A stretch of 64,000 nucleotides of DNA from an uncultured Candidatus Saccharibacteria bacterium. GTDB taxonomy: Bacteria > Patescibacteriota > Minisyncoccia > Sungbacterales > HO2-52-23. The stretch is from NCBI GenBank assembly GCA_964585475.1, contig CAZPDF010000002.1, positions 1,631-65,630 on the forward strand, read 5' to 3'. Every line of letters starts with the position of its first letter. The stretch's first letter is position 1. Made by a program: the position numbers and the translations under genes. The notes below the pieces were generated by a model. The model ran no database searches, was not told where the DNA came from, and saw only the letters and a program-made list of their open reading frames with translations. Below, piece after piece: positions 1 to 64,000 of the stretch.

Positions 1-7153: not shown

Positions 7154-8980
7154 ATGTGCGGTATAATCGGATATATCGGTAAACAAAACGCAGTAACGGT
7201 GGGCCTGGAGTGTTTGAAACAACTTGAATATCGCGGCTATGATTCTGCCGGTGCGGCTTTTTTTGATGGCGGGAAAATAATCTCGCAAAAAAGTGTAGGA
7301 CGGATCGCTAATCTTGAGGCGAAACTCGACCCGGCGGTTTCCTCCCCCGTTTCCATCCTGCATACCCGTTGGGCAACGCATGGCGAAGTGACGGAAGAGA
7401 ACGCCCATCCGCATGCGGATTGCACCGGTCGCGTGTGGCTCGTGCATAACGGCATCATAGAAAATTATAAAGATCTAAAGGAAAGACTTGCTACCACGGG
7501 ACACAAATTTAAATCGGAAACCGACACAGAGGTTCTGCCGCATCTTATTGAGGAGGAGTTGCAGTCACGCTCTTTGGAAGAGGCGGTACGTTTCGCTCTC
7601 CAAAAAGTTCGGGGAACTTACGGACTTGTTATTATGGATCGGGACGATCCGCAAAAACTAGTTGCCGCGCGTAACTTCAGCCCCCTGCTTTTGGGGATAG
7701 GCAACGGAGAATATTTTGTTGCCTCGGATGCGTCAGCGGTTTTGAAACATACGAAGCAGGTGATTTATCTGGATGACGGGGAGATGGCGGTCTTGACCCC
7801 CCGTGAACATAGGGTTTCCGATACCGGGGGGAACCTTCGGCATAAAAAGCCCCACGAAATTGAATGGTCGTTGGAGCAGACAAAAAAAGGCGGGTATCCG
7901 CACTTCATGCTTAAGGAAATTTTTGAGGAGCCGGAGGCGATTGAAAATTCAATACGCGGGCGCCTAGTTCCGGAGGAGGGCATGGCGAAACTCGGCGGTC
8001 TTCGCGAGGTGCTTGGGGATTTGAGAGACGCAAAGCGGGTTTTGATTGCCGGGTGCGGCACGGCCTATTACGCCGGCCGCGTCGGGGAATACATGCTTGA
8101 GGAGTATGCTGGAATTCCGGTTGAGGTTGACATTGCCTCCGAATTCCGATACAGGAAGCCGATATTCCGCGATGGAGATATTTTTCTTGCGATCTCACAA
8201 TCCGGAGAGACGGCCGATACCCTGGCGGCGTTGCGTGAAGCAAAAGAGAAAGGAGTTTTGGCTTTAGGAATTGTGAATGTGGTTGGCTCAACCCTGGCGC
8301 GTGAAACCGATGCTGGGGTATATCAGCATATAGGACCCGAGATCGGAGTCGCATCCACCAAGGCCTTTACCTCGCAGGTCGCGATCTTGGCTCTCATGAC
8401 TTTGTTGCTCGGCCGGTCAAGAGAAATGTCCGTTGTAATGGGCGAGAGAATTGCCCAGGAACTAAAAAAAATCCCCAAGCTCATGCAGAGGATTTTGAAG
8501 CAAGGCGATTCTATTAAAGAGCTTGCCCGGAAATACCAGAAATACGAAAATTTCTTGTACCTGGGCAGAAAATATAATCTCCCGGTTGCCTACGAGGGCG
8601 CGCTTAAATTAAAAGAAATTTCTTACGTTCACGCCGAGGGGTACGGGGCAGGGGAGATGAAGCATGGACCGATTGCCATGATCGATGAAAATTTCCCTTC
8701 GATTTGCATAGCTCCCCAAGATTCGGTTTACGAGAAAATGGTATCGAACATCGAGGAGATAAGAGCGCGCCGTGGCCCTGTGATGGCCATTGCCACCGAA
8801 GGCGATAAAAAAATAAGCGAAATTGCGGACGACGTAATTTATATTCCCAAAACCCTAGAAATGCTGACTCCGCTTTTGTCGGTGGTGCCTCTCCAGCTTT
8901 TTGCGTATCATTTTGGAGTTTTAAGAGGCCACGATGTTGATAAGCCTAGGAATTTAGCCAAGAGTGTGACTGTTGAATAG
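7154..8980 (+). CDS. glmS: glutamine--fructose-6-phosphate aminotransferase (isomerising)
   Basis: MCGIIGYIG N-terminal Cys nucleophile; two SIS domains; ...SQSGETADTL...; C-terminal KPRNLAKSVTVE. Confidence 0.95.
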   Translation: MCGIIGYIGKQNAVTVGLECLKQLEYRGYDSAGAAFFDGGKIISQKSVGRIANLEAKLDPAVSSPVSILHTRWATHGEVTEENAHPHADCTGRVWLVHNGIIENYKDLKERLATTGHKFKSETDTEVLPHLIEEELQSRSLEEAVRFALQKVRGTYGLVIMDRDDPQKLVAARNFSPLLLGIGNGEYFVASDASAVLKHTKQVIYLDDGEMAVLTPREHRVSDTGGNLRHKKPHEIEWSLEQTKKGGYPHFMLKEIFEEPEAIENSIRGRLVPEEGMAKLGGLREVLGDLRDAKRVLIAGCGTAYYAGRVGEYMLEEYAGIPVEVDIASEFRYRKPIFRDGDIFLAISQSGETADTLAALREAKEKGVLALGIVNVVGSTLARETDAGVYQHIGPEIGVASTKAFTSQVAILALMTLLLGRSREMSVVMGERIAQELKKIPKLMQRILKQGDSIKELARKYQKYENFLYLGRKYNLPVAYEGALKLKEISYVHAEGYGAGEMKHGPIAMIDENFPSICIAPQDSVYEKMVSNIEEIRARRGPVMAIATEGDKKISEIADDVIYIPKTLEMLTPLLSVVPLQLFAYHFGVLRGHDVDKPRNLAKSVTVE

Positions 8981-8994
8981 GGGTATGACGCTTG

Positions 8995-9121
8995 CCCCGT
9001 CACTAAATTTTGACTTTTGTTATGCTACCCCGAATAAGCCGGCGAGATGGACACCGCAACGGGTTAAATTATAGATTGCCTCGTTGTGTAGAATGGCAGC
9101 AGTCAAAATTTTAGTGCGGGG
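8995..9121. repeat. MITE-like palindromic element, CCCCGCAC-TIR family
   Basis: 5' arm ccccgtcactaaattttgac and 3' arm gtcaaaattttagtgcgggg are near-perfect reverse complements about 90 bp apart; followed by hairpin gcggggtggataaaccccgc. Confidence 0.55.
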
Positions 9122-9202
9122 TGGATAAACCCCGCAACCTTGCAAAAAGCGTGACGGTGGAGTAGAATTATCAGGAAGGTTTAAGATAGCGAGGAATTAC
9201 AG

Positions 9203-9424
9203 ATGAGATTATTTTGGCTAGTTTTGGGCGGTGTTTATTTCGGATCTAACGCTCTTTACACTTTGAAGCGTTATCGTGAAGAAGGCGGACTGACGCTAAA
9301 ACAGATTGGTATTGGATTATTGGCCGGCATCCCTGTTTTGATCGGCGCAATTCTATTAGTTTGGGGGCTGCCGACGGTTATGCCGGAAACATTCCGCGTA
9401 GGCGGAGATCAAATCGAAGATTAG
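9203..9424 (+). CDS. hypothetical small membrane protein
   Basis: 73-aa ORF with two hydrophobic helices; weak RBS. Confidence 0.35.
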   Translation: MRLFWLVLGGVYFGSNALYTLKRYREEGGLTLKQIGIGLLAGIPVLIGAILLVWGLPTVMPETFRVGGDQIED

Positions 9425-9475
9425 ATATCCCTGCACTGATCCATTCAGGCGGGATTTTTTTGGAACAAAAAAGCC

Positions 9476-10432
9476 CTATTTGGTAGGGCTTTTGTATTTT
9501 TTCTCGAGTGCGTCAAGATAATTTTTGAGATCACCCGAGTTGCGCGGCATTTTTTTCAAATCCGCGATCAGTATTTTCAGGTCTCCTGCGCTATTGAGCA
9601 TCCGGACGATGCGGCCGAAGTTTGTATAATATGCAAGATCATGGCTTATTTTTGCTTCGAGCACCCAATCGGGGTGTTGGTCTTTTGTTTGATCGTCATA
9701 ATCTCGTGCGTAGGTGGGATATGAGGCAATGAGCTTTCTTGCTCGTTTTCTTGCTTCGTCAAGGGGAAACTTCCGGAAAATTTCCTCTGCTTTTTTTCGG
9801 AAGGCGTTAAGCTCATCCGACATGGTCAATGTCTGGCTGATCCAATCTGACATTTCCCTTGAATTACCATAGTCATTTTTGTGTCTGAAAAATTCAGCCG
9901 CCGCAAGGTATCCGAGCGGCAAAATAATACCTTCATCCATCTGGTCGTCAGTCCGCATGTTATCGTGAAGATCTTCGTGTAGAACTGATTCTACTTTATG
10001 CGCAAGTGACCGCTTGGCAACGGAAGGGGCAATGACCATGGGGTCTTTTTCGCTTGCATAGACATACTCCTTTCTCATGTAGTAGGAATAGCGTTCGCCG
10101 CGCACAGTATAATATACGCCGAAGGATTTAATTGTTATTTCCTCTGTGGTTTCTAGTTTTATATTAACGACCATATCATAGCCAGGCGTTATCGTGCCTA
10201 GCTTCTTCAGATACATGCCAAGGAGCGGGCGGTGAGGTTTGTCAAGAGTACTTTTCGTAAACGCTTCAGTTGGCTCAATCCCCAAAGTTTTTCCGAATGC
10301 TTTCACTTCTTTGGCAAGCGTGACCGTTTCCTGCAGGAGTTCCTTCTCGGTTTTTTCTCCCGCGAATGTTAATGTAAAGGAACATACAATAACGAGGAAG
10401 AGAGCAATACCTGCCGTAAAGGATTTCTTCAT
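9476..10432 (-). CDS. secreted hypothetical protein (signal peptide; HEDLH motif)
   Basis: Start MKKSFTAGIALFLVIVCSFTLTFAG preceded by GGAGGA RBS; contains HEDLH (HExxH-like) of uncertain significance. Confidence 0.5.
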   Translation of the reverse strand: MKKSFTAGIALFLVIVCSFTLTFAGEKTEKELLQETVTLAKEVKAFGKTLGIEPTEAFTKSTLDKPHRPLLGMYLKKLGTITPGYDMVVNIKLETTEEITIKSFGVYYTVRGERYSYYMRKEYVYASEKDPMVIAPSVAKRSLAHKVESVLHEDLHDNMRTDDQMDEGIILPLGYLAAAEFFRHKNDYGNSREMSDWISQTLTMSDELNAFRKKAEEIFRKFPLDEARKRARKLIASYPTYARDYDDQTKDQHPDWVLEAKISHDLAYYTNFGRIVRMLNSAGDLKILIADLKKMPRNSGDLKNYLDALEKKYKSPTK

Positions 10433-10546
10433 CCGTCTCCTCCGAATGTTTCCGTAATTTGTATCACTAATAGCATAAAAAGTCAAACGTCCCTTAAAAA
10501 TTAAATCCCGTTACGGTTTTTGTAATTGGGAGGGCTTTTTTATGGA

Positions 10547-11086
10547 TTATTTGGTTTTGCTTTTATAAAACTTTAGTGCCTTGATAAATGGTAAAGCGTA
10601 TCGTTTCGGATGAAGGCGTGCGTCTCTCGAGACATCGCTTATAGTAACGAACCGGGTTGCGATGATTTCGCTCCGATGAGGACGCACTTTTTCTGCGTGT
10701 GTGGAAAAGAGGCGATGGATCACTTTGCCGTGCTTTTTAGTTTGGACGTCAAATCTGCCAAGCTCTTTAACGGGTGAAACGATCCTAAGTTCTTCTCGTA
10801 ATTCTCGTCGCGCGGCGGCACGGTAAGTTTCTCCTGCTTCGACTTTTCCTCCTGCCGAGGAAGTGATAAGTCCTGGATAGCTATTTGTCCAAGGGGGGCG
10901 TTTGCAAATAAGTAGTTCCCCCCTCGCGTTAAAAACCAAAATGTGGACGACGCGCCGCCACAACCCGAGTTTTTTTGCATCTTCTCGAAAGCCTAGTCGA
11001 ACTAACTTATCGTTTTCGTCAACGAGATCATAGGGTTTTCTTTTTTTTAGAAACTTCTTTGTTGTCAGCGGTGTTTTAGTTGGCAT
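10547..11086 (-). CDS. NUDIX hydrolase
   Basis: Nudix box GGKVEAGETYRAAARRELREELR. Confidence 0.8.
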   Translation of the reverse strand: MPTKTPLTTKKFLKKRKPYDLVDENDKLVRLGFREDAKKLGLWRRVVHILVFNARGELLICKRPPWTNSYPGLITSSAGGKVEAGETYRAAARRELREELRIVSPVKELGRFDVQTKKHGKVIHRLFSTHAEKVRPHRSEIIATRFVTISDVSRDARLHPKRYALPFIKALKFYKSKTK

Positions 11087-11786
11087 GGAAGACTCGGAGC
11101 CACCTTTAATTTATAAAGAGTTGCGCGCTAAGTGGAATGCGGCGGTGCAAGAGGCGTGTTTCGCGTTAGGCTATCGGGGAAGCCCTAGCTCGGTTCGGCT
11201 GCTTGAGAAATTTTCTCATACTCGGTTAAGAAAAGCGAATCGTTATATTGTTTCCGGCATTTCGGGTTCCGGGAAGACCACGTTCGGCAAACTGCTGGAA
11301 TATATGTCCTTTAGAAAGTTACCGACAGCGGTAGTTCGTTCCCCTCGACCCGGCGAAATACAGGGACTGGACTATATTTTTCTTGATGAATACACCTTCG
11401 AACGCTGGAGAGATAGAAACATGTTCTCCTTTTATCATAAAACCAACGGAGTTTCACATGGGTTTCTCCGCTCGCATCTCCGGGACTTGAAAGGACAGAG
11501 CGGGAGGTTTTATCTCGATAAAAGCATTCGATCCGTTTCTTGGCTCTTTCCGCGTATTCGGGAGCGGTGCACGTTGATTTACCTGTTGCCCCCCACCTTT
11601 GATGAATTATATTTTCGAATAAAGAAGCGGGAGCGCTTGCGGCAGCATGCGGGACTGGCCGACGAAGAAATTGTCGGCAGATTTCGGGAGGAGATAGAAG
11701 AATTTAGACAGAGCGTCTCTCTGCCCTATGCATATTTCGTCAATGATGATATAAAGACGTTGTTGAACCTTATGTCTTGTGTATAA
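11085..11786 (+). CDS. P-loop nucleoside monophosphate kinase, guanylate-kinase-like
   Basis: Walker A GISGSGKTT; TAVVRSPRPGEIQGLDYIFLDEYTFE resembles the Gmk TTRxPRxGExxGxDYxFV motif. Confidence 0.5.
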   Translation: MEDSEPPLIYKELRAKWNAAVQEACFALGYRGSPSSVRLLEKFSHTRLRKANRYIVSGISGSGKTTFGKLLEYMSFRKLPTAVVRSPRPGEIQGLDYIFLDEYTFERWRDRNMFSFYHKTNGVSHGFLRSHLRDLKGQSGRFYLDKSIRSVSWLFPRIRERCTLIYLLPPTFDELYFRIKKRERLRQHAGLADEEIVGRFREEIEEFRQSVSLPYAYFVNDDIKTLLNLMSCV

Positions 11787-11823
11787 AAAGCCCGCCTTCA
11801 CTTTTGTAATGGGGCGGGTTTTT
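11784..11823. terminator. bidirectional rho-independent terminator
   Basis: aaaagcccgcc-ttcacttttgtaatg-gggcgggtttttt. Confidence 0.7.
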
Positions 11824-12025
11824 TGATTTGGAGATAGACCTGTATTCCAAAAATCCACACAACGGTTATTCCAGAAAGCCCGAGTATTAGTCCTAGGGGA
11901 GGATTTTGCTGCCGAAGCGGCGGAACCGTAAGTTCAATGAAAGCGATGAAAAATCCCCAGCCAATAGTGGACCACGCTCCGCAGAGCAGTGCAAGAGATA
12001 GGGCGCGCCAGATTTTTCCAATCAT
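11798..12025 (-). CDS. hypothetical small membrane protein (doubtful)
   Basis: 75-aa hydrophobic ORF; its 3' end overlaps the terminator hairpin, which lowers confidence. Confidence 0.25.
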   Translation of the reverse strand: MIGKIWRALSLALLCGAWSTIGWGFFIAFIELTVPPLRQQNPPLGLILGLSGITVVWIFGIQVYLQIKKPAPLQK

Positions 12026-12897
12026 CTTTCTGCCCCCGTTATTCTTAGAAGTGTTTCCAGTCCACCTTCTCCATAATCTCTGAAAAATTCGCCAGGCTCT
12101 TTATTGTCAAGATTCGGATGCGGAGTTTGCAGCCACTCTCCATAATCCCCCAAATAAAGTTTTAGCGCATTAAACCACTTTTTCATTACTTCGGGGTCAA
12201 CCGGCTTTTTGGTCCAAAGCCAAAGCCAGTGGTGCGGAGACTTGAAGGAGCAATTTTCTTTCCAGACGGTTTTGGCCCGGCCGTTATGTATTTCCTCAAA
12301 CACAAAAGAGTGCTGCGGAATAGGACCTTTCGCTGATACGCGCGTGCGAGAGGTTATAAAGCACTCGTCCCCAATAGTAACGGGGGAGATAAAGTCTACG
12401 AAGGTTCCCACAAAACATCTTTTTCCGATGGTAGTTTTTTGCTTCTTGAGGCCGTCCCAGTTGGAAGTTCCGGTGCCGTGTCCGATATTCGTATCATCCC
12501 CCATAACCGCATCGGCCAGGTAACATTCATGCGGAATCCGCACGCGGTCTCCAACTATGCATCGTTTGAGTTTTGCCCCATCGGTGATGTGCGTATCATT
12601 TCCGATTTTGCAGTCGGTGATGATTACGAGCGGCCCCAGTACGCAGTTATTTCCGGTCACAGTTTCCCCTCTTATAAATGTACTGGGGTGAACTACGGTT
12701 CCCTGGCCGCCGAGGGGCGTTTGGGGATCTATATAGGTATTTAGCGGATCGACAAAAGTTATTCCAGTTCCGCGTATGATCCTCTGTAAGTTAGCTTTTT
12801 GCCACCAAACCGCATTGGGTACGCGCTTCAAGCTTCTCTCCTTTGGAAACGAACTATTTTCTAGATCGGTTATACCATATAGAATGAAGAGTATCAA
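12022..12897 (-). CDS. left-handed beta-helix (hexapeptide-repeat) acyltransferase, GlmU C-terminal-domain-like, with Trp-rich C-terminal extension
   Basis: NWDGLKKQKTTIGKRCFVGTFVDFISPVTIGDECFITSRTRV aligns with GlmU [31 protein letters not shown]; start codon uncertain. Confidence 0.6.
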   Translation of the reverse strand: MILFILYGITDLENSSFPKERSLKRVPNAVWWQKANLQRIIRGTGITFVDPLNTYIDPQTPLGGQGTVVHPSTFIRGETVTGNNCVLGPLVIITDCKIGNDTHITDGAKLKRCIVGDRVRIPHECYLADAVMGDDTNIGHGTGTSNWDGLKKQKTTIGKRCFVGTFVDFISPVTIGDECFITSRTRVSAKGPIPQHSFVFEEIHNGRAKTVWKENCSFKSPHHWLWLWTKKPVDPEVMKKWFNALKLYLGDYGEWLQTPHPNLDNKEPGEFFRDYGEGGLETLLRITGAER

Positions 12898-12902
12898 ACG
12901 CC

Positions 12903-13556
12903 ATGTTTAAGTTATCCAGAGCGCAACTTATCCGATGCCGGGGGATAATTGTCTGGGATTTTGACGGGGTTCTTTTCGAAACCAAACGGCAGAGCATGGA
13001 ATACAGAAGACTGTTGGGAGCGATCGGTATTACAGAGGAAGCGATTGTGGTGGCGCTAAAGCGCTTAGAAAAAAAGAATCGCCTCTTTTCGATAACCGGT
13101 TTTATAGAGGAACTAAACCATAAAGGAAAGCTTTTCCCGGCCGCTATGATACGGAAAATCTTTCACAATAATCTTGTAGTCAATACCTATTATGACTCGA
13201 AAGTAGATGCTATGCTCCACAGACTTAAGAGAAGGGGGTTCATACAATTAATATTGAGTCTTGGCAACGCACAATGGCAGCGAAAGAAAATGTTTGTTGG
13301 CTGCGGTTCCTCCTTCCCGAGACACTTTGCTAGAATTTATACGACCAGGAGACCGAAACACTTTATTTTATCCCAAATAAAAAAACGTTTCCCTGATAAA
13401 CCCGTAATTTTTGTTGATGATACAGAAGAAAATCTTAATTTGGCCAAGAAGCACGTTCCCGAACTGATAACCGTGTATTATTCAAATATAAATGGCCACT
13501 CGCTCGATTCGCTCGAGAAGCGAATTATTAGCTATGTCAAACAAACCGGGAAATAA
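12903..13556 (+). CDS. HAD-superfamily hydrolase
   Basis: Motif I IVWDFDGVLF (DxDGxL); C-terminal FVDDTEEN motif. Confidence 0.55.
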   Translation: MFKLSRAQLIRCRGIIVWDFDGVLFETKRQSMEYRRLLGAIGITEEAIVVALKRLEKKNRLFSITGFIEELNHKGKLFPAAMIRKIFHNNLVVNTYYDSKVDAMLHRLKRRGFIQLILSLGNAQWQRKKMFVGCGSSFPRHFARIYTTRRPKHFILSQIKKRFPDKPVIFVDDTEENLNLAKKHVPELITVYYSNINGHSLDSLEKRIISYVKQTGK

Positions 13557-14493
13557 AACTCCCAGAATTGTCGTTATCGGCGGCGGCACCGGCGTTTTTA
13601 CCGTCCTCTCGGGACTAAGGAAATACCCGCTTGATTTGACGGCGGTAATATCTATGGCGGACGACGGCGGATCCACCGGCGTTCTTCGCGAAGAATTTGG
13701 GATTTTGCCTCCGGGGGATGTTCGCCGGGTTTTGGTTGCGATGTCCCATTCGGATGACCGGATGTTAAGCGACCTTTTCAATTATCGGTTCGACGAGGGC
13801 GGATTTAAGGGTCATACTTTCGGAAATATAATGCTGACGGCGCTTGAGCGGCTCACCGGAAGTTTTGAAGAGGCCGTAAGCGAGGCGGCGCGTATCCTCG
13901 GAGTCCATGGAAATGTCTTGCCGGTAACGCTTGATAACGTGCGGCTTTGCGCGAAACTTGAGGACGGCTCAATCATCCGGGGAGAAACAAATATCGACAT
14001 CCCGAAACACGATGGTCGCCTGAAGATTGATCGCCTCTGGCTTGATCCCCGCGCCTGGATCAGCCGAAGCGCTAAAGAGGCGATTTTATCCGCAGACATG
14101 ATTGTAATCGGCCCCGGCGATCTTTATACGAGCATTCTTCCAAACCTTATTGTTCGCGGCGTGGCGGATGCAATTGGAAAAGTGCGCGCCAAAAAAGTTT
14201 TGGTGATTAACCTTATGACCAAGTGGGGCGAGACAAATGGATTCAAGGCCGAGGATTTTATAAAAGCCGTTGAAAAATATCTGGGCAGAAAGGTGCTGGA
14301 TTACGCTATTATCAATACCAAACAACCTTCACCCCAGCGGAGAGTCCATTATGAGAAGGAATCTTCCGAATTTGTGGTGGCGGGAGATATGCCTAAGAGG
14401 CCGGTACCTATCTTTGGAGACTTTATCCGTCGTCGCGGTTTTGTGCGCCACGATCCGGAGCGTCTGGCAGAAGTGCTCGTCTCTCTTTTATGA
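13534..14493 (+). CDS. yvcK: YvcK/CofD-like gluconeogenesis factor family (UPF0052)
   Basis: RIVVIGGGTGVFTVLSGL...AVISMADDGGSTGVLR signature; internal start MSNKPGNK chosen. Confidence 0.7.
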   Translation: MSNKPGNKTPRIVVIGGGTGVFTVLSGLRKYPLDLTAVISMADDGGSTGVLREEFGILPPGDVRRVLVAMSHSDDRMLSDLFNYRFDEGGFKGHTFGNIMLTALERLTGSFEEAVSEAARILGVHGNVLPVTLDNVRLCAKLEDGSIIRGETNIDIPKHDGRLKIDRLWLDPRAWISRSAKEAILSADMIVIGPGDLYTSILPNLIVRGVADAIGKVRAKKVLVINLMTKWGETNGFKAEDFIKAVEKYLGRKVLDYAIINTKQPSPQRRVHYEKESSEFVVAGDMPKRPVPIFGDFIRRRGFVRHDPERLAEVLVSLL

Positions 14494-15233
14494 CCACAAT
14501 GAAATTAACGCAAAATTCTTTAAAAAAAATTCTCTCGCTGGCGGAGAAAATTTTGCGTTCCGGAGGAATCCTGATTTGCCCCACCGATACGGTTTACGGT
14601 ATTTTGGGGGATGCGACTAACCGTGACGCGATAAAGAAAATTTTTGCGCTAAAAACGCGCTCCGCGGAAAAGAAGTTTCCGATTTTTGTGAAAGACATTC
14701 CGACGGCGCGGAAGTTCGCGTATATAGCGGATGCCAAGGCGAAGTTTCTGGAGAAAGTGTGGCTCGCCCCGTTAGAGACAGCCCGCCCCGAAGGCCCTTC
14801 GGGCGCGCAAGCGCGGGCGAGGTCTCTAACGGGGCCAGGGCCCCTCACGGTCGTGTTACATCACAAAGAGAAATTACCTAAAATTTTGACCCCGCACCAG
14901 AGCAAGCTCGGTGCGGGGCAGGCCGGTGGTCTAGGCACCATCGGTATTCGTATCCCGAATCATCCTTTTCTTTTAGAACTTTTGTCCCGTTTAGATTTTC
15001 CGCTGGTTCAGACCTCGGCAAATATTTCCGGAAAGCCCCCGGCAAAAAATATAAAAGAAATTAAGGAATATTTTGGGAAAGAAAGACTAAAACCCGAATT
15101 AATAATTGACGGTGGTCAAATTGATGGAACGCAATCAACGGTTATAGATTTTACAGGCAATGAGCCGATTCTTTTGCGAACCGGCGCGATTTCAAAATTA
15201 GAACTAGACCGATTGCTGAGTGGGCTTGATTAA
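14490..15233 (+). CDS. tsaC: L-threonylcarbamoyladenylate synthase (YrdC/Sua5 family), with in-frame palindromic insertion
   Basis: ILICPTDTVYGILGDA...GIRIPNHPF...VQTSANISGKPPA; insertion at 14767-14834. Confidence 0.8.
   Translation: MTTMKLTQNSLKKILSLAEKILRSGGILICPTDTVYGILGDATNRDAIKKIFALKTRSAEKKFPIFVKDIPTARKFAYIADAKAKFLEKVWLAPLETARPEGPSGAQARARSLTGPGPLTVVLHHKEKLPKILTPHQSKLGAGQAGGLGTIGIRIPNHPFLLELLSRLDFPLVQTSANISGKPPAKNIKEIKEYFGKERLKPELIIDGGQIDGTQSTVIDFTGNEPILLRTGAISKLELDRLLSGLD
14767..14834. repeat. In-frame palindromic element inside tsaC
   Basis: ccccgttagagac-agcccgccccgaaggcccttcgggcgcgcaagcgcgggcga-ggtctctaacgggg has 13-bp perfect terminal IRs plus internal hairpins. It encodes PLETARPEGPSGAQARARSLTGP, an Ala/Arg/Pro low-complexity loop. 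Confidence 0.7.
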
Positions 15234-15303
15234 GTCCTCCGGCTGTTTAGTGGATAAACACGCTTGTTTTATAGATGGCGGCTACGATAGTATTGGAATT
15301 ACT

Positions 15304-15987
15304 ATGCTACTATCTCGCGACGCTATCCTAAGACATTTTAAGGAGGGCAATATTGTCATTGACCCTTTTAACGAGCGGAAGTTAAGGACCACAAGCTATG
15401 ATGTAACGCTCGGGGAGTGGTTTTGGCGCGAGGGGCATCCGGAAGGACGGGCAACCCTCCACAATCTTTACGACGAAACTTCCACCAAACTGGTTTGGCA
15501 GGGGCCGCATCAGGCCGAGAAGGCGAGGGACGTGTCGGAACGCCTCGGCATGTCCTTGATAAACGTAAGGTCCGATGAAAAGATTATTCTGCTCCGGCCC
15601 GGGGAGACCGTGCTTGCCCATACGGACGAATTTATAGGGGGCCGCAACCGGGTGGTTTCCAAAATGTATGCTCGATCCTCGCTTGGCAGGAATTTCATCG
15701 AGGTTTGTAAAGACGCGGGGTGGGGAGATGTCGGATATTTCAATCGCTGGACCATGGAGGTGACGAATAATTCGCAGTATTTCACGATTCCCTTGGTGGT
15801 GGGACGCCGTATCGGACAGATGGTGTTTTACGAAGTTGAGCCAATTAAGGGCGCGCCGGATTACGTCAAGGATAAGGATAGCGGTAAGTATCAGCGTTCG
15901 CAGGACGTTGAGGAATTGAAAAAAACCTGGGACCCGGAGATGATGATACCGAGAATGCATTTGGATTGGGAGGTTCGCTCGGTATAG
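15304..15987 (+). CDS. dcd: dCTP deaminase / dUTPase-superfamily protein
   Basis: MLLSRDAILRHFKEGNIVIDPF matches the dCTP deaminase N-terminus MILSDRDI...I.I.PF; internal ATG chosen. Confidence 0.65.
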   Translation: MLLSRDAILRHFKEGNIVIDPFNERKLRTTSYDVTLGEWFWREGHPEGRATLHNLYDETSTKLVWQGPHQAEKARDVSERLGMSLINVRSDEKIILLRPGETVLAHTDEFIGGRNRVVSKMYARSSLGRNFIEVCKDAGWGDVGYFNRWTMEVTNNSQYFTIPLVVGRRIGQMVFYEVEPIKGAPDYVKDKDSGKYQRSQDVEELKKTWDPEMMIPRMHLDWEVRSV

Positions 15988-15994
15988 CGGTCCT

Positions 15995-16124
15995 CAGTAT
16001 TTTGCTTTTTAGACAAGGCTTCGGCCGCTCCAGCGGCGGCCTGCAGGGTCGGCGAGGCCCTCGCGCTCTGCGCGAGACCAAGCTACCTCGCCTCCCATTG
16101 TCTCAAAAGCAAAACACTTCGACC
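15995..16124. repeat. About 130-bp structured repeat, family B (GTATTTTGYTTT...CGCTCCAGCGGCG...CCCATTGTYTC.AAARCAAAAYAC.TCGACC), copy 1
   Basis: Near-identical architecture and conserved blocks shared with 62259-62392; terminal IR agtattttgctttttagacaa / ttgtctcaaaagcaaaaca; sits immediately after the dcd stop. Confidence 0.65.
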
Positions 16125-16277
16125 GCCTATGTCTCGCTTGTAGCATGTTATCGAACGATTTATTTTTATCGAGGGCGTGCCTCGATATTTTTTGTCTTGC
16201 CTCTTTATGCTTAGAATGTTATTGTGATCGAGGATCGTTGAAAGAGGGAGGACGCACTGAGGCGCTACCTTCTCGCC

Positions 16278-16889
16278 GTGATAATTTCCTCTATTTTAGG
16301 CACCTTCTGGCACAATCAGTCTTTCGGACAGCTGATTGAAATTGATGGTAAGAATTATCAGTTTTCTCAAATCTATTCTCAAAATATCCTTGAACGCCTT
16401 GGCGACAAAGGAAAAGTCACACAAGTAAGAAATCCGTTTGACAAGAAATCTGTGAAAATGGTTTTTGTGCCGGGATGGACGTGGAGGGAAACATATCGAT
16501 ATACCCTTGCCCAAAAAGTATGGCCACTTTATAGAATGGATTTTACGTTTAGTATTGCTAGTGATAATGATCCATTTTATATTCTTAAGGCCGGTCTCAT
16601 GGCTTCAGAAAAAACCCCATACGGGATTATACGTTTTGAGATTCATAACGTAAGTTATAAACGCCACGAGAATCTTACTGCGCTTAAACAGGTTTTTGAT
16701 GTCGTGGTCAGTGCCACGGAGGAACAAAAGCGAAAAAGGCAGCATGAGCTCGTATGCGTTGAGATGACGGGGGAGCTCTATTTAAGCTCGACTGTTCAAC
16801 GAAAAGACTATGTCCGGGATCTTAAGAACGCGAGCGTCACATTTATTTTTGCGCCGCAATCGGCCAAGATTGTTTCTTGTACCCAGTAA
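16278..16889 (+). CDS. hypothetical protein (possible N-terminal signal peptide; start uncertain, CTG 16257 or GTG 16278)
   Basis: ORF with AAAGAGGGAGGA RBS at 16241-16252; followed by a terminator. Confidence 0.4.
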   Translation: MIISSILGTFWHNQSFGQLIEIDGKNYQFSQIYSQNILERLGDKGKVTQVRNPFDKKSVKMVFVPGWTWRETYRYTLAQKVWPLYRMDFTFSIASDNDPFYILKAGLMASEKTPYGIIRFEIHNVSYKRHENLTALKQVFDVVVSATEEQKRKRQHELVCVEMTGELYLSSTVQRKDYVRDLKNASVTFIFAPQSAKIVSCTQ

Positions 16890-16916
16890 AGCCAGCACTG
16901 CTGGCTTTTGTGTTTT
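16889..16916 (+). terminator. rho-independent terminator
   Basis: gccagcactgctggc hairpin followed by ttttgtgtttt. Confidence 0.65.
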
Positions 16917-17132
16917 GGGAAATGGTCTGCTCAAGAAACTGCCTCAACCGCCGGTGTTTCGCTAGGGGGTTTGCTTAAGGTAGTTTATGAGATTCAACCT
17001 CATAAATTACATAAACCCACCTTATCGAGTTATCGAGGTCGTGCCTCGATATTTTTTTATCGGTCGTACCTGCCTAAAAGAATCCTAGTCAAAAAACTAG
17101 TTTTTTGACTAGGATTCTTTTAATATGGGTAT

Positions 17133-18410
17133 ATGGCCTTAGGGCATCTAAAAACTAAAGATCCGAAACTCGCAAAACTGATAGCGGAGGAAACCCAGCG
17201 CCAGTCGCGGACGCTTAATTTGATTCCTTCGGAGAATATTGTTTCCGAGGCGGTTTTGGAGGCGCTGGGCTCCCCGCTCACCAATAAATACTCCGAAGGG
17301 TATCCGGGGAAACGATATTACGGAGGGAATGAAATTATTGATAAAGTTGAGGTGTTAGCGCAGGAACGCGCGCGGAAAGTTTTTCGCTTGGGAAAGAATT
17401 GGCACGTGAATGTTCAGCCCTATTCCGGTTCGCCCGCGAATTTTGCGGTTTATTTTGCATTGCTTCGGCCCGGGGATAAATTGATGGGAATGTCTTTGCC
17501 TTTTGGCGGGCATCTTACGCACGGCTGGAAGGTGTCCGCAACCGGAAAATTCTGGACACCCGTTCAGTATACGCTTGGCCGGGCTGGCTATATTGATTAT
17601 GAGGAAGTTAGGACGCTTGCGCGAAAGGAGAGGCCGAAAATTATTGTTGCGGGTGCCACGGCTTACCCCCGAATTATAGATTTTAAAAAATTCGGGGAAA
17701 TTGCAAAAGAAGTTGGCGCGTACTTTATGGTGGACATGGCGCATATTGCGGGACTTATCGCGGCAGGAGCACATCCATCACCTTTTCCATATGCTGATGT
17801 TGTAACTACGACGACGCATAAAACCCTGCGTGGTCCCCGCGGCGCGATTATCTTCTCCCGCAAAGATCGTTTCGTAATGTCAAATGTCAAAGGTCAAATG
17901 TCAAAGGTTTCGATTGCCGAGGCAATCGACAAGGCCGTTTTCCCCGGACTTCAAGGCGGCCCGCATGACAATCAAACCGCAGCCATTGCCGTATGTCTTG
18001 GTGAGGCCATGAAGCCTGCGTTCAAAAAATACGGGAAGCAAATCGTGAAAAATGCGCGTGCGCTTGCGAAGGAACTTATGCGGCTTGGGCTTCAACTGGT
18101 TTCCGGCGGTACAGATAACCACCTAATGCTTGTTGATCTGACTAATTTAGGGATTTCCGGGCGCGAAGCGCAGGATCGGCTTGAGCAGGTCGGGATTATA
18201 GTGAATCGTAACACCATTCCGTATGACACCCGCTCGCCCTTTGATCCTTCGGGGATTCGGCTTGGCACACCGGCGGTTACGACACGAGGGATGAAAGAGA
18301 AGGAGATGAAAGAGATTGCGCGGTTGATTTATGGGGTATTGACTGGAGAAAATACGGATGCTATAAAAAAAGAGGTAAAAGATCTTTGCAGAAAATTTGG
18401 GGGGGTTTAG
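17133..18410 (+). CDS. glyA: serine hydroxymethyltransferase
   Basis: LIPSENIVSEAVLEALGSPLTNKYSEGYPGKRYYGG...VVTTTTHKTLRGPRG PLP-lysine region; small in-frame repeat insertion at 17876-17912. Confidence 0.95.
   Translation: MALGHLKTKDPKLAKLIAEETQRQSRTLNLIPSENIVSEAVLEALGSPLTNKYSEGYPGKRYYGGNEIIDKVEVLAQERARKVFRLGKNWHVNVQPYSGSPANFAVYFALLRPGDKLMGMSLPFGGHLTHGWKVSATGKFWTPVQYTLGRAGYIDYEEVRTLARKERPKIIVAGATAYPRIIDFKKFGEIAKEVGAYFMVDMAHIAGLIAAGAHPSPFPYADVVTTTTHKTLRGPRGAIIFSRKDRFVMSNVKGQMSKVSIAEAIDKAVFPGLQGGPHDNQTAAIAVCLGEAMKPAFKKYGKQIVKNARALAKELMRLGLQLVSGGTDNHLMLVDLTNLGISGREAQDRLEQVGIIVNRNTIPYDTRSPFDPSGIRLGTPAVTTRGMKEKEMKEIARLIYGVLTGENTDAIKKEVKDLCRKFGGV
17876..17912. repeat. Tandem TGTCAAA(G)G repeat, in-frame in glyA (VMSNVKGQMSKVS)
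   Basis: cgtaatgtcaaatgtcaaaggtcaaatgtcaaagg. Confidence 0.6.
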
Positions 18411-18581
18411 ATGTCGTACGGATCAGGCGATAGAAGTCTTTTTTGGGTGTTTGTAGGTATTGCATTGTTGTGTCTTGGAGTGATTTACTTTGTGGTAGTG
18501 CCGGAATTAAGAAATAAGTTTGAACGTAAATCGACTACTATTATTGAGATAGAAATAAAAGAAATATCTCCTTCAAAGTAG
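18411..18581 (+). CDS. possible 56-aa membrane peptide translationally coupled to glyA
   Basis: ATG immediately after the glyA TAG; MSYGSGDRSLFWVFVGIALLCLGVIYFVVVPELRNK...; under 60 aa so absent from the track. Confidence 0.3.
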   Translation: MSYGSGDRSLFWVFVGIALLCLGVIYFVVVPELRNKFERKSTTIIEIEIKEISPSK

Positions 18582-18634
18582 CTTTATCCTAGTTTAAGGA
18601 AGCCATCGTCGAGCTCGGCTCGACCATCGCGCTT

Positions 18635-18760
18635 CTCCGGTAGCAGAACTTTGACTGGCTCACGAGGCCAGTTTTTGACGAGCCAAAGTTCGCTACCGGA
18701 CTGCGCCCAGTAGTAGAATTTTGACCGAGCTTAGCTCGGTTTTTCTTTACCCTGTTACCA
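18635..18760. repeat. Hairpin/terminator-like repeat, CCGGTAGCAGAACTTTG family, left copy
   Basis: ccggtagcagaactttgactggctcacgaggccagtttttgacgagccaaagttcgctaccgg is a long IR; related copy at 19215-19290. Confidence 0.5.
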
Positions 18761-18874
18761 AAAGCCGCGGTCGTAAGGCCGTGGTAGTGGGGTTTACCGA
18801 AACTCACCATAGGGATTCGCTTCTTGATCCTTTACTGTTATACTTACCCTAGGTTCTTTAGGGGGCGGGGAGTA

Positions 18875-19201
18875 ATGTCCAAGGCAACCGTAGTGAAAAT
18901 CGGCCATTTCCCGCTCAATTTAGGTGCGGAAAACTCGGAGGCGTTATTTAACGCAATAATTAAGGAGGTTATGGGCCCCCGAGCAAGGGAGTTTGGTCTA
19001 GAGGACTTTGAATACAACGGGGCCGACCATATTGGAGAGATCCAATTTTCCAACGGAGAGGTCTGTCGTGTGCGGCTGATCTTTACCCCGACGCTTAATA
19101 ACGGCGTGACCTTGTGGATCTTTGGAGAGACGAATGTGCTTGGTGATCTTCTGTCCGAGGGATCCGTATTTCTTATAACAACGGCATTCCAACGTCATTA
19201 G
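18875..19201 (+). CDS. hypothetical protein, flanked by related hairpin repeats
   Basis: MSKATVVKIGHFP... start with GGGGGCGGGGAG RBS. Confidence 0.4.
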   Translation: MSKATVVKIGHFPLNLGAENSEALFNAIIKEVMGPRAREFGLEDFEYNGADHIGEIQFSNGEVCRVRLIFTPTLNNGVTLWIFGETNVLGDLLSEGSVFLITTAFQRH

Positions 19202-19214
19202 AAGGAGGCGGCAG

Positions 19215-19290
19215 CACTTCTCCGGTAGCAGAACTTTGGCTGGCCCTTGGCCGGCTTTTTCTTTGCCGAAATTCACTACCGGGCTAGCTT
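19215..19290. repeat. Hairpin/terminator-like repeat, CCGGTAGCAGAACTTTG family, right copy
   Basis: ctccggtagcagaactttggctggcccttggccggctttttctttgccgaaattcactaccgg. Confidence 0.5.
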
Positions 19291-19292
19291 TT

Positions 19293-19512
19293 TATTTATT
19301 TGTCTAAATTTTGGATCTCGCTGAAAGCGGGAGAGCAAAATTTAGTAACAAATAAATAACCCCGCATCAATTTTGCCTATGTCTTGCCACGCGGCGTGCG
19401 CGGGCCGAATAGGCCCCTTCCTTAATGGGCGAAGCGCGCCGCCATCAATTCCAGAAATGGGCCGATATTATCCAGGCAAACTTATAACAGTTGCAAAATT
19501 GGTGCTGGGGTT
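19293..19512. repeat. Composite MITE-like element: IR module plus CCCCGCAC-TIR element
   Basis: ttatttatttgtctaaatttt...aaaatttagtaacaaataaataa IR, then 5' arm aaccccgcatcaattttgcc (19358-19376) and 3' arm gcaaaattggtgctggggtt (19493-19512); same organisation as 43108-43306. Confidence 0.55.
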
Positions 19513-19545
19513 TCCAGCATTCAAAATTTATGTTAAAGTTGCTTC

Positions 19546-20370
19546 ATGATTCTTCTTGACGGGAAAAAACTTTCGCAAAAGATTTTGGAAGAATTAAGGG
19601 GCAGAATCTCCGTAACCAAGAAGAAGCTGCGTTTGGCAATAGTGGTGGTGGGGGAGGACCCGGTTGTGAAAAAGTTCATTGAACAGAAAAAAAAGACCGC
19701 CGAAGTAATCGGCGTGGATGTCCGCATTTATCCTTTTGAGGCGAGTATCACCACGAATGAATTGCGCAAGTGTCTGGCCGAGATTGTGCATGAAGAAAAA
19801 AATACTGGAGTAATCGTTCAACTGCCTCTGCCCGAGCATATAAACACCCAATATATTTTAAATTCAGTAACGCCGGAAAAGGATATTGATGTGTTGTCGG
19901 CTCGCGCGATCGGCAATTTTGCTACGGGGAAGGGCGAGATATATCCTCCGGTAGCGGGTACCGTAAGCGCCATTTTTGAGGAATACAAAATAGATTATCG
20001 AAACAAGTATATAGTTATGGTTGGCGCTGGAAATTTAGTGGGTAAGCCTTTGGCTCTATGGCTTCTTAACGAAAAAATTACTTTTAGCGTTGTAAGATCC
20101 AGTACCGCAAATCCCCGTGAGTTTCTCGATAAAGCCGATATTATAATCTCGGGCATCGGGAAACCCAAATTTATTACCGGCGATATGGTAAAAGACGGAG
20201 TTGTAGTCATTGATGCAGGCACTTCGGAATCCGAAGGGAGAATCGCGGGCGATGTGGATTTTGATTCAGTTTCCCGGAAAGCCGCCTATATCACTCCGGT
20301 TCCGGGAGGAGTCGGGCCAGTAACCGTTGCGATGCTTTTTAAGAACCTCATTGCGCTCGCAAAATTATGA
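19546..20370 (+). CDS. folD: bifunctional methylenetetrahydrofolate dehydrogenase/cyclohydrolase
   Basis: MILLDGKKLSQKILEELR...; PVPGGVGPVTVAML near the C-terminus. Confidence 0.9.
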   Translation: MILLDGKKLSQKILEELRGRISVTKKKLRLAIVVVGEDPVVKKFIEQKKKTAEVIGVDVRIYPFEASITTNELRKCLAEIVHEEKNTGVIVQLPLPEHINTQYILNSVTPEKDIDVLSARAIGNFATGKGEIYPPVAGTVSAIFEEYKIDYRNKYIVMVGAGNLVGKPLALWLLNEKITFSVVRSSTANPREFLDKADIIISGIGKPKFITGDMVKDGVVVIDAGTSESEGRIAGDVDFDSVSRKAAYITPVPGGVGPVTVAMLFKNLIALAKL

Positions 20371-20960
20371 TACAACAAATAGATCTTGTGGTGTTTCAAT
20401 GGTTAAATTCCTGGGCCTTTTGGGGCGCATGGACAGACGCCTTGATCGTGTTTCGTGCCGTATTTCTCGGATACTGGATTGTTCTGGGGATTCTTGCTTT
20501 CGGGTTTTTAACCATTCCGCCTCTGTCCGTTGTTTTTCCGAGTTTCCGTATTCTCCGGCGGAAAAATTGGGAGATGGCGGGAGTCGCGTTAATGTCGGCG
20601 CTGTTTGCTCGGTTCGGCGCGGTCGAGCTCGTGCGAATGTTTTATGATCGGGCGAGGCCGTTCGAGGTTTTATCGGATGTAAACCAGCTGATTTTTCGTG
20701 ACGGCGGCGGATCATTTCCGTCGGGGCATGCCGCGTTTTATTTCGCCATTGCCGCAGTCGTCTCGCGCTATTACCCAAAAGCAAGTGTTTTGTTCTTTTT
20801 GGCGGCCCTCAATCTTTCTGCGGCTCGGGTGCAAGCTGGCATTCATTGGCCGAGCGATATTTTGGCAGGAGCAATGGTGGGTATAATAACGGCTTGGCTC
20901 GCGGTATTTATTCTACGGAAGTTAGAACCTATCTCAAAAATACCTCCGCCCGCGATATGA
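20367..20960 (+). CDS. PAP2-family phosphatase (undecaprenyl-diphosphatase/PgpB-like)
   Basis: YDRARPF (KX6RP), PSGH and AARVQAGIHWPSD (SRX5HX3D) acid-phosphatase motifs; multi-TM. Confidence 0.75.
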   Translation: MIQQIDLVVFQWLNSWAFWGAWTDALIVFRAVFLGYWIVLGILAFGFLTIPPLSVVFPSFRILRRKNWEMAGVALMSALFARFGAVELVRMFYDRARPFEVLSDVNQLIFRDGGGSFPSGHAAFYFAIAAVVSRYYPKASVLFFLAALNLSAARVQAGIHWPSDILAGAMVGIITAWLAVFILRKLEPISKIPPPAI

Positions 20961-21225
20961 GCCAATTTCCGCAAGACCCAGGAGCGACGACGATGGTGTA
21001 CCTTGACGGTACTCCGAGGAGGAGCGACGCAGGTATTGCGGAAATTGGCCATATCCCGAAGGGTTGCGGCTGTTTTGCGTCCCGGCGTCGTTGCTCCTCC
21101 TTGACGTATCACAGAGGATACGCCTTCGTCGTCGCGCCTCGCCGGGGCGCAAAACCGCTCGCAACGCGGACTGGAGGTATTTTTGAGATGGGTTCTAAAA
21201 AAAGCGGACTATGCCGCTCTAAAAT

Positions 21226-21519
21226 CTAACCTCTTTCGCCAATAAACACCAGCGTAAAGCAAAGTAATACTACTCCTACCGTCACGGCAGCAAATACGCC
21301 GAATACAAATAGATAGCTTATTACTTGGACGAGTGTGGTATCCGGAGCCGGTCCACCTCCTTTAATGAAATACCAACCGACGGCCGGCCCGTAAAGAATT
21401 GCCGAGATCCCGCATGCTGCCAGGGTGTACCAGTTAAAAAGCGGTTTCTTCCAGGATTTCACCGTCTTCGCTCCATCAGGAACTGATTTTAGTATAGTCG
21501 ATTTTTTGAATAATTGCAA
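21226..21519 (-). CDS. hypothetical small membrane protein
   Basis: 97-aa ORF with two hydrophobic helices. Confidence 0.35.
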   Translation of the reverse strand: MQLFKKSTILKSVPDGAKTVKSWKKPLFNWYTLAACGISAILYGPAVGWYFIKGGGPAPDTTLVQVISYLFVFGVFAAVTVGVVLLCFTLVFIGERG

Positions 21520-21552
21520 GTGAAAAAGCGACTCATGAAGAGTCGCATTATG

Positions 21553-21879
21553 TTAGGTCGAGAAAGAAGTTCCGCATCCGCAGGAGGATCCGGCGTTGGG
21601 GTTAAGAAAAGTAAATCCTCCGGTAAGTCCCTGTGTCACATAGTCAAGCGTCGTGCCGTTAAGATACAGGTAGCTTTTGGCATCAATTGCGACCTTGAGT
21701 CCTTCGATTTCAAAGATTTTGTCTCCTGTAGCGGTTTCGTGATCAAACTCAAGCGAATAGGAGAGTCCGGAGCATCCGCCGCCCTTTACTCCCATGCGAA
21801 GAAAGACATTACCCAGATTCTGTTCGTCTATGAGCCGTTTTATCTCATGGGTTGCCGGAATAGTAAGATAGACCGGCAT
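21553..21879 (-). CDS. iron-sulfur cluster insertion / A-type carrier protein (IscA/ErpA/HesB family)
   Basis: GGGCSGLSY and C-terminal CGCGTSF cysteine motifs. Confidence 0.8.
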   Translation of the reverse strand: MPVYLTIPATHEIKRLIDEQNLGNVFLRMGVKGGGCSGLSYSLEFDHETATGDKIFEIEGLKVAIDAKSYLYLNGTTLDYVTQGLTGGFTFLNPNAGSSCGCGTSFST

Positions 21880-21881
21880 TT

Positions 21882-22097
21882 TTAGGTGCCCCCATTTTTA
21901 TAGATTCGTCCTCTGCCGCCGCATTTATTGCACATAGAGTCGCCAAGGTATGTACGTATATATCCTTCACCCCCGCATGCTAGGCATGGTTTGCCCCTAA
22001 GATATTCGCCGTAACTTCCCGCAAGAAGAAGCGCCGAAAATATTACGAGCAGTGCCACCACAGTTATTATTGTCGAAGAGCTGTCGCCAGCTTCCAT
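21882..22097 (-). CDS. hypothetical small membrane protein with CxxC...CxxC zinc-ribbon
   Basis: 71-aa ORF: TM helix then CLACGGEGY...CNKCGG. Confidence 0.35.
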   Translation of the reverse strand: MEAGDSSSTIITVVALLVIFSALLLAGSYGEYLRGKPCLACGGEGYIRTYLGDSMCNKCGGRGRIYKNGGT

Positions 22098-22424
22098 GTT
22101 CCACCCCGTTATCTATTCCATTCCCACCATATCACTGTTTGTGGATACAGAAAAGCCGGTAGCAAGTCCGGGGTTCTATATGGGTGAGAAGGGAGTTGCT
22201 GCCCAAATAAATTTGGGCGAGCCTCGCCCCGATTAAAATCGGGGCGGGAACCCGCCCGTTCAGATGCCGCGGGAGAGAGTTGAACTCTCACGGGGTTGCC
22301 CCCAATGGATTTTGAGTCCATCGCGTCTGCCAATTTCGCCACCGCGGCACACCGCTATTTTATTATAAAAACGCCCGTTTTTCAATGGTTGAAAATAAAA
22401 GTTCATTGGTTTAAAGTTCAAGTG

Positions 22425-23201
22425 ATGGCCCGCATAATTTCTCTTTGCAACCAAAAAGGTGGAGTTGGGAAGAGTACTACCAGCATTAACCTTAGTGTGT
22501 TTTTAGCCGCTCTTGGGAAGCGAGTGCTTTTGGTGGATGTAGATCCGCAGGCCAATACCACTTCCGGCATGGGGCTTAACCCGCGCAAGCTTGAGAAAAG
22601 CATCTACCATGCGCTTATCGGAAAGGCCAAGCCGCAGGACGTGATTAAAAGGACGCAAATCCTCGCGGTTGATATTTTGCCTTCGTCCCCGGCGCTTGCC
22701 GGTGCGGCCATTGAGCTGGTTGACATGCGGAATAGAGAATATAAACTAAAGGAGGTTTTAGAAGAGGTACGGCGGAAGTACGACTTCATTATTATAGATT
22801 CTCCCCCGAGTTTGGGCCTGCTTACGATAAATGCGCTTACCGCGGCCGGAAAGGTAATAATTCCGGCTCAATGCGAATATTATGCTTTGGAGGGGTTGGC
22901 CGATCTGCTTCAGACCATCCAGCTTGTAAATACTAATCTCAAGACCCGAACGGGAATACTCGGGGCGTTACTCACGATGTATGATCGAAAATCCCGGCTT
23001 CACCGGGCGGTCGCGAAGGAGATTCGCAGGAAGTTTCCGGGTTACGTCTTTGATGCGGTGATTCCGCGGAACGTAAGCTTGGCCGAAGCGCCATCATTCG
23101 GAAAAACCATTTTGCAGTATGACCCTTATTCTCACGGGGCAAAAGCATACAGACAACTCGCAGAAGAGATTTTGAAGCTGGAAGGTATCAGAAAAGTCTA
23201 A
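22425..23201 (+). CDS. parA: chromosome partitioning ATPase ParA/Soj
   Basis: MARIISLCNQKGGVGKSTTSINL deviant Walker A; start chosen at the internal ATG. Confidence 0.9.
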   Translation: MARIISLCNQKGGVGKSTTSINLSVFLAALGKRVLLVDVDPQANTTSGMGLNPRKLEKSIYHALIGKAKPQDVIKRTQILAVDILPSSPALAGAAIELVDMRNREYKLKEVLEEVRRKYDFIIIDSPPSLGLLTINALTAAGKVIIPAQCEYYALEGLADLLQTIQLVNTNLKTRTGILGALLTMYDRKSRLHRAVAKEIRRKFPGYVFDAVIPRNVSLAEAPSFGKTILQYDPYSHGAKAYRQLAEEILKLEGIRKV

Positions 23202-23223
23202 TCACTAATCTAACTCGAATTTC

Positions 23224-23241
23224 TTCGCGAATATTCGCGAA
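23224..23241. promoter_or_regulatory. Perfect 18-bp palindrome TTCGCGAATATTCGCGAA between parA and parB
   Basis: Self-complementary; the same TATTCGCGAA core recurs twice upstream of ftsZ (54102-54111, 54135-54144). Confidence 0.5.
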
Positions 23242-23266
23242 TCAAATTAGGGGTTGATTCGAGAAA

Positions 23267-24277
23267 ATGACAGATCCATTAGGTAGGGGCCTCGAATCCT
23301 TAATACCCAACAAAGAGCCGGACGAAGTTCCGGGGGTTTTGAATACGGAGCCGCAGGATCCGCCCTCTCCTTTAGCAGAAAAACCCCGGCCGTCTCTTGT
23401 CAATCTTGGCTCTCCGGCCGCGCGCACTTACGAGGATCATTTTACTCCTCGCAGGAGCGATTCTGTTTTTTGGATAGAAATTGAAAAAATCGAGCCGAAT
23501 CCTTACCAGCCGCGCCGCGAATTTAATGAGGAGGCATTAAAAGGGCTTGCGCATTCCATCCGCGAACACGGAGTGCTCCAGCCGATACTTGTTACCAAGC
23601 GCGAGATAGAAACTCCGACCGGCCTGGATGTCCGGTATCAATTGATTGCCGGAGAAAGACGGTGGCGCGCGGCAGGCCTGGCCGGCCTCTCCCAAATTCC
23701 TGCGGTAATCAGGCGCGGCATTCCGGATGACCGGATACGGCTTGAGCTCGCCTTAATTGAGAATGTACAGCGCGAGGATTTAAACCCGATGGAAAAAGCC
23801 CGGGCATTCAAGCAATTGATTGACGAGTTTCATCTGGTACAGCGCGAGATTGCCGAGCGCATCGGAAAATCGCGTGAGATGATTGCCAATACCCTCCGTC
23901 TTTTATCACTTTCGCCGGACATCCAGCAAGCGCTCCACGAGGGGCGCATAACCGAAGGACACGCGCGGGCGGTTTTGATGGCCGGTGACGATCCGCAAAA
24001 ACAGACGCTAGTTTTTAATGCCGTGGTAATGGATCGCCTGAATGTTCGAGAGGCGGAAAACCGCGCGCGGCAAGTTTCCGGAAAAATTTTTGTTCCGCGA
24101 AAACGTCCTGCGCAAGTCCATGATCCGGAGACGCGTTCTTGGCAGACAAAACTCGAGGAGCTATTAGGAACTAAAGTCCGAGTGGAGAAATTGGGCGAGC
24201 GCGGAAAAATTGTCGTTGAATTTTATTCGGATGAGGAATTAAGAGGTATACTTGACAAATTAATAAGGGAGGTATAG
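23267..24277 (+). CDS. parB: chromosome partitioning protein ParB/Spo0J
   Basis: IEKIEPNPYQPRREF...QLIAGERRWRAAGLAG...HTH; C-terminal GERGKIVVEFYSDEELRGILDKLIREV. Confidence 0.9.
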   Translation: MTDPLGRGLESLIPNKEPDEVPGVLNTEPQDPPSPLAEKPRPSLVNLGSPAARTYEDHFTPRRSDSVFWIEIEKIEPNPYQPRREFNEEALKGLAHSIREHGVLQPILVTKREIETPTGLDVRYQLIAGERRWRAAGLAGLSQIPAVIRRGIPDDRIRLELALIENVQREDLNPMEKARAFKQLIDEFHLVQREIAERIGKSREMIANTLRLLSLSPDIQQALHEGRITEGHARAVLMAGDDPQKQTLVFNAVVMDRLNVREAENRARQVSGKIFVPRKRPAQVHDPETRSWQTKLEELLGTKVRVEKLGERGKIVVEFYSDEELRGILDKLIREV

Positions 24278-24307
24278 TGTAGATGAAGATCGTTTGAGGA
24301 GGACGAG

Positions 24308-24637
24308 GTGCACCAGACTATAGATCGGGCCGATGCAATTAGTCGTATCGCTGAAGAATTGCGCTTTGCGTCATTTGTCACTTGGCAGGCCACCATGGAT
24401 GGGCGGCAGCGATACGGAGTCATTACAGATAGATCCCCGGTGGATATCAAAGTACACTCAGGGGATGGTCCGATCCGGATCACATTTTCTGAGGCACTTT
24501 CTTGGGGGTTGAGGTCCATAACTCCAGACAACCTTGTGCAGACCGCAGATCTCCTTAGTCTCCGCGCCCATTACTGTGATAAGGACCATGTACCGCTCTT
24601 TGACTGCATCAGAAGGGTATTTCTAAGAACTGAATAA
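24308..24637 (+). CDS. hypothetical protein
   Basis: GTG start with GAGGAGGA RBS; followed by a GGCCCCCCGCGGGCC terminator. Confidence 0.4.
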   Translation: MHQTIDRADAISRIAEELRFASFVTWQATMDGRQRYGVITDRSPVDIKVHSGDGPIRITFSEALSWGLRSITPDNLVQTADLLSLRAHYCDKDHVPLFDCIRRVFLRTE

Positions 24638-24667
24638 ATGTCGTTGACCAAAATATAAAGTTGATAA

Positions 24668-24692
24668 TCGGCCCCCCGCGGGCCATTTTTTG
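24668..24692 (+). terminator. rho-independent terminator (GGCCCCC.GCGGGCC family)
   Basis: cggccccccgcgggcc plus T-run; near-identical hairpins at 25027, 26295 and 28660. Confidence 0.7.
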
Positions 24693-24757
24693 TTCTTGAC
24701 AAGTTGATCCGAGAGACCTAAAGTTGACTCAGTTCATCATTCGGGGGAAGTTAATAA

Positions 24758-25024
24758 ATGGAACGCGAGATTATTAAATTTCGGATACCGGAAGCAAATG
24801 CGGATAGATTTTTCTTTGGCGCCGTTATGGAGAAGAACTTAGATTGTGTAGAAATTTGTCTGGGTAGCCCGGAAAATATTTTTCCCATGAATCCCCATTT
24901 CTTTGCCAGCCAGGGTGTAGAGCAAATGAGTGTGCATGACGTAGTTAAGGAGTTGAATAGATTGGAAGAGGCGAACACGGCTTTACGCGATAAACTCAAT
25001 AGAACTCAGGAATTGAGTCATTAG
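24758..25024 (+). CDS. hypothetical protein
   Basis: 88-aa ORF with GGGGGAAG RBS; terminator downstream. Confidence 0.4.
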   Translation: MEREIIKFRIPEANADRFFFGAVMEKNLDCVEICLGSPENIFPMNPHFFASQGVEQMSVHDVVKELNRLEEANTALRDKLNRTQELSH

Positions 25025-25026
25025 AA

Positions 25027-25053
25027 ACGGCCCCCTCGGGCCGTATTTATTTT
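25027..25053 (+). terminator. rho-independent terminator
   Basis: cggccccctcgggccg plus tatttatttttt. Confidence 0.7.
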
Positions 25054-25082
25054 TTGACATTTAGTTGCAGTAGGTATAAACT
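25054..25082 (+). promoter_or_regulatory. sigma70-like promoter (TTGACA ... TATAAA) driving a near-leaderless antitoxin transcript
   Basis: TTGACA at 25054-25059, TATAAA at 25075-25080, ATG at 25091 without an SD. Confidence 0.5.
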
Positions 25083-25090
25083 GCAAGTGT

Positions 25091-25324
25091 ATGAATGTCG
25101 TCACTATTCCCAAAAAACTTGCGCAAAGAGACGATTTGGTTGTCATACCTCGGGGAGAGTATGAGGACCTTTTGGAGTTAAAGAAAATAATCCCCATGGT
25201 TAAAGCTACCAAGGCCGAACTGCGGGCTATCCGGCGGGGCGAACGTGAAATTGCGAGAGGGGAATATGTAACTTGGCGCGAATTAAAATATGATTTGGCG
25301 TGTACTCGTAACCGGAAGCGCTAA
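25091..25324 (+). CDS. AbrB/MazE-fold (SpoVT_AbrB-like) type II antitoxin candidate
   Basis: MNVVTIPKKLAQRDDLVVIPRGEYEDLL has a duplicated V.IP(K/R) swapped-hairpin-like motif; paralog at 50704-50979; followed by a RelE/ParE-like toxin remnant. Confidence 0.5.
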   Translation: MNVVTIPKKLAQRDDLVVIPRGEYEDLLELKKIIPMVKATKAELRAIRRGEREIARGEYVTWRELKYDLACTRNRKR

Positions 25325-25546
25325 AAACAACTAAAGCGTATACCGAAAGGGGGTGCAGAACGAATTGAGGCGGTAATTGACGAGATGGAGGATAATCCTT
25401 TGCGCGGCGATATCGTAAAGCTTGGCGGCGAAGGCGATAGGTGGCGGAGACGCATTGGCGGTTACCGAATTCTCTATCGGCTTTCTTACAACGAGAGGGC
25501 AATTTTTATTTATGATATCAGCAGACGAACTAGCAGCACTTATTAA
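25290..25546 (+). pseudogene. RelE/ParE-family toxin gene disrupted by a -1 frameshift at an A5 run (about 25330)
   Basis: Frame B reads MIWRVLVTGSAKNN*. Frame A continues as KQLKRIPKGGAERIEAVIDEMEDNPLRGDIVKLGGEGDRWRRRIGGYRILYRLSYNERAIFIYDISRRTS. Joined, they give a typical ParE/RelE layout; restoring one C in aacaac[c]taaag rejoins the frames. Confidence 0.5.
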
Positions 25547-25552
25547 AAAGTT

Positions 25553-25745
25553 CCCCCGGAGAAACTCGGCACCAAAGTTATGGTGCAAAAAATAGGGGAG
25601 AGAGGGAAAATTGTGGTGGAATTTTACCCCCACACCTATTAAACGCAATTGAAATTGGTGCGAAGCACAGCGTTTAATAGGTGTGGGGGTTTATTCGGAC
25701 GAGGAGTTAAGAGGGATTCTTGATAAACTTATTCGAGAGGTATAG
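25553..25745 (+). pseudogene. Diverged duplicate of the parB 3' end, interrupted by a 63-bp palindromic element
   Basis: PEKLGTKVMVQKIGERGKIVVEFY-[insert]-SDEELRGILDKLIREV* versus genuine ParB LGTKVRVEKLGERGKIVVEFYSDEELRGILDKLIREV* at 24160-24277. Confidence 0.6.
25627..25689. repeat. Palindromic element, CCCCCACACCTATT family, inside the parB-tail remnant
   Basis: cccccacacctattaaacgc-aattgaaattggtgcgaagcaca-gcgtttaataggtgtggggg has 20-bp perfect TIRs; second family member at 58200-58322. Confidence 0.7.
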
Positions 25746-25752
25746 GGGGATA

Positions 25753-25894
25753 CTTGACCCCGCCTTTGAAAAGGACTGCCTGAGGGCAGATACCTATTTT
25801 GGCAGTTAGAGCCTGATCAATCACGTCAGGGTCTTTTTATTAAACCCACTTAACTTTTTAGAATCTGTCCTTTTCAAGGGCGGGGTTGACAAGT
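25753..25894. repeat. About 25-bp imperfect inverted repeat pair flanking a 90-bp hairpin-rich spacer; the right arm carries the -35 of the downstream promoter
   Basis: acttgaccccgcctttgaaaaggac ... gtccttttcaagggcggggttgacaagt. Confidence 0.5.
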
Positions 25895-25914
25895 GGATAA
25901 GGGAGGGTTAAGAC
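25886..25914 (+). promoter_or_regulatory. sigma70-like promoter
   Basis: TTGACA, then the 17-nt spacer agtggataagggagggt, then TAAGAC; AGGAG RBS and ATG at 25944. Confidence 0.45.
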
Positions 25915-25943
25915 TGATTCGGTTCTTGATATAGGAGTGGTGC

Positions 25944-26288
25944 ATGACAACCATTGCATCTTCCAGCATTTTGCGCGATCTCGCAGATGGGAGTTCTATT
26001 CCTGCTGGCCCCCTCGTGTTATTTACCTCTCCGGAAGATGGAAAAAAGCGAATCGGCTGGATTCAGGAGGTCGATTATGATCGAAAATATATTCTTGTCG
26101 CGCAGGAGCAAGAATATACCCGTATCACATTTGCAGATTTTCGAAGGCTTCAAGTGCAACTAGTCGATATTGACCATAAGTCACCGGCAGCCTACATCGT
26201 TATGCGGTATAAAGAAGCGATGGAGGAGTTGCGAAGAACGCGACAGGAACTTTTCGAATTACTTCACTTTAATGGAATTACTATTTAG
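25944..26288 (+). CDS. hypothetical protein
   Basis: 114-aa ORF with promoter, RBS and terminator. Confidence 0.4.
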   Translation: MTTIASSSILRDLADGSSIPAGPLVLFTSPEDGKKRIGWIQEVDYDRKYILVAQEQEYTRITFADFRRLQVQLVDIDHKSPAAYIVMRYKEAMEELRRTRQELFELLHFNGITI

Positions 26289-26294
26289 TCGCCA

Positions 26295-26320
26295 TCGGCC
26301 CCCCCGCGGGCCTTTTTTTA
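26295..26320 (+). terminator. rho-independent terminator
   Basis: cggcccccccgcgggcc plus ttttttt. Confidence 0.7.
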
Positions 26321-26507
26321 TTTCACCCCTTTGGTTTGGTAAACTGCTGATTATGCGAATCCGCGTGTCGTTTGAGGGCCTTGCGAGGCGGAGCGGCCAT
26401 GGTTTTCCGCCGGAGGCGGAAAGAGCGACGCCGAGCACGGGAGGTGAGGACGCCTCGGCGGGGCGTCCGACAGCCGTACCGAAAACGACATGTGGATGAG
26501 CGATCTT

Positions 26508-28244
26508 CTAAAGCAGTTTATACCCCACCTCCTCCACTCCTTTCACCTCTTTCAGTTTCACCCTGGTTTTCTCAAGCTGGACGCGATTTTTAAAAGGGGC
26601 CTGGATTGATAAAACCGCCCAGGCCTGATTTTTGGTATCGGTAACCACTTTTTTTATATTTATTTTTTGCCGAGCGAGAACGTTGGTAACGTCCCTCAAA
26701 AGCCCCACACGATCTTTGATGGTGAGATTCAGTTCAACGGTTTCTCCGCCTCGTTTTTCAAACGTGTTCTCCTCCCGAAGTTTTTTCAAAACCGAAGACA
26801 CTTTTTTCCGCGCTTGCGCGCTTTTGACAAACCCAAGCCAGTCGCGGCTTGGCTTTTTATTTTTCTGCGTCAAAATTTCAACGACGTCCCCGTTTTTCAA
26901 TTGATGATCCAGCGCCGTCATTTTGCCATTTACTTTGGCTCCGGTGGCGCTGTTTCCTATGTCCGTATGAATATGGTAGGCAAAGTCCACTGGCGTTGCT
27001 CCTTCCGGCAGATCAAAGACATCGCCTTTTGGGGTAAGTACGAAAATACGGTTTTTGAAGAAATCAATTTTCAATGATTCAAGAAATTCGTCCGGCTTAT
27101 CAAATTCTTTCTGCCATTCGCGCAATTGCTCGATCCAAGCGTACTGTTTCCGGTTCACTAGGGCCTGCTTTTCTTCGGCGTATGAGGCGGTTTGAGTTCT
27201 TTTGAATTCGGAGTACGCCCAGTGCGCGGCAATGCCATATTCTGCTTCCTCGTGTATCTCATCCGTCCGCATCTGTATTTCCACCGGCCTTTCTTCCGGC
27301 CCAAAAACCGTCGTGTGGAGAGAGCGGTAGCCATTGGGTTTGGGCAGGGCAATATAGTCCTTGATTTTTCCCGGCATCGGGCGCCAGAGCTTGTGTACTA
27401 CACCCAGGGTCGCGTAGCAGTCCTCTACTGTCGGCACGATTACCCTAAGCGCCACGAGATCGGTGATTTTGGAAATATCCATATCGTATTTAAGGAGTTT
27501 TTTATACAAGCTGTAGTAGCGTTTGGCCCGCGCGTGAATATCGAGGAATTTTATTTTTTCTCGAGCCAGCTCCTCCGCGATAAAGGGCTTTATTTTTTTG
27601 ACGTATTGATCCCAATCCTCGTATTTCTCTTGGGCCGTGCGCATGATCCATTCGTGCTCCTTGGGATATACATAAGGGAACGCTAAATCCTCGAGTTTCC
27701 CGGATAGTTCTTGTATGCCCAGGCGGTACGCAAGAGGTGCGTAAATTTCAAGGGTTTCTAAAGCGATCCGCCGCTGTTTTTCCGGCGGCAGGTGACCCAA
27801 AGTTTCCATATTGTGGGTACGGTCTACGAGTTTAAGAAGCACAATCCGAATATCTTCGGCGATCGCAAGGAACATTTTTCTCAAGCTCTCGGCGGTTCTT
27901 TCCGTGCCTCTGTAGCGGATTTTGTCGAGTTTCGTCACGCCTTCAACCAAAAATGCGATTTCATCCCCAAAATTTTTCTTTATATCCGCAATCGTATATT
28001 CGGTATCTTCGCAAACATCATGAAGGAGGGCGGCGGCAATTGTCGGCGCATCAAGCCGCATCTCGGCAAGCCGCAGCGCCGTGGCCATGGGGTGCACGAT
28101 ATAGGGCTCGCCGGATTTTCGTTTTTGGCCTTCGTGGGCGTGGGACGCAAAATCATACGCTTTTTTGATAAGCGCTGAATCTTGGTCCGGCCGCGCCTGA
28201 ATTTTCATTTTTTCCAAAAGCGAATTGACGGTCATGATAGCCAT
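26508..28244 (-). CDS. bifunctional (p)ppGpp synthetase/hydrolase, RelA/SpoT (Rel) family
   Basis: HD domain HDVCEDT; synthetase motifs (DLVALRVIV, RSLHTTV); TGS (IFVLTPKGDVFDLPEGATPVDFAYHIHTDIG); C-terminal ACT-like; start at MAIMTVNSLLEK. Confidence 0.9.
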   Translation of the reverse strand: MAIMTVNSLLEKMKIQARPDQDSALIKKAYDFASHAHEGQKRKSGEPYIVHPMATALRLAEMRLDAPTIAAALLHDVCEDTEYTIADIKKNFGDEIAFLVEGVTKLDKIRYRGTERTAESLRKMFLAIAEDIRIVLLKLVDRTHNMETLGHLPPEKQRRIALETLEIYAPLAYRLGIQELSGKLEDLAFPYVYPKEHEWIMRTAQEKYEDWDQYVKKIKPFIAEELAREKIKFLDIHARAKRYYSLYKKLLKYDMDISKITDLVALRVIVPTVEDCYATLGVVHKLWRPMPGKIKDYIALPKPNGYRSLHTTVFGPEERPVEIQMRTDEIHEEAEYGIAAHWAYSEFKRTQTASYAEEKQALVNRKQYAWIEQLREWQKEFDKPDEFLESLKIDFFKNRIFVLTPKGDVFDLPEGATPVDFAYHIHTDIGNSATGAKVNGKMTALDHQLKNGDVVEILTQKNKKPSRDWLGFVKSAQARKKVSSVLKKLREENTFEKRGGETVELNLTIKDRVGLLRDVTNVLARQKINIKKVVTDTKNQAWAVLSIQAPFKNRVQLEKTRVKLKEVKGVEEVGYKLL

Positions 28245-28283
28245 AGTGTATTCTAAAGAAGGTCCTTTTTCAAGGAGAAAATT

Positions 28284-28658
28284 ATGGTACTCAAGGGGGT
28301 ACTGCAGAAGCGTCCAACCGAAATCGCGGCAGAATGCATAGCTGTCATTCTTTCTGAGATCCCCATGAATTATGAATTTCATCAAGTTGTGCGCGAGCGC
28401 GCCAAAGACTTGATCAAGAGACGTTCTCAAAAATTAGGCGAAGGTCCACGGCTCTCAAATAGTGATCACGAAACTGCCGCACGCCTTGTGGCCGGAATGT
28501 CCATGTACTATATGTACGCATCAGAATGCGAAGCCGTGCTGGATGAAGTGTTTCTCAAGGCGCAACGGATCAAGGCGGAACTTGACTCAATTACCTCCAC
28601 GAGAGACCACCTTGAATGGCTTGAAGTAGCGGCAGATGTACGAGGAACTAAGAAATAA
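28284..28658 (+). CDS. hypothetical protein, divergent from rel
   Basis: AGGAG RBS 7 nt upstream of ATG; terminator downstream. Confidence 0.4.
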   Translation: MVLKGVLQKRPTEIAAECIAVILSEIPMNYEFHQVVRERAKDLIKRRSQKLGEGPRLSNSDHETAARLVAGMSMYYMYASECEAVLDEVFLKAQRIKAELDSITSTRDHLEWLEVAADVRGTKK

Positions 28659-28685
28659 AGCGCCCCCTCGGGCGCTGTTTTTATT
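28659..28685 (+). terminator. rho-independent terminator
   Basis: gcgccccctcgggcgc plus tgtttttatt. Confidence 0.7.
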
Positions 28686-28748
28686 GATCCGAAAGAAAAC
28701 TAGTTTTCTGACTAGTTTTCTTTAGCAGGTTCCTCGTTTTTCTTTCTT

Positions 28749-28897
28749 GCCCCGCACCTTTGTCGCGAGATAATAATTTTGCAACACGCTTCGCGCGTCG
28801 AGGGATTGGCTATTCGCCACCGCGTGTTGCGGAAGTTATTTGAGTAGAGGGTTTATCGGACTAGCTCTTCCATCTCGTGGCGACAAAGGTGCGGGGC
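28749..28897. repeat. MITE-like palindromic element, CCCCGCAC-TIR family
   Basis: 5' arm gccccgcacctttgtcgcgaga and 3' arm tcgtggcgacaaaggtgcggggc; the internal block gagggattggctattcgccaccgcg resembles the interior of the copy at 240-393. Confidence 0.6.
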
Positions 28898-28919
28898 GCT
28901 GAAAGGACTAGCTAAACTT

Positions 28920-31028
28920 CTACGCATCTTTCGATGCTTGAAATTTAGAGTCCTTTCGCGGGTCAGTCCAACTGGCATAGTCACAGGCGGGATACCGGGA
29001 ACAGCCAAAAAATATTTTTTTGCGCCTAGTCCAGCGGACTATGACGTCTCCCTCCTTACATTTAGGGCACTTCATGCCGATTGTCTCAGGGACGCTGTTT
29101 TTCAGGGTCTTGGTAGTTTTACACTCGGGGAAGCCGGAGCAGGCGAGAAACTTTCCGAAGCGGCCCAGACGCACCACCATGGGTTTCCCGCATTTTTCGC
29201 AGACCTCCTCGGTTGTTTCGGCGACAGCATGTTTTTTAACGGTGGTGTATTTTTCAGTAAGGCGCCGCGCAAAGGGATCATAAAATTCGCGGACCACCGG
29301 CTGCCAGCCGATTTTCCCCTCGGCAATTTCATCGAGTTCATCCTCCATACGCGCGGTAAATTGGATATCCACGATTTCCGGGAAATGCTCAACTAAGAGG
29401 TCGTTAACCAAGACGCCGGTTTCGGTGGGTTTAAGCAGCCGCCTCTCGATTCTCTCGACATATCCGCGATCCTGCACGGTGGATATTATGGGCGCGTAAG
29501 TTGAGGGCCGCCCGATGCCATATTTTTCAAGGGTTTTGATAAGCGTTGCCTCGGAATATCTTGGTGGGGGTTCGGTGAAATGCTGAAGGGGCTTCAGTTC
29601 CATAAGCTCTAATTTGTCTTGTGGCTTAAGATCAGGCAGGGCCATTTCCGTGAATTTAAGCGGATAAACTTTTAAGAAACCGTCGAATTTCATAATTTGT
29701 CCGGTCGCGCGGAAAGTATGGGTTTTGTCTTTCGTTGCGGCAGCGATATCCACGGCCGTCATGTCGAATATTGCTTCGGGCATCTGGGTCGCTACGAAGC
29801 GCCGCCAGACAAGTTCGTATAGTTTAAATTGGCGTCTCTCTAAAAATTGTTGTACGGATTCCGGGGTTCGCCAGGGATCGGTCGGGCGGATGGCCTCATG
29901 CGCTTCTTGGGCTCTCGCTGTTTTGGTTTTAAAACGGCGGGGCGAGGCAAGAGAATAATTCTTACCAAGCTCTTTTGTTAAAAAAGCGCCGGCTTCTTTA
30001 AGCGAATCCTCGCTTAGATTAACCGAATCGGTTCGCATATAAGTGATGAGTCCAACCGGGCCCTCGCCTAGTTCGACTCCTTCGTAGAGCTGCTGTGCCA
30101 GTACCATGGTTTGTTTGGCTGAGAAACCAAGCCGTTTAAAAGATTCTTGCTGAAGAGTAGAGGTGGTGAAAGGCGGAAGCGGTTTTTTCGCTTGAGCCCG
30201 CTTTTCTACGCGTTCCACGGCCCAGGAGGCGCCGTTAAGTTCTCGAACGATTTTGTCGGCATCGGCCTGCGAAGCTATGCCAAATTTCTCGATGGTATTG
30301 CTGGCGATTTTCACAAGAAGTGCTTCAAATTTTTGTTCATTTTCGTCGCGCGGTTTGAGAAGGGCCGAGATGGTCCAATATTCCTGCGAGTTGAAATTTT
30401 GTATTTCTCGTTCGCGTTCTACAATTAGTCGCACTGCGACCGATTGTACGCGTCCGGCAGAGAGCCCTCGGTATACTTTTTTCCAAAGAAATGGGGAAAG
30501 TTTGTAGCCGACCAAGCGGTCAAGGACCCTGCGTGCCTGCTGGGCGTCCACCCGCTTCATATCAATATCGCGCGGGTTTTTAAGCGCCTCATCAATCGCA
30601 CGTTTAGTAATTTCGTGAAAAACAATCCTTTCTATCGCGGCTTTCGGCTTTCGGCTTTCGGCTTTCGGCTTTTTTGAATTTTCTCCTTTTTGTTGGGAGT
30701 TGGGAGCTGGGAGTTGGGAGCTATCGTTCAGGCCCAGGGCCTGAACGAGATGCCACGCTATGGCTTCTCCCTCGCGATCCTCGTCAGTTGCGAGTATAAT
30801 TTTTTCCGCATGCGCGCTCTCCTTCTTTAGTTTTTTCACCACCGCGGTTGATTTTTTGGGAATCACGTACTGCGGCTCGAAATTGTTCTCTACATCCACC
30901 CCAAGTTTGGATCCAGGCAGGTCGCGGATATGGCCGAAAGAGGACTCCACTACAAAATCGCTCCCGAGGAAGCGGGAGATGGTTCTTGCCTTGGTGGGGC
31001 TTTCCACGATGACTAAGTTTTTGGCCAT
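28920..31028 (-). CDS. topA: DNA topoisomerase I, with in-frame low-complexity insertion in the Toprim region
   Basis: MAKNLVIVESPTKARTISRFLG...DREGEAIAWH...; C-terminal zinc ribbons CEKCGKPMVV...CSGFPEC, CPKC...; insertion NDSSQLPAPNSQQKGENSKKPKAESRKPKAA from the tandem repeats at 30636-30745. Confidence 0.95.
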   Translation of the reverse strand: MAKNLVIVESPTKARTISRFLGSDFVVESSFGHIRDLPGSKLGVDVENNFEPQYVIPKKSTAVVKKLKKESAHAEKIILATDEDREGEAIAWHLVQALGLNDSSQLPAPNSQQKGENSKKPKAESRKPKAAIERIVFHEITKRAIDEALKNPRDIDMKRVDAQQARRVLDRLVGYKLSPFLWKKVYRGLSAGRVQSVAVRLIVEREREIQNFNSQEYWTISALLKPRDENEQKFEALLVKIASNTIEKFGIASQADADKIVRELNGASWAVERVEKRAQAKKPLPPFTTSTLQQESFKRLGFSAKQTMVLAQQLYEGVELGEGPVGLITYMRTDSVNLSEDSLKEAGAFLTKELGKNYSLASPRRFKTKTARAQEAHEAIRPTDPWRTPESVQQFLERRQFKLYELVWRRFVATQMPEAIFDMTAVDIAAATKDKTHTFRATGQIMKFDGFLKVYPLKFTEMALPDLKPQDKLELMELKPLQHFTEPPPRYSEATLIKTLEKYGIGRPSTYAPIISTVQDRGYVERIERRLLKPTETGVLVNDLLVEHFPEIVDIQFTARMEDELDEIAEGKIGWQPVVREFYDPFARRLTEKYTTVKKHAVAETTEEVCEKCGKPMVVRLGRFGKFLACSGFPECKTTKTLKNSVPETIGMKCPKCKEGDVIVRWTRRKKIFFGCSRYPACDYASWTDPRKDSKFQASKDA
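30636..30745. repeat. Tandem heptamer repeats (CGGCTTT x4; GTTGGGAG/CTGGGAG x4) plus a perfect palindrome, in-frame within topA
   Basis: ctttcggctttcggctttcggctttcggctttt...gttgggagttgggagctgggagttgggagct...tcgttcaggcccagggcctgaacga. Confidence 0.75.
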
Positions 31029-31076
31029 TTAGTATTGGATGCGAATTTCTACTAATAATGCAAATCTACGAATATG

Positions 31077-31463
31077 CTAATTTTGTTCTTTAGCATTAGA
31101 GTTTATTACTCTTTTGGGTTTAAGTCTACGCTCGCGAAAGTTTATTAGAATACCCAATTTTAAACCGGTTGTTTGTAAATAACGTTTAAGTTGATAATAA
31201 TCATCTTTTGTTAAATAGTGCCTTGTTTTCAGTTCCAGAATTATTTTGTTGTCTATGAGGAAATCAGCGTAACTTATTCCTCCGAGCTTCCTATTTTTGA
31301 ATTCCAGTTCTATAGGATATTCGCGTTTGAAGGGGATCCTAGATTCTTTTAAGAGCGTTTCTAACGCATCGCCATACTGTTTTTCGTTAAGCAGTCTCCC
31401 CAGTTGGTTGTGTGCTTCGTAACACATCCCGCAAATTTTATAAGAAAGTTCCGGATAGATCAA
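31077..31463 (-). CDS. PD-(D/E)xK nuclease-superfamily small protein (possibly GxxExxY-type)
   Basis: GISYADFLIDNKIILELKT has the D...E.K restriction-endonuclease-like motif; 128 aa. Confidence 0.45.
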   Translation of the reverse strand: MIYPELSYKICGMCYEAHNQLGRLLNEKQYGDALETLLKESRIPFKREYPIELEFKNRKLGGISYADFLIDNKIILELKTRHYLTKDDYYQLKRYLQTTGLKLGILINFRERRLKPKRVINSNAKEQN

Positions 31464-31525
31464 TTTTTGTACGGTGATTTGCCTATTTGTAGATCTGCAT
31501 GATTCGCATTAGTATTTGCATCCAA

Positions 31526-32614
31526 TTATATTCTTTGGTAAACGTTTCCTCCCAAGTTTCTTACCCTATTTTTAAGCTCAAGCATGGAGAGTGAAGCCAT
31601 GATGACCGGAACCGCATATCCAGTTTTTTCTTTTAGGGCATCAATACCCAAGGGACTCTCCAAAATTTCAAGGAGAGTTTTTTCTTCTTCGCTTGCCATA
31701 GAATCGCGTTCTTCACTCTCCTTAGTAGTATACTCGATTCCTAGTTCCTCCAAAATGTCTTCGGCCGTTCGAACGAGTTTTGCTCCCTGCTGGATAAGTA
31801 GCATAGGACCGGCCGAGGTCGGCGAAAATATCGAACCCGGCACCGCAAAAACTTCTCGATTTTGTTCCAAGGCAAAGCGTGCAGTAATAAGCGCACCGGA
31901 TTTTTCGCGGGCTTCCACCACCACTACTCCCAGCGCGAGGCCGGAAATGATGCGGTTTCGCTGAGGGAAGTGGTCTTTCAAGGCCGGGGTGCCGGGCGAA
32001 TATTCCCCTATAATTGCTCCGCCAGTATCAACAATGCGGCGCGCAAGACCCCGATTTTCCGGCGGGAATATGGAATTTGGGTCAAGCCCGGATCCTAAAA
32101 CCGCAACGGTTAAGCCCTTGGTTTCGATGGCCGCTTCGTGCGCGCGCGCATCAATGCCGGTAGCAAGCCCGCTAATAATACTAAAACCGGCTTGAGTCAG
32201 GGCATAAGACAGCGCTTCGGCGACTTCCAAGCCGTAGTTCGTCGGCCTTCTGGTTCCGACGATTGCGATCGAAAGATTTCTCGCCAGGATTTTCGGCTCT
32301 CCGCGGCCGTAAAGAATTACGGGAGAAGCGTGAATTTCGCGCAGGCGTTCGGGATAGGCAGGGTCCTCTTCCGTGATCACCCACATATTTTCGCGGATTA
32401 GTTTTTCGAGTTCCTTGTCTGGATGGAGCGAGGGTCTTTTCCAGAGAATCGCCTGGATGGCGCGCGGATCAAGGCACGCCTCGACAAAAGCCGACTCTCC
32501 CGCGCGCCACGCCTCCTCATATGCCGCAAAATGTTTTTTTAACGCGCGTAAAGAGGCCGGTCCGATGCCGGGAATGGAATTGAATGCATGCAAAAACTTT
32601 AAGTCACTACTCAT
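31526..32614 (-). CDS. dprA: DNA processing protein DprA (Smf)
   Basis: IAIVGTRRPTNYGLEVAEALSYALTQAGFSIISGLATGIDARAHEAAI...TVAVLGSGLD Rossmann-like DprA core. Confidence 0.85.
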   Translation of the reverse strand: MSSDLKFLHAFNSIPGIGPASLRALKKHFAAYEEAWRAGESAFVEACLDPRAIQAILWKRPSLHPDKELEKLIRENMWVITEEDPAYPERLREIHASPVILYGRGEPKILARNLSIAIVGTRRPTNYGLEVAEALSYALTQAGFSIISGLATGIDARAHEAAIETKGLTVAVLGSGLDPNSIFPPENRGLARRIVDTGGAIIGEYSPGTPALKDHFPQRNRIISGLALGVVVVEAREKSGALITARFALEQNREVFAVPGSIFSPTSAGPMLLIQQGAKLVRTAEDILEELGIEYTTKESEERDSMASEEEKTLLEILESPLGIDALKEKTGYAVPVIMASLSMLELKNRVRNLGGNVYQRI

Positions 32615-32689
32615 TAGTATCTCACCCTACTACATTTTATTTTTTTCGGCAAACATGCTAGGGTAATTCAAAAGCAACACGGGGGATCA

Positions 32690-33214
32690 ATGCGAACCAC
32701 CGGTGCGGTCTCCGCAGTTCTTTTACTGGTCGTCCTCCTTGGCGGATGTGCTCAAGCGACTTATATGGTATATATCCCGTCTGCTTCTACGCTTTCCCGC
32801 ATTCATCCGTTGGGTATGACGGTCTATGATTCAGGCGGTCTGCCCCTAAGAGAGCACGAGTGGCCATCTCTTTTTTCGGTCATGGATGACGCCTACACTT
32901 CATTACGGGAGTGTATTGGCACGGGAGACGAAAGTATCTGGGAGGAGGTTCGCCGGGTTCCGATTGTTATTGTCCCCGCGGCGCGTTCCTCTCCTGAAGA
33001 ATTTCCTGAAGAGGCCGGGATTATGTTTTACCGCTGGCGCCATCAGGAGCGCTGGCGCTTCGGCCCCCTGCTGATATTGGTTCGTGGCTCGGCCATTGCC
33101 GCTCCCTCCTTTCGGGCCGAATGGATTCACGCTTTTCTTTATTTTTCCGGAGAGGGTCATAAGGCCAACTTTCTTCTCCACCAAAGTCCCTTATTTAAGA
33201 AGTGTGAATATTAG
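32690..33214 (+). CDS. lipoprotein, paralog pair A1
   Basis: Signal plus lipobox LLGGCAQ; shares HPLGM.VYD, VPI.I.P, EWIH..LYF.G and FK.C blocks with 33313-33804. Confidence 0.5.
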   Translation: MRTTGAVSAVLLLVVLLGGCAQATYMVYIPSASTLSRIHPLGMTVYDSGGLPLREHEWPSLFSVMDDAYTSLRECIGTGDESIWEEVRRVPIVIVPAARSSPEEFPEEAGIMFYRWRHQERWRFGPLLILVRGSAIAAPSFRAEWIHAFLYFSGEGHKANFLLHQSPLFKKCEY

Positions 33215-33235
33215 CCATATTTCCCTAGATAGTAC

Positions 33236-33257
33236 GCGGCAGCAATGCCGCTTTTTG
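33236..33257 (+). terminator. rho-independent terminator (duplicated with the paralog)
   Basis: gcggcagcaatgccgc plus tttttg; identical hairpin at 33811. Confidence 0.65.
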
Positions 33258-33312
33258 ATTTCTTGGGCAAATGTATTAAGGTGATCTTATCATTGCGAAA
33301 GAGGCGTAAGAA

Positions 33313-33804
33313 GTGAGACCACGATTGTTACCTGTGGCTATTGTTCTTTCCATGGCCCTTTCCGGATGCGGCCTTCAGCACTTCTTGCGAGCGCCAAATC
33401 CTGCGGTCCCGCATCGCCAGCATCCTTTAGGCATGCTGGTGTATGATGAGGCCGAAAAGGTTGTCGAAGAAACGGAGTGGGCTTGGCGATTTGGGATTAT
33501 TGGTGATGCCTACTCAACGTTCAAGGCATGCATCAACCCGGAAGACCCGGAGATAGACAGAGCATTGAGAAATGTTCCTATTATCATCTTGCCGCCGGAG
33601 CCCATAATAATTTTGGGGCAAGATACGCATGCATTTACGAATCTGCGTACAATGTTCCTTCGCTCCGATTTTTTTCACAGGCCGGAATTGCGGCACGAGT
33701 GGATACATATATATCTTTTTGTAACCGGTAAAAGATTTTTGGGAGATCTACTGCATCGCGACCAGCGCTTTAAGTCGTGTTGGCGCATACCCGATAATGA
33801 TTAG
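33313..33804 (+). CDS. lipoprotein, paralog pair A2
   Basis: Signal plus lipobox ALSGCG; conserved blocks shared with 32690-33214. Confidence 0.5.
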   Translation: MRPRLLPVAIVLSMALSGCGLQHFLRAPNPAVPHRQHPLGMLVYDEAEKVVEETEWAWRFGIIGDAYSTFKACINPEDPEIDRALRNVPIIILPPEPIIILGQDTHAFTNLRTMFLRSDFFHRPELRHEWIHIYLFVTGKRFLGDLLHRDQRFKSCWRIPDND

Positions 33805-33810
33805 TTTCCT

Positions 33811-33833
33811 GCGGCAGCAATGCCGCTTTTTTG
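33811..33833 (+). terminator. rho-independent terminator
   Basis: gcggcagcaatgccgc plus ttttttg. Confidence 0.65.
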
Positions 33834-33891
33834 TTTGACTCTGCACTAGGCGTCTGTTAGTATGAGCGCGGTTCTTAATAATAAAGGCGGG

Positions 33892-34770
33892 ATGATGGAC
33901 GGAAAGATCTTTTTAGCAACGCTTTCATTGGGCCTTTTTGCTTTAGCGTGTAGCGGCATCGGTGTTTCGCGGCAGGCCTTGGTCGAGGGAGCAAGGTTAT
34001 TTGATGGAGAATTTATAGTTGCCGCAGACGGCATTTATACTTTTGCTCATTACTATTCTCACCCCGAAAATGGGCGGAAGGTGATTATGGTAGGCATGAA
34101 TCATGGAGGCGATAAAGAATATTTTGCTGCAATAGAAAATATTCTTCGGGGCACGGAGGTCGTGTTATTTGAGGGATCTATATCAAAAAAGATTGACGAG
34201 GAAGCAAAGAAGAAGGACGCCGAAAAGATTAAAAGCGATAATGCCCATGAGGCGTTTCTTGTTTCTATTGCAACCTACTTCTGGGAAGCTCCGAGGTATC
34301 TTGAGCTTCTTCGAGAGTCGCAGGCCATTAATCATCGAAGGGAAAATTGGTTTGTAGGCGATGCCGAATTTTTTAGAAAGTTTCGGGATAAAGAGTCTCT
34401 GCGTATAATGAATGAGAAATTCGAGCGCCACTTCGAAGCGTATCCACTGGAACGGAAGATAAAGATAGTAGAATATCTAAGGGGTGCGCTCGCAAAGATC
34501 GAGCAGAAAACGTTTACGCGAAGGGACTTCGGAGAATCATTTGTCGTGCTTTGGTCCGACCCCAGCTTTGTTGAATTGATTCTCGGAATTCTTGGCGCTC
34601 CCAGAGACGAGATGGTTTTTAAAACCTTTGACCAACTGATTCACGAGAAAAATCCGCAGACGATTGGTATTAAATTCGGTGCCGGACACATGTCGAATCA
34701 AAGGAGATTGCTTGAGCAGCGCGGATACATTCATCAATTCTCGACCCCGCTGAGAAACCTAAAATTTTAA
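33892..34770 (+). CDS. TraB/GumN-family lipoprotein (tentative)
   Basis: MMDGKIFLATLSLGLFALACSG lipobox; VGMNHGG near the N-terminus and FGAGHM near the C-terminus resemble TraB/GumN signatures. Confidence 0.45.
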   Translation: MMDGKIFLATLSLGLFALACSGIGVSRQALVEGARLFDGEFIVAADGIYTFAHYYSHPENGRKVIMVGMNHGGDKEYFAAIENILRGTEVVLFEGSISKKIDEEAKKKDAEKIKSDNAHEAFLVSIATYFWEAPRYLELLRESQAINHRRENWFVGDAEFFRKFRDKESLRIMNEKFERHFEAYPLERKIKIVEYLRGALAKIEQKTFTRRDFGESFVVLWSDPSFVELILGILGAPRDEMVFKTFDQLIHEKNPQTIGIKFGAGHMSNQRRLLEQRGYIHQFSTPLRNLKF

Positions 34771-34791
34771 CCCGCATCCTGCGGGTTTTTT
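34771..34791 (+). terminator. rho-independent terminator
   Basis: cccgcatcctgcggg plus tttttt. Confidence 0.7.
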
Positions 34792-34857
34792 AAATTGACA
34801 GATGGGCTGTTGTATGCAACGGATACGTTAGTTTCATTCACAAATGAGCGTGGCAGC

Positions 34858-36060
34858 ATGGCAGAATCGGTAAGGTATCTAGCGTTCCTAGTTGCAACTT
34901 ATTATTTTCTGCAAGCCATGGGCGGGAATCCCGGACTACACGTGCAGGCCCTGCAGAAATTCGTGAAAGAAGTTTGGCAATTCAGTCCGGCGCAGGCAGC
35001 AGCCTTTAATGCTTTTCTGGTAATCCCGTGGATGATAAAGCCGCTCTACGGGCTCGTTTCCGATTTCCTCCCCATTTTAGGTTCGCGGCGGAAGAGTTAT
35101 TTCATCCTGATGGGATTAATTGCCGGAAGTTTTTATTTTCTTCTCGATGTGCTGGGGACTTCAAAGGAAGCGGTGTCGTGGCTTCTATTTAATGCCGCTT
35201 TGGCAATTGCCTTCTCGGACGTGCTTTGCGATGCGGTTATGGTGGAGAAAGGGCAGCCGTTAAACGCCACCGATCGCCTGCAGTCCTGGCAGTGGTTTGC
35301 TCTTGGGTCGGCGGGGGTTATCATTGCTTTCTCTAAAGGGTACGTTGCCGAGTATCTGCCGCTTGGGCAGGCCGTTCGTCTTTCCATGCTCGCGCCGCTA
35401 TTCATGGTAGTTTTTTCCGCGGTAGCGCTGAAGGAAGAGCGCCGTTCCTCGTCCGGGGAAGCGGCTCGCCAGGCCTGGCAGGGGCTCAAGAAGGCAATCC
35501 GCCTGAAATCGCTCTGGGGCGCCGCGGTATTCATTTTTCTTTTTAACTGTAGCCCGAGTCTTGGCACCGTGCTTTACTACTATGAGAAAGATTTCTTGAA
35601 GTTTTCTGACGTTCTCATCGGCCATATTGACACCGCGGGCAGTATTGGATTTATTGCGGGGACGGCGCTTTTCGGACTGGCCGCGAAGCGTTTCAGCCAC
35701 GAAGTATTGATTAGGGTCATTATCGTAAGCGGCATCCTCTCTACTCTGGCCTATCTTTTATTCCAGGGAGCAGCAAGCGGCTTTTTGGTGAGCGGCATAG
35801 CATCCATTATTGGTGTTGCTGCGTTTCTTGGTCCGTTAACACTCGCGGCCAAAGTGTGTCCCAAATACGCCGAAGGTACGGTTTTTGCTCTTCTTATGTC
35901 CGTGGCGAATTTTGGCATGCAGGCGGGGCAAATTATCGGGGGGAAGCTTTATGAAAACATCGGTTACTCATGGCTCGTCGTAATTTCCGCCGCCTTTACC
36001 GCGCTCATGTGGTTTTTCCTGCCGCTGGTGCGGGAACGGCAATCAAACAAGAACGCTTGA
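34858..36060 (+). CDS. BT1-family folate-biopterin transporter (MFS superfamily)
   Basis: IPWMIKPLYGLVSDFLPILGSRRKSY matches the FBT signature PWxxKPxxGxxSD; 12 predicted TM segments. Confidence 0.7.
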   Translation: MAESVRYLAFLVATYYFLQAMGGNPGLHVQALQKFVKEVWQFSPAQAAAFNAFLVIPWMIKPLYGLVSDFLPILGSRRKSYFILMGLIAGSFYFLLDVLGTSKEAVSWLLFNAALAIAFSDVLCDAVMVEKGQPLNATDRLQSWQWFALGSAGVIIAFSKGYVAEYLPLGQAVRLSMLAPLFMVVFSAVALKEERRSSSGEAARQAWQGLKKAIRLKSLWGAAVFIFLFNCSPSLGTVLYYYEKDFLKFSDVLIGHIDTAGSIGFIAGTALFGLAAKRFSHEVLIRVIIVSGILSTLAYLLFQGAASGFLVSGIASIIGVAAFLGPLTLAAKVCPKYAEGTVFALLMSVANFGMQAGQIIGGKLYENIGYSWLVVISAAFTALMWFFLPLVRERQSNKNA

Positions 36061-36139
36061 TCTACAGGTGTTCTTTTCTTTTTGCCGCGGGCATGATAGT
36101 ATATTTACGGATCTTAAAAGGCATATAGGAGTTTGCGCT

Positions 36140-36892
36140 ATGCACGGTCTTATGAGGATTTTAGGCATTGCGGCGTTGTTTTTTATCGTGGCCTGCGGCA
36201 GATCGGATGCGCCTGCGCCATCTGAAATAAGGCCTTCAAGGCCGCCGATTCCGTCGCCCGGCGCGCCCTCTCCGGTCAAAGGAGAAGGAACGATTGTCGG
36301 CGAGGTTCTTTTCAAAGGAGTTCCGCCCGCACCCAAAAGAATCGTGGTGAATAAAGACAAGGAGGCGTGCGGCGATTATCAGGATAGTGAAGAGCTGGTC
36401 GTCGGACCAAATAAGGGCGTGCGATGGGCAGTAGTTTCTTTGGATTCGAGTCCCGTCGATATGCGTTGGGAAGGCACTACCCTTGATCAGCAGGGATGCC
36501 GTTTTTCGCCGCATGTTCGCCTAATTCCTGCGGGGAGTAAACTTATGGTGCTTAACCCCGACGGCGTTTTGCATAACTTCCACTCTCAATCCTCGGTAAA
36601 CCCATCGGTTAATAAGGCCCAGCCCAAGTTTAAGAAAACGATGGAGGTATCGTTTGAGAAGCCCGAAATTTTCAGGATTTCCTGTGATGCTCACGGATGG
36701 ATGAGGGGATGGATTGCGGTAATTGATCATCCCTGGCATGCGGTAACCGACGAGAAGGGCGGATTCAAATTCGAAAATGTGCCTGCGGGCAAGCGGGTGT
36801 TCCGCATCTGGCACGAGGGAGTTGCGCGAGGTGCCGTCGAAGTTGAAGTTAGGTTCGGTGAAACCACCAAAGTTTCTTTTGAGCTAAAGTGA
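36140..36892 (+). CDS. cupredoxin-like (type-1 copper, amicyanin/pseudoazurin-type ligand spacing) lipoprotein
   Basis: Lipobox IVACG; HNFH ... CDAHGWM gives His ... Cys-x2-His-x2-Met copper ligands; AGGAG RBS. Confidence 0.5.
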   Translation: MHGLMRILGIAALFFIVACGRSDAPAPSEIRPSRPPIPSPGAPSPVKGEGTIVGEVLFKGVPPAPKRIVVNKDKEACGDYQDSEELVVGPNKGVRWAVVSLDSSPVDMRWEGTTLDQQGCRFSPHVRLIPAGSKLMVLNPDGVLHNFHSQSSVNPSVNKAQPKFKKTMEVSFEKPEIFRISCDAHGWMRGWIAVIDHPWHAVTDEKGGFKFENVPAGKRVFRIWHEGVARGAVEVEVRFGETTKVSFELK

Positions 36893-37118
36893 TTGCGGCT
36901 CCTCCAAGGGGCCGTTTTTCTTTTGAGTTTGGTGAATAATGAAGTTTTGGTCCCTGAGCCTGTCGAAGGGCTACCGATGGGTAAAGCCAAAACGTTATCC
37001 TTCGACAAGCTCAGGAAGTAACGTTTTGGCTATTATTCACCAAGTTCTTCTTTTGCTCTCTTGCATTTTTTTGCGCAGGAGCTATTATAGATGACGGATC
37101 TTTTTTGGAGAGAAGCAA

Positions 37119-37529
37119 ATGTTTTTTTTGAGGTTTTTCGCGGGTTTAATTTTTGCAGGAATTTTATTTGCGGCATGCGGACAGGGAGATCAGACAAAAC
37201 AGCCCGAAACTCCGACTCCGCCTCCGATTCAGGTGGCGGATGGAAAAGCGCTTTACGAGACGAACTGCGTCGTATGCCACGGCATCAGCGGAAAAGGCGA
37301 CGGTCCTGCTGCGGCAACTCTGAATCCCAAGTCGGCCGATTTTACCTCGCGAATTATTCGCGATAAATGCAGGTTCAAGAAAGCGGCGATTGAGACGGCG
37401 ATTCGCGAGGGTGGTGCAAGGACCGGAGCTCCGAAGGGGAGTGTAATGCCTCCGTGGAAGAGTTTGACCCAAGAAGAGGTCAATGTGCTTGTAAAGTATG
37501 TTTGCGAAAGTTTTGCGGGGGAGAAGTAG
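37119..37529 (+). CDS. class I c-type cytochrome lipoprotein
   Basis: Lipobox LFAACG; haem-binding CVVCHG (CxxCH); distal Met in SVMPPW. Confidence 0.7.
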   Translation: MFFLRFFAGLIFAGILFAACGQGDQTKQPETPTPPPIQVADGKALYETNCVVCHGISGKGDGPAAATLNPKSADFTSRIIRDKCRFKKAAIETAIREGGARTGAPKGSVMPPWKSLTQEEVNVLVKYVCESFAGEK

Positions 37530-37554
37530 CGGAGTAAACAAGGTGGCCTGAAAA

Positions 37555-37978
37555 GACCACATTTTTTATTTTTTTCAACCCCTTGACAAGTTTTAGGCCA
37601 GCGCTACTCTGGTATCAGACAAATCGTTTATCCTATCGAGAGTCCCAGAAAGGAAAGGGCAACCTTGCGGAACTTCCGACTTGCAACTTCCGACTTCCAA
37701 CGACTTCTTTGTTGGTAGTTGGTGGTTAATTGTTGGTTGTTGCGTAAGCGCCGACTCTATCCCTAAGGATCCCTAAGCTCCGACATGCGTCGGAGCCGGG
37801 ATGGCGGCCGCTATAAGCGGCTTAGCCATAGAGTTTCGGTTGCCTATTGACCTTTTTCGGGATTTTTTGTTAGGGTGAGCGAGACGACCTTTGACAAGGA
37901 GAAGAAATCAATGAGACGTTTTTGGATGGTTTTGGGCACGATCGCGATGCTTTTCGGTTCATTTTCTTATGTCCAGGC
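37555..37978. repeat. 424-bp direct repeat, copy 1 (promoter region, structured 5' leader, and the first 23 codons, i.e. the signal peptide, of the downstream gene)
   Basis: Identical over about 424 bp to 39623-40046, from gaccacattttt... through ...tcttatgtccaggc; contains TTGACAag and internal hairpins such as gctccgacatgcgtcggagc. Confidence 0.9.
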
Positions 37979-39587
37979 CGAGACGGATATTCAGAAGCTG
38001 TCGAAGGTACTCCCGGCAGACGTTTTCAAAGAAGTTTCTAAAATTCCCCCCAAGCCGCACTTTTTGCTTGGCCTTGAGCCTAAGACCGATGAATGGGAGC
38101 AATACCTTGAATGGAGAAAGATCTTCCAGACGAAGGATCTTTTCTACGGGTATAATGGCTCCGGTGTCATGGATAAATCCCGCGCAGATTATGTCGCCCC
38201 GGGCAACACCGAGCTTTCAGAGACGGTGAACGTTTCCGGAAAAAATATTCTGATTCTTTACACTCATCACCACTTTACGAAGGACGGAATGCACTCGTTC
38301 TGGTCGGTCACGGGAGAGAAGAACTTGGCGGAGTTTTCTCCTGTCTATCGGAAATACGAAATCCAATGGGGACTCGGACATTTGAGCGACGAGCAGTGGA
38401 AAAATATCCAGCGGGTGCTCGGCTGGGCGCAATTTGAAGCAATGAAGGAGCTTGTTCATGATGTGATTGGTTGGGCTCTTAAGAAAAACCTCAAAGATTA
38501 TAGCGAGATGAATCTTACCGAAGGAGTGCTTGAGGCCCGCGCCGTCCTTCTTGACGATCCGGATTATAAGAAACGGCTTGATGATCCAGTTCCGGGGACA
38601 GCCGGGCTAAAAGTGCGAGACATTATTCCTGTGCCGCTGACGAGGGCCGAGGATTTTCTGCCCGATCTTCTTATTGTAGGACCCAGGGGTTTCTACGGCG
38701 GATTTGCTAACTGGAAAACACCCGATATGGAGCGAATTGTTTTCTTTGACCTCCTTGGACTTGCGCTCTGGCATGTGTCCGGCTGGCCGATGCCTGCGCA
38801 CGAATTCGTGCACACGAACCCCTATCTTCAGGGAATTCCGCTTAGCTTTTATTATGATATCGAGATGTGGGCGGATTTGACGACTGGGCTTGAATCCGGG
38901 ATGCGCGAGTTCCTGTTCCATCCTTATATGGCAGTGGTTCGAGATTCGGTGCGCACCCAATTCGGCTATGATTACGAGGAAGCCAAGCGCCGCATCATGC
39001 CGGGGCAATTCGGGGTAAAAGATATTCGCGAGAAGGAATTCCGAGAGCATGCGAGGCGCGTGAAAGTGATTCGGGATGAACTTGTGCGTTTTGTGAAAGA
39101 TCCGAAAAAAGGACTTCTCGTGCGGTTCTACAGCGACCCGTATTACTGGGTGGCGATCAATACTAAATACTGCGATACCGCAGCTGCCTGGAGAATTCTC
39201 TTTGCCCTGTCATACGAGCCTGCCGGTCTTTATGATCCTGATAAGAAGGATAAAGACGGCAAGATAGTTTCAGCGGTACAGCAGACCAAGGAATGGCTTA
39301 CTAGAGAGGAAGATGGGGGCAACATCAGGCGCCTTGCAGAAAAGGCGATGGCAAATACGGGCAAAGAGTCTAAATTCGCGAAGGAGCTTTCCAAAGTCGA
39401 GTCCAATGAATTAATGAAGTGCCCGGTTGATTCTCGCTGGTTCCTTATGAACGAAGCGGAAAAACGTATGTTCCATGATTTTATAAAGCCGCTTCTTCTG
39501 CAGGGGAAAGACGGAGACCCTGACGCAAGGGTTCTCCTCATGAGAATTTTTGGTCCCGCCATTCTTCAGCGCCTGCAGATTCGCTAG
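37911..39587 (+). CDS. secreted putative zinc metallopeptidase-like protein (HEFVH...E), paralog 1
   Basis: ATG with AAGGAGAAG RBS; signal peptide MRRFWMVLGTIAMLFGSFSYVQA; HEFVHTNPYLQG...E motif conserved with the paralog; shared C-terminal FYSDP block. Confidence 0.5.
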   Translation: MRRFWMVLGTIAMLFGSFSYVQAETDIQKLSKVLPADVFKEVSKIPPKPHFLLGLEPKTDEWEQYLEWRKIFQTKDLFYGYNGSGVMDKSRADYVAPGNTELSETVNVSGKNILILYTHHHFTKDGMHSFWSVTGEKNLAEFSPVYRKYEIQWGLGHLSDEQWKNIQRVLGWAQFEAMKELVHDVIGWALKKNLKDYSEMNLTEGVLEARAVLLDDPDYKKRLDDPVPGTAGLKVRDIIPVPLTRAEDFLPDLLIVGPRGFYGGFANWKTPDMERIVFFDLLGLALWHVSGWPMPAHEFVHTNPYLQGIPLSFYYDIEMWADLTTGLESGMREFLFHPYMAVVRDSVRTQFGYDYEEAKRRIMPGQFGVKDIREKEFREHARRVKVIRDELVRFVKDPKKGLLVRFYSDPYYWVAINTKYCDTAAAWRILFALSYEPAGLYDPDKKDKDGKIVSAVQQTKEWLTREEDGGNIRRLAEKAMANTGKESKFAKELSKVESNELMKCPVDSRWFLMNEAEKRMFHDFIKPLLLQGKDGDPDARVLLMRIFGPAILQRLQIR

Positions 39588-39622
39588 ATTTTTCTAAGGA
39601 TAACATAATGTGGTCAATATAC

Positions 39623-40046
39623 GACCACATTTTTCTTTTTTCGCAACCCCTTGACAAGTTTTAGGCCAGCGCTACTCTGGTATCAGACAAATCGTTTATC
39701 CTATCGAGAGTCCCAGAAAGGAAAGGGCAACCTTGCGGAACTTCCGACTTGCAACTTCCGACTTCCAACGACTTCTTTGTTGGTAGTTGGTGGTTAATTG
39801 TTGGTTGTTGCGTAAGCGCCGACTCTATCCCTAAGGATCCCTAAGCTCCGACATGCGTCGGAGCCGGGATGGCGGCCGCTATAAGCGGCTTAGCCATAGA
39901 GTTTCGGTTGCCTATTGACCTTTTTCGGGATTTTTTGTTAGGGTGAGCGAGACGACCTTTGACAAGGAGAAGAAATCAATGAGACGTTTTTGGATGGTTT
40001 TGGGCACGATCGCGATGCTTTTCGGTTCATTTTCTTATGTCCAGGC
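39623..40046. repeat. 424-bp direct repeat, copy 2
   Basis: See copy 1; ATG offset is identical (2068 bp) in both copies. Confidence 0.9.
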
Positions 40047-41436
40047 TGATACGGTCTGGCCCAAAGAATGTCAGGGCAAGGAGCCGCACTACCTTACTGG
40101 ATTTACGCAGACCAAAGATCAAATCGATGCTTTCTTCCAGATGCAGCAAAACTATCGGATGAGTCAGGCAGATTCTGCTAACCGTGCGGTGCGTGCTACA
40201 AACCTTGGAGAGTACGTAAAGCTTACCTTCTACGGCCACACGCTTACGCTATATCTGCCGATGTACCGGCAAGTGGGAAATACTGTTTACTTCCATACCG
40301 CATCCGGGGTGACACCCCTTACCGTACAGGAATTTGAGTGCGTGAAAGCGGATCTGAAGCAATGGATTCAGAGCGCGGTTGATGCAGACTACGATGATCA
40401 TAAGATGATTACTACGATCGCGGTCGAGAGTTTTGGCAAGCGAAACAATATGACTCCGGAAGCTGTGTATAAGCTTCTCGCAAAGCAGGTTCCAGAGTAC
40501 GGCACGAACTATGCTGACGTTTTGAAGATCCCCCTGCTTGAGCCAGTAGATTTCATCAGAAGTGTGAAATACATGTATTTCACAGCGATGGGCTCCTGCA
40601 ACGCCACCGTCTATGTCAAGACCGTGGTAGCGCTTACTCCGTGTGTGCGACGCATGGATCATATCATCGGCTATCCTACCGTGATGAAGCATGAGCTGAT
40701 TCATGCGAACATCAAACTCCAAGGATATCCCATTGCCTGGCACATGAATTACGAGCTTTTTGCCGCCCTGCTTCCTTTTCTTGAGCAGCCGACAAACCTT
40801 GACGACTTTTTCTATCACACGTATCTTTCGACGCCTTGGGAGATTCTCAAAGTGTTTGGCCGCTGGGATATCCAGAAGGTGCGTCAAGAGATTTTCCGCT
40901 ACGTCGTGGCTTGGCGCGGCAGCGCGATGAACCGAGAGGTTCTGGCAGGCTACCTTGCCGAGATTAACGAAGCCGCTAAGTGGCTTCGGGAGACTGGCCT
41001 GCAGGCGCTCGCCGAATTTTATTCCGATCCCCACGCTTGGGCTGCGGTAAACGACATGTTCTATGACGACGATATGGCCTATAAAGCGATAATGGCCAAA
41101 AACTGGGAGCCCACGCTTCTTAAGGGCCATGCTAATACCGTGAAATTCATCCTTAAGCATGCGGATCAATCAAAGTCGATTGCCGAAAGGGCCATGGAGC
41201 GGGTAGGAAAGGATAGTAAGGGCTTTGAAGACGACCGTCGCGTCAAGGCCCTCGGGGAGTATTTGAAACTCGCCGAGGCGCTCGGTTTCTCGAAAGACGA
41301 GCTAGTCCGCATGGGGCGCGCGCATGGATACCGCATTGAGCATTTCGAGCGGATGGATCTTGACATGATGCGCCAACTCATGAATGATTTCCTTAAGGGA
41401 GAAGGAATGTTTGAGAAAAGACTGGAGGTGCGCTAA
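39979..41436 (+). CDS. secreted putative zinc metallopeptidase-like protein (HELIH...E), paralog 2
   Basis: Signal peptide identical to paralog 1, then divergent; HELIHANIKLQGYP...E; FYSDPHAWAAVN block. Confidence 0.5.
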   Translation: MRRFWMVLGTIAMLFGSFSYVQADTVWPKECQGKEPHYLTGFTQTKDQIDAFFQMQQNYRMSQADSANRAVRATNLGEYVKLTFYGHTLTLYLPMYRQVGNTVYFHTASGVTPLTVQEFECVKADLKQWIQSAVDADYDDHKMITTIAVESFGKRNNMTPEAVYKLLAKQVPEYGTNYADVLKIPLLEPVDFIRSVKYMYFTAMGSCNATVYVKTVVALTPCVRRMDHIIGYPTVMKHELIHANIKLQGYPIAWHMNYELFAALLPFLEQPTNLDDFFYHTYLSTPWEILKVFGRWDIQKVRQEIFRYVVAWRGSAMNREVLAGYLAEINEAAKWLRETGLQALAEFYSDPHAWAAVNDMFYDDDMAYKAIMAKNWEPTLLKGHANTVKFILKHADQSKSIAERAMERVGKDSKGFEDDRRVKALGEYLKLAEALGFSKDELVRMGRAHGYRIEHFERMDLDMMRQLMNDFLKGEGMFEKRLEVR

Positions 41437-41462
41437 TGGTACGAGATAAGGGAGGTAAGGCC

Positions 41463-43055
41463 ATGAAAACGAGGTATCTCGTTTCTTTGTTCCTGGGTTT
41501 TGCTCTTATCGTTGCAGGCTGTGCCACCACTGGTCAGAAAGGATGCACGGATGAGGTTAAACAGCGCTACCCCACTTACACCAAAGATGAACGGTTGGTG
41601 CTCTTCTATGGCGCCAAAGGAGTGGGGTGTATCCATGAGTGGATTCTCGAGGTTGAAAAAGATAAGGATGGCAAGCCGGGTGCTCCCAAGATCGCCTACC
41701 ACAAGATCAAGCTTGACAAACTTCTGGCGGTGGAACTAAAGCAGCTCACAGATTTCGAAAGCATTCTTGATACCAATCCCCAGAACGAGCGGACGTATAA
41801 GCTCCTGGAAGAGATGGGAATTCGGCCTTACTTTGAAGCCATGGAGCGCGCGGGGAAATTCCGCTTTGCACGTTGGACGCTCAAACTCAATTACGACGAG
41901 TTCCGCAAGCTTCTTGGCGAGATTGATTCTTCCAAAGAAGCAGAGGATCGTCGCAAGAGTTACACTGCCGAGATTTTGCTTCCCCAATGGGATCCCGCTA
42001 AGGAAACCCCCTTTGTTGCGAAGTACGTTGAAGAAGCAAAAAAGAACGGGAAGCTTGTTTTTGTGGGAATGACTACGGTCTTTGACTATGAACTTCTTGG
42101 GAAAAAGGAGCCCGATCCGGAAGTCCCGTGGGACCCCAATCGATTTGTCTGGAAAGAAAAAGAAGAGGGGCTGGAACTCCGGCTCTATAAGGTGATGAAC
42201 ACTGACCGGCCTAGGGATAAGCAGCCTCATTATCTTGAGGCCACGCGCTTGACCTACCGTTTTGATAAGGACGGCAAAATCATTGGCACAGAGCGCGAGT
42301 CAAAGCCAGCGCTTCGTGTCTTTGCTTCGCCTTCCGATACTCTCGATATCGTGGTGCTTGATTCGGACCGCGAGGGAGACCTGGGTTTTGGTTTCCCGGA
42401 CGTCATTCAGAAGCTCTTTTCTAGCGTTGCGAGCGGAAAGGATCTTTACCTACAGCATCAGTCGCTTCTTGCCCAGCTTTTTGTGGAGAAGATGGCGGAC
42501 AAGCGAAAACCACTACCGAAGCCCCAGCCTCAGAAGCTTGAGACCGCGCAAGCCGGGACCCCGGTTGATCCGTGGGAGAAAGCACCCGGCCCGCAGGGAT
42601 GGAGCGTTCCCCATGAATACAAGAGCGAGAAGAAAGATAACTATAAGGTTGAAATCGTTTTGGTGCCAAGAAAGCCGGGGGAAGATTCTTCGGTGAGACA
42701 GATTAAACTCATCGCCAAAATCTACCACGCCGCGGCCAATGAATGGGAGTCGTCCAAGGGAGAGGTGGTAGAGTACTATCGTCCTCTGCCCGAGTACGCC
42801 GAGAAGAATATTCTTGAAACCAAGGTTGATTATTCTAACAAGAAGAAGGTTACGATCGAGCGCGAAGGCAAGCCGAGCATCTCGGGGATCGTGAATCCTG
42901 GTAAGAACGCATTTACCGAGGAGCGGCCGGTCGCGATTGATTTCTCCGATGGCGAGACGCGCTGGCGGATCGCCGATCGCGACAAGTCAGGTGTTTACAT
43001 GTACCGGATGGAGATTTCAAAATCCAGCGGCAGCTCGAACGGAGAAGACCAGTAA
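41463..43055 (+). CDS. lipoprotein, hypothetical (530 aa)
   Basis: AAGGGAGGTAAGG RBS; MKTRYLVSLFLGFALIVAGC lipobox; Lys/Glu-rich. Confidence 0.5.
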   Translation: MKTRYLVSLFLGFALIVAGCATTGQKGCTDEVKQRYPTYTKDERLVLFYGAKGVGCIHEWILEVEKDKDGKPGAPKIAYHKIKLDKLLAVELKQLTDFESILDTNPQNERTYKLLEEMGIRPYFEAMERAGKFRFARWTLKLNYDEFRKLLGEIDSSKEAEDRRKSYTAEILLPQWDPAKETPFVAKYVEEAKKNGKLVFVGMTTVFDYELLGKKEPDPEVPWDPNRFVWKEKEEGLELRLYKVMNTDRPRDKQPHYLEATRLTYRFDKDGKIIGTERESKPALRVFASPSDTLDIVVLDSDREGDLGFGFPDVIQKLFSSVASGKDLYLQHQSLLAQLFVEKMADKRKPLPKPQPQKLETAQAGTPVDPWEKAPGPQGWSVPHEYKSEKKDNYKVEIVLVPRKPGEDSSVRQIKLIAKIYHAAANEWESSKGEVVEYYRPLPEYAEKNILETKVDYSNKKKVTIEREGKPSISGIVNPGKNAFTEERPVAIDFSDGETRWRIADRDKSGVYMYRMEISKSSGSSNGEDQ

Positions 43056-43074
43056 TTTTTTAGATAAAGCTACA

Positions 43075-43100
43075 GTTCCGCATCACACGCGGAACTTTTT
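43075..43100 (+). terminator. rho-independent terminator
   Basis: gttccgcatcacacgcggaac plus ttttt. Confidence 0.7.
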
Positions 43101-43107
43101 AATTATT

Positions 43108-43306
43108 TGTCTAAGTTTTGAAGTCGGAGCGAACAAAACTTAGCAACAAATAATTAACCCCGCACTTATTTTACCACCCAGAACGATATGAAGCTTCCGA
43201 TGGCATGAATCACGACTTACTGTTGCGTGGTGCGTGCGCGAATAGCGCATCCCTCATTGGGCGAAGCACCACGCCGTCCGCTGCCCCGTAAAATAAGTGC
43301 GGGGTC
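43108..43306. repeat. Composite MITE-like element: IR module (ttaattatttgtctaagtttt...aaaacttagcaacaaataattaa) plus CCCCGCAC-TIR element (TIRs 43156-43174 and 43288-43306)
   Basis: 5' arm aaccccgcacttattttac and 3' arm gtaaaataagtgcggggt are reverse complements; same module order, inverted, at 240-473. The 3' TIR abuts the mfd stop. Confidence 0.6.
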
Positions 43307-43310
43307 GAAT

Positions 43311-45338
43311 TCACCCTTTTGCTGTTTCAACTGCATCAGCCAGCATCTGGCAATAAAGATTGAGCCCAACCTTATTGATGGCTCCGGACTGCTCACGTCC
43401 AAGAATATTTCCGGCACCGCGGATTTCAAGATCCCGAAGTGCAATTTGATATCCGCTCCCTAGTTCCGCATATTCTTTGAGAGCATCTAGCCGCTCTAAA
43501 GATTTCTCCGTAAGATGAGGCGGTTTATAAAGGAAGTAGGCGAAGGCCTGGGTTGAAGCGCGACCTATTCTTCCGCGAAGCTGATGCGCTTCGGCCAGGC
43601 CGAGACGCGTGGCGTCATCCACGATTAGGGTATTGGCTGATGAAATATCAAGGCCGTTTTCAATAATGGTAGTAGCCAGCAGCAGATCGGCTTCTTTATT
43701 CCGGAATTTGTCCATGGCGCGCAAAATTTCACGCTCTTTCATCCTACCGTGTATGGTCTCGATCCGCAGCCGTCCGCCGATTTTAAGCGAACTAAGTTTT
43801 TCCCTGACACGCCCGATGGTTTCAATCCTATTATGCAAAAAATAAATCTGACCACCCCGTTTAATTTCAAATTCGATTGCTTTTCGTATGGTTTGGGGCG
43901 AGTAAGGAAGTGCGAGTGTAGCAATCGGCAGGCGCTCCGGCGGCGGGGTCTCGATGAGGGAAAGGTCGCGCAATTTGGCAAGCGCCAAGGAGAGCGTTCG
44001 CGGAATGGGAGTTGCTGAAAGCGAGAGAATATCTATTCCTGCTCGAAGGTTCTTGAAATACTCTTTTTGCTTGACTCCAAAGCGCTGTTCCTCATCAATG
44101 ATTACTAGGCCGAGATCTTTGAATTTTACATCGGGGGAAAGCAAGCGGTGGGTGCCTATGATGCAGTCAATTTTACCCTCGCTCAACTCCCGCAGGATTC
44201 GCGTTTCGTCTCCTCGAGAGATGAGCCGCGAGAGCATGGCCGCAGTTACTGGTAATTGGTTACTAATGCGTTCGTGGAATGTTTTTTCGTGCTGGGAGGC
44301 AAGAATCGTGGTTGGCGCAAGAAGTGCTACCTGCCTGCCCGAGGCAATTACCCGGAGTGCTGCGCGGAGTGCCAGTTCCGTTTTTCCGAAACCAACGTCG
44401 CCGCAAAGAATTCGGTCCATGGGCCTCGTATGCTCAAGGTCGCGCATTATTTCTTCCTCAGCGCGCAATTGGTCTTCCGTCTCTACAAAGGAAAATGTTT
44501 CTTTGAGTTCTCTCTCCAGCATCGCGTCCCCCGCATAAGGCGGACGCTCGGAGGCATGGCGTTTCGCATAAAGCTCCAAAAGTTCGTGCGCGAGTTTCTC
44601 CGCATCTTCTTTTACTCGTCTTTTAGCGGTCTGCCATATTGTTCCGCCGAGCCGATGGATTCTCGGGGTTTCGAATCCCACATAGGGCGAAAGGCGGTCT
44701 TTTTGATCGGTCGGCACGTAGAGGCGGTCGGGTTCGGCATTCGGCCGGGGGGCCGCATATTCAATTATGAAAAAATCCGAAGCACGAAATCCGAAATCGT
44801 TTTGGAATTTTGAATTTTGAATTTCGGATTTGTTTCGGTTTTCGGATTTCGTATTTAGGATTTCCGCGGCCGTGCCGCGGTATATTCCGATGCCGTGGTC
44901 TACATGCACCACATAACTTCCTGGCGGAAGTTTTTCAATTGTTTGCGTACGGACAAATTTGGGTTTTACTTTCTCCGCGGTTTCCGGACGCTCGCTTATC
45001 GAATCAATTGTGTTTCCCGCAAATTCAATGAGGTAGGGTGTTTCTGCATTGATCGGCCAGAGCTCAATAATTCCTCCGCGAACCGCAAATACGCCTCGGC
45101 CCGGTACTGTTTGCGCCCGCTCGTATCCAAGATCAATCAATTTTCTTGTAAATTCCGAGGGTTTTAGAACGAGGTCCGTTTCTATAAAGAAGGCATTGCC
45201 ACGCCACCAGAGATTGGTTGAAGCAGCTTTTTTTATCGAGGCGCGATTTTCTTTAAACCATAAAGCACCCCTTTCCAGATTCTGGGGGGTGAGTGACACG
45301 ATTAGGAGCTCGGTAATTTCCGGCGGTCCGGTTGACAT
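43311..45338 (-). CDS. mfd: transcription-repair coupling factor Mfd (short form lacking the N-terminal UvrB-homology region), with in-frame low-complexity insertion
   Basis: Helicase motifs GDVGFGKTELALRAA, DEEQRFGV, superfamily-2 C-terminal domain; start at MSTGPPEITELLIV; insertion SENRNKSEIQNSKFQNDFGFRASDF from the repeats at 44770-44880. Confidence 0.85.
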   Translation of the reverse strand: MSTGPPEITELLIVSLTPQNLERGALWFKENRASIKKAASTNLWWRGNAFFIETDLVLKPSEFTRKLIDLGYERAQTVPGRGVFAVRGGIIELWPINAETPYLIEFAGNTIDSISERPETAEKVKPKFVRTQTIEKLPPGSYVVHVDHGIGIYRGTAAEILNTKSENRNKSEIQNSKFQNDFGFRASDFFIIEYAAPRPNAEPDRLYVPTDQKDRLSPYVGFETPRIHRLGGTIWQTAKRRVKEDAEKLAHELLELYAKRHASERPPYAGDAMLERELKETFSFVETEDQLRAEEEIMRDLEHTRPMDRILCGDVGFGKTELALRAALRVIASGRQVALLAPTTILASQHEKTFHERISNQLPVTAAMLSRLISRGDETRILRELSEGKIDCIIGTHRLLSPDVKFKDLGLVIIDEEQRFGVKQKEYFKNLRAGIDILSLSATPIPRTLSLALAKLRDLSLIETPPPERLPIATLALPYSPQTIRKAIEFEIKRGGQIYFLHNRIETIGRVREKLSSLKIGGRLRIETIHGRMKEREILRAMDKFRNKEADLLLATTIIENGLDISSANTLIVDDATRLGLAEAHQLRGRIGRASTQAFAYFLYKPPHLTEKSLERLDALKEYAELGSGYQIALRDLEIRGAGNILGREQSGAINKVGLNLYCQMLADAVETAKG
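44770..44880. repeat. Low-complexity GAAATCCGAAAT / GAATTTTGAATTT repeats in-frame within mfd
   Basis: gaaaaaatccgaagcacgaaatccgaaatcgttttggaattttgaattttgaatttcggatttgtttcggttttcggatttcgtatttaggatttc. Confidence 0.65.
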
Positions 45339-45393
45339 TCGTTTAAAACATGATATCATGGTTGGCAGCACTAAACAAGAAAGGCGGCCGAAC

Positions 45394-45774
45394 ATGTTTC
45401 GCACGAGACATAGCGGTACGTTTCTTCTGCTCTTCTTCTCTGTCTTTATATTCCTTATGATGGCGCGCGAGGGGGAAACCGGGGAGCCGCCCGGAGGTGA
45501 TCCCCTGGAACGCCTTTTTCAAATAATTCAGAGCGGCATGAGTATCGAGGAAGTTTCCGAGAAGGCAGGGGAATTGAATGTGCGTGTCGTATCACGATTC
45601 GATTCCCGCATGATTACTTTTGAGTGGTACGGCGAGGATTTCTTCCGCACCGGCACGAAGCCCTTTTCGGTTTTGTATATTAAATTTCTTGAGGAAAAAG
45701 TAGTTTGTGTCTATTATCGGTTTGCCTATGAGCGTGATCCTCATATACGCCGGGAACGCGGCATAGCTTGCTGA
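45394..45774 (+). CDS. hypothetical small secreted/membrane protein
   Basis: Internal ATG with AAGGCGG RBS chosen because the long ORF 45049-45774 overlaps mfd on the opposite strand; N-terminal hydrophobic segment. Confidence 0.4.
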   Translation: MFRTRHSGTFLLLFFSVFIFLMMAREGETGEPPGGDPLERLFQIIQSGMSIEEVSEKAGELNVRVVSRFDSRMITFEWYGEDFFRTGTKPFSVLYIKFLEEKVVCVYYRFAYERDPHIRRERGIAC

Positions 45775-45836
45775 ATCCGCGAAGTCCTACGGAAAACCAA
45801 AAAAGCAGAAAATCGCACCTCGGTGCGACTTTCTTT

Positions 45837-46403
45837 TTAATTTTTGTTTATAAGGTTTATGGCTTTCTCTGGTCCTGCATCCAAAATCAGCAAAAGTCCT
45901 TCCAGTAATTTCTTTTTTACTTTTTTCAAGACTGTTTCTTCTACGGGCGTAAATTTCTGTAAAACCAATTTCATCGCGTCCACGCGTTTTTTCTTCTGTA
46001 TCCCTACCCGGAGTCGCCAAAAATCCCAAGTGCCGAGAGCCCGTCTAACCGACTCCACTCCTTTGTGTCCGGCCGAATGTTTCCCGAAAGAAAGTTTGGC
46101 GCGCCCGAGTTCTATATCCGCATCGTCGTGGATGAGAAAAACGCTTTTTGGTTTCACTTTGTAGAAACGTACGGCGGGAGAGACCGCATTACCAGATTTA
46201 TTCATCATCGTATCGGGCAAGAGTACTGCAACTCGCTCTTTACCAATCTTTCCCTCGCCTACTTCGGCGTTCCATTTTTTCTCAAAGCGAAAATCGGGAA
46301 GACCGCCCTTGTCCCTAAAGGCAGCCGCAATTTCCCGTCCGATATTATGGCGGGTTCCTTTGTACTCTTTTCCCGGATTACCGAGGCCAACGACGAGAAT
46401 CAT
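45837..46403 (-). CDS. pth: peptidyl-tRNA hydrolase
   Basis: MILVVGLGNPGKEYKGTRHNIG...LIHDDADIELGRAKL...HKGVES. Confidence 0.85.
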   Translation of the reverse strand: MILVVGLGNPGKEYKGTRHNIGREIAAAFRDKGGLPDFRFEKKWNAEVGEGKIGKERVAVLLPDTMMNKSGNAVSPAVRFYKVKPKSVFLIHDDADIELGRAKLSFGKHSAGHKGVESVRRALGTWDFWRLRVGIQKKKRVDAMKLVLQKFTPVEETVLKKVKKKLLEGLLLILDAGPEKAINLINKN

Positions 46404-46449
46404 ATATTTGCCAAGCCCAAGAGAATCACTATAATGATATAGTACCCAT

Positions 46450-47049
46450 ATGAGTGAAGAACGTAAATACCCTGAGGAGGTTTCTCTAAATAAGAAGGGT
46501 TGGGGCGCTGAACTTTGGGACATTATTAAGGTTCTGGCGATTTCCCTGGCAATAGTCCTTCCATTTCGCTACTATATTGCCCAACCCTTTATCGTGCGAG
46601 GCGCTTCTATGGAGCCGACGTTTGAGGACCGTGAATACCTGATCATTGACGAGGTAACATATTATTTCAATGCGCCGGAGAGGGGGGAAGTGATTGTTTT
46701 TCGCTATCCTCGCGATCCAAGGCAATTTTTTATCAAAAGAATCATCGGCCTTCCCGGAGAGAAGGTCGAGACAAAAGACGGGAGGGTTAAGCTTTACAAT
46801 GCGGCGTATCCGGATGGATTCACGCTGGAGGAGTTCTATCTTGTTCCGCCGGGAAAAGAAACGCAACCGAATTTAACTATTACCCTGGGCCAGGATGAAT
46901 ATTTCGTGCTGGGAGACAATCGCGGTTTTAGTTCTGATTCCCGTGTCTGGGGACCGCTGCACAAAAAATTAATAGTAGGAAGAGTCTTATTTCGCGCCTG
47001 GCCGCTTTCAAGGCTCGGGGCCGTCAAGGATTATAGTTTTTCTTTTTAG
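46450..47049 (+). CDS. lepB: signal peptidase I
   Basis: RGASMEPTF (Ser nucleophile box) and GDNRGFSSDSRVWGP (Lys box region). Confidence 0.85.
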   Translation: MSEERKYPEEVSLNKKGWGAELWDIIKVLAISLAIVLPFRYYIAQPFIVRGASMEPTFEDREYLIIDEVTYYFNAPERGEVIVFRYPRDPRQFFIKRIIGLPGEKVETKDGRVKLYNAAYPDGFTLEEFYLVPPGKETQPNLTITLGQDEYFVLGDNRGFSSDSRVWGPLHKKLIVGRVLFRAWPLSRLGAVKDYSFSF

Positions 47050-47131
47050 TGTATGCGAATAGCGCTCGCTCCCCCGACATTACGTCGGGGTCGCGAAATG
47101 CGAATGCGCACATGCGAATAGTATAACCGTC

Positions 47132-48574
47132 ATGCCTAAAATCAAGTCTTCGCCAAATGAATATCTGGCTGAATTCGATCGCATGCCGCAGGAAGAGAGG
47201 CAGATAGGACGCATACGTAAATCCTTGGAAGCGCTCGCCGAATTTTACGGTTTCGAAAAAATTTCTACATCCATCGTAGAAAATTATCGCGTGTTCCTGC
47301 CACTCTTGCGAGCCGGAGTTCTTGGCGAAAACTTGCCGGTGTTTGGCAAGACCAAGGTAGGAGCAGAAATTTTCCTGCGGCCGGCCGGAGTACTCGGGGT
47401 TTTGCGCTCCTACATGTCGCAGAAGATGAATGACCTGCCTCACCCTTTGCGTTTTTCTTTTGAGGGGGAGCGTTACTCTCTTGCCTCCCACGGACACGGT
47501 TCCAAAATATATAGCCGCCCCGAGTGGGGGATTATGATGATTGGAGAAGAAGGGCCGATTGCCGAAGCGGAGATCATACAGGTAATCTGGAAGGCGATTC
47601 ACGAATCGGGACTCGATTTGGGCGAATTAGCGCTTCGCGTAAACGCAACCGGCTGTTCGGTCTGCCGCTCGTCTTTTCGCTCTTCTCTCAATTCTTATTT
47701 CCGCACTCGTTCCGGGCGCATGTGCAAAAATTGCAGGAGACTGTCCAAACGTAATCCTACAAAAATTCTTCTTTGCGAAGAAGAGAAATGCAAGGTACTT
47801 TTCAGCCACGCCCCGCAGGTCCTTGACTTTTTATGCGAAGCGTGCAAGAAACATTTGAGGGGATTTCTGGAGTTTCTGGACGAGGTGGGCATTGCGTATT
47901 TTCTTGACCCCAAGCTTTTTAAAGACGGCTCCTGGTTTAACACCCTTATTTTTGAAGCGGTAGTGAGGCCGAAAGCGGCGGCTCCAGTGGAGGGTGAAGT
48001 GATAGCGAGTACCCCACAATTTATCCCCCCACCTTCTCGAATACCTCACGGTCTTGCTGCCGGGACGGAGGGTAATTTACAATCCTTCCCGCGGGGTGCT
48101 GAACCCCATGAGAAGGCGGGGGGATTTATTTTGGCCGAGGGCGGCCGGGTTAGTCATGCCGCCGAAATTATGGTCGGGAGGCGTCTGGATGTAGCGAGCG
48201 CCTCTTTCTTTTTCGATACATGGGTCTTGATGCTTGCGAGTGCCAGGAATCTTGTAGGGAAAGAGGAGGAGAGGCCTAAAGTGTTTCTTACTCAACTCGG
48301 GGAACTGGCTAAACGTAAAAGTTTGGTGCTTCTTGAGACGCTGCGAAAGGGTGGCGTTGGGGTACGGGAATCTCTTGGCCGTGATTCAATCAAATCACAG
48401 TTAACAGTTGCCGGACGCGTAGGGGCCGAAATTGCTCTGATTCTTGGCCAGAAAGAGGCGCTGGACAATACCATTATTGTCCGTGAGGTAAGCTCGGGGA
48501 TTCAGGAGACGATACCACAAGACAAATTGATAGAGTTTTTAAAGAAGAAACTAAAGGCTTCGCCCAAAAATTGA
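47132..48574 (+). CDS. histidyl-tRNA synthetase-like class II aaRS (HisS/HisZ family), divergent with a Cys-rich insertion
   Basis: LRPAGVLGVLRSY resembles the HisRS motif-2 region; C-terminal anticodon-binding-like domain; central CSVC...CKNC...CEEEKC...CEAC cluster; canonical motif 3 not evident. Confidence 0.5.
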   Translation: MPKIKSSPNEYLAEFDRMPQEERQIGRIRKSLEALAEFYGFEKISTSIVENYRVFLPLLRAGVLGENLPVFGKTKVGAEIFLRPAGVLGVLRSYMSQKMNDLPHPLRFSFEGERYSLASHGHGSKIYSRPEWGIMMIGEEGPIAEAEIIQVIWKAIHESGLDLGELALRVNATGCSVCRSSFRSSLNSYFRTRSGRMCKNCRRLSKRNPTKILLCEEEKCKVLFSHAPQVLDFLCEACKKHLRGFLEFLDEVGIAYFLDPKLFKDGSWFNTLIFEAVVRPKAAAPVEGEVIASTPQFIPPPSRIPHGLAAGTEGNLQSFPRGAEPHEKAGGFILAEGGRVSHAAEIMVGRRLDVASASFFFDTWVLMLASARNLVGKEEERPKVFLTQLGELAKRKSLVLLETLRKGGVGVRESLGRDSIKSQLTVAGRVGAEIALILGQKEALDNTIIVREVSSGIQETIPQDKLIEFLKKKLKASPKN

Positions 48575-48605
48575 AGCGTTAGCGCACAATTTTTGGCTGC
48601 GAAAC

Positions 48606-48716
48606 TTTAGCCCAGCACTTATTCTACTGTAAAGACCAAATGATAATACAAAAAGTTTGCAGCATTAAACTTCTAATCTTTACGCCATCTTTGTAGTAGA
48701 ATAAGTGCTGGGCTAA
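48606..48716. repeat. MITE-like palindromic element (variant TIR AGCCCAGCACTTATTCTACT)
   Basis: ttagcccagcacttattctact ... agtagaataagtgctgggctaa; perfect 22-bp TIRs flanking 67 bp. Confidence 0.6.
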
Positions 48717-48741
48717 AGTAATTTATATACTAATCCACGAA

Positions 48742-48820
48742 TTACCACACGAATCCACAAATGACTCGACAGACTCACTGTAGATAATTAGTGGATTAGT
48801 GCGCACATTAGTGGATTGGT
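48742..48820. promoter_or_regulatory. Cluster of four DnaA-box-like 9-mers ((T/C/G)AATCCAC(A/T/G)), two per strand
   Basis: ctaatccacg, cgaatccaca, ttagtggattag (RC ctaatccactaa), ttagtggattgg (RC ccaatccactaa); each is one mismatch from TTATCCACA. Confidence 0.4.
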
Positions 48821-48829
48821 GTACAGTGC

Positions 48830-49246
48830 ATGGACTGCCTTTTCTGCAAAATCGCCGCAGGCGAAATTGGCTCCGAGGTTATATATGAGGACACGGAGGT
48901 AAAGGTTTTCAAAGACCTTCACCCCAAAGCCCCGGTGCATCTGCTCGTTATTCCTAAAACTCACATTCAGTCCATTGCGCATCTGGACCCCGCACCTTTT
49001 GTGGACTGCGCTTCGCGCGGGGACTCACACTTAGTCCACAAAAGGTGCGGGGTGGAAGCCGACCAACAGTGTTATATAATCGCCAAACTGATTTATGCCG
49101 CCAAGAACGCTGCCGCGGATCAGGGATTGAAAGGATATAAATTAGTGTTTAATGTGGGGCGGGAAGGAGGGCAGGTGATAGATCATCTGCATCTGCATTT
49201 GCTTGGTGGATGGGGAAGCGAGGGTGAGAGGAGTATAAATGTTTAG
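48830..49246 (+). CDS. HIT-family (histidine triad) nucleotide hydrolase, with in-frame palindromic insertion
   Basis: HLLVIPKTHI...; HLHLHLLGG triad; insertion at 48988-49052. Confidence 0.8.
   Translation: MDCLFCKIAAGEIGSEVIYEDTEVKVFKDLHPKAPVHLLVIPKTHIQSIAHLDPAPFVDCASRGDSHLVHKRCGVEADQQCYIIAKLIYAAKNAAADQGLKGYKLVFNVGREGGQVIDHLHLHLLGGWGSEGERSINV
48988..49052. repeat. In-frame palindromic element (CCCCGCACC TIR, MITE-family-like) inside the HIT gene
   Basis: ccccgcaccttttgtggac-tgcgcttcgcgcggggactcacacttag-tccacaaaaggtgcgggg has 19-bp perfect TIRs. It encodes DPAPFVDCASRGDSHLVHKRCGV between the conserved HIT segments. Confidence 0.75.
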
Positions 49247-49262
49247 ATCTTTACGAAATAAG

Positions 49263-49312
49263 AATCCGTACGAATGTACGAATTCGTAAATTCGTAAAAA
49301 TTCGTATTTCGT
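49263..49312. repeat. Low-complexity TTCGTAAA-type direct repeats upstream of rpsU
   Basis: cgtacgaatgtacgaattcgtaaattcgtaaaaattcgtatttcgtaaatg. Confidence 0.6.
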
Positions 49313-49318
49313 AAATGT

Positions 49319-49546
49319 ATGGTCGAGGTAAAAAGACGACAAAATGAAACCACCGGGGCCATGCTCCGGAGATTTACCCGAAGAGTCCAACAATCGGGCA
49401 TTTTGATTCAGGCGCGAAAAATCAAGTTTTATAAGCATAAACCGACGAGACGTGCCATGCGCGAGAGGGCTTTGCGGAGAGGGCAGAAGATGAAAGAAAT
49501 TGAGAGGTTGAAGAAATTGGGGAAATACAAGGAGGATGAGAGATGA
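49319..49546 (+). CDS. rpsU: 30S ribosomal protein S21
   Basis: MVEVKRRQNE...LRRFTRRVQQSGIL...KPTRRAMRERALRRGQKM. Confidence 0.8.
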   Translation: MVEVKRRQNETTGAMLRRFTRRVQQSGILIQARKIKFYKHKPTRRAMRERALRRGQKMKEIERLKKLGKYKEDER

Positions 49547-49811
49547 GAAAGGCGCGGTTTCCTCGGCAATTCTTTTTGAAAACACGCACGGCTGCCCCAG
49601 CGGGCAGCCGTGCTCAGTGATCTGCCGGCGACTCGCCTTCGGCGAGACCGTGCTCGCCGGCCTCTCAATGGTTTTCTAAAAGAACTGCCTCGACCGCTTG
49701 GACCCATCTTAAAAGAAAAAAGTGAAAAGGAAATGAAAAAACCGAGGAGCAATCCTCGGATTTGACTTTTCACAACCTTCCGCTTATATTGGTGCTAGAT
49801 CATATAAAAGA

Positions 49812-50585
49812 GTGGATGGAATGTCCGAGATTAAGGTTGCTACCCTTCCGAACGAAGTAGCACATGCACTACAAAACGCTGTCGAGCGTGTCGGCGGAAT
49901 CAACCACCTTAGGAGCGAATCGGCAGACGCAATCCGTACTCCCCGGGTAATTGTGTTTAATTCCGTTCTTTTTCGTGCACTCTTGGCAGAATATGTTAAT
50001 AAAGGCCAGACATTCAGCGATATCAGACGTAAAGATCCGCGTTTATTCCACACGCTTCTTGGTATGTATGTTGGCGATGTCAAGACCAAAGATCGCCTTT
50101 ACACCATGCAATTGGTTGATGGGGAAAGCGGACCGATTGATGGGGCGGTGTTTGAAGCGTGGGTCTTGACACCAGAGATTTCAGCCAGACATTTTCATCA
50201 AAAGCATGAAGCGCTAGCCAGGCTCTTGCGAAGATACGGCAAAGTGAAAAGCTACAAAATTGAGGGCTATGACCATATTGAGGCGCCGCTTAATCGTTAC
50301 GCCGGGGACCACCCCAACCATTTTCGAAGAACCAAGTATCTTTCTTCTGTCTGGCTTAACTCCGACTTACAGCTAGGACAAAGGAGGGGCGGAACTTTTC
50401 GGTTTTTCGATTCCTTCTTAATCGGCAATGGCCATGCGGGTAAAACGAGCGAGAAAAGCGCAAAGATTCCTAAGAAGTTTTGTGATTATTCCGGCCCATT
50501 CCTCCGCATCATCATGCGTTGTAGAAAAGACCGCGCACCGGAGTTTATCAAAGTTGTCACAAAATGTGTAGAGGTGCTCATATAG
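49812..50585 (+). CDS. hypothetical protein
   Basis: 257-aa ORF, no recognisable motifs; lies between similar ccgaggagc.atcctcgg hairpins (49742-49760 and 51077-51095) together with the TA remnant. Confidence 0.4.
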   Translation: MDGMSEIKVATLPNEVAHALQNAVERVGGINHLRSESADAIRTPRVIVFNSVLFRALLAEYVNKGQTFSDIRRKDPRLFHTLLGMYVGDVKTKDRLYTMQLVDGESGPIDGAVFEAWVLTPEISARHFHQKHEALARLLRRYGKVKSYKIEGYDHIEAPLNRYAGDHPNHFRRTKYLSSVWLNSDLQLGQRRGGTFRFFDSFLIGNGHAGKTSEKSAKIPKKFCDYSGPFLRIIMRCRKDRAPEFIKVVTKCVEVLI

Positions 50586-50703
50586 GGAAAGACCCAAATG
50601 CTGTGCTATTATATAGTGCGGCATTTTAATTTGGGCACCGAAGATTCGTTTCCAGGAGCGGCTCCTCGGTTGACTTTATTGTTTTTGGGATTAGGATAGC
50701 AAT

Positions 50704-50979
50704 ATGCCCACTATTACTACTCCACGGCATGTGAAAACAAGCGAAGATTTGGTTGCTATTCCACGGAAAGAATATGAGGAGTTTTTGCGCACGCAAAAAC
50801 GCAATGGGAGAGAGGGAAGAGTGAAGCATACGATGAGGGCGCCAAAGAAACCTGAGAGATTTTATAATGGGCTCGATCGGGAGCTTACCGAAGCGCTGCG
50901 AGACATAGAAGCCGGCAAAACCTACGGGCCGTTCAACACCGCAGAAGAGGCGATACGCTTTCTTCGCCGAAAGAGATGA
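50704..50979 (+). CDS. AbrB/MazE-fold antitoxin candidate (paralog of 25091-25324) with RelB/ParD-like C-terminal tail
   Basis: DLVAIPRKEYEEFL versus DLVVIPRGEYEDLL in the paralog; C-terminal LTEALRDIEAGKTYGPFNTAEEAIRFL. Confidence 0.5.
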   Translation: MPTITTPRHVKTSEDLVAIPRKEYEEFLRTQKRNGREGRVKHTMRAPKKPERFYNGLDRELTEALRDIEAGKTYGPFNTAEEAIRFLRRKR

Positions 50980-51067
50980 TGCTAGAATTTACAAAGAAGT
51001 TTGACGATACGTACCGTTCATTTCCGAAAGAGGTTTTTGAATATAAAAAAACACAAGGATTGATTTA
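50975..51067 (+). pseudogene. 5' remnant (30 codons) of a RelE/ParE-family toxin gene
   Basis: MMLEFTKKFDDTYRSFPKEVFEYKKTQGLI** matches the toxin N-terminus (EFT..F...Y...PKEV) and overlaps the antitoxin stop by 4 nt as in intact TA operons; truncated by tandem stops just before the hairpin at 51077. Confidence 0.45.
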
Positions 51068-51101
51068 ATAAAACCACCGAGGAGCGATCCTCGGTGTTGT
51101 G

Positions 51102-51602
51102 TTATATTCTGCGGAAGACTGTAGAAGGCCGCATGGTGAGATAGAACTCTTTGGCCCTCCGGCCTTTCAGGTTTTTGGCGCCATATTTATGAAATGCTTC
51201 CGCTGTGGGTAAGGCTCTCCAGCGTAAGAATGTTTTGAGGCGTGAATCTTTTTTGGGGTCGCGGAGGAACGCGATGAGATCGTTGTATGACCACTCGGCA
51301 AAGATCTCCAGACGCGCAAATGCTCTGTAGAACTTCTTCAGCGGGGATTTAAGTTCCGGCGGATCAACCTCGGAAAGATAAAGGTTTTTGTAGCCCTGTG
51401 ATATGCGAGGATCTTTTAGAACCCGTTTTGCTGTAGCAAGCCATTTTCCGACTTCAGCAGAGTAGGGCGTTCCGTGCTTTTTAGCTTGAGCCATGAGTTT
51501 TCCTTCAAACTCACCGACTGTCATTCTAACCCGAGCGGTTTTCATCTCGTTCCACGCTGATTCAATATCGGCAAGAGCTTTCTGGATGGTAGTCATCCCC
51601 AT
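51102..51602 (-). CDS. hypothetical protein
   Basis: 166-aa ORF. Confidence 0.4.
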   Translation of the reverse strand: MGMTTIQKALADIESAWNEMKTARVRMTVGEFEGKLMAQAKKHGTPYSAEVGKWLATAKRVLKDPRISQGYKNLYLSEVDPPELKSPLKKFYRAFARLEIFAEWSYNDLIAFLRDPKKDSRLKTFLRWRALPTAEAFHKYGAKNLKGRRAKEFYLTMRPSTVFRRI

Positions 51603-51691
51603 TTTTCCCGTTGAGATCTCTCCTTAATTGTAGGTAGATATAATTGATTGTCAAGGTTGACTTTAACAACAGGAGTTGTTACGAAGAAGAT

Positions 51692-52174
51692 ATGAAATTA
51701 AAAATTCAGCAGGATATAAAAGACGCAATGCGCGCGAAAGACGAGCTTCGTCTTTCGGTTTTGCGGATGCTGTCTGCGGCCATGCATAATAAAGAGCTTG
51801 AAAAACGCGCCAAGACCGGCAAACCGGAGGAACTTAGTGAAGAGGAGACGGTTGCGGTTCTGCGATCGGAAGTTAAGAAACGGCGCGATTCTATAACCGA
51901 ATTTGAAAAAGGCAGGCGCAAGGATCTGGCCGATAAGGAGTCGGCAGAGTTGAAAATTTTGGAAGTTTATATGCCGCAGGAGATGTCGGATGAAGAAATT
52001 GAGAAAATTGTGAAAGAAGTTATAGCAGGAGCTGGCGAGGTGACCGAAAAACCCTTCGACAAAGCTCGGGGCAGGGATTTTGGCCGCCTGATGGGCGAAG
52101 TGATGAAGCATGTGAAAGGACAAGCATCAGGAGATCGGGTGAGCGGCATGGTGAAAAAAGCGCTAGGGTCATGA
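51692..52174 (+). CDS. GatB/YqeY-domain protein
   Basis: MKLKIQQDIKDAMRAKDELRLSVLRMLSAAMHNKELEK... typical YqeY N-terminus; internal ATG chosen. Confidence 0.7.
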   Translation: MKLKIQQDIKDAMRAKDELRLSVLRMLSAAMHNKELEKRAKTGKPEELSEEETVAVLRSEVKKRRDSITEFEKGRRKDLADKESAELKILEVYMPQEMSDEEIEKIVKEVIAGAGEVTEKPFDKARGRDFGRLMGEVMKHVKGQASGDRVSGMVKKALGS

Positions 52175-52590
52175 AGACCGATCTTGTTAAAAAAGTGTGG
52201 CCGTTACTGCCGCGAATTTTATTACGGCAACTCCCGAGAAAAATTGAGATAGTTTCGGTGGCCGAGAAAAGATCTCGACTCCTTAACTTGATTTATCGCC
52301 GAAAGAATAAACCCGCCAACGTTTTATCTTTCCTCTATGGCCTGGACGTGTCCCGTCGAAGCCGACAGGCGAAGGCGGATTACGGAGAGATCTTGATATG
52401 CCCCGTACTCATCCGCCGCGAAGCCAAAAAACAAGGAAATACCTATAAATATCAGATGACTTGGATGGTGCTGCATGGTATGATACACTTGGCGGGATTG
52501 CATCATGAGGAATCCCGAAGGTTGGCAGAACGGGTAGAGAAATTGGAGCATAGCATACTGCGTAAATTATCCAGTCAAGCGAAACTCTAA
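52171..52590 (+). CDS. ybeY: rRNA maturation endoribonuclease YbeY
   Basis: HGMIHLAGLHHE (H..H....H zinc motif). Confidence 0.85.
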   Translation: MKTDLVKKVWPLLPRILLRQLPRKIEIVSVAEKRSRLLNLIYRRKNKPANVLSFLYGLDVSRRSRQAKADYGEILICPVLIRREAKKQGNTYKYQMTWMVLHGMIHLAGLHHEESRRLAERVEKLEHSILRKLSSQAKL

Positions 52591-52700
52591 GTTCAAAACT
52601 CTAAACTCTAATCAAGTTCAAAGTTCCAAGATCAAAATTCAAATACGGATATTTTGGGTTTTGAGTTTAAAGTTTTCTTAGAGTTTAGAATTTGGAGTTT
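52580..52700. repeat. Intergenic low-complexity inverted repeat of the AAACTCTAAACTCT / TTCAAAATTCAAAT type
   Basis: gttcaaaactctaaactctaatcaagttcaaagttccaagatcaaaattcaaatacggatattttgggttttgagtttaaagttttcttagagtttagaatttggagtttagagtttt. Confidence 0.65.
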
Positions 52701-52714
52701 AGAGTTTTATTACT

Positions 52715-53956
52715 GTGTCTCGTAACATCATCACCGCATTAGACGTTGGCACCTCGACGGTTCAAACCGTGGTTGCCGAGAAAAGAAGAGGAGAACAAAA
52801 TCTCCGAGTATTGGGTATGGGAATTGCGCCTTCTGCGGGCGTCAGGCGCGGAATAATTGTGGATTTGGATGATGCGACCTCCTCTATCCGTAAGTCCGTT
52901 GAGGAGGCGCGCCGCTCCTCGGGCGCTACCACAAAATCCGTGTGGCTGGCGGTAGGAGGTGCGCATGTTGCGGTATCAAGTTCTCGCGGAGTGGTTGCGG
53001 TATCGCGTGCCGATGGCGAAATTTCTCCGGAAGACGCGCGCCGCGCCATTGCCGCGGCCGAGACCTTTGTTCCCAAAAATCCGAATAAAGAAATTCTGCA
53101 TATAATCCCCCGTGATTTCAAGGTGGATAATGAGGCCAACATTAAAAACCCGGTGGGAATGCACGGGATAAGATTAGAAGTTGACGCGCTGATTATTGAA
53201 TGCTCAAGCCCGCTCTTAAAAAATCTTTTAAAATGTGTCGGAGGCGCCGGGCTTACGGTTGAGGACTACGTTTTTGCTCCCTTTGCCGCAAGCGCATCAG
53301 TTCTTTCCAAGCGTCAGAAGGAGCTCGGGGTTATGCTTTTGGATGTTGGCGGCGGCACGGCAAGCTTTGTAATCTATGAGGAAGGAGTGCCGATACATGC
53401 CGGAGTAATTCCTATAGGCGGAAATCACATTACGAATGACGTAGCGATCGGTTTCCGGACGCATGTTGATGCGGCCGAGCGCATAAAAGTTGCCTACGGC
53501 TCGTGCCTTGCCGCGGAGCTCTCCAAACGCGAAGCCATCCGTCTTGCCGAATTTGTCGAAGGAGAAGGGGGCGTATATTCGCGTAGGGAACTTGCCGAAA
53601 TTATTGAGGCGCGGCTCGGTGACATTTTTGAACTTTTGCACAAGGAGTTAAAAAAAATCGGCCGCGTCCAGCTTCTGCCGGCCGGCGTGGTTTTGGTGGG
53701 CGGGTCTGCACTTCTACCCGGCCTAGTGGATCTTACGAAGCGAGAGATGAAATTACCGGTTGAACTTGGCAGGCCGCAGGAATTTCTTAGTGTAGTGGAC
53801 GAAGGGATAGCGCCTACGTTCGCCGCGGTTTTCGGGGTTCTTGAGTGGGCCAGATTAAGACGGGAGGAAGAAGGCGGTTGGCTCGCGCGGGGGCATAAAT
53901 CCATGGGTTTTAGCGAAAGCCCGTGGCTTAAGTGGTTGAGGTCCCTTCTTCCTTAA
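52715..53956 (+). CDS. ftsA: cell division protein FtsA
   Basis: ITALDVGTSTVQTVVAE...actin-like fold motifs...LLDVGGGTASFVIYEEG...VVLVGGSALLPGL. Confidence 0.9.
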   Translation: MSRNIITALDVGTSTVQTVVAEKRRGEQNLRVLGMGIAPSAGVRRGIIVDLDDATSSIRKSVEEARRSSGATTKSVWLAVGGAHVAVSSSRGVVAVSRADGEISPEDARRAIAAAETFVPKNPNKEILHIIPRDFKVDNEANIKNPVGMHGIRLEVDALIIECSSPLLKNLLKCVGGAGLTVEDYVFAPFAASASVLSKRQKELGVMLLDVGGGTASFVIYEEGVPIHAGVIPIGGNHITNDVAIGFRTHVDAAERIKVAYGSCLAAELSKREAIRLAEFVEGEGGVYSRRELAEIIEARLGDIFELLHKELKKIGRVQLLPAGVVLVGGSALLPGLVDLTKREMKLPVELGRPQEFLSVVDEGIAPTFAAVFGVLEWARLRREEEGGWLARGHKSMGFSESPWLKWLRSLLP

Positions 53957-54101
53957 AAGCACCCACACGTAAAAGTTGTGGGTTTTTTGTTGATAAGAGG
54001 TGCACTATTTGTTTATATGCCATTTGTGCAAAATGGGGTTACTATGTTACGAATGGAGCGGAAGATGTTTTGTAGAGTAATCGCTAATCAGACCCGAATT
54101 C

Positions 54102-54144
54102 TATTCGCGAATGCCCGTAGTGAGCTTGTCGAACTATTCGCGAA
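54102..54144. promoter_or_regulatory. Two TATTCGCGAA motifs upstream of ftsZ (same core as the parB-upstream palindrome)
   Basis: ctattcgcgaatgcc and ctattcgcgaacttg, 33 bp apart. Confidence 0.4.
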
Positions 54145-54171
54145 CTTGATTCGTGATTGATTTGAGAGCGT

Positions 54172-55272
54172 GTGCCCCAGTTAAAACCAGACATCGAAAC
54201 ATACGCGAGGATCAAGGTGGTGGGAGTAGGCGGAGGAGGAGGAAAGGCAGTGACGAGAATGATTGACCATAAAATAAATGGGGTTGATTTTATTACCATA
54301 AATACTGACGCGCAGGATCTGCATTTTACGAAAGCAAAGACCAAAATCCATATCGGGAAGAATCTCACCAAGGGTCTTGGCGCGGGAATGAATCCGGAAG
54401 TGGGGAGGCAGGCGGCGGAGGAAAATAGAGACGAGATACACGAAATTCTAAAAGGAGCGGATATGGTTTTTCTTACCTGCGGTCTGGGAGGAGGGACAGG
54501 GTCCGGCGCATCCCCCATCATTGCGGAGGTGGCGCGGGATGCGGGGTCGCTGGTAATCGGCGTTGTAACGAAGCCGTTTGGTTTTGAAGGAGCCAAGCGC
54601 GCGGAGGTTGCGGAAGAGGCATGGCACCACTTGAAGGAGCGGGTGGATGCTTTAATTACCATTCCTAACGACCGGCTTCTGAACGTAATCAATAAAGACA
54701 CTTCGTTAGTAAACGCCTTTATCATATGTGATGACGTTTTGCGACAAGCCGTTCAGGGGATTTCGGATCTCATTATCAGCCCGGGCATAATTAATGTGGA
54801 TTTTGCCGATGTGCGGGCGGTTATGAAAGAGGCCGGATCGGCCTTGATGGGCGTGGGGCATGCGACCGGAGAGGATAGGGCGGTGGTAGCAGCCAAATCT
54901 GCGGTAAATTCTCCGTTGCTTGATGTATCAATTGACGGCGCGCGTGGGGTTCTCTTCAATGTTTCCGGCGGCCCGGATCTTACCATGTGGGAAATCAACG
55001 AGGCGGCTAAAGTAATTACCGAATCCATTGACCGCGAAGCCAAAGTGATTTTTGGCGCGGTGCATGACGAGCGCCTGAAAAAAGGAGAAATAAAAATTAC
55101 CGTGATTGCCACCGGATTTAACTCTTCGCCCACGCTTAAACTGCCGCTTCATCGCGGGGATGGGCATGAACAAAAGAAACCGCCCCCGGTTGGAAATAAA
55201 AAACAGAGTAATGTCGAGGAGGAAGAAAGCGAATGGGACGCGGTGCCGGCGTTTTTGCGGCGGAAAAAATAG
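54172..55272 (+). CDS. ftsZ: cell division GTPase FtsZ
   Basis: ARIKVVGVGGGGGKAV...GGGTGSGASPIIAEVARDAG tubulin signature; GTG start, exact start uncertain. Confidence 0.95.
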   Translation: MPQLKPDIETYARIKVVGVGGGGGKAVTRMIDHKINGVDFITINTDAQDLHFTKAKTKIHIGKNLTKGLGAGMNPEVGRQAAEENRDEIHEILKGADMVFLTCGLGGGTGSGASPIIAEVARDAGSLVIGVVTKPFGFEGAKRAEVAEEAWHHLKERVDALITIPNDRLLNVINKDTSLVNAFIICDDVLRQAVQGISDLIISPGIINVDFADVRAVMKEAGSALMGVGHATGEDRAVVAAKSAVNSPLLDVSIDGARGVLFNVSGGPDLTMWEINEAAKVITESIDREAKVIFGAVHDERLKKGEIKITVIATGFNSSPTLKLPLHRGDGHEQKKPPPVGNKKQSNVEEEESEWDAVPAFLRRKK

Positions 55273-55415
55273 CTCGAAGATTCGGTTTCCTCGGCCGAAT
55301 CTTAACTCGCAGCGGCATGGCGCCGCATTTTATTTTGGTTAAATTAAAAAACTCAACGGATGTCCGTTGAGTTTTTGGTTTTTGAGGGATTCGACAATTT
55401 TCTTTTAGCTACCAC

Positions 55416-56252
55416 TTAGTTATCAATATCTACCGCACGCTCTTTGCGTAATGTTCGGAATTGTTCTAGCAGGTCTGGATTGTTATTTTGCAAGAACTCC
55501 CAGGCATGCAAGTTTAAGTCAAGCTCATATGTATATTTGTATTCCGTATGAGTCCTTTTGTATTCCAGGAGCCTTGAAGCCATTTCTAGCCGTTCGGACA
55601 CAGTAGGATTTTCTGAAGTATAGGCCGCTTCAGCATCGATCATGACGTGCATCGCCCAGGGTGTATACATTTGTAAGCGTCTGTTCCCCGGATATTTTGC
55701 ATAGATGTTTAACAAGAAATCAATGACAGTAATTCCATATCTTTTGCCATAGTACCTGCCCAGTAGCGCAAAATCGGAAAGCGATCTTGATAGTTGATTT
55801 CTGTCGCTATCGTCATCTTTATTCCAATCAATAGCTTTTATTACTTCCAGCATCTGCCTAAAGAGCGGATCCGTCTGTTCAAAATTAAACTCTTGACGAG
55901 TATCTTGAATATCCGCAAGGCGCCGCGAAATAGTCTTAAAAGATGTTTCAAGAAAGTCCTGTGCGGTCATTCCATATTTTTCGAGTAATGCCGGTGTGAT
56001 ATCCGCATTTCCTTTGCAGCTTAGCTCGTCACCGCCTTTTATGTTATTTTCGTCGCGTTTTTCTCCTTTGGCGCTAATCCGAATAGTATACTCGTCAATC
56101 CTTTCTATACGAGTGCTATTTTCGAAGTTTTTTAACTCGCCGACCTTCAGCATCTCCCAATATTGATCTCGTTTCGGGTTTTGCGCGAAACTTGATTGTG
56201 AAAGAACCAAGACACCCAATGCAACAAATAGGGAAGTAGTTACTCTTTTCAT
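55416..56252 (-). CDS. secreted protein with one copy of a roughly 130-aa repeat domain (YYGK(R/Q)YG core), paralog of 56467-57882
   Basis: Signal peptide MKRVTTSLFVALGVLVLSQSSFAQN; domain ...DWNKDDDSDRNQLSRSLSDFALLGRYYGKRYGITVIDFLLNIYAKYPGN... Confidence 0.5.
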   Translation of the reverse strand: MKRVTTSLFVALGVLVLSQSSFAQNPKRDQYWEMLKVGELKNFENSTRIERIDEYTIRISAKGEKRDENNIKGGDELSCKGNADITPALLEKYGMTAQDFLETSFKTISRRLADIQDTRQEFNFEQTDPLFRQMLEVIKAIDWNKDDDSDRNQLSRSLSDFALLGRYYGKRYGITVIDFLLNIYAKYPGNRRLQMYTPWAMHVMIDAEAAYTSENPTVSERLEMASRLLEYKRTHTEYKYTYELDLNLHAWEFLQNNNPDLLEQFRTLRKERAVDIDN

Positions 56253-56466
56253 CCGTCGCACCCGCGTTCTTTTGTGTGAATATGTAGCACAGCTCCGTAT
56301 TTCTGTCAAAGTAGCCAGACGAGCCGTTGAGTATAAGTTAATTCCACATACGAAAAGTAGGGAAGTGTTTCTACTAAACTATTGTCGCCGATCGGCGGTG
56401 GTAGTTTAGTAGCTGACGTATCACCGGTTTTAAAAATCCCAACGGAGGTCCGTTGGGCGCTTTTTT

Positions 56467-57882
56467 CTACTTTTTCTCGTTTTCGCGGGTTTTTTTAAGA
56501 TCCAGCAGGCGCTTCACTAAATCCGGCGCAACTACCTGAAGGATCGCTTCTGCCGAGCCGGACGACACGGAATCATCAGGGTAATAAAGATAGAGGGTGT
56601 AAAGTTTCTCGCCAAGCTCTCTTCGCTCGGCCCGGGTGGGGATTTCTATTCCTCGGGCATCCGCTGAAGTGATCATTCGTCGAATGGATTCCTGGTACAC
56701 ATCTCTTAGCGTGCCGTCTTGGGGATACTTTCTCATAAGATCTTCCAGCATCCGAACAATGCGCCATCCGTATTGTTTGCCGTATGCTGCCGTCCACGCG
56801 ATTCTCTCCACCTCGCTTTTATCAAATGGCAGAGAGCCGTCTGGTCTGGGTCGCGCGCGGTTAAGAATTTTTTCGATTTCCGAAAGAAGCGTCCACGATG
56901 CAGAATTATTTTCTTGATACCAGACGCTTGACCGTAATGATTCCACGAGCGCCTTGAATGCTTCCTTCTGGGTGAGGCCCGATATTGGAAAATCGTAACG
57001 CGGATCGTGAAAGCTTACGTTTTCAATCGGAGAGTAAGCCGAGCTACGGTTTAGAGTTTCCTTTTCTCTTAGCGCGACTTCCTGCTCGTTTCGTACCGCA
57101 TAAATTTTTTCAAGAACGTCGGGTGCTACAATTCTTGCTAAGGCCTCTCCGCCATGGTAGGAATCCAGCGGCAGGTATGCGGAAGGATAGTTTTTATAAA
57201 GCTCGAGAAGTTTTTCTAGCAGAGTTCTTCGTTCCTCCGTTGTGGGGACTCCGATGCTGGAGGAGGGTGCGAGCGTAAGGAGGTGGTGCACTGCCACGCG
57301 AAGGGCAACGTGAATTTCGCTTTCAGGGAACTCTGCGGTAAGTTCGGTAAGAAGTTCTAGGATCTTGAAGCCGTACTGCTTGCCATAATAATATCCAATT
57401 TGAGCGAGGGCATAGGGCGCATCGCTAATAGAGGATGTCGTCTTGTAGTCCCCCCAGTCCATTGTTTTGGCAAACGACACAATTTTGTCAAAAAGTTTGT
57501 CGGCTTGCGGATCGTCAGTGATTCCTGCCTCCTTCATTTCGCTGAGGCGTTCCTCGAGTTCTTTAACCAAAAAATAAAAGGCGTCTTGCGTTTTCTGGCC
57601 CTCGGTCGGCTCGTTCGGCTCGCATGAAGAGTTTCCCATTTCATCAAAACGCAAAGGTGCTTTTCCTGTCGAGAGATTTTTCTCGGTGATTTTATTTACC
57701 TTGTTTCCGGTTAGGGAAACGACGATTGTATCCTCGCCCCGCAATTCTATTTTCAGCGAGCCGTTGCCTACGTTGGAAAGTCGTTCAATATCCTCTTTTT
57801 GCCAATTTTGCGCGAAACTTGATTGTGAAAGAACGAGGATTCCGACAAGCAGGGAAAGGAGGAGAGGAATAAGCTTTTTCAT
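56467..57882 (-). CDS. secreted protein with two tandem copies of the YYGKQYG repeat domain
   Basis: Signal peptide MKKLIPLLLSLLVGILVLSQSSFAQN (shares VLSQSSFAQN with the paralog); repeats around ...ALAQIGYYYGKQYGFKILELL... and ...AWTAAYGKQYGWRIVRMLEDL... Confidence 0.5.
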   Translation of the reverse strand: MKKLIPLLLSLLVGILVLSQSSFAQNWQKEDIERLSNVGNGSLKIELRGEDTIVVSLTGNKVNKITEKNLSTGKAPLRFDEMGNSSCEPNEPTEGQKTQDAFYFLVKELEERLSEMKEAGITDDPQADKLFDKIVSFAKTMDWGDYKTTSSISDAPYALAQIGYYYGKQYGFKILELLTELTAEFPESEIHVALRVAVHHLLTLAPSSSIGVPTTEERRTLLEKLLELYKNYPSAYLPLDSYHGGEALARIVAPDVLEKIYAVRNEQEVALREKETLNRSSAYSPIENVSFHDPRYDFPISGLTQKEAFKALVESLRSSVWYQENNSASWTLLSEIEKILNRARPRPDGSLPFDKSEVERIAWTAAYGKQYGWRIVRMLEDLMRKYPQDGTLRDVYQESIRRMITSADARGIEIPTRAERRELGEKLYTLYLYYPDDSVSSGSAEAILQVVAPDLVKRLLDLKKTRENEKK

Positions 57883-58083
57883 CAGAAGATTCTCCCAAGA
57901 GACGCTCTACAATCTTTAGCATTTATCATTATTTTTGTCAACCCCGTTAGAAGTTTCTGGAACACATGTATCTTCTTTTTGCGGTGATACTTTCTGATGC
58001 ATTTTTGTTGTTGTTTACGTGAGCATAAAAAATGTTGAAATTTTTTATGTCATAAACTTCTAATTGGGTCAAGGACTCATTAC

Positions 58084-58092
58084 TTATCCACA
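58084..58092. promoter_or_regulatory. Perfect DnaA box TTATCCACA in the AT-rich nrdJ upstream region
   Basis: cattacttatccacagaattttttt lies within the 480-bp AT-rich intergenic region. Confidence 0.4.
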
Positions 58093-58199
58093 GAATTTTT
58101 TTGACTGGGCATGGCACCGCGATATAATTAAGCTAACAACCTTAGCTACCAAGAAATTTTTCGAAAATTCTCTTTCGTCCGGGCGGTCAGCCCCCACAC

Positions 58200-58322
58200 C
58201 TATTTTGAACTGCGGTATACGTATTTAGCGGATGTTCTTGAGAACTGCGGCCACAAGCCCGGTGTCGATAGAATCCCAGTGCGTAGTCTGCAGTTTCTGA
58301 TTGTTCAAAATAGGTGTGGGGG
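58200..58322. repeat. Palindromic element, CCCCCACACCTATT family, immediately upstream of nrdJ
   Basis: cccccacacctattttgaac ... gttcaaaataggtgtggggg; 20-bp perfect TIRs flanking 83 bp; sibling at 25627-25689. Confidence 0.7.
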
Positions 58323-58365
58323 CACGCCGAGGAGGGCGGAGGAGAATTTTTGTCAAGAAACGTAC

Positions 58366-61300
58366 ATGACACGGATCCTTCAAGACCAAAGAACAGAAGA
58401 GCATAAAGCAGCTCGACACCCGCTTCCTTTGAAGCGGCTTTTTACTAAAGAAGGATCGCACCCCTTCGACGGGGTTGGGTGGAAGAAAGTGAAAGTTACC
58501 GTGCGCGGCATCAACGGTCACGTTGAGGAACGGGAACTTGAATTTCCGGATTTTTGGTCGGAGAACGCCGCAATCATTGCGGGCTCCAAATATTTTCGCG
58601 GCCGCATCGGGTCTCCGGAGCGAGAAATATCAGCACGCGAGATGATCCGCCGGGTTTCCGAAACTATCAGCGGCTGGGGTTTTAATCTCGGATACTTTGA
58701 TACCCAGGATGATGCGCAAATTTTTGGAGAGGAACTCGCGCATATACTTCTCCACCAAAAAGCCGCTTTTAATTCTCCGGTCTGGTTTAACGTTGGAATA
58801 GAGTCTCCTCCGCAGTGTTCCGCCTGTCAGCCGTACCGAGCGCTGGTAAGTACGCCCTCCGGATTTTTCCCGATTGGAGAAATCGTAGAAAAAAATCTTT
58901 TGGGACTGCCGGTATACGATTCACAAGGCATTACGCGGGTTATTGCCGTAAAAAATAACGGAGTAAAAAATGTTTATAAAATCTGTCTTCGTAACGGAAC
59001 TTTTATAGAAGCCACCGGAGACCATTTGATCAAAGCAGCGCGCGAAAGAAGAACACGATCGCAGTGGATTCGCGTTGACGAACTGAGTGAAGGAATGCGG
59101 CTACATTTGTATCCGCATAGAGAAATTCTACAGAAGCAAATTTTGGCGCCTGCTATGCAGGATTTGGTTAGTAGTGCGGCCGCGAATTCGAATGTTATTA
59201 CCGCAGCACCTCCGCTAGTTTCGCTTAAAAATTCACAAGTGGAGATTGGTGAAGCGGCGCTTGCCGGATGGCTGCAGGCGGATGGGTTTGTGGGGCAGTA
59301 TCAAACAGGAACCAATCGTTCCTTGACCATAGAGTTTATGGCAGTGACTCCCGAGGAAAAGCAGTGGATAGAGATGCATCTTAATACCGTATTTCCTTAC
59401 GTTCATCGGAAAGTACGTATCACCAAGACCAAAGCGGGAACTCCCATAACGAGGATTCGCCTGTACGGTGAATCGCTGCGTTCTTTTGTAGAAAAGTATG
59501 AGCTTTTGAAGAGACGTCAGGCTATCCGTGTGCCCCAGGCGCTTTGGAAGAGTCCGCCGCAGGTTAGCAGTGCATATTTGAAGAGCGTCTTTCAGGGTGA
59601 AGGATTTGTACATATGCGAGAACGGTCGGTTCACGTCGCCTTTGACACCATCAGCCAGGAATGGATGCATGATGTACAAATACTTTTATATGGACTTGGT
59701 ATTTATTCGCGCATTCGGCATAAAAAAGAACCTCGTTCTAACCGCAGCGATCTCTATGAACTTGATATCAGTTATGGAGGTGAACGAAAAAAATTCGCTG
59801 ACCGCATCGGATTTATAAGCCAAGAAAAACAGGATAAGTTAAATGCCTCACTGGAAATTGATCGTCAGAAGAACGTCCCCGATCTTCGAGAGGAAGAGAT
59901 TGTCCATATCGAGCAGTTGGGCGAAGAGGTGGTATACGATATTCAAACCGAGAGCGGTGAATATTTAAGCAATAACGTTGCTGTTCATAATTGTTTTATA
60001 CTTTCGGTCGAGGACAACATGGAATCGATCCTGCAATGGATTTACACCGAGGGCATGATTTTCAAGCGCGGATCCGGCGCGGGGATAAATCTTTCCACTC
60101 TTCGCTCAAGCCACGAGACGTTGTCCAAAGGCGGCCATTCTTCCGGTCCGGTATCTTTCATGAGAGGAGCGGATGCGGTTGCCGGCATGATTGCCTCCGG
60201 CGGATCAACCAGGCGTGCGGCAAAAATGGTTGTGCTGAATGCCGACCACCCGGACGTTATGAGATTCATACGTTCGAAGTCCGAGGAAGAAAAAAAAGTT
60301 CGGGCGCTGATTGCGGCAGGATATAATATGTATGATTTGAATAATGACGCTTGGAACTCGATTCAATATCAAAACGCGAATAATTCGGTAAGAGTCACGG
60401 ATGAATTTATGAATGCCGTTGAGGGCGATGAGAAATGGACCACGCGATATGTTACCACCGGCAAGGTGACCGAGGAAGTCCGGGCGCGCGATCTTATGCG
60501 CGCGATTGCCCAAGCCGCCTGGGATTCCGGAGATCCGGGGATGCAGTATGACACCACTATCAATCGCTGGCATACGGCTTCAAACACGGGCCGCATAAAC
60601 GCCTCTAACCCGTGCGCCGAATACATGCACCTTGATGATTCCGCCTGCAACCTTGCCTCGATCAACCTTCTGCGGTATTTGAATCGGGACGGGACTTTTA
60701 ACGTGCGCGATTTCATCCATACGGTGGATATCATGACTTTGGCGCAGGAAATCATAGTTGATTCTTCAAGCTATCCCACGGAAAAAATCGCTAAAAACGC
60801 GCATGAATTCCGGCAGCTGGGCTTAGGTTATGCCAATTTGGGCGCACTTCTTATGACTTGGGGCTTGCCCTATGACTCGGAAGAAGCGCGCCACACAGCA
60901 GCTTCCATAACCGCGCTTATTTGCGGGGAGGCGTATCGCTATTCTGCCGAGATTGCCAAACGCATGGGTCCTTTTCCCGGATACAAATTTAATAAAGCGC
61001 CGATGTCAAATGTCCTGGTCATGCATCGCGACTCGTTCGGAAGGGTGAGGGAGACGCGGGTTACGGATCGCGAGATATATCGTGCCGCAAAAAAAGTATG
61101 GGAGGAGGCCGTGGCTATGGGCAAGAAATACGGAGTTCGCAATTCGCAGGTTACGGTTATAGCCCCCACCGGAACCATCGCCCTTATGATGGATTGCGCA
61201 ACCACCGGGGTGGAACCTGAATTTGCGCTGGTGAAAATCAAAAATCTCGTCGGGGGTGGAACGATGAAATTCGTAAATACCGCCGTGCCGGATGCTCTTT

Positions 61301-62244
61301 TGCACCTCGGGTATCTTGAGGAGGAAGTTGGTGCGATTGTCTTTTACATTGAAAAAAACGGAACGATTGAGGGCGCGCCGGGATTAAAAGAGGAGCATTT
61401 GGCGGTTTTTGATTGCGCGGTAAAACCTGCAGGTGGAAAGCGATCAATCGCCTGGCAGGGACATGTAAAAATGGTGGGAGCAGTGCAGCCCTTTATCTCG
61501 GGAGCAATTTCAAAAACCTTCAATATGCCGCACGAGACCACGGTTGAAGAAATTATGCAGGCCTACACTATGGGTTGGAAATTGGGACTTAAGGCCTTTG
61601 CCGTCTATCGCGACGGATCAAAAGCGGCCCAGCCCTTGGTAACTGCCTCCGGGCAGGGCGGCGGGTCTTTCGAGCGAAAACCCGCGCGCAGGAAACTTCC
61701 TCCAACCCGGCCCTCCGAGACCCACAAATTCTCGATTGCCGGGCATGAAGGATATTTGACTTACAGCACTTTTGAGAATGGCGATTTGGCCGAAATTTTT
61801 ATCCGTATGTCAAAACAGGGCTCGACTTTGGCAGGGCTCTTGGATGCATTCGCGATTGCGATTTCGATCGCGCTTCAGCACGGGGTTCCTTTGAAAATTT
61901 TGGTGCGAAAATTTGCCTACGGCAGGTTTGAGCCGGCAGGATACACCGAAAATGCGGCAATCCAAATTGCAACCTCCATTACCGACTACATCTTCCGCTA
62001 TCTTGCGCTTAGGTTTTTGTTGCCGCAGGATTTGGATGAATTGGGAATTAAAGCGCCTCCCAAGGAAGTGGAGGCGATGACCAAAACGCTCAACGGGCTA
62101 CTGGAGGCGCGCGAGAAATCTTTGCCGGATCCGGATCGGCTCGTTTATGCCGATAGCGTATGCCGCGAGTGCGGAGGAATGATGATTCAGACCGGCGCCT
62201 GCAAAACCTGTTTTAGATGCGGAGCGACGTCTGGGGGTTGTTAA
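58366..62244 (+). CDS. nrdJ: class II (adenosylcobalamin-dependent) ribonucleotide reductase NrdJ, interrupted by an intein
   Basis: Extein motifs: ...SPVWFNVGIESPPQCSA|CFILSV... (active-site Cys loop), GSGAGINLSTLRSSHE, NPCAEYMHLDDSACNLASINL, C-terminal CRECGG...CKTCFRCG zinc ribbon; start ATG 58366 is tentative. Confidence 0.9.
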   Translation: MTRILQDQRTEEHKAARHPLPLKRLFTKEGSHPFDGVGWKKVKVTVRGINGHVEERELEFPDFWSENAAIIAGSKYFRGRIGSPEREISAREMIRRVSETISGWGFNLGYFDTQDDAQIFGEELAHILLHQKAAFNSPVWFNVGIESPPQCSACQPYRALVSTPSGFFPIGEIVEKNLLGLPVYDSQGITRVIAVKNNGVKNVYKICLRNGTFIEATGDHLIKAARERRTRSQWIRVDELSEGMRLHLYPHREILQKQILAPAMQDLVSSAAANSNVITAAPPLVSLKNSQVEIGEAALAGWLQADGFVGQYQTGTNRSLTIEFMAVTPEEKQWIEMHLNTVFPYVHRKVRITKTKAGTPITRIRLYGESLRSFVEKYELLKRRQAIRVPQALWKSPPQVSSAYLKSVFQGEGFVHMRERSVHVAFDTISQEWMHDVQILLYGLGIYSRIRHKKEPRSNRSDLYELDISYGGERKKFADRIGFISQEKQDKLNASLEIDRQKNVPDLREEEIVHIEQLGEEVVYDIQTESGEYLSNNVAVHNCFILSVEDNMESILQWIYTEGMIFKRGSGAGINLSTLRSSHETLSKGGHSSGPVSFMRGADAVAGMIASGGSTRRAAKMVVLNADHPDVMRFIRSKSEEEKKVRALIAAGYNMYDLNNDAWNSIQYQNANNSVRVTDEFMNAVEGDEKWTTRYVTTGKVTEEVRARDLMRAIAQAAWDSGDPGMQYDTTINRWHTASNTGRINASNPCAEYMHLDDSACNLASINLLRYLNRDGTFNVRDFIHTVDIMTLAQEIIVDSSSYPTEKIAKNAHEFRQLGLGYANLGALLMTWGLPYDSEEARHTAASITALICGEAYRYSAEIAKRMGPFPGYKFNKAPMSNVLVMHRDSFGRVRETRVTDREIYRAAKKVWEEAVAMGKKYGVRNSQVTVIAPTGTIALMMDCATTGVEPEFALVKIKNLVGGGTMKFVNTAVPDALLHLGYLEEEVGAIVFYIEKNGTIEGAPGLKEEHLAVFDCAVKPAGGKRSIAWQGHVKMVGAVQPFISGAISKTFNMPHETTVEEIMQAYTMGWKLGLKAFAVYRDGSKAAQPLVTASGQGGGSFERKPARRKLPPTRPSETHKFSIAGHEGYLTYSTFENGDLAEIFIRMSKQGSTLAGLLDAFAIAISIALQHGVPLKILVRKFAYGRFEPAGYTENAAIQIATSITDYIFRYLALRFLLPQDLDELGIKAPPKEVEAMTKTLNGLLEAREKSLPDPDRLVYADSVCRECGGMMIQTGACKTCFRCGATSGGC
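58825..59991 (+). mobile_element. 389-aa intein with a LAGLIDADG homing-endonuclease domain inserted at the NrdJ active-site loop
   Basis: Begins CQPYRALVSTPSGFFPIGEIV (block A), TGDHLI (block B, T..H), LAGWLQADGFVG and YLKSVFQGEGFV (two LAGLIDADG motifs), ends VYDIQTESGEYLSNNVAVHN followed by +1 Cys. Removal restores QCSA-CFILSV. Confidence 0.85.
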
Positions 62245-62258
62245 AACGGTGGTTCCCT

Positions 62259-62392
62259 CGGTATTTTGTTTTCGAAACACGTCTCGCGCGCTCCAGCGGC
62301 GCGCTCGCTAAGGGTCGGACGAAGTTTCGCGGATACGCCGCGAACCAAGCAACTTCGCCCTCCCATTGTTTCGAAAACAAAATACCTCGACC
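62259..62392. repeat. About 130-bp structured repeat, family B, copy 2 (after the nrdJ stop)
   Basis: cggtattttgttttcgaaacac...gcgctccagcggcgcgc...cccattgtttcgaaaacaaaatacctcgacc; shares terminal IR and internal blocks with 15995-16124. Confidence 0.65.
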
Positions 62393-62613
62393 ACCGTTTT
62401 TAAATTCTTAAATTTCTGCACCTTAAATTTAAAGGGGTTTTGCATGCCCGCGGTTTTTTGGGGTAGAAAATAAAAAACGGCCTGCCCCCCATCTATTTTA
62501 CTGCTGAGTTTCTAGTGAGCAAAACGAGTGTAAAAGAAGAAGAGCGCCCGCATGGAGACGCTCTTGTCTGGTAAAATAGGTGTGGGGTGCGACTGCACCG
62601 CCTCCTGCTTTGA

Positions 62614-63093
62614 TTATAATGCCGTCTGGGGCGTCAGTCTTTCGAAGACCCAGAAAAGGATACGCTCGAAGAGCGGACGGATTTCTTCATAGCGGGGACC
62701 CAGGGGGTCTTTGGTAACGCAGCACCAACCTGTTTGATCCTCATCGTGGTAGAAAGTGATTTCCACTTCCACCTCGTTGTAGGTTGTATCAAGTTTGAGC
62801 GGATGAAGGTTGAAAGTTATTGCGGTATTCTCCTCGAACCTGACCCGTTTTCTGAAGATACCTCTTTCCACAAAATGCCACGGCCGCACCAAAGCCCCCT
62901 TCGTTCTGACGGCTTGCAGTACTGACCCGGGCCTGTATTCATATTCGCCAACGTATTCTTTTCCGCAAAGTTTTGTTGTGCTGTGTGTAACCCCATGTAG
63001 TTTTACCGTGCCGGGCGCGAAGTAGGTGGAGATCTCCGTAAATATCCCGACGATTTCTTCTCCTGTGGCCGGTCGAGGCAACCTTACTTTCAT
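62614..63093 (-). CDS. hypothetical protein
   Basis: 159-aa ORF; no motif I can place confidently. Confidence 0.35.
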   Translation of the reverse strand: MKVRLPRPATGEEIVGIFTEISTYFAPGTVKLHGVTHSTTKLCGKEYVGEYEYRPGSVLQAVRTKGALVRPWHFVERGIFRKRVRFEENTAITFNLHPLKLDTTYNEVEVEITFYHDEDQTGWCCVTKDPLGPRYEEIRPLFERILFWVFERLTPQTAL

Positions 63094-63297
63094 TTTCTAT
63101 GCCCCTGCATGTTTTGGTTCCGGGATGATTCTAGCATTTGTGGTTTAAAAGTCAATGTTAAGAAAAAACCGGCGGTTTTCGCCAGCGAGGGTTTGTGATT
63201 AGTACGATCGAAAGTGTACGCGCGTTTTTTGAGGTAGAAAATGTAAACCGGCGGAGGGAATAGAACCCTTTCGCCGGTCAGGTTGTGGACCCGCGCG

Positions 63298-63588
63298 TTA
63301 GCGCCGGGCGGCGTCTCTGAGAAAGTCGCACCAGTCCCTCGTCAGGTCCGTGAATTCGCCGAAGTGTTGATTGCCTGTCTCTTCGACGACACCGCCGCAG
63401 CCGGGGCATCTCACCACCTTGTCACCGAAGGCGAGGTGCGAATCGTAGAACACCTCAGCCCCGCAGCCGGTGCAGGAGCCCTTGCGGCTAGGGAACGTGT
63501 TGCAACCCCCGTGCGCGAGCACCTGTAACAGGTAGTTGGTTCCGCTCTCATCGAGTGTTCCCAGGGCAAAGTATCGGTTTTTGAGCAT
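63298..63588 (-). CDS. hypothetical zinc-ribbon protein
   Basis: CTGCG ... CPGCGG paired CxxC motifs. Confidence 0.4.
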
Positions 63589-63657
63589 GTTCTCCCCCCG
63601 CCTTTTCTGGAATTATTTCGTAATATCCATTATACACCACTTATAGAAAAAAGTCAA

Positions 63658-64000
63658 ATGCTTTATATCTTCACGGGTAACGGCAAGGGTAAGACCACGG
63701 CGGCTTTGGGCCAAGCCATACGCGCTGTGGGTGAGGGGAAGCGGGTTTTGATGGTGCAATTTATAAAAGGCCCCTGGAAATCGGGGGAGGATAATATAAA
63801 AGTCATCCTGAACGAAGTGAAGGATCTTGGAGATCCTTCGGTCGTCACGCTCCCTCAGGATGACAAACGCGGTTTTTTCAAACTTGTCAAAATGGGCAAG
63901 GGTTTTGTGGGGATTATGGGAGACAAACTGCCGCGAGAAGAGCATGAGAAAGCTGCGGAGGAGGCGTTGGACTATGCGAGAAAAGAAATAGAATCCGGCA
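63658..64000 (+). CDS. cobA: cob(I)yrinic acid a,c-diamide / corrinoid adenosyltransferase (CobA/CobO/BtuR-type), partial at window end, with in-frame hairpin-element insertion
   Basis: [39 protein letters not shown]-loop signature; hairpin element at 63802-63863. Confidence 0.7.
63802..63863. repeat. In-frame palindromic hairpin element, family A, inside cobA
   Basis: gtcatcctgaacgaagtgaaggatcttggagatccttcggtcgtcacgctccctcaggatgac encodes [21 protein letters not shown]; same termini and reading frame as the leuS copy. Confidence 0.75.

Follow-up and report, generated by a model that had tools for sequence, protein, structure and literature searches.

What is the sequence of about 130 nt that stands behind both dcd and nrdJ in the 64-kb stretch of DNA analysed here (the window)? 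The original prediction, made from the letters alone, had described two similar stretches, at 15995-16124 and 62259-62392, that start with GTATTTTG(C/T)TTT, end with ...AAA(A/G)CAAAA(C/T)AC and carry CGCTCCAGCGGCG and CCTCCCATTG in the middle, and had proposed that they are a structured RNA or a MITE. Both stretches and all of the quoted motifs are present as stated, with 79% identity over the aligned part, and the alternative was aptly posed, as the element family has features of both. Our best reading, which we put forward tentatively, is that of a new structure-dependent, non-autonomous dispersed repeat of Patescibacteria, of the REP/REPIN, ERIC or Correia kind, that is co-transcribed into 3′ UTRs.

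The fold is the same in all copies. Both flanks pair to build an outer helix (P0), within which the stop codon of the upstream gene often falls. An internal loop, asymmetric and conserved (5′ side UUCCUC, 3′ side CUCG), separates P0 from P1. The latter is an AU-rich stem of roughly 20 bp that ends at a three-way junction, from which a hairpin (P2) and a long arm (P3) extend. The element is non-coding and has a core of ~130 nt, or ~165 nt with P0. The parts of the copy behind dcd (copy A), the terminator that follows it and the copy behind nrdJ (copy B) are as follows.

15984-16130, plus strand: copy A, whole structure from P0 to P0′, directly 3′ of dcd (fold z = -5.2)
15984-15991, plus strand: copy A, 5′ arm of P0, AUAGCGGU, which includes the dcd stop codon TAG (15985-15987)
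15997-16015, plus strand: copy A, 5′ arm of P1, GUAUUUUGCUUUUUAGACA
16023-16041, plus strand: copy A, hairpin P2, GGCCGCU-CCAGC-GGCGGCC, with the loop closed by a U·G pair
16046-16096, plus strand: copy A, arm P3, with the base GG-UC-GG/CC-UC-CC, the variable helices P3a and P3b and the 3′ internal loop ACCAAGCUA
16099-16117, plus strand: copy A, 3′ arm of P1, UGUCUCAAAAGCAAAACAC
16122-16130, plus strand: copy A, 3′ arm of P0, ACCGCCUAU, which pairs with the 5′ arm with one C bulged
16167-16194, plus strand: intrinsic terminator, 37 nt 3′ of copy A, an 8-pair stem followed by TTTTTTG
62241-62404, plus strand: copy B, whole structure, with P0 = UUAAAACGGUGGU/ACCACCGUUUUUAAA enclosing the nrdJ stop codon TAA (62242-62244)

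The genes upstream of copies A and B were confirmed as dcd (PF22769 in Pfam) and, by its Pfam domains, nrdJ. As the terminator follows 37 nt past copy A, this copy lies within the dcd 3′ UTR. The extents first given to the two copies correctly covered the P1 stem and the core and stopped short of P0, which carries the structures out to 15984-16130 and 62241-62404. Similarly, the pairing of the ‘terminal inverted repeat’ is real and corresponds to P1; its letters differ between copies while the pairing is kept.

The fold of the element is maintained by selection. Copies A and B fold better than their shuffled counterparts (z = -5.2 and -6.4, respectively; none of 200 shuffles was as good), and a covariance model built from relatives recovers them with 105.8 and 142.4 bits (E of ~1e-22 and ~1e-30); for copy A, the match spans 15994-16121 and reaches 108.2 bits with a second model. 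Covariation, for which a test had been proposed, is indeed present: compensatory changes affect 26 of the 42 modelled pairs among the first ten sequences and 34 of the 42 among 21 distinct sequences. In the latter set 93% of the cells are paired, compared with approximately 45% (40-53%) in slid controls, and none of 500 shuffles matches the observed values. The description as a structured conserved element rather than an ordinary terminator thus holds, with 34 of the 42 pairs changing on both sides and folding that beats shuffles. Six of the seven P2 pairs covary across the family, and the U·G pair that closes P2 is invariant. Three tandem UC/UC mismatches lie within helices and are conserved across the copies, the one at the base of P3 being kept in 21 of the 22; an extra pair past one of the tandems covaries (C-G in nine copies and U-A in nine), and in two copies this tandem is itself swapped for Watson–Crick pairs. 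P0 pairs better with its own flank than across copies (medians of -12.5 and -8.8 kcal/mol, respectively; p = 0.004), and the junction sequences are invariant across metagenome-assembled genomes (MAGs) labelled Sungiibacteriota, Parcubacteria and Saccharibacteria.

Some further features were considered and set aside. A pseudoknot between J2/3 and the P3 internal loop has no consistent register or covariation in the aligned copies. Pairing of the conserved 3′ tail, GGCUCGCUGGAGCAU, with P2 is confined to the L018/L030 subfamily; own pairs are no different from cross pairs, and set against shuffled tails the pairing has p = 0.07. Although both strands have open frames that run through the elements, these frames are not the same from copy to copy and the helices covary, which argues against a coding or read-through role.

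A search for further copies had also been suggested, and they are present both in the window and in other genomes. ‘Two copies’ was therefore too low a count: the window contains four full copies, which follow dcd, nrdJ, rpsU (S21) and relA/spoT, and in addition an outer hairpin that stands alone behind ftsZ and a 3′ relic.

49539-49710, plus strand: copy C, divergent, whole structure, 3′ of rpsU (S21; ORF 49319-49546)
26340-26520, minus strand: copy D, the most divergent, whole structure, 3′ of relA/spoT (26508-28430, minus strand)
55277-55303, plus strand: solo outer hairpin, 5 nt past the ftsZ stop codon, with a 10-bp stem and the loop UUCCUCG
16925-16952 (approximate), plus strand: relic of the 3′ end of the element (..AAACUGCCUCAACCGCC), 3′ of ORF 16278-16889

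The second covariance model matches the core of copy C (49563-49692, plus strand) with 91 bits and that of copy D (26357-26498, minus strand) with 61 bits. In copy C the outer part of P0 (GAGAUG/CAUCUU) overlaps the rpsU stop codon TGA (49544-49546), and S21 homologues carry PF01165. In copy D the last relA codons, UAAACUGCU, form P0 with AGCAGUUUA, which lies 3′ of the element; this coding end is native to relA, as the RelA of the relative L059 likewise ends in YKLL*. The solo hairpin behind ftsZ consists of P0 and the internal-loop motif without P1 or the core, and represents a target site without an insertion or else the remnant of a deletion; a search for further solo hairpins with a UUCCUCG loop found only this one. 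The sequence after the relic matches the tail behind the dcd copy of L059. A filter-free model scan of the window yielded no further copies, only generic hairpins with equal scores on both strands.

In total, we gathered 22 distinct copies from Patescibacteria MAGs (Sungbacteria/Parcubacteria-type), and true matches are limited to such genomes and to groundwater metagenomes. Pattern matches in viral contigs were one unrelated phage coding family or chance, and none matched the covariance model. The Rfam scan that had been proposed gave no relevant match: with Rfam 15 at gathering thresholds only a tRNA was matched in the whole window, and in 15900-16250, on both strands with E up to 10, the only hit was radC at 13.1 bits (cut-off of 40; E = 2.6). 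A literature search on the motif sequences and on structured RNAs in Patescibacteria likewise found no account of the element. The family is thus an uncatalogued group of small, intricately folded repeats in candidate-phyla-radiation bacteria. The genomes of these bacteria are tiny and compact, and we know of almost no non-coding elements described in them. With 42 modelled pairs, 34 of them compensatory, and no Rfam match, the family is ready for curation and experiment, and its covariance model can serve to flag Sungbacteria-type and Parcubacteria-type contigs in groundwater metagenomes.

The position of the element relative to genes is strikingly regular. Its orientation is always that of the upstream gene, 18 of the 22 copies begin 0-30 nt past the stop codon of an identified same-strand gene, and in at least eight copies the stop codon falls within P0 or P1. 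About seven copies lie 14-38 nt ahead of the next start codon. The flanks hold syntenic housekeeping genes, 10-20 kb apart. TAG makes up about nine of the 18 element-adjacent stop codons, compared with 22 of 56 in the window background, an enrichment that is not significant. Besides dcd and nrdJ, the upstream genes encode S21, RelA/SpoT, MurA, L11, S9, DnaK, MetK, CorA, acylphosphatase, UvrD, an SLT-domain protein and a DUF2585 protein. As these genes are unrelated, the link to nucleotide metabolism implied by the original prediction is coincidental.

We then consider how the copies are distributed. At dcd, the window and the relatives L040 and L059 carry the element, and L054, L055, L057 and L061 have an empty site; the S21 site is filled only in the window, with a relic retained in L067; and the relA site is empty in L059. 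Copy number differs strongly among related genomes, with several copies per genome and four full copies in the 64-kb window compared with only one in approximately 310 kb from relatives (duplicate contigs included). Copies from one locus do not group together: similarity among the three dcd copies is just 56-64%, whereas the nearest neighbours sit at other loci and in other genomes, with copy B (nrdJ) and the first L010 copy (murA) sharing 82% identity and L018 and L031 90%. A nested copy (L010 205-470), tandem copies (L030) and truncated and solo-hairpin forms also occur. Filled and empty sites, the lack of clustering by locus and the nested, tandem and truncated copies are the behaviour of a mobile element. 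As in MITEs, the element is small (130-165 nt, where MITEs are below approximately 300 bp) and non-coding, occurs in multiple dispersed copies (22 distinct) and shows insertion polymorphism among relatives (the dcd, S21 and relA sites). That the element is bound so strictly to stop codons and to the direction of the gene would suit a host RNA function just as well.

The marks of a transposition mechanism are less clear. No transposase, Y1/HUH enzyme or reverse transcriptase was found among the approximately 26 window ORFs submitted to Pfam, which are housekeeping genes or have no match. No clean target-site duplication was found. CCUCG flanks the P1 unit in about ten of the 22 copies and CUCGC flanks P0 in about seven, but these direct repeats (CUCG/CUCGC) overlap conserved structural positions; TA...TA flanks are seen in about six copies. 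No two of the collected copies are near-identical, so no recent transposition is documented. P1 pairs in every copy, with its outer columns just 32-41% identical between the compared dcd and murA copies, and the P0 consensus GCGGU/ACCGC is kept in about half of the copies.

Which known systems does this resemble most closely? ERIC/IRU sequences are likewise imperfect palindromes (~127 bp) that are dispersed in transcribed intergenic regions, are co-transcribed with their neighbours and fill or leave empty orthologous sites depending on the genome. At gene 3′ ends, an ERIC stem-loop near the stop codon alters the stability of the upstream transcript as terminating ribosomes open it and expose an RNase E site (PMC2229807, PMC10969869). 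However, there is no sequence kinship, the phylum differs and ERIC is essentially one long hairpin, whereas our element has a three-way junction with invariant nucleotides, three conserved tandem mismatches and a strict gene orientation. The Correia/NEMIS/CREE elements of Neisseria are MITEs of ~100-155 bp with inverted repeats around a conserved core, and many copies are co-transcribed with genes; RNase III binds and cuts the duplex to which their inverted repeats give rise (PMC2649163, PMC2229807). In these elements the terminal repeats are 26 bp of conserved sequence, accompanied by a TA duplication and an IHF site, whereas in our element the stem sequence varies with the pairing kept and no clean duplication is seen. 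More generally, the ends of classical MITEs are transposase-binding sites, in contrast to P1 ends that differ in sequence between copies. We judge the TATAGCGG that the 5′ end of copy A shares with Correia elements to be coincidental.

REP/BIME and REPIN–RAYT systems are also extragenic palindromes at gene 3′ ends and inside operons, with long-lived populations of diverged copies, and their structure is conserved as a Y1 transposase recognizes the folded single strand. They carry a GTAG-type foot, and several copies of our element read GUAG|GCGG...CCGC|CUAC: L003 and the first L030 copy have a GUAG-like foot, and UAG stands in copy A, in that of L031 and in the nested L010 copy. Stop-proximal REPs reportedly stall ribosomes, a finding attributed to Liang, Rudd and Deutscher in 2015. 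Yet REPs are simple hairpins of ~35 nt (REPINs being pairs of these) that have no three-way junction and an orientation untied to genes, and no RAYT gene was seen in the 64 kb of the genome examined. Integron attC sites are imperfectly palindromic (57-141 nt), lie in one orientation at or over the stop codon of the preceding ORF and keep structure more than sequence; their functional fold is that of the strand complementary to the coding one, in agreement with the mismatch chemistry of our element. The RYYYAAC/GTTRRRY boxes are absent, the ends of the element reading (UAG)GCGGUU ... AACCGCC(UA), and it flanks syntenic housekeeping genes rather than promoterless cassettes in an array, with no integrase nearby; an attC identity was thus rejected. 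Finally, the RNase III processing stems of phage T7 intercistronic regions, rRNA precursors and 23S intervening sequences are long duplexes formed between cistrons by the flanks of an inserted domain, with an asymmetric internal loop; once cut, they would provide the upstream RNA with a 3′ structure that protects it. They are not dispersed repeat families with a conserved junction core.

The most serious competitor of the dispersed-repeat reading, which we consider possible but the less likely of the two, is a cis-acting structured RNA of the sense transcript that benefits the host. Bound by a conserved protein or nuclease in 3′ UTRs or between cistrons, it would define or protect the 3′ end of the upstream cistron, insulate cistrons or couple the fate of the mRNA to translation termination, its spread by duplication or recombination being secondary. 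The element abuts the upstream gene, always in the same orientation, with the stop codon inside P0 or P1 in at least eight copies; in copy D, moreover, native relA codons are now matched by a complementary 3′ arm of P0, which implies selection for a helix enclosing the gene end. The invariant junction sequences across differently labelled MAGs, the invariant U·G pair closing P2, the sense-strand G·U pairs in P0 and the preference of RNAalifold for the sense strand point the same way. Such a role is harder to reconcile with the patchy occurrence, with sites that are occupied or vacant in relatives at 75-80% identity between their dcd proteins, with the nested, tandem and relic copies and lack of clustering by locus, and with pyrimidine–pyrimidine tandem mismatches and C-rich, G-poor loops, which are unusual in a functional sense RNA. 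Furthermore, copy A is followed by a separate terminator hairpin, which would make 3′-end protection by the element redundant. A module for termination or polarity, whether as a complex terminator or in the form of a structured Rho-loading (rut) site with C-rich, G-poor loops past the stop codon, appears very improbable. It would suit the position directly 3′ of stop codons and the C- and YC-rich unpaired segments of the sense strand (UUCCUC, CUCG, CCAGC and AACCAAGC). However, no U tract follows P1 or P0, so that the element is not an intrinsic terminator, and copy A has one of its own downstream; termination would silence the operon genes that begin 14-38 nt after about seven copies; and a rut site can do without both the conserved three-way junction and the covarying stems.

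The strong covariation and the three-way junction with invariant nucleotides would also be expected of an RNA with a function of its own, namely a self-cleaving ribozyme, a ligand-sensing or protein-sponging RNA or a 3′ UTR-derived small RNA, freed by cleavage in the P0/P1 duplex and possibly made from the antisense strand. The long basal duplex is of the sort that RNase III may cut from precursors, and the reverse-strand topology, with tandem GA pairs by the middle hairpin, recalls a type III hammerhead. We nevertheless regard this as improbable. With E up to 10, Rfam gives no ribozyme, riboswitch or small-RNA match for either strand, a trans-acting RNA would not usually have many diverged copies per genome, and no candidate ligand or target was identified. 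The hammerhead core (CUGANGA ... GAA ... UH around a three-way junction, with A14 unpaired) is not found: the reverse strand reads CUUAGYGA ... GAR-UCGUGU, the A14-equivalent position covaries as a pair and no Rfam hammerhead matches. An HDV-like ribozyme, which folds as a nested double pseudoknot whose P1 consists of nucleotides 3′ of the cleavage site, was likewise rejected, as GGGUCGG finds no CCGACC within reach that covaries with it and none of the Rfam HDV models gives a match. An 11-mer of the element, CUAAGGGUCGG, also appears in an HDV ribozyme paper. A regulator specific to nucleotide metabolism, such as a 3′ riboswitch for deoxynucleotides, is scarcely credible. Two of the four full copies in the window do follow dcd and nrdJ, and the dcd copy is also present in L040 and L059, but the range of unrelated upstream genes contradicts it, the dcd and ribonucleotide reductase genes of close relatives stand without the element, there is no riboswitch family match and the defining features of a purine/2′-dG riboswitch are missing.

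Returning to the dispersed-repeat reading, the unit formed by P1 and the core would spread by insertion into or beside hairpins close to stop codons. An enzyme encoded elsewhere may recognize the fold of the single-stranded form, which would explain why the fold is kept in every copy. The sense orientation, together with the position ahead of a terminator or in a tight intercistronic gap, implies co-transcription into the 3′ UTR. In the transcript, the 20-35 bp duplex beside the stop codon should act as a ribosome-sensitive stem-loop. By analogy with ERIC and Correia elements, the same duplex is a plausible RNase III substrate that may modulate mRNA processing or stability. The placement at stop codons, the three tandem mismatches and the mobile dynamics could together represent a new way of marking gene ends in these bacteria, or a new mobilization system that recognizes structure.

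The strand that folds deserves separate attention. Genomic context points to the sense strand for the selected fold, and P0 contains sense-strand G·U pairs in L012 (two), L040, copy C and the solo hairpin. RNAalifold also favours the sense strand (-55.3 kcal/mol compared with -46.9 kcal/mol for the reverse complement), a comparison confounded by alignment quality in the variable apical region. On the other hand, single-sequence energies make the reverse complement stabler in 16 of the 22 copies (p = 0.002), and A·C mismatches outnumber G·U pairs by 21 to 5 when the single invariant U·G is set aside, which again favours the reverse complement. Viewed on that strand, the UC/UC tandems become classical sheared GA/AG tandems and the triloops are purine-rich. 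This conflict between context (sense) and fold chemistry (antisense) is a concrete puzzle. We may wonder whether the element belongs to a new class of structure-dependent mobile nucleic acid, for example a bacterial SINE-like retro-element, or to a new operon-punctuating class of ribozyme or protein-binding RNA in candidate-phyla-radiation bacteria, a suggestion that we think unlikely. In its SINE-like version, mobilization would rely on read-through transcription from the host gene, and this dependence would explain the strict sense orientation behind stop codons. The folded and recognized species would then be the complementary single strand (cDNA or another bottom-strand intermediate), which would explain the tandem GA pairs, the purine triloops and the greater number of wobble pairs on the reverse strand.

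The stretches at 15995-16124 (copy A) and 62259-62392 (copy B) agree with the original prediction of a pair of related elements: all of the quoted blocks are present and the two align with 79% identity. Both copies fold alike: a long basal stem rich in A and U closes the three-way junction, and the energy lies far below that of shuffled sequences (z = -5.2 for copy A and -6.4 for copy B; none of 200 shuffles equalled either). The ORF upstream of copy A encodes a dCTP-deaminase-like protein (PF22769; stop codon 15985-15987) and that upstream of copy B a class II ribonucleotide reductase (RNR; stop codon 62242-62244). The proposed Rfam scan was run with Rfam 15, in which no family matches the element on either strand, at gathering thresholds or at E values up to 10.

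Only two copies had been claimed; the window contains four full copies. A first covariance model, built on 10 sequences, found the two extra ones, at 49563-49692 (+) (copy C, behind the S21 gene rpsU) and 26357-26498 (-) (copy D, behind relA/spoT), which score 91 and 61 bits, respectively, with a second model built on 22 distinct sequences; with filters off, this second model leaves the count of full copies in the window at four. With the first model, L010 and L030 each proved to have a second copy (L numbers denote contigs or loci from other genomes or metagenomes). An exact two-block pattern, searched in one genome per species, gave 21 loci: eight obvious homologues, all in Patescibacteria MAGs labelled Sungiibacteriota, Parcubacteria group, Patescibacteria group or Saccharibacteria, and 13 chance matches within coding DNA. 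Scanning metagenomes with the pattern added groundwater contigs to the family; in viral contigs it gave chance matches only, most of them in a single unrelated phage coding family, and the covariance model fits none of these matches. The closest named homologues of the window dcd and S21 proteins come from Candidatus Sungbacteria and the Parcubacteria group.

The consensus fold comprises 42 pairs in four helices. The element has an outer helix (P0), a stem (P1), a hairpin (P2) and a long arm (P3). From 5′ to 3′, its parts are:

P0 5′ arm, sense strand, consensus (UAG)GCGGU(U)
Internal loop between P0 and P1, 5′ side, sense strand, UUCCUC
P1 5′ arm, sense strand, ~20 bp
Junction J1/2, sense strand, ACACGA
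Extended P2, sense strand, covarying Y-R pair, tandem UC/UC, 7 bp, loop CCAGC, U.G closing the loop
Junction J2/3, sense strand, CUAAG
P3, sense strand, base GG-UC-GG/CC-UC-CC, variable P3a, 3′ internal loop AACCAAGCAA, variable P3b with triloop
Junction J3/1, sense strand, AU
P1 3′ arm, sense strand, followed by loop UCG
P0 3′ arm, sense strand, consensus (A)ACCGCC(UA)

Further copies and covariation had both been looked for, and both were found, the former in the window and in other genomes. Compensatory changes occur at 26 of the 42 pairs with just 10 sequences; with 21 distinct sequences, in an alignment fitted to the covariance model and hence biased towards structure, both sides change in 34 of the 42 pairs, 93% of cells are paired compared with 40-53% with slid partners, and none of 500 shuffles attains the observed pairing and covariation values. 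The same helices were recovered by an independent MAFFT/RNAalifold run. A continuous helix encloses the UC/UC tandem at the base of P2, since the pair beyond the tandem covaries (C-G in nine copies, U-A in nine) and two copies replace the tandem by two Watson–Crick pairs; the tandem at the base of P3 is invariant in 21 of the 22 copies. In all copies, the tetranucleotide CUCG recurs flanking P0, P1 and P2 on both sides (for instance at window 62256-62260, 62282-62286, 62304-62307 and 62385-62389), with up to five per element on the sense strand versus 0-2 on the reverse. The tetranucleotide could belong to the structure, as a tandem-mismatch motif, or be a repeat bound by a protein; it could also be left over from nested insertions that duplicated their target.

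The element is placed in sense over or just behind stop codons: 18 of the 22 distinct copies start 0-30 nt past the stop codon of an identified same-strand gene. The others are the second L030 copy, in tandem behind another copy; the L042 copy, 92 nt behind a same-strand gene; the L035 copy, whose upstream ORF (62 aa) is doubtful; and the second L010 copy, which is nested and has no upstream gene on the same strand. Copies A, B and C, L003, L012, L031 and the first L030 copy have the stop codon within P0 or the P1 foot, and L005 has it inside P1. P0 is copy-specific: pairing is stronger between the two flanks of one copy than between flanks from different copies (median -12.5 versus -8.8 kcal/mol, p = 0.004). 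In copy D its 5′ arm is formed by the last relA codons, with the complementary 3′ arm beyond the element; these codons are native, since RelA of L059 likewise ends in YKLL*. An enrichment of TAG among element-adjacent stops was also considered, and vanishes against window usage (22/56).

The copies behave as a dispersed repeat. Four full copies occur in the 64 kb of the window, against one in about 310 kb of sequence surrounding dcd and S21 in five or six relatives, a total that counts duplicate contigs. An element occupies the dcd site in the window, in L040 and in L059, whereas the site is empty in L054, L055, L057 and L061; the S21 site is filled only in the window among the relatives compared, with an apparent element 3′ end (..AUUACCUCGACCGCG) in L067; the relA site is empty in L059. 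Copy similarity does not track locus: copy B is nearest to a murA copy of another genome (82%), L018 is nearest to L031 (90%), and the three dcd copies are mutually 56-64% alike, with outer P1 columns 32-41% identical. At L010 205-470, antisense-upstream of frr, a complete element is nested in the P0 and P1 stems of another, and so is the one copy that does not follow a same-strand gene; L030 12716-13110 (minus strand) carries two copies in tandem. A Saccharibacteria-labelled subfamily (L030, L031, L018/L036) has a conserved 35-nt 3′ tail, GGCUCGCUGGAGCAUGNNNAUAAGRUAGGGCUCGCC, which repeats both before and after the second, tandem L030 copy and part of which, in this subfamily only, is complementary to the P2 loop. 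Behind ftsZ, the window has a P0-like stem hairpin with loop UUCCUCG, either a target site without an insert or the outcome of a deletion. An element 3′ relic at ~16925-16952 follows the ORF 16278-16889, and its downstream tail matches that of the L059 dcd copy. No Pfam match to a transposase, HUH enzyme or reverse transcriptase was found among the ~26 window ORFs scanned, nor was an unambiguous target duplication.

Near-identical terminator hairpins at 16167-16194 and 17033-17057, TATCGAGG(G/T)CGTGCCTCGATATTTTTT, flank the unknown ORF 16278-16889, each preceded by an element 3′ end (intact copy A and the relic, respectively), which suggests a duplication or insertion between dcd and glyA.

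The family thus combines a conserved, covarying fold with sense placement at stops, co-transcription in tight gaps and dispersed-repeat dynamics. It may represent a non-autonomous, structure-recognised mobile element, or the descendant of one, which would target stop-proximal hairpins or be retained there. In mRNA it would form a duplex of 20-35 bp that terminating ribosomes must open and RNase III could cut, and through this duplex it would alter the stability or processing of flanking cistrons. ERIC elements and Correia elements have documented effects of this sort on flanking transcripts (PMC2229807, PMC2649163, PMC10969869). The rival explanations are a host-selected cis-acting 3′-UTR module, an independent ribozyme or small RNA, and a Rho or termination module; here, about seven copies sit merely 14-38 nt ahead of the next same-strand start codon, so that the sense strand must be transcribed across them, and a canonical terminator lies 37 nt downstream of copy A. 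A regulator specific to dNTP metabolism would suit the genes behind which the first pair was noticed, dcd (upstream of copies in three genomes) and nrdJ, but the other upstream genes encode S21, RelA/SpoT, MurA (two genomes), L11, S9, CorA, acylphosphatase, MetK, UvrD, an SLT-domain protein, a DUF2585 protein and, identified by eye from N-terminal sequence, DnaK (two genomes). These genes are mutually unrelated, and the association with nucleotide metabolism is therefore coincidental.

The nearest known kinds to this putative mobile element are ERIC/IRU, Correia/CREE and REP/REPIN, together with integron attC for placement and strand logic, but it belongs to none of them: the sequence boxes that define attC and Correia are absent, and it does not fold into a simple hairpin as REP and ERIC do. 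No description of it was found in the searchable literature. We file it as a structured dispersed intergenic repeat, set apart by its conserved three-way junction, three invariant tandem mismatches, stop-codon coupling and candidate-phyla-radiation hosts.

Evidence on which strand folds is conflicting. Genomic context, namely sense orientation and transcription through tight gaps, favours the sense strand, as do RNAalifold energies (-55.3 versus -46.9 kcal/mol for the antisense, whose alignment is poorer in the variable apex) and the G.U pairs of P0, which occur on the sense strand. Conversely, 16 of 22 copies fold more stably as the reverse complement (by 5.7 kcal/mol on average, p = 0.002), which is also favoured 11 to 6 for P1 alone (p = 0.03); A.C mismatches outnumber G.U inside helices (21 versus 5, the single invariant U.G set aside); the three conserved UC/UC tandems would form, on the other strand, the sheared tandem G.A motif (CGAG)2, a classical mismatch motif of RNA and DNA; and the P3b triloops, pyrimidine-rich on the sense strand, are GAA, GGA or AAA there. 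In one reading, P0 would be a helix of the sense RNA on the host side, and selection on the inner unit's fold would act on the complementary single strand while the unit propagates.

Other features of the window were recorded. The class II RNR gene (58279-62244) is interrupted at about residues 211-571 by an intein that bears a LAGLIDADG homing-endonuclease domain; in relatives the RNR gene is much shorter (778-996 aa), and the versions of 778-780 aa probably lack the intein. The S21–yqeY spacing is 75-166 nt in five relatives versus ~2 kb in the window, where ORF 51644-52174 is, from gene order, the likely yqeY counterpart; the extra DNA (49547-51643) opens with copy C and contains three ORFs, of which the two that were scanned lack a Pfam match. 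Two paralogous ORFs, 37875-39587 and 39943-41436, are closely preceded by the units of a 300-nt direct repeat (99% identity; 37555-37854 and 39623-39922); the N-termini of the two ORFs are identical, VSETTFDKEKKSMRRFWMVLGTIAMLFGSFSYVQA, and neither ORF matches Pfam. A second repeat family, AGTCATTCTGAGCG(C/A)AGCGAAGAATCT...GATCCTTCG, occurs at 1086-1126, 4877-4917 and 63801-63841, and a similar palindrome, GTCATTCC...GGAATGAC, lies behind S21 in L073. The single Rfam match in the whole window is a tRNA gene with a long variable arm (22265-22348, minus strand), just upstream of parA and parB (22296-24277). Several intergenic regions carry AT-rich short arrays with 5-7-nt units of the type TTCAAAATTCAAAATTCAAA:

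3277-3303, AT-rich array
4491-4517, AT-rich array
5153-5211, AT-rich array
17879-17905, AT-rich array
52585-52643, AT-rich array

Follow-up and report, generated by a model that had tools for sequence, protein, structure and literature searches.

Why should an intact parB gene be followed by further copies of its own 3' end, and how did they come to lie there? The question arises in an uncultured groundwater bacterium whose relatives are the Candidatus Sungbacteria (CPR), in a stretch of 64,000 nucleotides that we analysed as a whole and refer to as the window. An original prediction for this DNA held that an integrative element had entered the parB 3' end, supplying a replacement C-terminus and leaving the displaced original tail beyond a small cassette. 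The parB orthologues across Sungbacteria share 60-83% identity, the nearest ParB relative in the databases being at most 83% identical, and the gene order is conserved in relatives, with convergent relA and topA behind parA-parB. In loci L005, L012, L013, L032 and L006, only 0 to 40 nt separate the stop codons of parB and relA, compared with a gap of 2.2 kb here. Relatives therefore do carry the empty site that the prediction implied, with parB directly adjoining relA. Two further assemblies (L001 and L002) are identical to the window over positions 23267-26400, and the array is thus not an assembly artefact. A repeat match at 7628, considered as a second parB in the window, is a chance match inside glmS. 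The gene dprA lies 7 kb from the array (Pfam gene table).

Three stacked tails at the end of parB

The duplication itself is real. With MAFFT, the tail of the working gene (T1; last 38 codons, from ~24161) realigns to 25558-25629 and 25677-25745, which together form a second tail, T2. The two are 74% identical over 117 nt, and nhmmer gives E values of 1e-14 and 6e-9 for the match. The duplicated stretch falls within the ParB_C dimerisation domain (Pfam), and T2 is not paired with a gene of its own. Where two tails had been described, three are stacked, the overlooked T3 lying at 25746-25913. Its pieces (25746-25757 and 25886-25913) are separated by an inverted-repeat element; when it is taken out, they rejoin in register with T1 as ATACTTGACAA...ATAAGGGAGG. 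Every tail codes for ...EELRGILDKLIREV, the Sungbacteria consensus. The features of the array are collected in Table 1.

Table 1. Features of the parB-relA junction, in window coordinates
Feature	Position	Strand	Remarks
parB (336 aa), intact	23267..24277	+	Pfam ParB_N, HTH_ParB, ParB_C
T1, functional tail (...EELLGTKVRVEKLGERGKIVVEFYSDEELRGILDKLIREV, stop)	24157..24277	+	within ParB_C dimerisation domain
orf109, orphan small gene, GTG start	24308..24637	+	terminator 24670-24684
Promoter-like site TTGACA-17-TAAAGT, orf88 and terminator	24696..25044	+	orf88 24758-25024; terminator 25027-25044
Promoter-like site TTGACA-17-TAAACT and antitoxin-position ORF, 77 aa	25054..25324	+	ORF 25091-25324
ParE/RelE toxin pseudogene	25290..25546	+	frameshift in A-run 25323-25327
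T2, relic tail (EKLGTKVMVQKIGERGKIVVEFY / SDEELRGILDKLIREV, stop), palindrome-split	about 25558-25745	+	MAFFT, nhmmer
63-nt perfect palindrome, MITE-like, CCCCCACACC termini	25627..25689	.	TTTA both sides: 25623-25626, 25690-25693
T3, shortest and most decayed relic (RGILDKWIREG, stop), split by 128-nt element	25746..25913	+	repeat families D1, D6
128-nt inverted-repeat element, CCCCGCC termini, 20-nt arms	25758..25885	.	TTGA both sides
orf114, orphan small gene, and terminator	25944..26312	+	orf114 25944-26288; terminator 26297-26312
relA/spoT	26508..28430	-	conserved neighbour on right; adjoins parB in empty-site genomes

Separate histories of T1 and T2

To judge from their substitutions, T1 and T2 evolved in separate functional parB genes. 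They differ at 30 nucleotides and 4 amino acids, and their synonymous sites are saturated (pS 0.81, pN 0.11). Random mutation would be expected to change ~19 codons; the observed number is 4, and 4 or fewer were reached in 0 of 20,000 simulations. Because synonymous change is saturated while only 4 amino acids differ, the two tails derive from separate working genes and not from a duplication in place. Every residue of T2 is represented among 120 ParB homologues and none is novel, which indicates that T2 was functional until recently. In its 5' half, T2 shares 85-86% identity with the L004 and L032 tails but only 70% with T1, the median for pairs of native tails being 67%. The last 56 nt of T1 are 92% identical to the T3 relic of L007, and neither T1 nor T2 lies nearer than the other to the closest relatives. 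No mosaic breakpoint is visible in the window parB, the relatives being only about 75% identical at the nucleotide level.

These data bear directly on a tandem duplication of the parB tail and its downstream genes, with later decay of the second copy. The stop codon that ends the cassette's last gene is indeed followed immediately by T2, as it would be at a duplication junction, and at another filled site, L163, the tail fragment is identical to that locus's own T1 at 20 of 22 positions. A silent copy should, however, gather mostly amino-acid-changing differences, the opposite of what is observed; moreover, the first part of T2 (T2a) resembles the tails of other species more closely than it resembles T1, and the genes behind each tail are unrelated. 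The substitution pattern of T1 and T2 effectively refutes this explanation for the window, and we give it almost no credence.

Cassette genes

The cassette comprises four small ORFs, none of which resembles a recombinase. The terminators after both small genes (24670 and 25027) and the TTGACA promoter ahead of the antitoxin ORF (25054) are placed as predicted. A search of 5.8 billion proteins with orf109 returned only orf109 itself. The AF2 model of orf88, which is weakly similar to the ORF located after parB in L163, has strands followed by a long C-terminal helix. Beyond T3, orf114 is an orphan among 1.84 billion representative proteins; its AF2 model has four strands and a long helix, with weak matches to Tudor-like folds. 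The cargo consists of unrelated orphan genes in each genome, and homology between cargo genes of different genomes was rejected, blastp giving no match and phmmer only E ~0.03-0.1. Touching on the idea of a single cargo family, we observed a common position and size, a weak [FY]G[VI][VI]xE motif and a similar AF2 topology of low confidence.

The frameshifted RelE/ParE toxin was recognised correctly. After repair of the frameshift, which is identical in the three assemblies (window, L001 and L002), the translation matches PF05016 (Pfam ParE_toxin, E 3e-9), and homologues reach 66% identity; the reading frame as it stands is not intact. A toxin domain with an antitoxin ORF upstream, overlapping the toxin start, is the arrangement of a type II ParE/RelE module, and the same pair is present in other Sungbacteria. 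The ORF in the antitoxin position and its positional counterpart in L163 share 46% identity, and homologues of the former pair with the toxin family in L007. The designation of this antitoxin ORF as AbrB-like was not confirmed, since it has no match in Pfam, NCBIfam or PDB.

A plasmid or phage origin of the cassette was considered and rejected, as its DNA has no match in the plasmid or phage collection. In Rfam, only a tRNA-Leu reached the gathering score, and 24-26.6 kb gave sub-threshold noise only. T1 contains a TTGACA at 24252. It lies 15 nt from the TATAGT at the stop codon; the promoter scan did not call it, and as a promoter it was set aside. Across genomes, the TTGACA in the tail co-occurs with a downstream small gene, which we note only as a lead.

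Filled sites in other genomes

When 161 loci were searched with nhmmer, extra tails were detected only in this strain and in L007; L163 was found by reading the sequence. In L163, parB is followed by a small ORF, a toxin-antitoxin pair and then a tail fragment with a palindrome. L007 carries three tails. Its parB resembles that of L008 at 86% nucleotide identity until about CGCGGAAAAAT and diverges afterwards, the foreign end resembling the L104/L005-type tails (73-75%). The T3 relic of L007, in turn, matches the L008 tail from CGCGGAAAAAT through 6 nt beyond the stop codon, and the insert of ~810 nt is bounded by two copies of this 11-mer. By this comparison, the working tail of L007 is foreign from the codons RGKI on, and the native tail lies ~0.8 kb downstream, past the inserted genes.

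Across the cases, the relics are 12, 22, 23, 27 and 40 codons long and start at EKLG (window T2), RGIL (window T3), IVVEFY (T2 of both L007 and L163) and RGKI (L007 T3). The toxin-stop junction TATTAAAAA is common to L163 and the window, which hints at either a defined cassette end or shared ancestry.

A family of palindromic elements in the relics

The palindrome in T2 has 21-nt arms and a predicted DNA fold of -25.1 kcal/mol (z -10). Since TTTA flanks it on both sides, 67 nt were added to T2, and this addition results in a frameshift and an in-frame TAA. The 25-bp inverted-repeat pair that had been placed just beyond the second tail is present, but it belongs to the 128-nt element (DNA fold z -5.5), which lies inside T3. 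Terminal inverted repeats, a lack of coding capacity and dispersed copies (at least 8 in the window) are properties that the family shares with MITEs, and further copies occur in L007, L008, L015, L116 and L163. Members sit at TTTAY sites in L007, L015, L116 and L163, and TTTAY is found on both flanks of five of the six complete members of the CCCCACACC subfamily; the parB tail supplies such a target at GAATTTTAT. Four-nucleotide flanking repeats accompany three window copies (TTTA, TTGA and TGGA) and are lacking at four others. The view that the 63-nt palindrome arrived late is supported by its flanking duplications, its multi-copy family and the TTTAY preference, and it does look like a later mobile insertion. 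Pfam tables and scans of ~1-58 kb of the window identified no transposase that could be the parent of the family.

L007 and L163 have an identical 24-nt hairpin at one and the same point of the tail, with different flanks, and this hairpin is absent from viral contigs. Judged by eye, no dif or attC consensus was recognised in the hairpin, so that a dif/Xer-like or attC-like site was rejected, as was an IS200/IS605-like element, since flanking duplications better suit a cut-and-paste element.

All five relics (window, L007 and L163) carry or abut a palindrome. This raises the possibility that damage came first: a palindrome inserted at TTTAY would have crippled the dimerisation domain of the working tail, and cells gaining an intact foreign tail upstream would have been selected, or, in a variant, the break made by the element would have stimulated recombination with incoming DNA. 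Such an order of events would account for the palindrome in or beside every relic and for relics that are otherwise codon-perfect. The elements do enter working genes, as a copy in frame within a HIT gene far from parB and the likewise in-frame insertion in L007 T2 illustrate, and two of them interrupt a tRNA-Leu gene of L008, one of the two containing an intact replacement tRNA. Precise loss of the element would, however, be a far easier rescue than the import of foreign DNA, and the part of T2 beyond the new stop codon (T2b) is undecayed, which would require near-immediate rescue. Target preference together with the absence of selection on relics accounts for the association with no causal link, and we regard damage as the trigger as distinctly unlikely.

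Site-specific integration or sequential displacement

The proposal of an integrative element at the parB 3' end is favoured by the empty site, the separate histories of the tails and the foreign tail of L007. Against it, Pfam gene tables and scans of ~1-58 kb of the 64-kb window, including the integrase search that the proposal called for, revealed no integrase, transposase or recombinase. A constant att core is absent, since T1 and T2 are identical over no more than 14 nt in a row and the relics start at different codons; relic lengths vary and the cargo is unrelated. A discrete element of the tRNA-island type does not fit.

A more flexible version is a small integrative cassette whose att site mimics the parB tail and which a recombinase, Xer-type or other, inserts and excises in trans; the site could include the GC-rich hairpin beside the crossover. 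The target is regenerated with a displaced fragment at the far end, as in genomic islands (PMC4383910, PMC7192596), the same 11-mer stands at both ends of the L007 insert, the 5' edges of the T2 relics in L163 and L007 share the KIVVEFY position, and the shared 24-nt hairpin occupies one tail position in both. We nevertheless consider this version unlikely. Scans of ~1-58 kb of the 64 kb found no recombinase, anything between 12 and 40 codons may be duplicated, and no cargo is common to the genomes. The hairpins are members of a dispersed family that has its own flanking duplications and also occurs far from parB (HIT gene). In addition, the 5' half of the window T2 is codon-perfect, which is unexpected for an att arm that was never translated.

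We lean, with some reserve, towards reading the parB-relA junction as a hotspot of recombination in which successive C-terminal displacements make the array grow, with palindromes colonising the relics later. Sequence comparison establishes the elements on which this reading builds: the duplication, the empty site, the separate origins of the tails, the chimeric L007 gene with its displaced native tail and the palindrome family. DNA from another Sungbacteria lineage, carrying its own parB 3' end and downstream orphan genes (here with the ParE/RelE module), would enter, most plausibly by natural transformation; natural competence in CPR bacteria is documented for Saccharibacteria (PMC10187176). 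One crossover with the resident parB would fall inside the highly conserved tail, by a recombination pathway that we infer, and the other end would join just upstream of the resident tail, illegitimately or through microhomology. The recipient would be left with a chimeric but intact parB and the imported genes behind it, and beyond these the resident tail would persist as a relic that is no longer translated. With each further event another relic would join the stack, here presumably in the order T1 (working), T2 and T3 (oldest), and deletions would trim the relics back to the stop codon of the preceding gene. A very active palindromic MITE-like family would then insert into the relics, one subfamily at TTTAY. 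The same architecture at T6SS and rhs loci has been ascribed to homology-facilitated illegitimate recombination (PMC5361080).

Several observations sit uneasily with sequential displacement. The donor of T1 and orf109 was not found, orf109 and orf114 being orphans, and recombination at ~75% identity is inefficient. Both L007 junctions fall at one 11-mer, which a site-specific or single-crossover (Campbell) event would also fit. Palindromes at all five relics exceed passive expectation unless the elements are very active, and a common toxin-stop junction in L163 and the window is a further point against displacement.

A bolder proposal is that the parB 3' end serves as a dedicated, integrase-independent platform for gene capture, with the CGCGGAAAAAT...GAATTTTAT motif and the GC-rich hairpins as its recombination site. 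We rate this as very unlikely. If true, enzymes of the host would bring small, rapidly evolving Tudor-like genes and toxin-antitoxin modules in beside the partition operon and reshuffle them there, in a functional analogue of the integron in tiny-genome bacteria.

Significance

The array reveals no new molecular machine, and its mechanism is one that we infer. It is a familiar type of evolutionary scar at an unusual gene. The original prediction is partly supported: the duplication and the implied empty site stand, the palindrome is probably late as proposed, the AbrB-like antitoxin was not confirmed, and the tRNA-island-type element and the restriction to two tails do not stand. Foreign DNA spliced at the end of an essential conserved gene would leave a stack of datable relics and, with it, a sequence-level record of how ultra-small CPR genomes acquire foreign genes with no visible mobile-element machinery. 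The parB-relA junction would be a hotspot gathering lineage-specific orphan genes, and the palindromes point to an active CPR element family able to sit in frame within proteins.

Comparison with known systems

The palindromic elements resemble MITEs and the Rickettsia palindromic elements (PMC10969869) in being short, non-coding and present in many copies, with terminal inverted repeats, flanking duplications at some copies and one copy in frame (here in the HIT gene). They differ in their termini (CCCC[C/G]ACACC / CCCCGCAC), in the TTTAY preference of one subfamily, in forms down to 24 nt and in their CPR host.

In integron cassette arrays, as here, each new unit joins at one end by a fixed point and the older ones come to lie further off, the cargo is made up of small orphan genes with toxin-antitoxin genes among them, and palindromes lie between units. 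In contrast to integrons, no intI, attI or attC signature was found here, the cassettes have their own TTGACA-N17 promoters and terminators, and the palindromes, which lie inside relic tails, are dispersed repeats with flanking duplications and not cassette-end sites.

Islands at the 3' ends of tRNA, tmRNA and protein genes (Islander/TIGER; PMC4383910, PMC7192596) share with the array a regenerated target gene, a displaced fragment at the far end, an empty site in relatives and possible tandem accretion. Unlike these islands, the array lacks a constant identity block and a detected integrase, its inserts measure only 0.8-1.4 kb, the duplicated fragment varies in size and the cargo is unrelated between cases.

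The arrays at rhs, CDI and T6SS effector loci arise by C-terminal displacement (Kirchberger 2017, PMC5361080; also Jackson 2009, as cited there). There, as in the window and L007, which have three tails each, co-oriented orphan 3' ends trail behind a conserved 5' gene. The newcomer brings its downstream gene or genes and pushes older ones back without the help of an integrase. The pieces originate in other lineages, to which the substitution pattern, the nearest tails and the comparison of L007 with L008 point here, and homology-facilitated illegitimate recombination is the proposed route. The differences are that parB is a housekeeping gene for partition and not a polymorphic toxin, that its tails all encode the same consensus peptide instead of diversified C-terminal activities with cognate genes, and that small orphan genes and a toxin-antitoxin pair in decay make up the cargo in place of immunity genes. 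Very short relics (12-40 codons), each with a MITE-like insertion, are a further difference. The parB array would extend C-terminal displacement, known at polymorphic toxin loci, to a housekeeping gene.

Duplicated tails of parB and the genes between them

The ParB matches place the organism in Candidatus Sungbacteria (Parcubacteria/CPR). In the window, a tRNA-Leu gene and parA lie upstream of parB, and relA/spoT and topA lie downstream on the opposite strand; relatives conserve this gene order, with relA and topA convergent to parA-parB. Our results confirm the predicted duplication of the last ~40 parB codons, which lie inside the ParB_C dimerisation domain: in addition to the working tail (T1) there is a second copy (T2), and the observation of a tail duplication with a cassette stands because the whole arrangement, including the toxin frameshift, is identical in two other assemblies. 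T2 is broken exactly after the EFY codons by a palindrome that adds 67 nt, counting TTTA, and read-through of which leads to a TAA codon and a frameshift. One base past the T2 stop begins a third, shorter relic, T3 (RGILDKWIREG-stop), which is rejoined when an inverted-repeat element is excised and is followed by the small gene orf114. The repeats predicted beyond T2 therefore exist and split T3, as this larger element rather than as a 25-bp pair.

Features of the parB region in the window
Feature	Position	Strand	Description
parB	23267-24277	+	ParB_N, HTH_ParB, ParB_C domains
77-aa ORF			antitoxin position, behind second TTGACA-N17 promoter
ParE/RelE toxin gene			PF05016 at E 3e-9 after repair; broken by A-run frameshift
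T2, second copy of parB tail	25559-25745		nhmmer E 1e-14 and 6e-9
Palindrome in T2	25627-25689		perfect, 63 nt, TTTA on both sides
Inverted-repeat element splitting T3	25758-25885		128 nt, flanked by TTGA

Between orf114 and the relA stop lies a long imperfect hairpin (26341-26500, ATCCGCGTGTCGTTT...AAACGACATGTGGAT) with no Rfam match and with ends conserved in comparison locus L162 (95% over 45 nt); a bidirectional terminator and a conserved RNA are both conceivable.

From T1 to T2, the order is orf109 and a terminator; a TTGACA-N17 promoter, orf88 and a terminator; and a second such promoter, the 77-aa ORF, for which the label "AbrB-like" is without support, and the inactivated toxin gene. 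Both orf109 and orf114 are orphans. As the ParE/RelE antitoxin-toxin pair sits between glyA and folD in other Sungbacteria, its placement next to parB is derived. That site in the window (18589-19250) is occupied instead by two ORFs, one a membrane ORF of 56 aa and the other of 108-125 aa; the larger lies between two copies (18629, 19214) of a 31-nt repeat, which makes up part of a hairpin.

Filled and empty sites in relatives

Several species have an empty site, with 0-40 nt separating the stop codons of parB and relA, and in others the junction holds 0.3-1.7 kb of unrelated small ORFs. Extra tails are rare, being found only in this strain and in L007 among 161 comparison loci; a third filled site, L163, was spotted by reading its contig. 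L163, whose ParB is among the closest relatives (82% identity), has parB, a small ORF, an antitoxin-toxin pair homologous to that of the window and, directly past the toxin stop, a tail fragment (KIVVEFY) that runs into a 24-nt hairpin at the contig end. Its toxin (2470-2730) seemingly lacks a start codon, with AAT where the window has ATG-ATT, so that both parB-linked toxin copies look inactivated; both antitoxin ORFs are intact. No relative above 83% ParB identity was found in a collection of 5.8 billion proteins; a near-isogenic empty site is accordingly not available for comparison, and the window parB shows no mosaic breakpoint that could be resolved.

Origin of the extra tails

Of 117 nt compared, 30 are different between T1 and T2, but only 4 codons are changed. 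The proportion of differences is 0.81 (saturated) at synonymous and 0.11 at non-synonymous sites; random placement would change ~19 codons, and a count of 4 or fewer never arose in 20,000 simulations. All T2 residues occur in working ParB proteins, and T2 therefore belonged, until recently, to a functional parB, with neutral change since loss of function estimated at under about 5%. The 5' half of T2 is 85-86% identical to tails of other species (L004, L032, L096) and only 70% to T1, the median between tails of different species being 67%. This half and the substitution pattern rule out duplication in place followed by decay; either T1 or T2 derives from a different lineage.

The case decisive for the general displacement model is provided by L007 and L008, whose parB genes share 86% nucleotide identity. 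The L007 working tail agrees with that of L008 as far as approximately CGCGGAAAAAT (codons RGKI) and then diverges into ...IIVEFYSDEELQGLLGKLIHET-stop, an end resembling a different clade (73-75% to L104 and L005). The L008 sequence resumes at the same 11-mer ~0.8 kb downstream, in the L007 T3 relic, and continues to 6 nt past the stop; the interval contains a further relic tail, which carries the 24-nt hairpin, together with two ORFs, one of them small, and another palindrome. In L007, foreign DNA thus did enter the tail with a replacement C-terminus and displaced the native tail, as predicted. At 7041-7139 of L007, the hairpin plus 6 nt is in frame within the T2 relic, giving a 32-codon ORF (MMAEFYPHTKFGVGVCLDEELRGILDKLIREV).

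Small genes behind the tails

Behind every tail that has kept a downstream gene, an ORF of 80-120 aa lies within 30-50 nt. These ORFs are alike in size and have a weak [FY]G[VI][VI]xE motif as well as a terminal helix in common; low-confidence AF2 models of the small genes show strands and a long C-terminal helix, with weak Tudor-like barrel matches for orf114. Tails containing TTGACA tend to be those with such an ORF; a -10-like hexamer follows the TTGACA after a spacer of only 15 nt, and a promoter scan makes no call. We regard a single family of small ORFs and a promoter embedded in the tail as leads, not findings.

Palindromic elements and other repeats

The palindromes are members of a dispersed family whose termini are CCCC[C/G]ACACC or CCCCGCAC; the window has at least 8 copies, and other Sungbacteria have more. 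Four-nucleotide repeats (TTTA, TTGA, TGGA) flank three window copies, and complete CCCCACACC-type copies lie at TTTAY, with TTTAY on both sides, in five of six cases. The parB tail offers a TTTAY target at GAATTTTAT, which explains why relics in three genomes were struck at the same spot. Palindromic elements can also land in working genes: a 65-nt, TGGA-flanked palindrome (48988-49052) adds 69 nt in frame to a HIT gene (48830-49246), whose alignment to solved HIT proteins breaks at residues 50/78 and so reveals an insert of ~24 residues. The case is reminiscent of Rickettsia palindromic elements (PMC10969869).

The simplest reading, as originally predicted, is that palindromes struck relic tails after displacement. 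Every relic is affected, however, and we therefore retain two minority alternatives, namely, that an element broke the working tail and a foreign tail then rescued parB, and that a site-specific mechanism involves the hairpins or the conserved 11-mer.

Elements of ~150 nt at 242-391, 19361-19512, 28750-28896 and 43158-43304 have CCCCGCAC-type inverted termini and a common internal motif (GCTTCGC...AGGGAT.GG.CTATTCGC), often adjoin a TTATTTGTCTAAATTTT-type hairpin repeat and match nothing in Rfam; they may represent either a MITE or a structured RNA present in repeated copies. Upstream of parA in L008 (905-1235), two palindromic elements of the CCCCGCAC type interrupt an old tRNA-Leu(CAA) gene. 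Within the first of them lies an intact tRNA-Leu(CAA) whose acceptor stem is different, so that a relic accompanied by a replacement copy occurs a second time in this neighbourhood. A 132-nt CCCCCACACC palindrome (58191-58322) overlaps the annotated start of a ribonucleotide reductase gene (58279-62244) whose intein carries a LAGLIDADG endonuclease domain. A 300-nt direct repeat (37555-37854 and 39623-39922; 99% identity, 2068 nt apart) lies upstream of two large ORFs (37875-39587, 39943-41436) with no Pfam match. Of three window copies of a 41-nt repeat (AGTCATTCTGAGCG.AGCGAAGAATC...; 1086, 4877, 63801), one is inside a 1207-aa tRNA-synthetase-like gene (~1839-5462) with Abhydrolase and NUDIX matches mid-gene.

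Mechanism and comparison with known systems

The window and its sister cases are a recurrent footprint of foreign DNA entering the parB 3' end with a replacement tail. In this respect, the predicted integration into parB holds, with L007 and L008 supporting a foreign tail and a displaced native one. The prediction of an integrative element is thus supported in part, and we do not class the footprint as such an element: no integrase, transposase or other recombinase was detected in the cassette or elsewhere in the window, over about 1-58 kb, the relics share no constant identity block, vary in length (40, 12, 22, 23 and 27 codons) and begin at different codons, the cargo differs in every genome, and two genomes carry stacks of three tails. 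The usual position of relics right past the preceding gene's stop looks like deletional trimming, not a fixed att arm.

As the best explanation, we lean toward sequential C-terminal displacement via recombination with DNA of other Sungbacteria. Incoming DNA would recombine in the parB tail and push the resident 3' end downstream, and deletional trimming would then shorten the relics, usually back to the stop codon of the preceding gene. A competence gene, dprA, is 7 kb away, and natural competence has been shown in CPR Saccharibacteria (PMC10187176).

The best literature match for the parB-tail stacks is the "C-terminal" or "sequential displacement" at rhs, CDI and T6SS loci, where incoming modules anchored by homology upstream displace the resident 3' end and leave strings of orphaned 3' regions without an integrase, the suggested route being homology-facilitated illegitimate recombination (PMC5361080). 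We thus see a known process varied in an unusual gene and an unusual phylum. In contrast to the toxin loci, all parB tails encode the same consensus peptide, and the tail is not diversified but merely the place of recombination.

Follow-up and report, generated by a model that had tools for sequence, protein, structure and literature searches.

The 64,000-nucleotide stretch of DNA analysed here (hereafter the window) comes from a groundwater-type ultra-small bacterium (Patescibacteria/CPR) and contains two small toxin-antitoxin (TA) gene pairs. These are very probably two chromosomal type II TA modules, accessory to the genome and now in the middle of decay, in which the toxin was inactivated first and recently. 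The toxin has been lost at both loci, by a deletion of one base at locus 1 and of 158 bases at locus 2, while the antitoxin has been kept at both.

The two pairs share the layout of type II modules. The antitoxin gene lies upstream of a co-oriented toxin gene and overlaps it, by 35 nt at locus 1 and by 4 nt (ATGA) at locus 2. The same antitoxin-toxin pairing was seen in L003-L007, L011-L015 and L037; related genomes do carry intact versions of both modules. The adjacent, overlapping, co-oriented genes and a pairing kept across genomes bear out the original prediction, made from the window's sequence, of two type II TA loci. If intact, both pairs would be expected to function as such systems do, with growth arrest by the toxin and neutralization by binding of the antitoxin. 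In an intact module, the antitoxin gene and the overlapping downstream gene for a toxin of the RelE/ParE superfamily would be co-transcribed.

Locus 1 spans positions 25091-25546, within which we distinguished the following features.

25091-25324, forward strand: antitoxin 1, 77 aa, full length, with stop codon TAA at 25322-25324.
25290-25334, forward strand: 5′ fragment of toxin 1 (frame A), MIWRVLVTGSAKNN followed by a stop; ATG at 25290, stop codon at 25332-25334.
25323-25327, forward strand: run of five As (A5), the site of a 1-nt deletion (ancestral A6), as indicated by the gap in the DNA alignment with L037.
25325-25546, forward strand: 3′ fragment of toxin 1 (frame B), 73 codons, KQLKRIPKGG...YDISRRTSSTY followed by a stop codon at 25544-25546.

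A frameshift in toxin 1 had been predicted at the A5 run, and it is indeed there, with the coordinates and the switch of frame correctly given. The N-terminus encoded in frame A aligns with homologues up to A11-K12. The identity of the missing base was a different matter: it had been taken to be a C (aacaac[c]taaag). Insertion of either an A or a C rejoins the two frames, the product with the added A being 85 aa long. We rejected the repair with C, which restores the frame but yields AKNNLK against AKKQL in the family. Homologues read A-K-K-Q-L at the break (A-x-K-Q/E/H-L family-wide), with K13 nearly invariant, and in a whole-operon DNA alignment with three intact relatives the window shows one single gap, located in the A-run and facing GCC AAA AAA CAA (A6) of intact L037. 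Given these residues and this gap position, the lesion is a change from A6 to A5 and not the loss of a C. Replication slippage would have dropped one A of the A6 run at codons 12-13, and translation of toxin 1 would now end after 14 codons. The ORF of antitoxin 1 is unaffected by the deletion, since the first two As of the A5 run belong to its TAA stop codon.

The lesion alters the length of a homopolymer by 1 nt, a classic type of sequencing error, and one may ask if the true genome has A6 and an intact toxin 1. We consider this very unlikely. Over 20,162 bases of an ENA assembly (ERZ27284378) and 4,103 bases of a Logan assembly made from SRR8863434, identity to the window is 100%, A5 included. 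Three assemblies (the NCBI MAG contig, the ENA k139 MEGAHIT assembly and Logan), made by different pipelines and possibly from one sequencing run, thus show no base difference over 4-20 kb; this agreement rules out an artefact of the assembler but, as the assemblies may share reads, not one at the level of reads. The population may also be a mixture of A5 and A6. A run of 5-6 nt is also short for a consensus-level error. Furthermore, the independent and unambiguous 158-nt deletion at locus 2 makes toxin loss typical of this genome. A scan of JGI metagenomes with the toxin 1 protein found no strain-level relatives with A6, and in a genome scan no relative exceeded 64% identity.

A second alternative is that the shift is functional: ribosomal or transcriptional slippage on the A-run would give a low level of toxin (programmed recoding, for which the original prediction had allowed), or the length of the run would toggle expression (a phase-variable switch). 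The frame change falls exactly at the A-run, and frame B downstream is wholly open and conserved, as would be the case under recoding. Against this, the zero frame GCT AAA AAC presents the heptamer T AAA AAC, which lacks the X XXY YYZ pattern of a slippery site. Such a heptamer is unsuited to tandem −1 slippage, in which the Lys-tRNA of the P site would need to pair anew with TAA. The runs known to give useful transcriptional slippage or phase variation are much longer than five As. All 16 homologues are encoded in a single unbroken ORF, and the three intact relatives are continuous across the site in the DNA alignment. Neither is the run kept as a homopolymer in the family: L016 has GCC AAG CGT and L018 an in-frame CCC AAA AAC at this position. 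With no slippery heptamer and 16 of 16 homologues unsplit, a programmed or switchable frameshift is almost certainly not what the A5 run represents.

Inactivation of toxin 1 by a simple deletion is thus the reading that we carry forward. The pN value between the repaired toxin 1 and its intact relatives (0.262) equals that between the intact relatives themselves (0.257). As the gene is otherwise undamaged and its distance to intact copies is no greater than theirs to each other, the inactivation is recent in comparison with the divergence of the lineages. A dN/dS analysis aimed at relaxed selection found synonymous sites saturated in comparison with every relative at hand (dS 1.5 to above 3).

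The family of toxin 1 was established with the sequence repaired by one A. This joined toxin scores 37.7 bits against the PF05016 profile (gathering cut-off 23). A search of 5.8 billion proteins returned 16 uninterrupted homologues of 85-93 aa with 47-66% identity, along with the 53-aa fragment that gene callers predict from the window's own contig. A profile HMM built from the 16 intact homologues, with the window sequence left out, matched frame B with an E-value of 1.6e-35 over profile positions 13-85, a match far beyond chance. Frame B keeps every family-invariant residue; of the whole protein, W3, A11, G40, D41, K44, W52-R55, G57, Y59, R60 and R79-Y85 are all present in the window. Among the invariant residues are W52, R53, R54, R55, Y59, R60, R79, R80 and Y85, and R80 is aligned to R85 of aRelE.

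Searched against PDB sequences, the family profile matched archaeal RelE (aRelE) first (1wmi, E 4.9e-8), then RelE3, Mycobacterium tuberculosis RelE, YoeB and Escherichia coli RelE. An AF2 model of the repaired toxin (pLDDT 90.3; strand 4-7, helices 9-17 and 20-33, and four further strands) has the compact alpha/beta fold of the superfamily, beta-alpha-alpha followed by an antiparallel sheet. Foldseek aligned the model to 1wmi_A with a TM-score of 0.87, an rmsd of 1.9 Å and 30% identity, and found 23 PDB chains with E <= 1e-3; those listed are RelE, YoeB, HigB, PfiT-type and similar toxins. A search of PHROGs also matched the toxin to a RelE-like toxin (phrog_1213, E 2e-16). PF05016 covers relatives of both ParE and RelE, and both toxin families of the window match it, as in ParE/ParD systems. 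In the fold search, however, RelE structures outrank those of ParE by a wide margin (E about 2e-3 for ParE, 6e-7 for RelE), and nothing suggests gyrase poisoning. With RelE first by both sequence and fold and ParE much lower, toxin 1 looks RelE-like rather than ParE-like. Going by this fold and family, it would probably have acted as a ribosome-dependent mRNA endonuclease.

Among known systems, the closest are thus the archaeal and bacterial RelBE modules (P. horikoshii aRelE-aRelB, 1WMI; M. tuberculosis RelBE1 and RelBE2; E. coli RelBE), whose toxins have the same fold as the repaired toxin 1. As at locus 1, a small upstream antitoxin gene overlaps the toxin gene, and in the toxin 1 family the basic core, rich in R and K, and the motif R-R-x-x-x-x-Y at the C-terminus are kept. 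The window differs from these systems in that its toxin 1 gene is frameshifted, and the RelE activity is predicted here from the sequence and model. The antitoxin is different too: it is unrelated in sequence to RelB and aRelB, and the module at its N-terminus is of another kind than a ribbon-helix-helix.

Locus 2 (50704-51071) has lost its toxin through a larger lesion. Its features are as follows.

50704-50979, forward strand: antitoxin 2, 91 aa, full length.
50976-51068, forward strand: 30-codon ORF (the toxin 2 stub), with an ATGA overlap with antitoxin 2 and ending in TAA TAA.
50976-51034, forward strand: retained 5′ end of toxin 2, about 20 codons, MMLEFTKKFDDTYRSFPKEV; junction of the deletion at about 51034/51035.
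51035-51063, forward strand: retained 3′ end of toxin 2, 29 nt, of which 27 match L011.
51075-51096, no strand assigned: bidirectional terminator hairpin with a 9-bp stem, common to locus 2 and the convergent gene at 51102-51602; conserved in L011.

An intact copy of the module is present in L011, which shares its ENA sample with the contig of the window. Compared with this copy, the window retains the first 59 and the last 29 bases of toxin 2, and the 158 bases between them are missing; the hairpin and the convergent downstream gene still align between the two. Since 158 cannot be divided evenly by three, the 3′ remnant is out of frame in the stub. The last 10 codons of the stub encode FEYKKTQGLI before two stops, while the +1 frame reads FLNIKKHKD and a stop, to be compared with ILNIRKHQD and a stop in L011. 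An HMM of toxin 2, built from three intact genes without the window sequence, matches the stub with E 0.0015 at profile positions 1-20. The next-best match of this HMM is the remnant in the +1 frame (profile positions 73-81), with an E-value of 2.5 that is not significant alone. The stub had been described as the first 30 codons of the toxin; this holds for the first 20, but the last 10 are the 3′ end of the toxin read out of frame. The tandem stops and the hairpin behind the stub, also foreseen, are the TAA TAA and the 9-bp hairpin at 51075-51096. With its 158 internal bases lost, toxin 2 would yield a 30-residue peptide devoid of the toxin core.

Homologues of antitoxin 2 in L011, L012 and L013-15 are each followed by an 81-aa gene with the same ATGA overlap. 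Against PF05016, the 81-aa homologue reaches 33.3 bits in L013 and 21.9 bits in L011, the latter just short of the cut-off of 23; the 30-codon stub is too short to score on this profile. The RelE/ParE superfamily assignment of the toxins is upheld, PF05016 being matched by the repaired toxin 1 and by a toxin 2 homologue. The lesions and the family alignments likewise agree with the claim that both toxins are inactivated next to full-length antitoxin ORFs. For annotation this means that the 53-aa ORF at 25385-25546 and the 30-aa ORF at 50976-51068 are fragments of toxin pseudogenes and not genes.

The antitoxins are full length compared with their families and have the family-conserved residues. 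Antitoxin 1 consists of an N-terminal module (TIPKKL..DLVVIPRxEYE) and a C-terminal helical part, the predicted toxin-binding one. It has 29 homologues with 44-73% identity; each one checked is immediately followed by an intact toxin gene. Antitoxin 2, with 14 homologues, has the same N-terminal module and a different C-terminal part. The two antitoxins had been called paralogous; this is true of their N-terminal 52 residues (37% identity, E 2e-9), to which the likeness is confined, but not of their C-terminal parts. The core T-I-P-x-x-L ... D-L-V-x-I-P-R-x-E-Y-E is nearly invariant across 44 sequences; antitoxin 2 has Thr at the nearly invariant Ile6. The family is modular in other ways as well. 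The C-terminal segment of antitoxin 1 is also found behind a ribbon-helix-helix domain (P0058) and, in Acidobacteria, behind a longer domain that looks like AbrB; the N-terminal module also stands ahead of an unrelated C-terminus (P0059-62).

We could not retain the description of both antitoxins as AbrB-like. When they were run against Pfam and NCBIfam, PF04014 included, neither antitoxin matched any model. Weak matches to PF04014 were obtained for 5 of 44 family members (best E 0.005) and for 6 of 150 (best E 3.4e-5). The family profile had no match among PDB sequences, and hhalign against AbrB and MazE gave nothing (probability below 1%). The AF2 model of the antitoxin monomer (pLDDT 78.8, pTM 0.36; strands 4-5 and 19-20 and four helices) found nothing in the PDB by Foldseek below E 6. 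The AbrB-like label, below curated thresholds in Pfam and NCBIfam and with nothing from hhalign, the PDB profile search or Foldseek, was therefore dropped.

There are still likenesses to the AbrB/MazE/SpoVT group. The VxIPkkl...LvviP motif of the window recalls two strands of the swapped-hairpin domain, and one relative of the N-terminal module carries the NCBI name AbrB/MazE/SpoVT. In L019, L021 and L022, Acidobacterial cognates for the toxin 1 family, the C-terminal toxin-binding segment of antitoxin 1 stands in a fusion behind a longer N-terminal domain that is AbrB-like by eye; the antitoxin of L008, which is the same as in L019, reaches 19.4 bits against PF04014 (cut-off 24.7). The module of the window differs in being roughly half as long as an AbrB domain, with two very short strands in the model. 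A suitable label for both antitoxins is therefore that of antitoxins of RelE/ParE-type modules, not of AbrB-family proteins. They belong to a large family for which neither Pfam nor NCBIfam has a model: among 1.84 billion representatives, a profile search found 701 clusters at E <= 1e-3 (at least 701 at 50% identity). By analogy with type II systems, the N-terminal module would bind DNA and repress the operon, and the C-terminal helices would wrap the toxin; binding of DNA by this module is assumed here from other type II antitoxins.

Both antitoxin genes are preceded by promoter-like sites, and one of these is accompanied by an inverted repeat.

25054-25082, forward strand: promoter-like site of locus 1, TTGACA-17-TAAACT, ending 8 nt before the ATG at 25091.
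25058-25093, no strand assigned: imperfect inverted repeat with 14-nt arms (79% complementary) and the core TTGCAGT/ACTGCAA.
50670-50697, forward strand: promoter-like site of locus 2, TTGACT-16-TAGGAT, with its end 6 nt from the ATG at 50704.

The two promoter-like sites are the sole strong ones adjoining antitoxin genes. The number of such sites is not above shuffled expectation, so it is their position alone that counts as promoter evidence. With a site ending 6-8 nt upstream of each ATG, both antitoxins probably keep their promoters, as originally predicted. A promoter so near to the antitoxin ATG would give an essentially leaderless mRNA. Relatives are arranged alike, with a −10-like box 5-7 nt ahead of the ATG, and since the predicted −10 boxes of the window end 6-8 nt before the ATG, transcripts of both loci look leaderless or nearly so. 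A leaderless transcript had been proposed for locus 1; there the proposal stands, but locus 2 looks leaderless too, and the first locus is not alone in this. The inverted repeat, which covers the −10 box and the start codon, is a plausible candidate operator for autoregulation by antitoxin 1. With antitoxin genes and promoter-like sites intact, the antitoxins are presumably still produced.

Loss of an antitoxin before its toxin poisons the cell. Inactivation of the toxin first is thus the only tolerated route by which a TA pair can be lost, and from this order of events an intact antitoxin beside a dead toxin is the expected intermediate of decay. Orphan antitoxins left from degraded pairs are common and occur in the context of the former pairs (PMC7192599; PMC7354431). 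The degraded pairs of Klebsiella, E. coli and Bartonella described in these studies resemble the loci of the window in having an intact antitoxin beside a degraded or absent toxin, in a genomic context that elsewhere holds valid pairs; the present case differs in its host, a member of the CPR/Patescibacteria, and in that both lesions could be reconstructed to the base.

The alternative to plain decay is that the antitoxins are selected as orphans, kept either to neutralize cognate RelE-type toxins coming in on mobile elements or from neighbours, or to regulate other genes. Such a model has been discussed for orphan antitoxins (PMC7192599; PMC7354431), and it would fit with both antitoxin ORFs and promoters being intact and with the presence of an intact TA2 homologue (antitoxin 74% identical) in another organism of the same sample. 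Intact antitoxins, though, are equally expected soon after toxin loss, and the toxin 1 lesion is one base in an otherwise undamaged gene. The Thr at Ile6 of antitoxin 2 also speaks against selection, and the 64-kb window holds no further copy of either toxin family nor another member of the antitoxin family. Potential targets were sought among mobile elements as well: the viral contigs of IMG/VR contained no relative of toxin 1 or of the antitoxin family, and antitoxin 1 had no match in PLSDB plasmids or GenBank phages, a weak negative given that CPR elements are scarce in all of these collections. On this evidence, we regard selection for orphan antitoxins as unlikely. Its most specific form, in which a streamlined CPR genome keeps the antitoxins as immunity against RelE-type modules of the community and they bind DNA via the half-length module, perhaps a new minimal DNA-binding fold, appears improbable. 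Anti-addiction is, in any case, neither needed to explain the two loci nor supported by present evidence; the antitoxins are probably not under selection.

Decay in progress therefore remains the preferred interpretation. The two loci provide a clean, base-resolved example of toxin-first TA decay in Patescibacteria, along the usual and expected route. The case opens no new question in itself, while a sizeable antitoxin family is still without a curated model.

The surroundings of locus 1 point to accessory DNA. The best homologues are in MAGs of Patescibacteria (Sungbacteria and similar), with Acidobacteria more distant. In the window, 2.2 kb lie between parB and relA, and they hold the locus 1 module (TA1) and three ORFs without a family match, while two relatives have the TA1 homologue between glyA and folD. 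In the closer of these two (L003-5), parB is directly followed by the convergent relA/spoT. In a survey of 80 related parB loci, relA was found in 42, abutting parB, and a TA1 homologue in L085 and L086 only, about 1.5 kb upstream of parB; the three ORFs (ORF109, ORF88 and ORF114) occurred in none of the 80. From this survey and the differing site in relatives, we conclude that TA1 is lineage-specific accessory DNA. The ORFs neighbouring TA1 had no match in PHROGs.

The 3′ end of parB was also considered as a recurrent integration hotspot. This idea was rejected, as the 80 related loci yielded no second case of a duplicated parB end; the duplication seen in the window is a one-off among them. 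An Rfam scan of the window gave nothing at either TA locus and identified one tRNA, at 22265-22348.

The 3′ end of parB occurs in three copies in the window:

24165-24277, copy 1, the functional end of parB
25555-25745, copy 2, about 80% identical, reading EKLGTKVMVQKIGERGKIVVEFY/SDEELRGILDKLIREV*
25749-25910, copy 3, a remnant of the final ∼30 nt (ILDKWIREG*)

Between copies 1 and 2 lie TA1 (the locus 1 toxin-antitoxin pair) as well as ORF109 and ORF88, two ORFs without a family match; copy 2 begins 9 nt past the stop codon of toxin 1. The arrangement resembles an insertion of DNA into the parB end that brought along a replacement terminus. A comparable duplication of the parB end was found in none of 80 related parB loci.

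Both parB remnants are themselves interrupted by elements with inverted repeats:

25626-25690, insert of 66 nt in the second parB remnant, with perfect 21-nt inverted arms ACCCCCACACCTATTAAACGC
25757-25886, element in the third parB remnant, with 20-nt arms that are 95% complementary and 90 nt apart

The first insert, which splits the second remnant, has TTTA on each flank, a structure reminiscent of a miniature inverted-repeat element and its target duplication. The second element has TTGAC on each flank and had no match in the Rfam scan. No further copies of either element were detected within the 64-kb window.

Three near-identical terminator hairpins (GGCCCCCCGCGGGCC, then a T-run) stand in the parB-relA insert, 3′ of ORF109, ORF88 and ORF114 (the last also an ORF without a family match):

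24670-24694, terminator hairpin
25027-25052, terminator hairpin
26297-26322, terminator hairpin

Such similarity suggests either a shared origin or a terminator cassette reused locally.

Since the 1-nt deletion, the downstream frame of toxin 1 has coincided with the frame of antitoxin 1 (junction at 25322-25327), and a single TAA stop codon (25322-25324) is all that separates the two; read-through of this codon would therefore yield a hypothetical antitoxin-toxin fusion. In other genomes, five loci (L020, L024, L027, L032 and L033) matched the toxin 1 query in part only, the matches covering query residues 11-85, 24-85, 1-67 and 25-85. These loci could carry additional decayed toxins or toxins with merely divergent N-termini. 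One Patescibacteria MAG, binchicken_co227_1009, has two copies (L020 and L028).

In two relatives, the intact TA1 homologue is situated between glyA and folD. The corresponding interval of the window is occupied as follows:

18411-19201, glyA-folD interval with two ORFs, of 56 aa and 108 aa

Neither ORF has a Pfam match or shows similarity to the TA families of loci 1 and 2.

The antitoxin family (antitoxin 1 at 25091-25324, the locus 2 antitoxin 2 at 50704-50979 and homologous proteins P0063-P0212) is large. Clustered at 50% identity, it comprises 701 clusters when the limit is E ≤ 1e-3 and 291 at the stricter E ≤ 1e-10; no model for it was found in Pfam or NCBIfam. Its N-terminal module of 25 residues has been joined by recombination to varied toxin-binding parts at the C-terminus; the C-terminal part in turn has been recombined with RHH or AbrB-looking domains. 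At least 90% of 44 aligned family members have Ile at position 6, while codon 6 of antitoxin 2 (50719-50721) encodes Thr. This substitution may be a first hint of relaxed constraint; it may also be just a tolerated variant, because one homologous protein, P0025, carries Ala at the same position.

Follow-up and report, generated by a model that had tools for sequence, protein, structure and literature searches.

A promoter-like, leader-RNA and signal-peptide module shared by two divergent secreted HExxH-protein genes

Genes and duplicated segment at the locus

The locus lies within a window of 64,000 nucleotides, the whole stretch of uncultured Candidatus Saccharibacteria DNA that was analyzed, and all of the features described here are on its plus strand. 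It comprises two genes for secreted HExxH proteins, gene A (37911..39587; clade A, 558 aa, signal peptide at 37911-37979) and gene B (39979..41436; clade B, 485 aa, native to the locus), followed by a B-type partner lipoprotein gene (41436..43055). The original prediction gave the two proteins as 555 and 485 aa, of which only the second length stood. The lipoprotein gene that it placed after gene B is present at 41436/41463-43055: its open reading frame begins in overlap with the B stop codon, the likely start is at 41463, and the lipobox reads IVAGC, with its Cys at 41520-41522.

Proteins A and B are 24% identical by BLASTP (E 1e-27), in keeping with the predicted identity below about 25%, and both carry the shared blocks that had been read in them, HE(F/L)(V/I)HxNxxLQGxP...E and FYSDP. 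The zinc-binding motif is HEFVH in A (38799-38813; downstream Glu E318 at 38862-38864) and HELIH in B (40690-40704; downstream Glu E259 at 40753-40755). The downstream Glu lies 17 residues after the second His and, together with the H, E, H, L and Q of the block, is invariant in 31 family members. In the AlphaFold model of B (pLDDT 84.5), the HExxH motif falls in predicted helix 234-243 and E259 in predicted helix 258-263, a modeled arrangement that places the zinc-binding motif on a helix. Searches with A, B, the lipoprotein and 10 distant members, a check proposed with the original prediction, matched no curated Pfam-A or NCBIfam family above its threshold, sequence and profile searches of the PDB with the same proteins returned nothing, and neither did a Foldseek search of the B model against the PDB. 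A and B are members of two deep clades of a Parcubacteria-restricted family of secreted HExxH...E proteins. The closest known proteins are the gluzincins of MEROPS clan MA(E), which include M1 (aminopeptidase N, ERAP1, LTA4H), M4 (thermolysin), M9 (collagenase) and M30 (hyicolysin, lugdulysin), and we infer that A and B are secreted, gluzincin-type zinc metallopeptidase-like proteins working with the lipoprotein at the cell surface.

Both genes are headed by a direct repeat, of which the window holds only two copies, with 37555..37978 matching 39623..40046 at an offset of 2068 bases. The repeat had been described as a perfect 424-bp identity; the repeat is real, but it is perfect only over a 403-base core (37576-37978 and 39644-40046, 0 differences), the first 21 bases (37555-37575) holding 4 mismatches, so that the whole 424 bases are 99% identical. 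The repeat spans a TTGACA element (37583-37588), the leader, the ribosome-binding site AAGGAG (37896-37901), the ATG at 37911 and codons 1-23, which encode the signal peptide MRRFWMVLGTIAMLFGSFSYVQA; identity stops at the wobble base of codon 23. At the right edge, GCCGAGACGG and GCTGATACGG differ at two positions, and the flanks of the core together contain about 11 differences in about 44 bases (about 9 in the left 35 or so, 2 in the right 9).

The possibility that the repeat is an assembly artefact was checked on the contigs of two independent short-read assemblies, which end exactly k-1 bases inside it. Contig L005 (k=139) corresponds to window 37840-39782, contig L015 begins at window 39908, and contig L016, from a different sequencing run, begins at 40017, 30 bases before the repeat end, a distance of k-1 under the k=31 assumed for that assembly. 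A layout in which two strain alleles, leader-A and leader-B, had been wrongly joined in tandem would agree with short-read contigs stopping at the repeat, but L005 runs from copy 1 through gene A and joins the 3' end of A to the beginning of a further leader copy, so that gene A is physically followed by a leader, and breaks k-1 from the repeat ends in two data sets are what a true repeat should produce. We thus take the repeat to be real and a joining error to be extremely improbable. The contigs cover the repeat save for its middle ~125 bases, where perfect identity could be slightly inflated by collapse.

Promoter-like sites, terminator-like hairpins and leader RNA

Two promoter-like sites lie in the repeat. 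The distal one (37583..37610) consists of TTGACA, a 16-base spacer and TACTCT, and L006, L008, L009, L010, L011, L013 and L017 retain TTGACR followed by TAnnnT in the same position. The proximal one (37847..37876), with TTGACC, an 18-base spacer and TAGGGT, overlaps the 3' strand of the first stem (P1) of the RNA described below and the U-tract that follows it; this element, followed by GRGCG...CCTT..GGAG, also occurs in loci without the RNA motif (L018 twice, L007). Both sites are consensus-like only and a simple promoter scan flagged neither, so both calls rest on their conservation across genomes. A terminator-like hairpin with a T-run (37543..37575) follows the cytochrome c gene; here, at its left edge, the duplicated unit has diverged. 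Homologs of this hairpin lie at 39610-39643 and, in L008, after cytochrome c. An intrinsic-terminator-like hairpin follows gene A (39607..39643), its 3' part being the diverged left edge of copy 2, and likewise resembles the L008 hairpin, and a third terminator-like hairpin (43074..43096) closes the B-lipoprotein unit.

Downstream of the distal promoter-like element, and overlapping the proximal one, lies a structured RNA, present at 37640..37869 (covariance-model match of 73 bits, E 3e-16) and at 39708..39937 (also a covariance-model match). In copy 1, P1 is formed by UCCCAGAAAGG pairing with CCUUUUUCGGGA and is followed by U6, P2 by GGGCAACC pairing with GGUUGCCU, P3 is a long G.U-rich hairpin and P4 reads CUCUAUCC...AUAGAG with a 59-base insert; the minimum free energy is -110 kcal/mol (z = -8.9). 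Ten distinct copies, 100-230 bases long, are known from the window and seven related loci. The four-stem architecture is common to all seven copies first folded and to the copy in L017, and the eight copies tested fold far better than their shuffles (z from -6.1 to -9.6), which bears out the structured leader of the original prediction and extends it to other genomes. P1 is followed by a U-tract, in the manner of a terminator, in every copy folded; P4 is invariant, a 22-base core is nearly identical in five clade-B loci, and P3 is made of seven unrelated sequences. On a plain MAFFT alignment, RNAalifold found P1 and P4 but paired P2 wrongly and did not detect P3, owing to long inserts, and its result was replaced by per-sequence folds and a hand-set structure. 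Under this proposed structure 87% of cells pair; sliding the pairing partners lowers the figure to 31-58%. Compensatory change is seen at five pairs; P1 and P4, being nearly invariant, offer only thin covariation (8 distinct rows). In P4, the RNA helix is preserved despite the 59-base insert, which splits the DNA palindrome, and P3 of the window is stable at -39.8 kcal/mol, against -19.4 on the opposite strand.

The RNA lies upstream of A, of B, of an A-type lipoprotein gene, of a MoxR-like ATPase operon and of a gene for a 701-aa secreted protein, the covariance model detecting copies upstream of unrelated genes. Its orientation is that of the downstream gene in all 10 distinct copies, and the start codon follows its 3' end by ~30-65 bases wherever read. 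A filters-off covariance search of the whole window returned generic hairpins only and no further copies of the element. The Rfam comparison suggested with the original prediction was run as a cmscan of Rfam 15 (E up to 10) with the leaders of the window, L009 and L008, and gave no family, only chance fragments of snoRNAs, miRNAs and sRNAs; a limited literature search found no description of this RNA. An exact 21-base pattern occurs in only 3 loci among 185,579 species genomes, in a scan that diverged copies would escape. The sole locus from the pattern scan of a metagenome collection (L014) was rejected as a GC-rich chance match in which the rest of the motif is absent. We regard the element as a candidate regulator and a conserved structured RNA family absent from Rfam 15, whose downstream genes, in the loci examined, encode signal-peptide proteins and lipoproteins or, in one case, form a MoxR-like ATPase operon. 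Its placement suggests a cis-acting leader or attenuator, of an uncatalogued family that would head genes for envelope and secreted proteins.

L018 and L007 have the proximal promoter-like element but no RNA, so the RNA could come from a stand-alone small RNA gene, with its own promoter at 37583-37610 and the P1 stem and U-tract as a terminator at 37869, while the true gene promoter (TTGACC, 18-base spacer, TAGGGT) merely adjoins it, both having been duplicated together. The untranslated region that accompanies the proximal element in L018 and L007, the resemblance of P1 and its U-tract to an intrinsic terminator in every copy, and the several copies per genome (window, L013) all speak for such a gene; the common orientation in 10/10 copies and the nearby start codon fit cis control better, and the invariant 22-nt stretch is paired, unlike the exposed seed of a trans-acting RNA. 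We judge a separate small RNA unlikely, though a serious contender. An MITE- or Correia-like mobile repeat, inserted upstream of genes with the P1 arms as terminal inverted repeats and with no regulation of its own, would explain the inverted arms of 11-13 bases, the size of 100-230 bases, the several copies per genome, the variable-length inserts made of short repeats and the likeness of copies within a genome, which extends to complete identity of the two window copies and to ~60 bases shared by L013a and L013b. The element is, however, in orthologous position in five clade-B loci whose proteins are only 62-83% identical, its 3' end keeps a constant position with respect to the ribosome-binding site, and its near-identical 22-base core and invariant P4 are conserved more strongly than adjacent coding sequence; the much lower stability of window P3 on the opposite strand and the rarity of the exact 21-base pattern, with the reservation on diverged copies given above, also count against a mobile repeat, which we hold to be quite improbable. 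A cis-acting leader is the reading that we carry forward.

Related genomes and origin of the duplication

Relatives carry a single HExxH gene and a single lipoprotein gene between dprA and mfd-pth-lepB, as an A pair in L001, L003, L010 and L018 and as a B pair in L006, L007, L008, L009 and L017; between the A-type and B-type clades, the lipoproteins share 25-30% identity. L010 and L006 have flanks whose DNA is 76-87% identical, and the A pair of the one and the B pair of the other, which lie between them, are unalignable; this is evolutionary cassette replacement between genomes. The original reading of A and B as tandem paralogs arising by local duplication did not survive this comparison: they are not local duplicates but representatives of two ancient clades, which normally substitute for one another at a single site and each have a lipoprotein of their own. 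The order cytochrome c, leader, B, lipoprotein is common to L008, L009 and the window, the signal peptide M[KR][KR]FWMV is of the clade-B type, and DNA alignment of the window leader succeeds with the leader of L008 and fails with that of L010. B and its lipoprotein are thus native to the site, A is an additional copy that lacks a partner, and the common 5' module is of B type and has been imposed on gene A. Gene A has no compositional anomaly, in GC content or codon usage, that would show it to be foreign, so only synteny suggests when and in which direction it arrived.

We propose that the locus consists of two transcription units with a common 5' expression module at their heads. This module would comprise a distal promoter, a ~230-nt structured RNA with a U-tract after its closing stem, a proximal promoter-like site that overlaps the RNA, a conserved ribosome-binding region and a Sec signal peptide. 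Unit 2 (B and the translationally coupled lipoprotein) would be the ancestral occupant of the site, and unit 1 (A, which has a terminator of its own but lacks a partner) would belong to the sister clade usual at the same site in other Parcubacteria. The mature-coding part of A was probably joined to a duplicated B module two codons after the signal-peptide cleavage site. Intrachromosomal gene conversion would keep the central 403 bases identical while the edges drift. With the module copied and held identical, A and B would have the same regulation and the same export signal; being conserved, the leader may serve as a homology anchor for replacing or adding A/B cassettes, and gene A could be lost again through the two direct repeats. 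Taken as a whole, this account, of a B-type module copied onto A and kept by conversion, an attenuator-like leader RNA and surface peptidase-like A and B proteins, is in our view probable. A further-reaching version is a tentative one, possible but below an even chance: the element would be a new Patescibacteria class of ligand- or protein-sensing attenuator that co-regulates a lineage-specific surface proteolysis module, made up of the HExxH protein and the lipoprotein, and other envelope genes, as well as, being so conserved, a homology anchor for swapping, adding and deleting A/B cassettes. If true, the RNA would be a portable expression-and-recombination module.

Gene conversion, which the original prediction had raised, is the best reading of an unchanged core between edges that are homologous but diverged, with 0 differences in 403 bases against ~11 in ~44 flanking homologous bases; the two L013 copies show a comparable partial homogenisation. 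The arrangement might instead stem from one recent segmental duplication or Campbell-type integration with no later conversion, and a circular A-plus-leader molecule integrating by a single crossover would indeed leave exactly such direct repeats around a cargo (A and its terminator, with a 2068-base period). Such a recent event should, however, give a sharp boundary between identical and unrelated sequence, and beyond the core the sequence is homologous yet diverged, with differing terminator hairpins, 4 mismatches in 37555-37575 and GCCGAGACGG against GCTGATACGG at the right edge; we consider it rather improbable. Programmed phase or antigenic variation of the Mycoplasma vsp/vlp kind, in which the shared 5' region would be a recombination site, is suggested by a 5' non-coding region and signal peptide common to divergent secreted proteins and by the alternative cassettes in related genomes. 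It is very improbable here: there are two genes only, each with a start codon and a full promoter, the repeats run in direct rather than inverted orientation, no recombinase was seen among the ORFs scanned at 1-37.5 kb or among the L015 genes (window 39908 to ~53.0 kb), and an unsystematic look at the promoters noticed no homopolymer or simple-sequence tract. The switching or phase variation first envisaged was accordingly dropped, since both genes have complete expression signals and neither inverted sites nor silent cassettes nor, among the genes scanned, a recombinase came to light, and conversion of a copied module remains the reading that we prefer.

Relation to known systems

CPR/Patescibacteria depend on other cells, and we know of almost nothing reported on the regulation of their surface proteins. 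The host of the window is described as an ultrasmall CPR/Parcubacteria bacterium. The locus offers a pair, uncharacterised so far and restricted to one lineage, in which a secreted zinc-protease-like protein accompanies a lipoprotein and whose two deeply diverged versions take each other's place at a single chromosomal site. It would also illustrate cleanly, in nature, how a module of promoter, leader and signal peptide can be copied onto a foreign coding body and then held identical by conversion. A wider search for the RNA family can start from the covariance model and alignments.

Surface-protein families in which the 5' region and signal peptide are homogenised include vsp/vlp in Mycoplasma and babA/babB in Helicobacter. 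The window resembles them in the near-identical upstream region and signal peptide on divergent exported proteins, maintained, we believe, by conversion; it differs from them in having two genes in direct orientation, both with full promoters, no recombinase (in the ORFs scanned) or inversion sites, no slippage tract that was noticed, and a conserved structured RNA within the homogenised segment. With riboswitches, T-boxes and protein-binding attenuators the window RNA shares a conserved multi-stem fold directly upstream of the coding region, a U-tract after a stem, and one variable hairpin alongside invariant junction and loop nucleotides. Unlike those leaders, it has no Rfam 15 family, its closing stem P1 itself precedes the U-tract, a promoter-like element overlaps it, and its downstream genes encode envelope and secreted proteins rather than a metabolic pathway. 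Intergenic repeats of the Correia or MITE type, which may carry promoters or terminators, are likewise short, with inverted ends, and occur upstream of genes in several copies per genome that resemble each other; unlike them, the window element is orthologous in position across diverged genomes, strongly conserved in its core, fixed in orientation and rare.

Confirmation and structure of the direct repeat

The observation underlying the original prediction was confirmed, and three elements emerge as new: a candidate RNA family without a counterpart in Rfam 15, a lineage-restricted pairing of protease-like protein and lipoprotein with two exchangeable versions, and a putatively homogenised expression module. 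The window harbors a direct repeat with an offset of 2068 bases, in which base-by-base comparison shows positions 37576-37978 to equal 39644-40046 exactly over 403 bases; a 47-mer of the repeat occurs twice in the window, against 0 occurrences expected by chance. The repeat predicted as 424 bp of perfect identity is hence real and exact over these 403 bases, but the 21 bases preceding them contain 4 mismatches. On the forward strand, the first copy encompasses a TTGACA (37583-37588), an AAGGAG (37896-37901), the long non-coding stretch between them, and the ATG (37911) and codons 1-23 (MRRFWMVLGTIAMLFGSFSYVQA) of gene A (37911-39587), with identity ending at the codon 23 wobble base. Gene B (39979-41436), encoding the second secreted HExxH protein, starts within the other copy.

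Short-read contigs behave as a true repeat predicts. A contig assembled at k=139 (L005) equals window positions 37840-39782, another (L015) begins at 39908, and a contig from a separate sequencing run (L016) begins at 40017, 30 bases before the repeat end, a distance equal to k-1 if k=31 is assumed. L005 physically connects the gene A 3′ end with the beginning of a leader copy, so the tandem layout is not a scaffolding invention; this independent check spans the repeat save for its middle ~125 bases.

Two gene pairs and the exchange between them

The proteins encoded by A (558 aa) and B (485 aa) share 24% identity (E 1e-27), with H238, E239, H242, L247, Q248 and E259 (B numbering) invariant across both clades. 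The HExxH family comprises 122 clusters at 50% identity among 1.84 billion representatives, with named homologues in Parcubacteria (Giovannonibacteria, Sungbacteria, Lloydbacteria, Liptonbacteria) or unclassified bacteria. No family member tested matched Pfam or NCBIfam, and no PDB sequence matched the HExxH proteins. The gene following B (41436/41463-43055, forward strand) encodes a lipoprotein with a clear lipobox, for which no homologue with known function was found. Housekeeping genes lie upstream (TatD, LeuRS, GlmS, SHMT, FolD, ParAB, RelA/SpoT, TopA, DprA) and downstream (Mfd, Pth, LepB, HisRS).

Across nine related loci, a lone HExxH gene and, behind it, one lipoprotein gene of ~520-560 aa occupy the interval ahead of mfd. 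In four of them (L001, L003, L010, L018) the HExxH gene is of clade A (~560 aa) and its partner measures 518-522 aa; in the other five (L006, L007, L008, L009, L017) it is of clade B (~485-495 aa), and the partner, of 527-557 aa, has a start that overlaps the B stop. The description of A and B as tandem paralogs consequently needs correction, since they represent two clades, one per locus in these relatives. Given that the A-type and B-type lipoprotein clades are also 25-30% identical, the HExxH and lipoprotein genes constitute an ancient two-gene unit in two versions. The order cytochrome c, ~300-base gap, B, lipoprotein is common to the window, L008 and L009, which indicates that B and its lipoprotein are native to this locus. 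No A-type lipoprotein gene was found in the window, and gene A is an additional copy lacking a partner. In some clade-A loci, a promoter or leader module separates A from its lipoprotein gene (the full RNA element described below at L011 874-1152, only the proximal promoter-like part at L018 11672-11936), so the pair is not always one operon.

Gene A bears a B-type 5′ module: its signal peptide, M[KR][KR]FWMV, is of clade-B type, the leader in the window can be aligned as DNA to the L008 (B) leader and not to the L010 (A) leader, and A-type sequence starts at DIQKLSK, two codons past the cleavage site. Homology between the copies continues just past the perfect core in diverged form, with 4 mismatches within a T-rich stretch at the left edge, two differing positions at the right edge (GCCGAGACGG versus GCTGATACGG) and distinct terminator hairpins (GTGGCC-TGAAAA-GACCAC versus GTGGTC-AATATAC-GACCAC). 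This homology beyond the core, including the resemblance of the hairpin after gene A to that after cytochrome c in L008, implies a duplicated unit of at least ~445 bases. The presence of about 11 differences in ~44 edge positions versus none in 403 core positions points to later gene conversion, as originally proposed, rather than to a single recent duplication. Gene A presents no GC or codon-usage anomaly.

Comparison of L010 (1-4907, A pair) with L006 (7590-12300, B pair) reveals flanks with 76-87% DNA identity, comprising on the left the upstream gene and leader, to ~13 bases short of the ATG, and on the right mfd, while the ~3.1-3.4 kb between them cannot be aligned. Such conserved flanks around unalignable pairs indicate that one pair has taken the place of the other in situ in related genomes, the leader serving as left anchor. 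The leader precedes A in L010 and follows it in L011; from a donor in which leaders flank A, an ordinary double crossover would insert A into a leader-B recipient, leaving direct repeats through which gene A could be lost again. Programmed switching, contemplated in the original prediction, is not supported, as no inverted sites or silent cassettes were found, nor any recombinase among the scanned ORFs of 1-37.5 kb and the called genes of L015, which reaches to about 53.0 kb of the window.

Several features of the surrounding genes merit mention. Directly upstream of the leader (36068-37529, forward strand), a group kept in L008, L009 and L017 combines a lipoprotein-type c-type cytochrome (37119-37529, forward strand) with an adjoining BT1/MFS transporter and a 274-aa protein whose CarboxypepD_reg and cupredoxin-like matches are weak and fall below threshold. 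CPR organisms are thought to lack respiration, and a c-type cytochrome is unexpected there. The LeuRS ORF (1755-5462, forward strand, 1235 aa) has an unusual architecture, in which the synthetase is interrupted by an alpha/beta (Ser) hydrolase domain (aa ~301-410) and by a NUDIX domain (aa 624-744). In the mfd frame, a long imperfect inverted repeat of AAATCCGAA-type units (44770-44863, reverse strand) encodes a ~25-aa insertion, NTKSENRNKSEIQNSKFQNDFGFRASD, also found in L006 and missing from the L007, L001 and L018 Mfd proteins.

Structure and distribution of the leader RNA

Conserved blocks in the leader were first recognised by aligning the sequences that precede B in other genomes; the RNA element occupies 37640-37869 and 39708-39937 in the window. 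Seven copies plus that of L017 share the same minimum-free-energy architecture of four stems: P1 (UCCCAGAAAGG paired with CUUUUUCUGGGA, then 4-6 U), P2 (GGGCA paired with UGCC), P3 (a hairpin of 5-32 pairs) and P4 (UCUAUCC-CUAA-GGAUAGA). Measured against dinucleotide shuffles, eight copies fold far better (z -6.1 to -9.6), and P3 occurs in seven unrelated sequences. In the model-fitted alignment 87% of cells pair, versus 31-58% with partners slid, and compensatory change is seen at five pairs, among them G-C to A-U in the L013b P2; P1 and P4 hardly vary, so their covariation is thin. In the window, a 59-base insert splits the P4 palindrome and keeps the helix, and P3, which has G.U pairs, reaches -39.8 kcal/mol versus a far weaker -19.4 on the opposite strand; both observations favour an RNA over a DNA site. 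The common fold thus lends support to the suggested structured leader, for which Rfam 15 yielded no matching family, even with E allowed up to 10. P3 is greatly expanded in the window (37665-37752) and in L013 (850-935) through short tandem-like units (AACTTCCGACTT / GTTGGTAGTTGG and GGATAGCTAGA / TCCAGCTTCTAG, respectively).

A scan for the core TCCCRGRAAGGAAAGGGCAAC located 3 loci in 185,579 species genomes; its sole match in the metagenome collection was dismissed as chance. The full element amounts to 10 distinct copies, lying upstream of B (window, L006, L008, L009, L017), upstream of A (L010), between A and its lipoprotein gene (L011) and, on the Niyogibacteria contig L013 (824-990 and 3333-3489), upstream of a MoxR-like AAA ATPase/DUF58 operon and of a 701-aa secreted-protein gene. 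Beyond its two copies, none was detected in the window even with search filters off. The second L013 copy is devoid of P4 and has a compensatory GGACA/UGUCC P2. A weak, divergent copy (L007 11902-11995; 12.8 bits, E 1.3), located ahead of the gene for an S41 C-terminal processing peptidase, retains GAAAGAAAAGGGCAAG and a CUAUCCCUA hairpin.

Possible modes of action

Upstream of the RNA, a distal TTGACA followed 16-17 bases on by TAnnnT (37583-37610 in the window) is conserved, and the U-tract directly after the closing stem P1 resembles an intrinsic terminator. Together, these features make a cis-acting attenuator the favoured, though inferred, reading. A second promoter-like element (37847-37876), composed of TTGACY, 17-18 bases, TAGGGT and then GRGCG...CCTT..GGAG, has the P1 3′ strand and U-tract as its spacer. 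Since this element occurs without the RNA in L007 and in L018 (before A and before its lipoprotein gene), the RNA could instead be a separate small RNA ending within the promoter of the downstream gene. A third reading, that of a MITE-like repeat, accords with the inverted arms and with sequence sharing between copies in one genome, L013a and L013b having about 60 near-identical bases from the P1 5′ strand through the P3 5′ arm before diverging. Against it, the element holds an orthologous position, its orientation is fixed and its core is conserved more strongly than the adjacent proteins, all of which argue that the element is likely functional.

A palindrome, GTCAAT(A/G)TTGAC, overlaps the distal TTGACA box in L006, L008 (~7578-7590), L009 (~1451-1463), L010 and L017 (GTCAACATTGAC), with TCAACCCCTTGA in its place in the window, and may constitute a candidate operator for a DNA-binding regulator.
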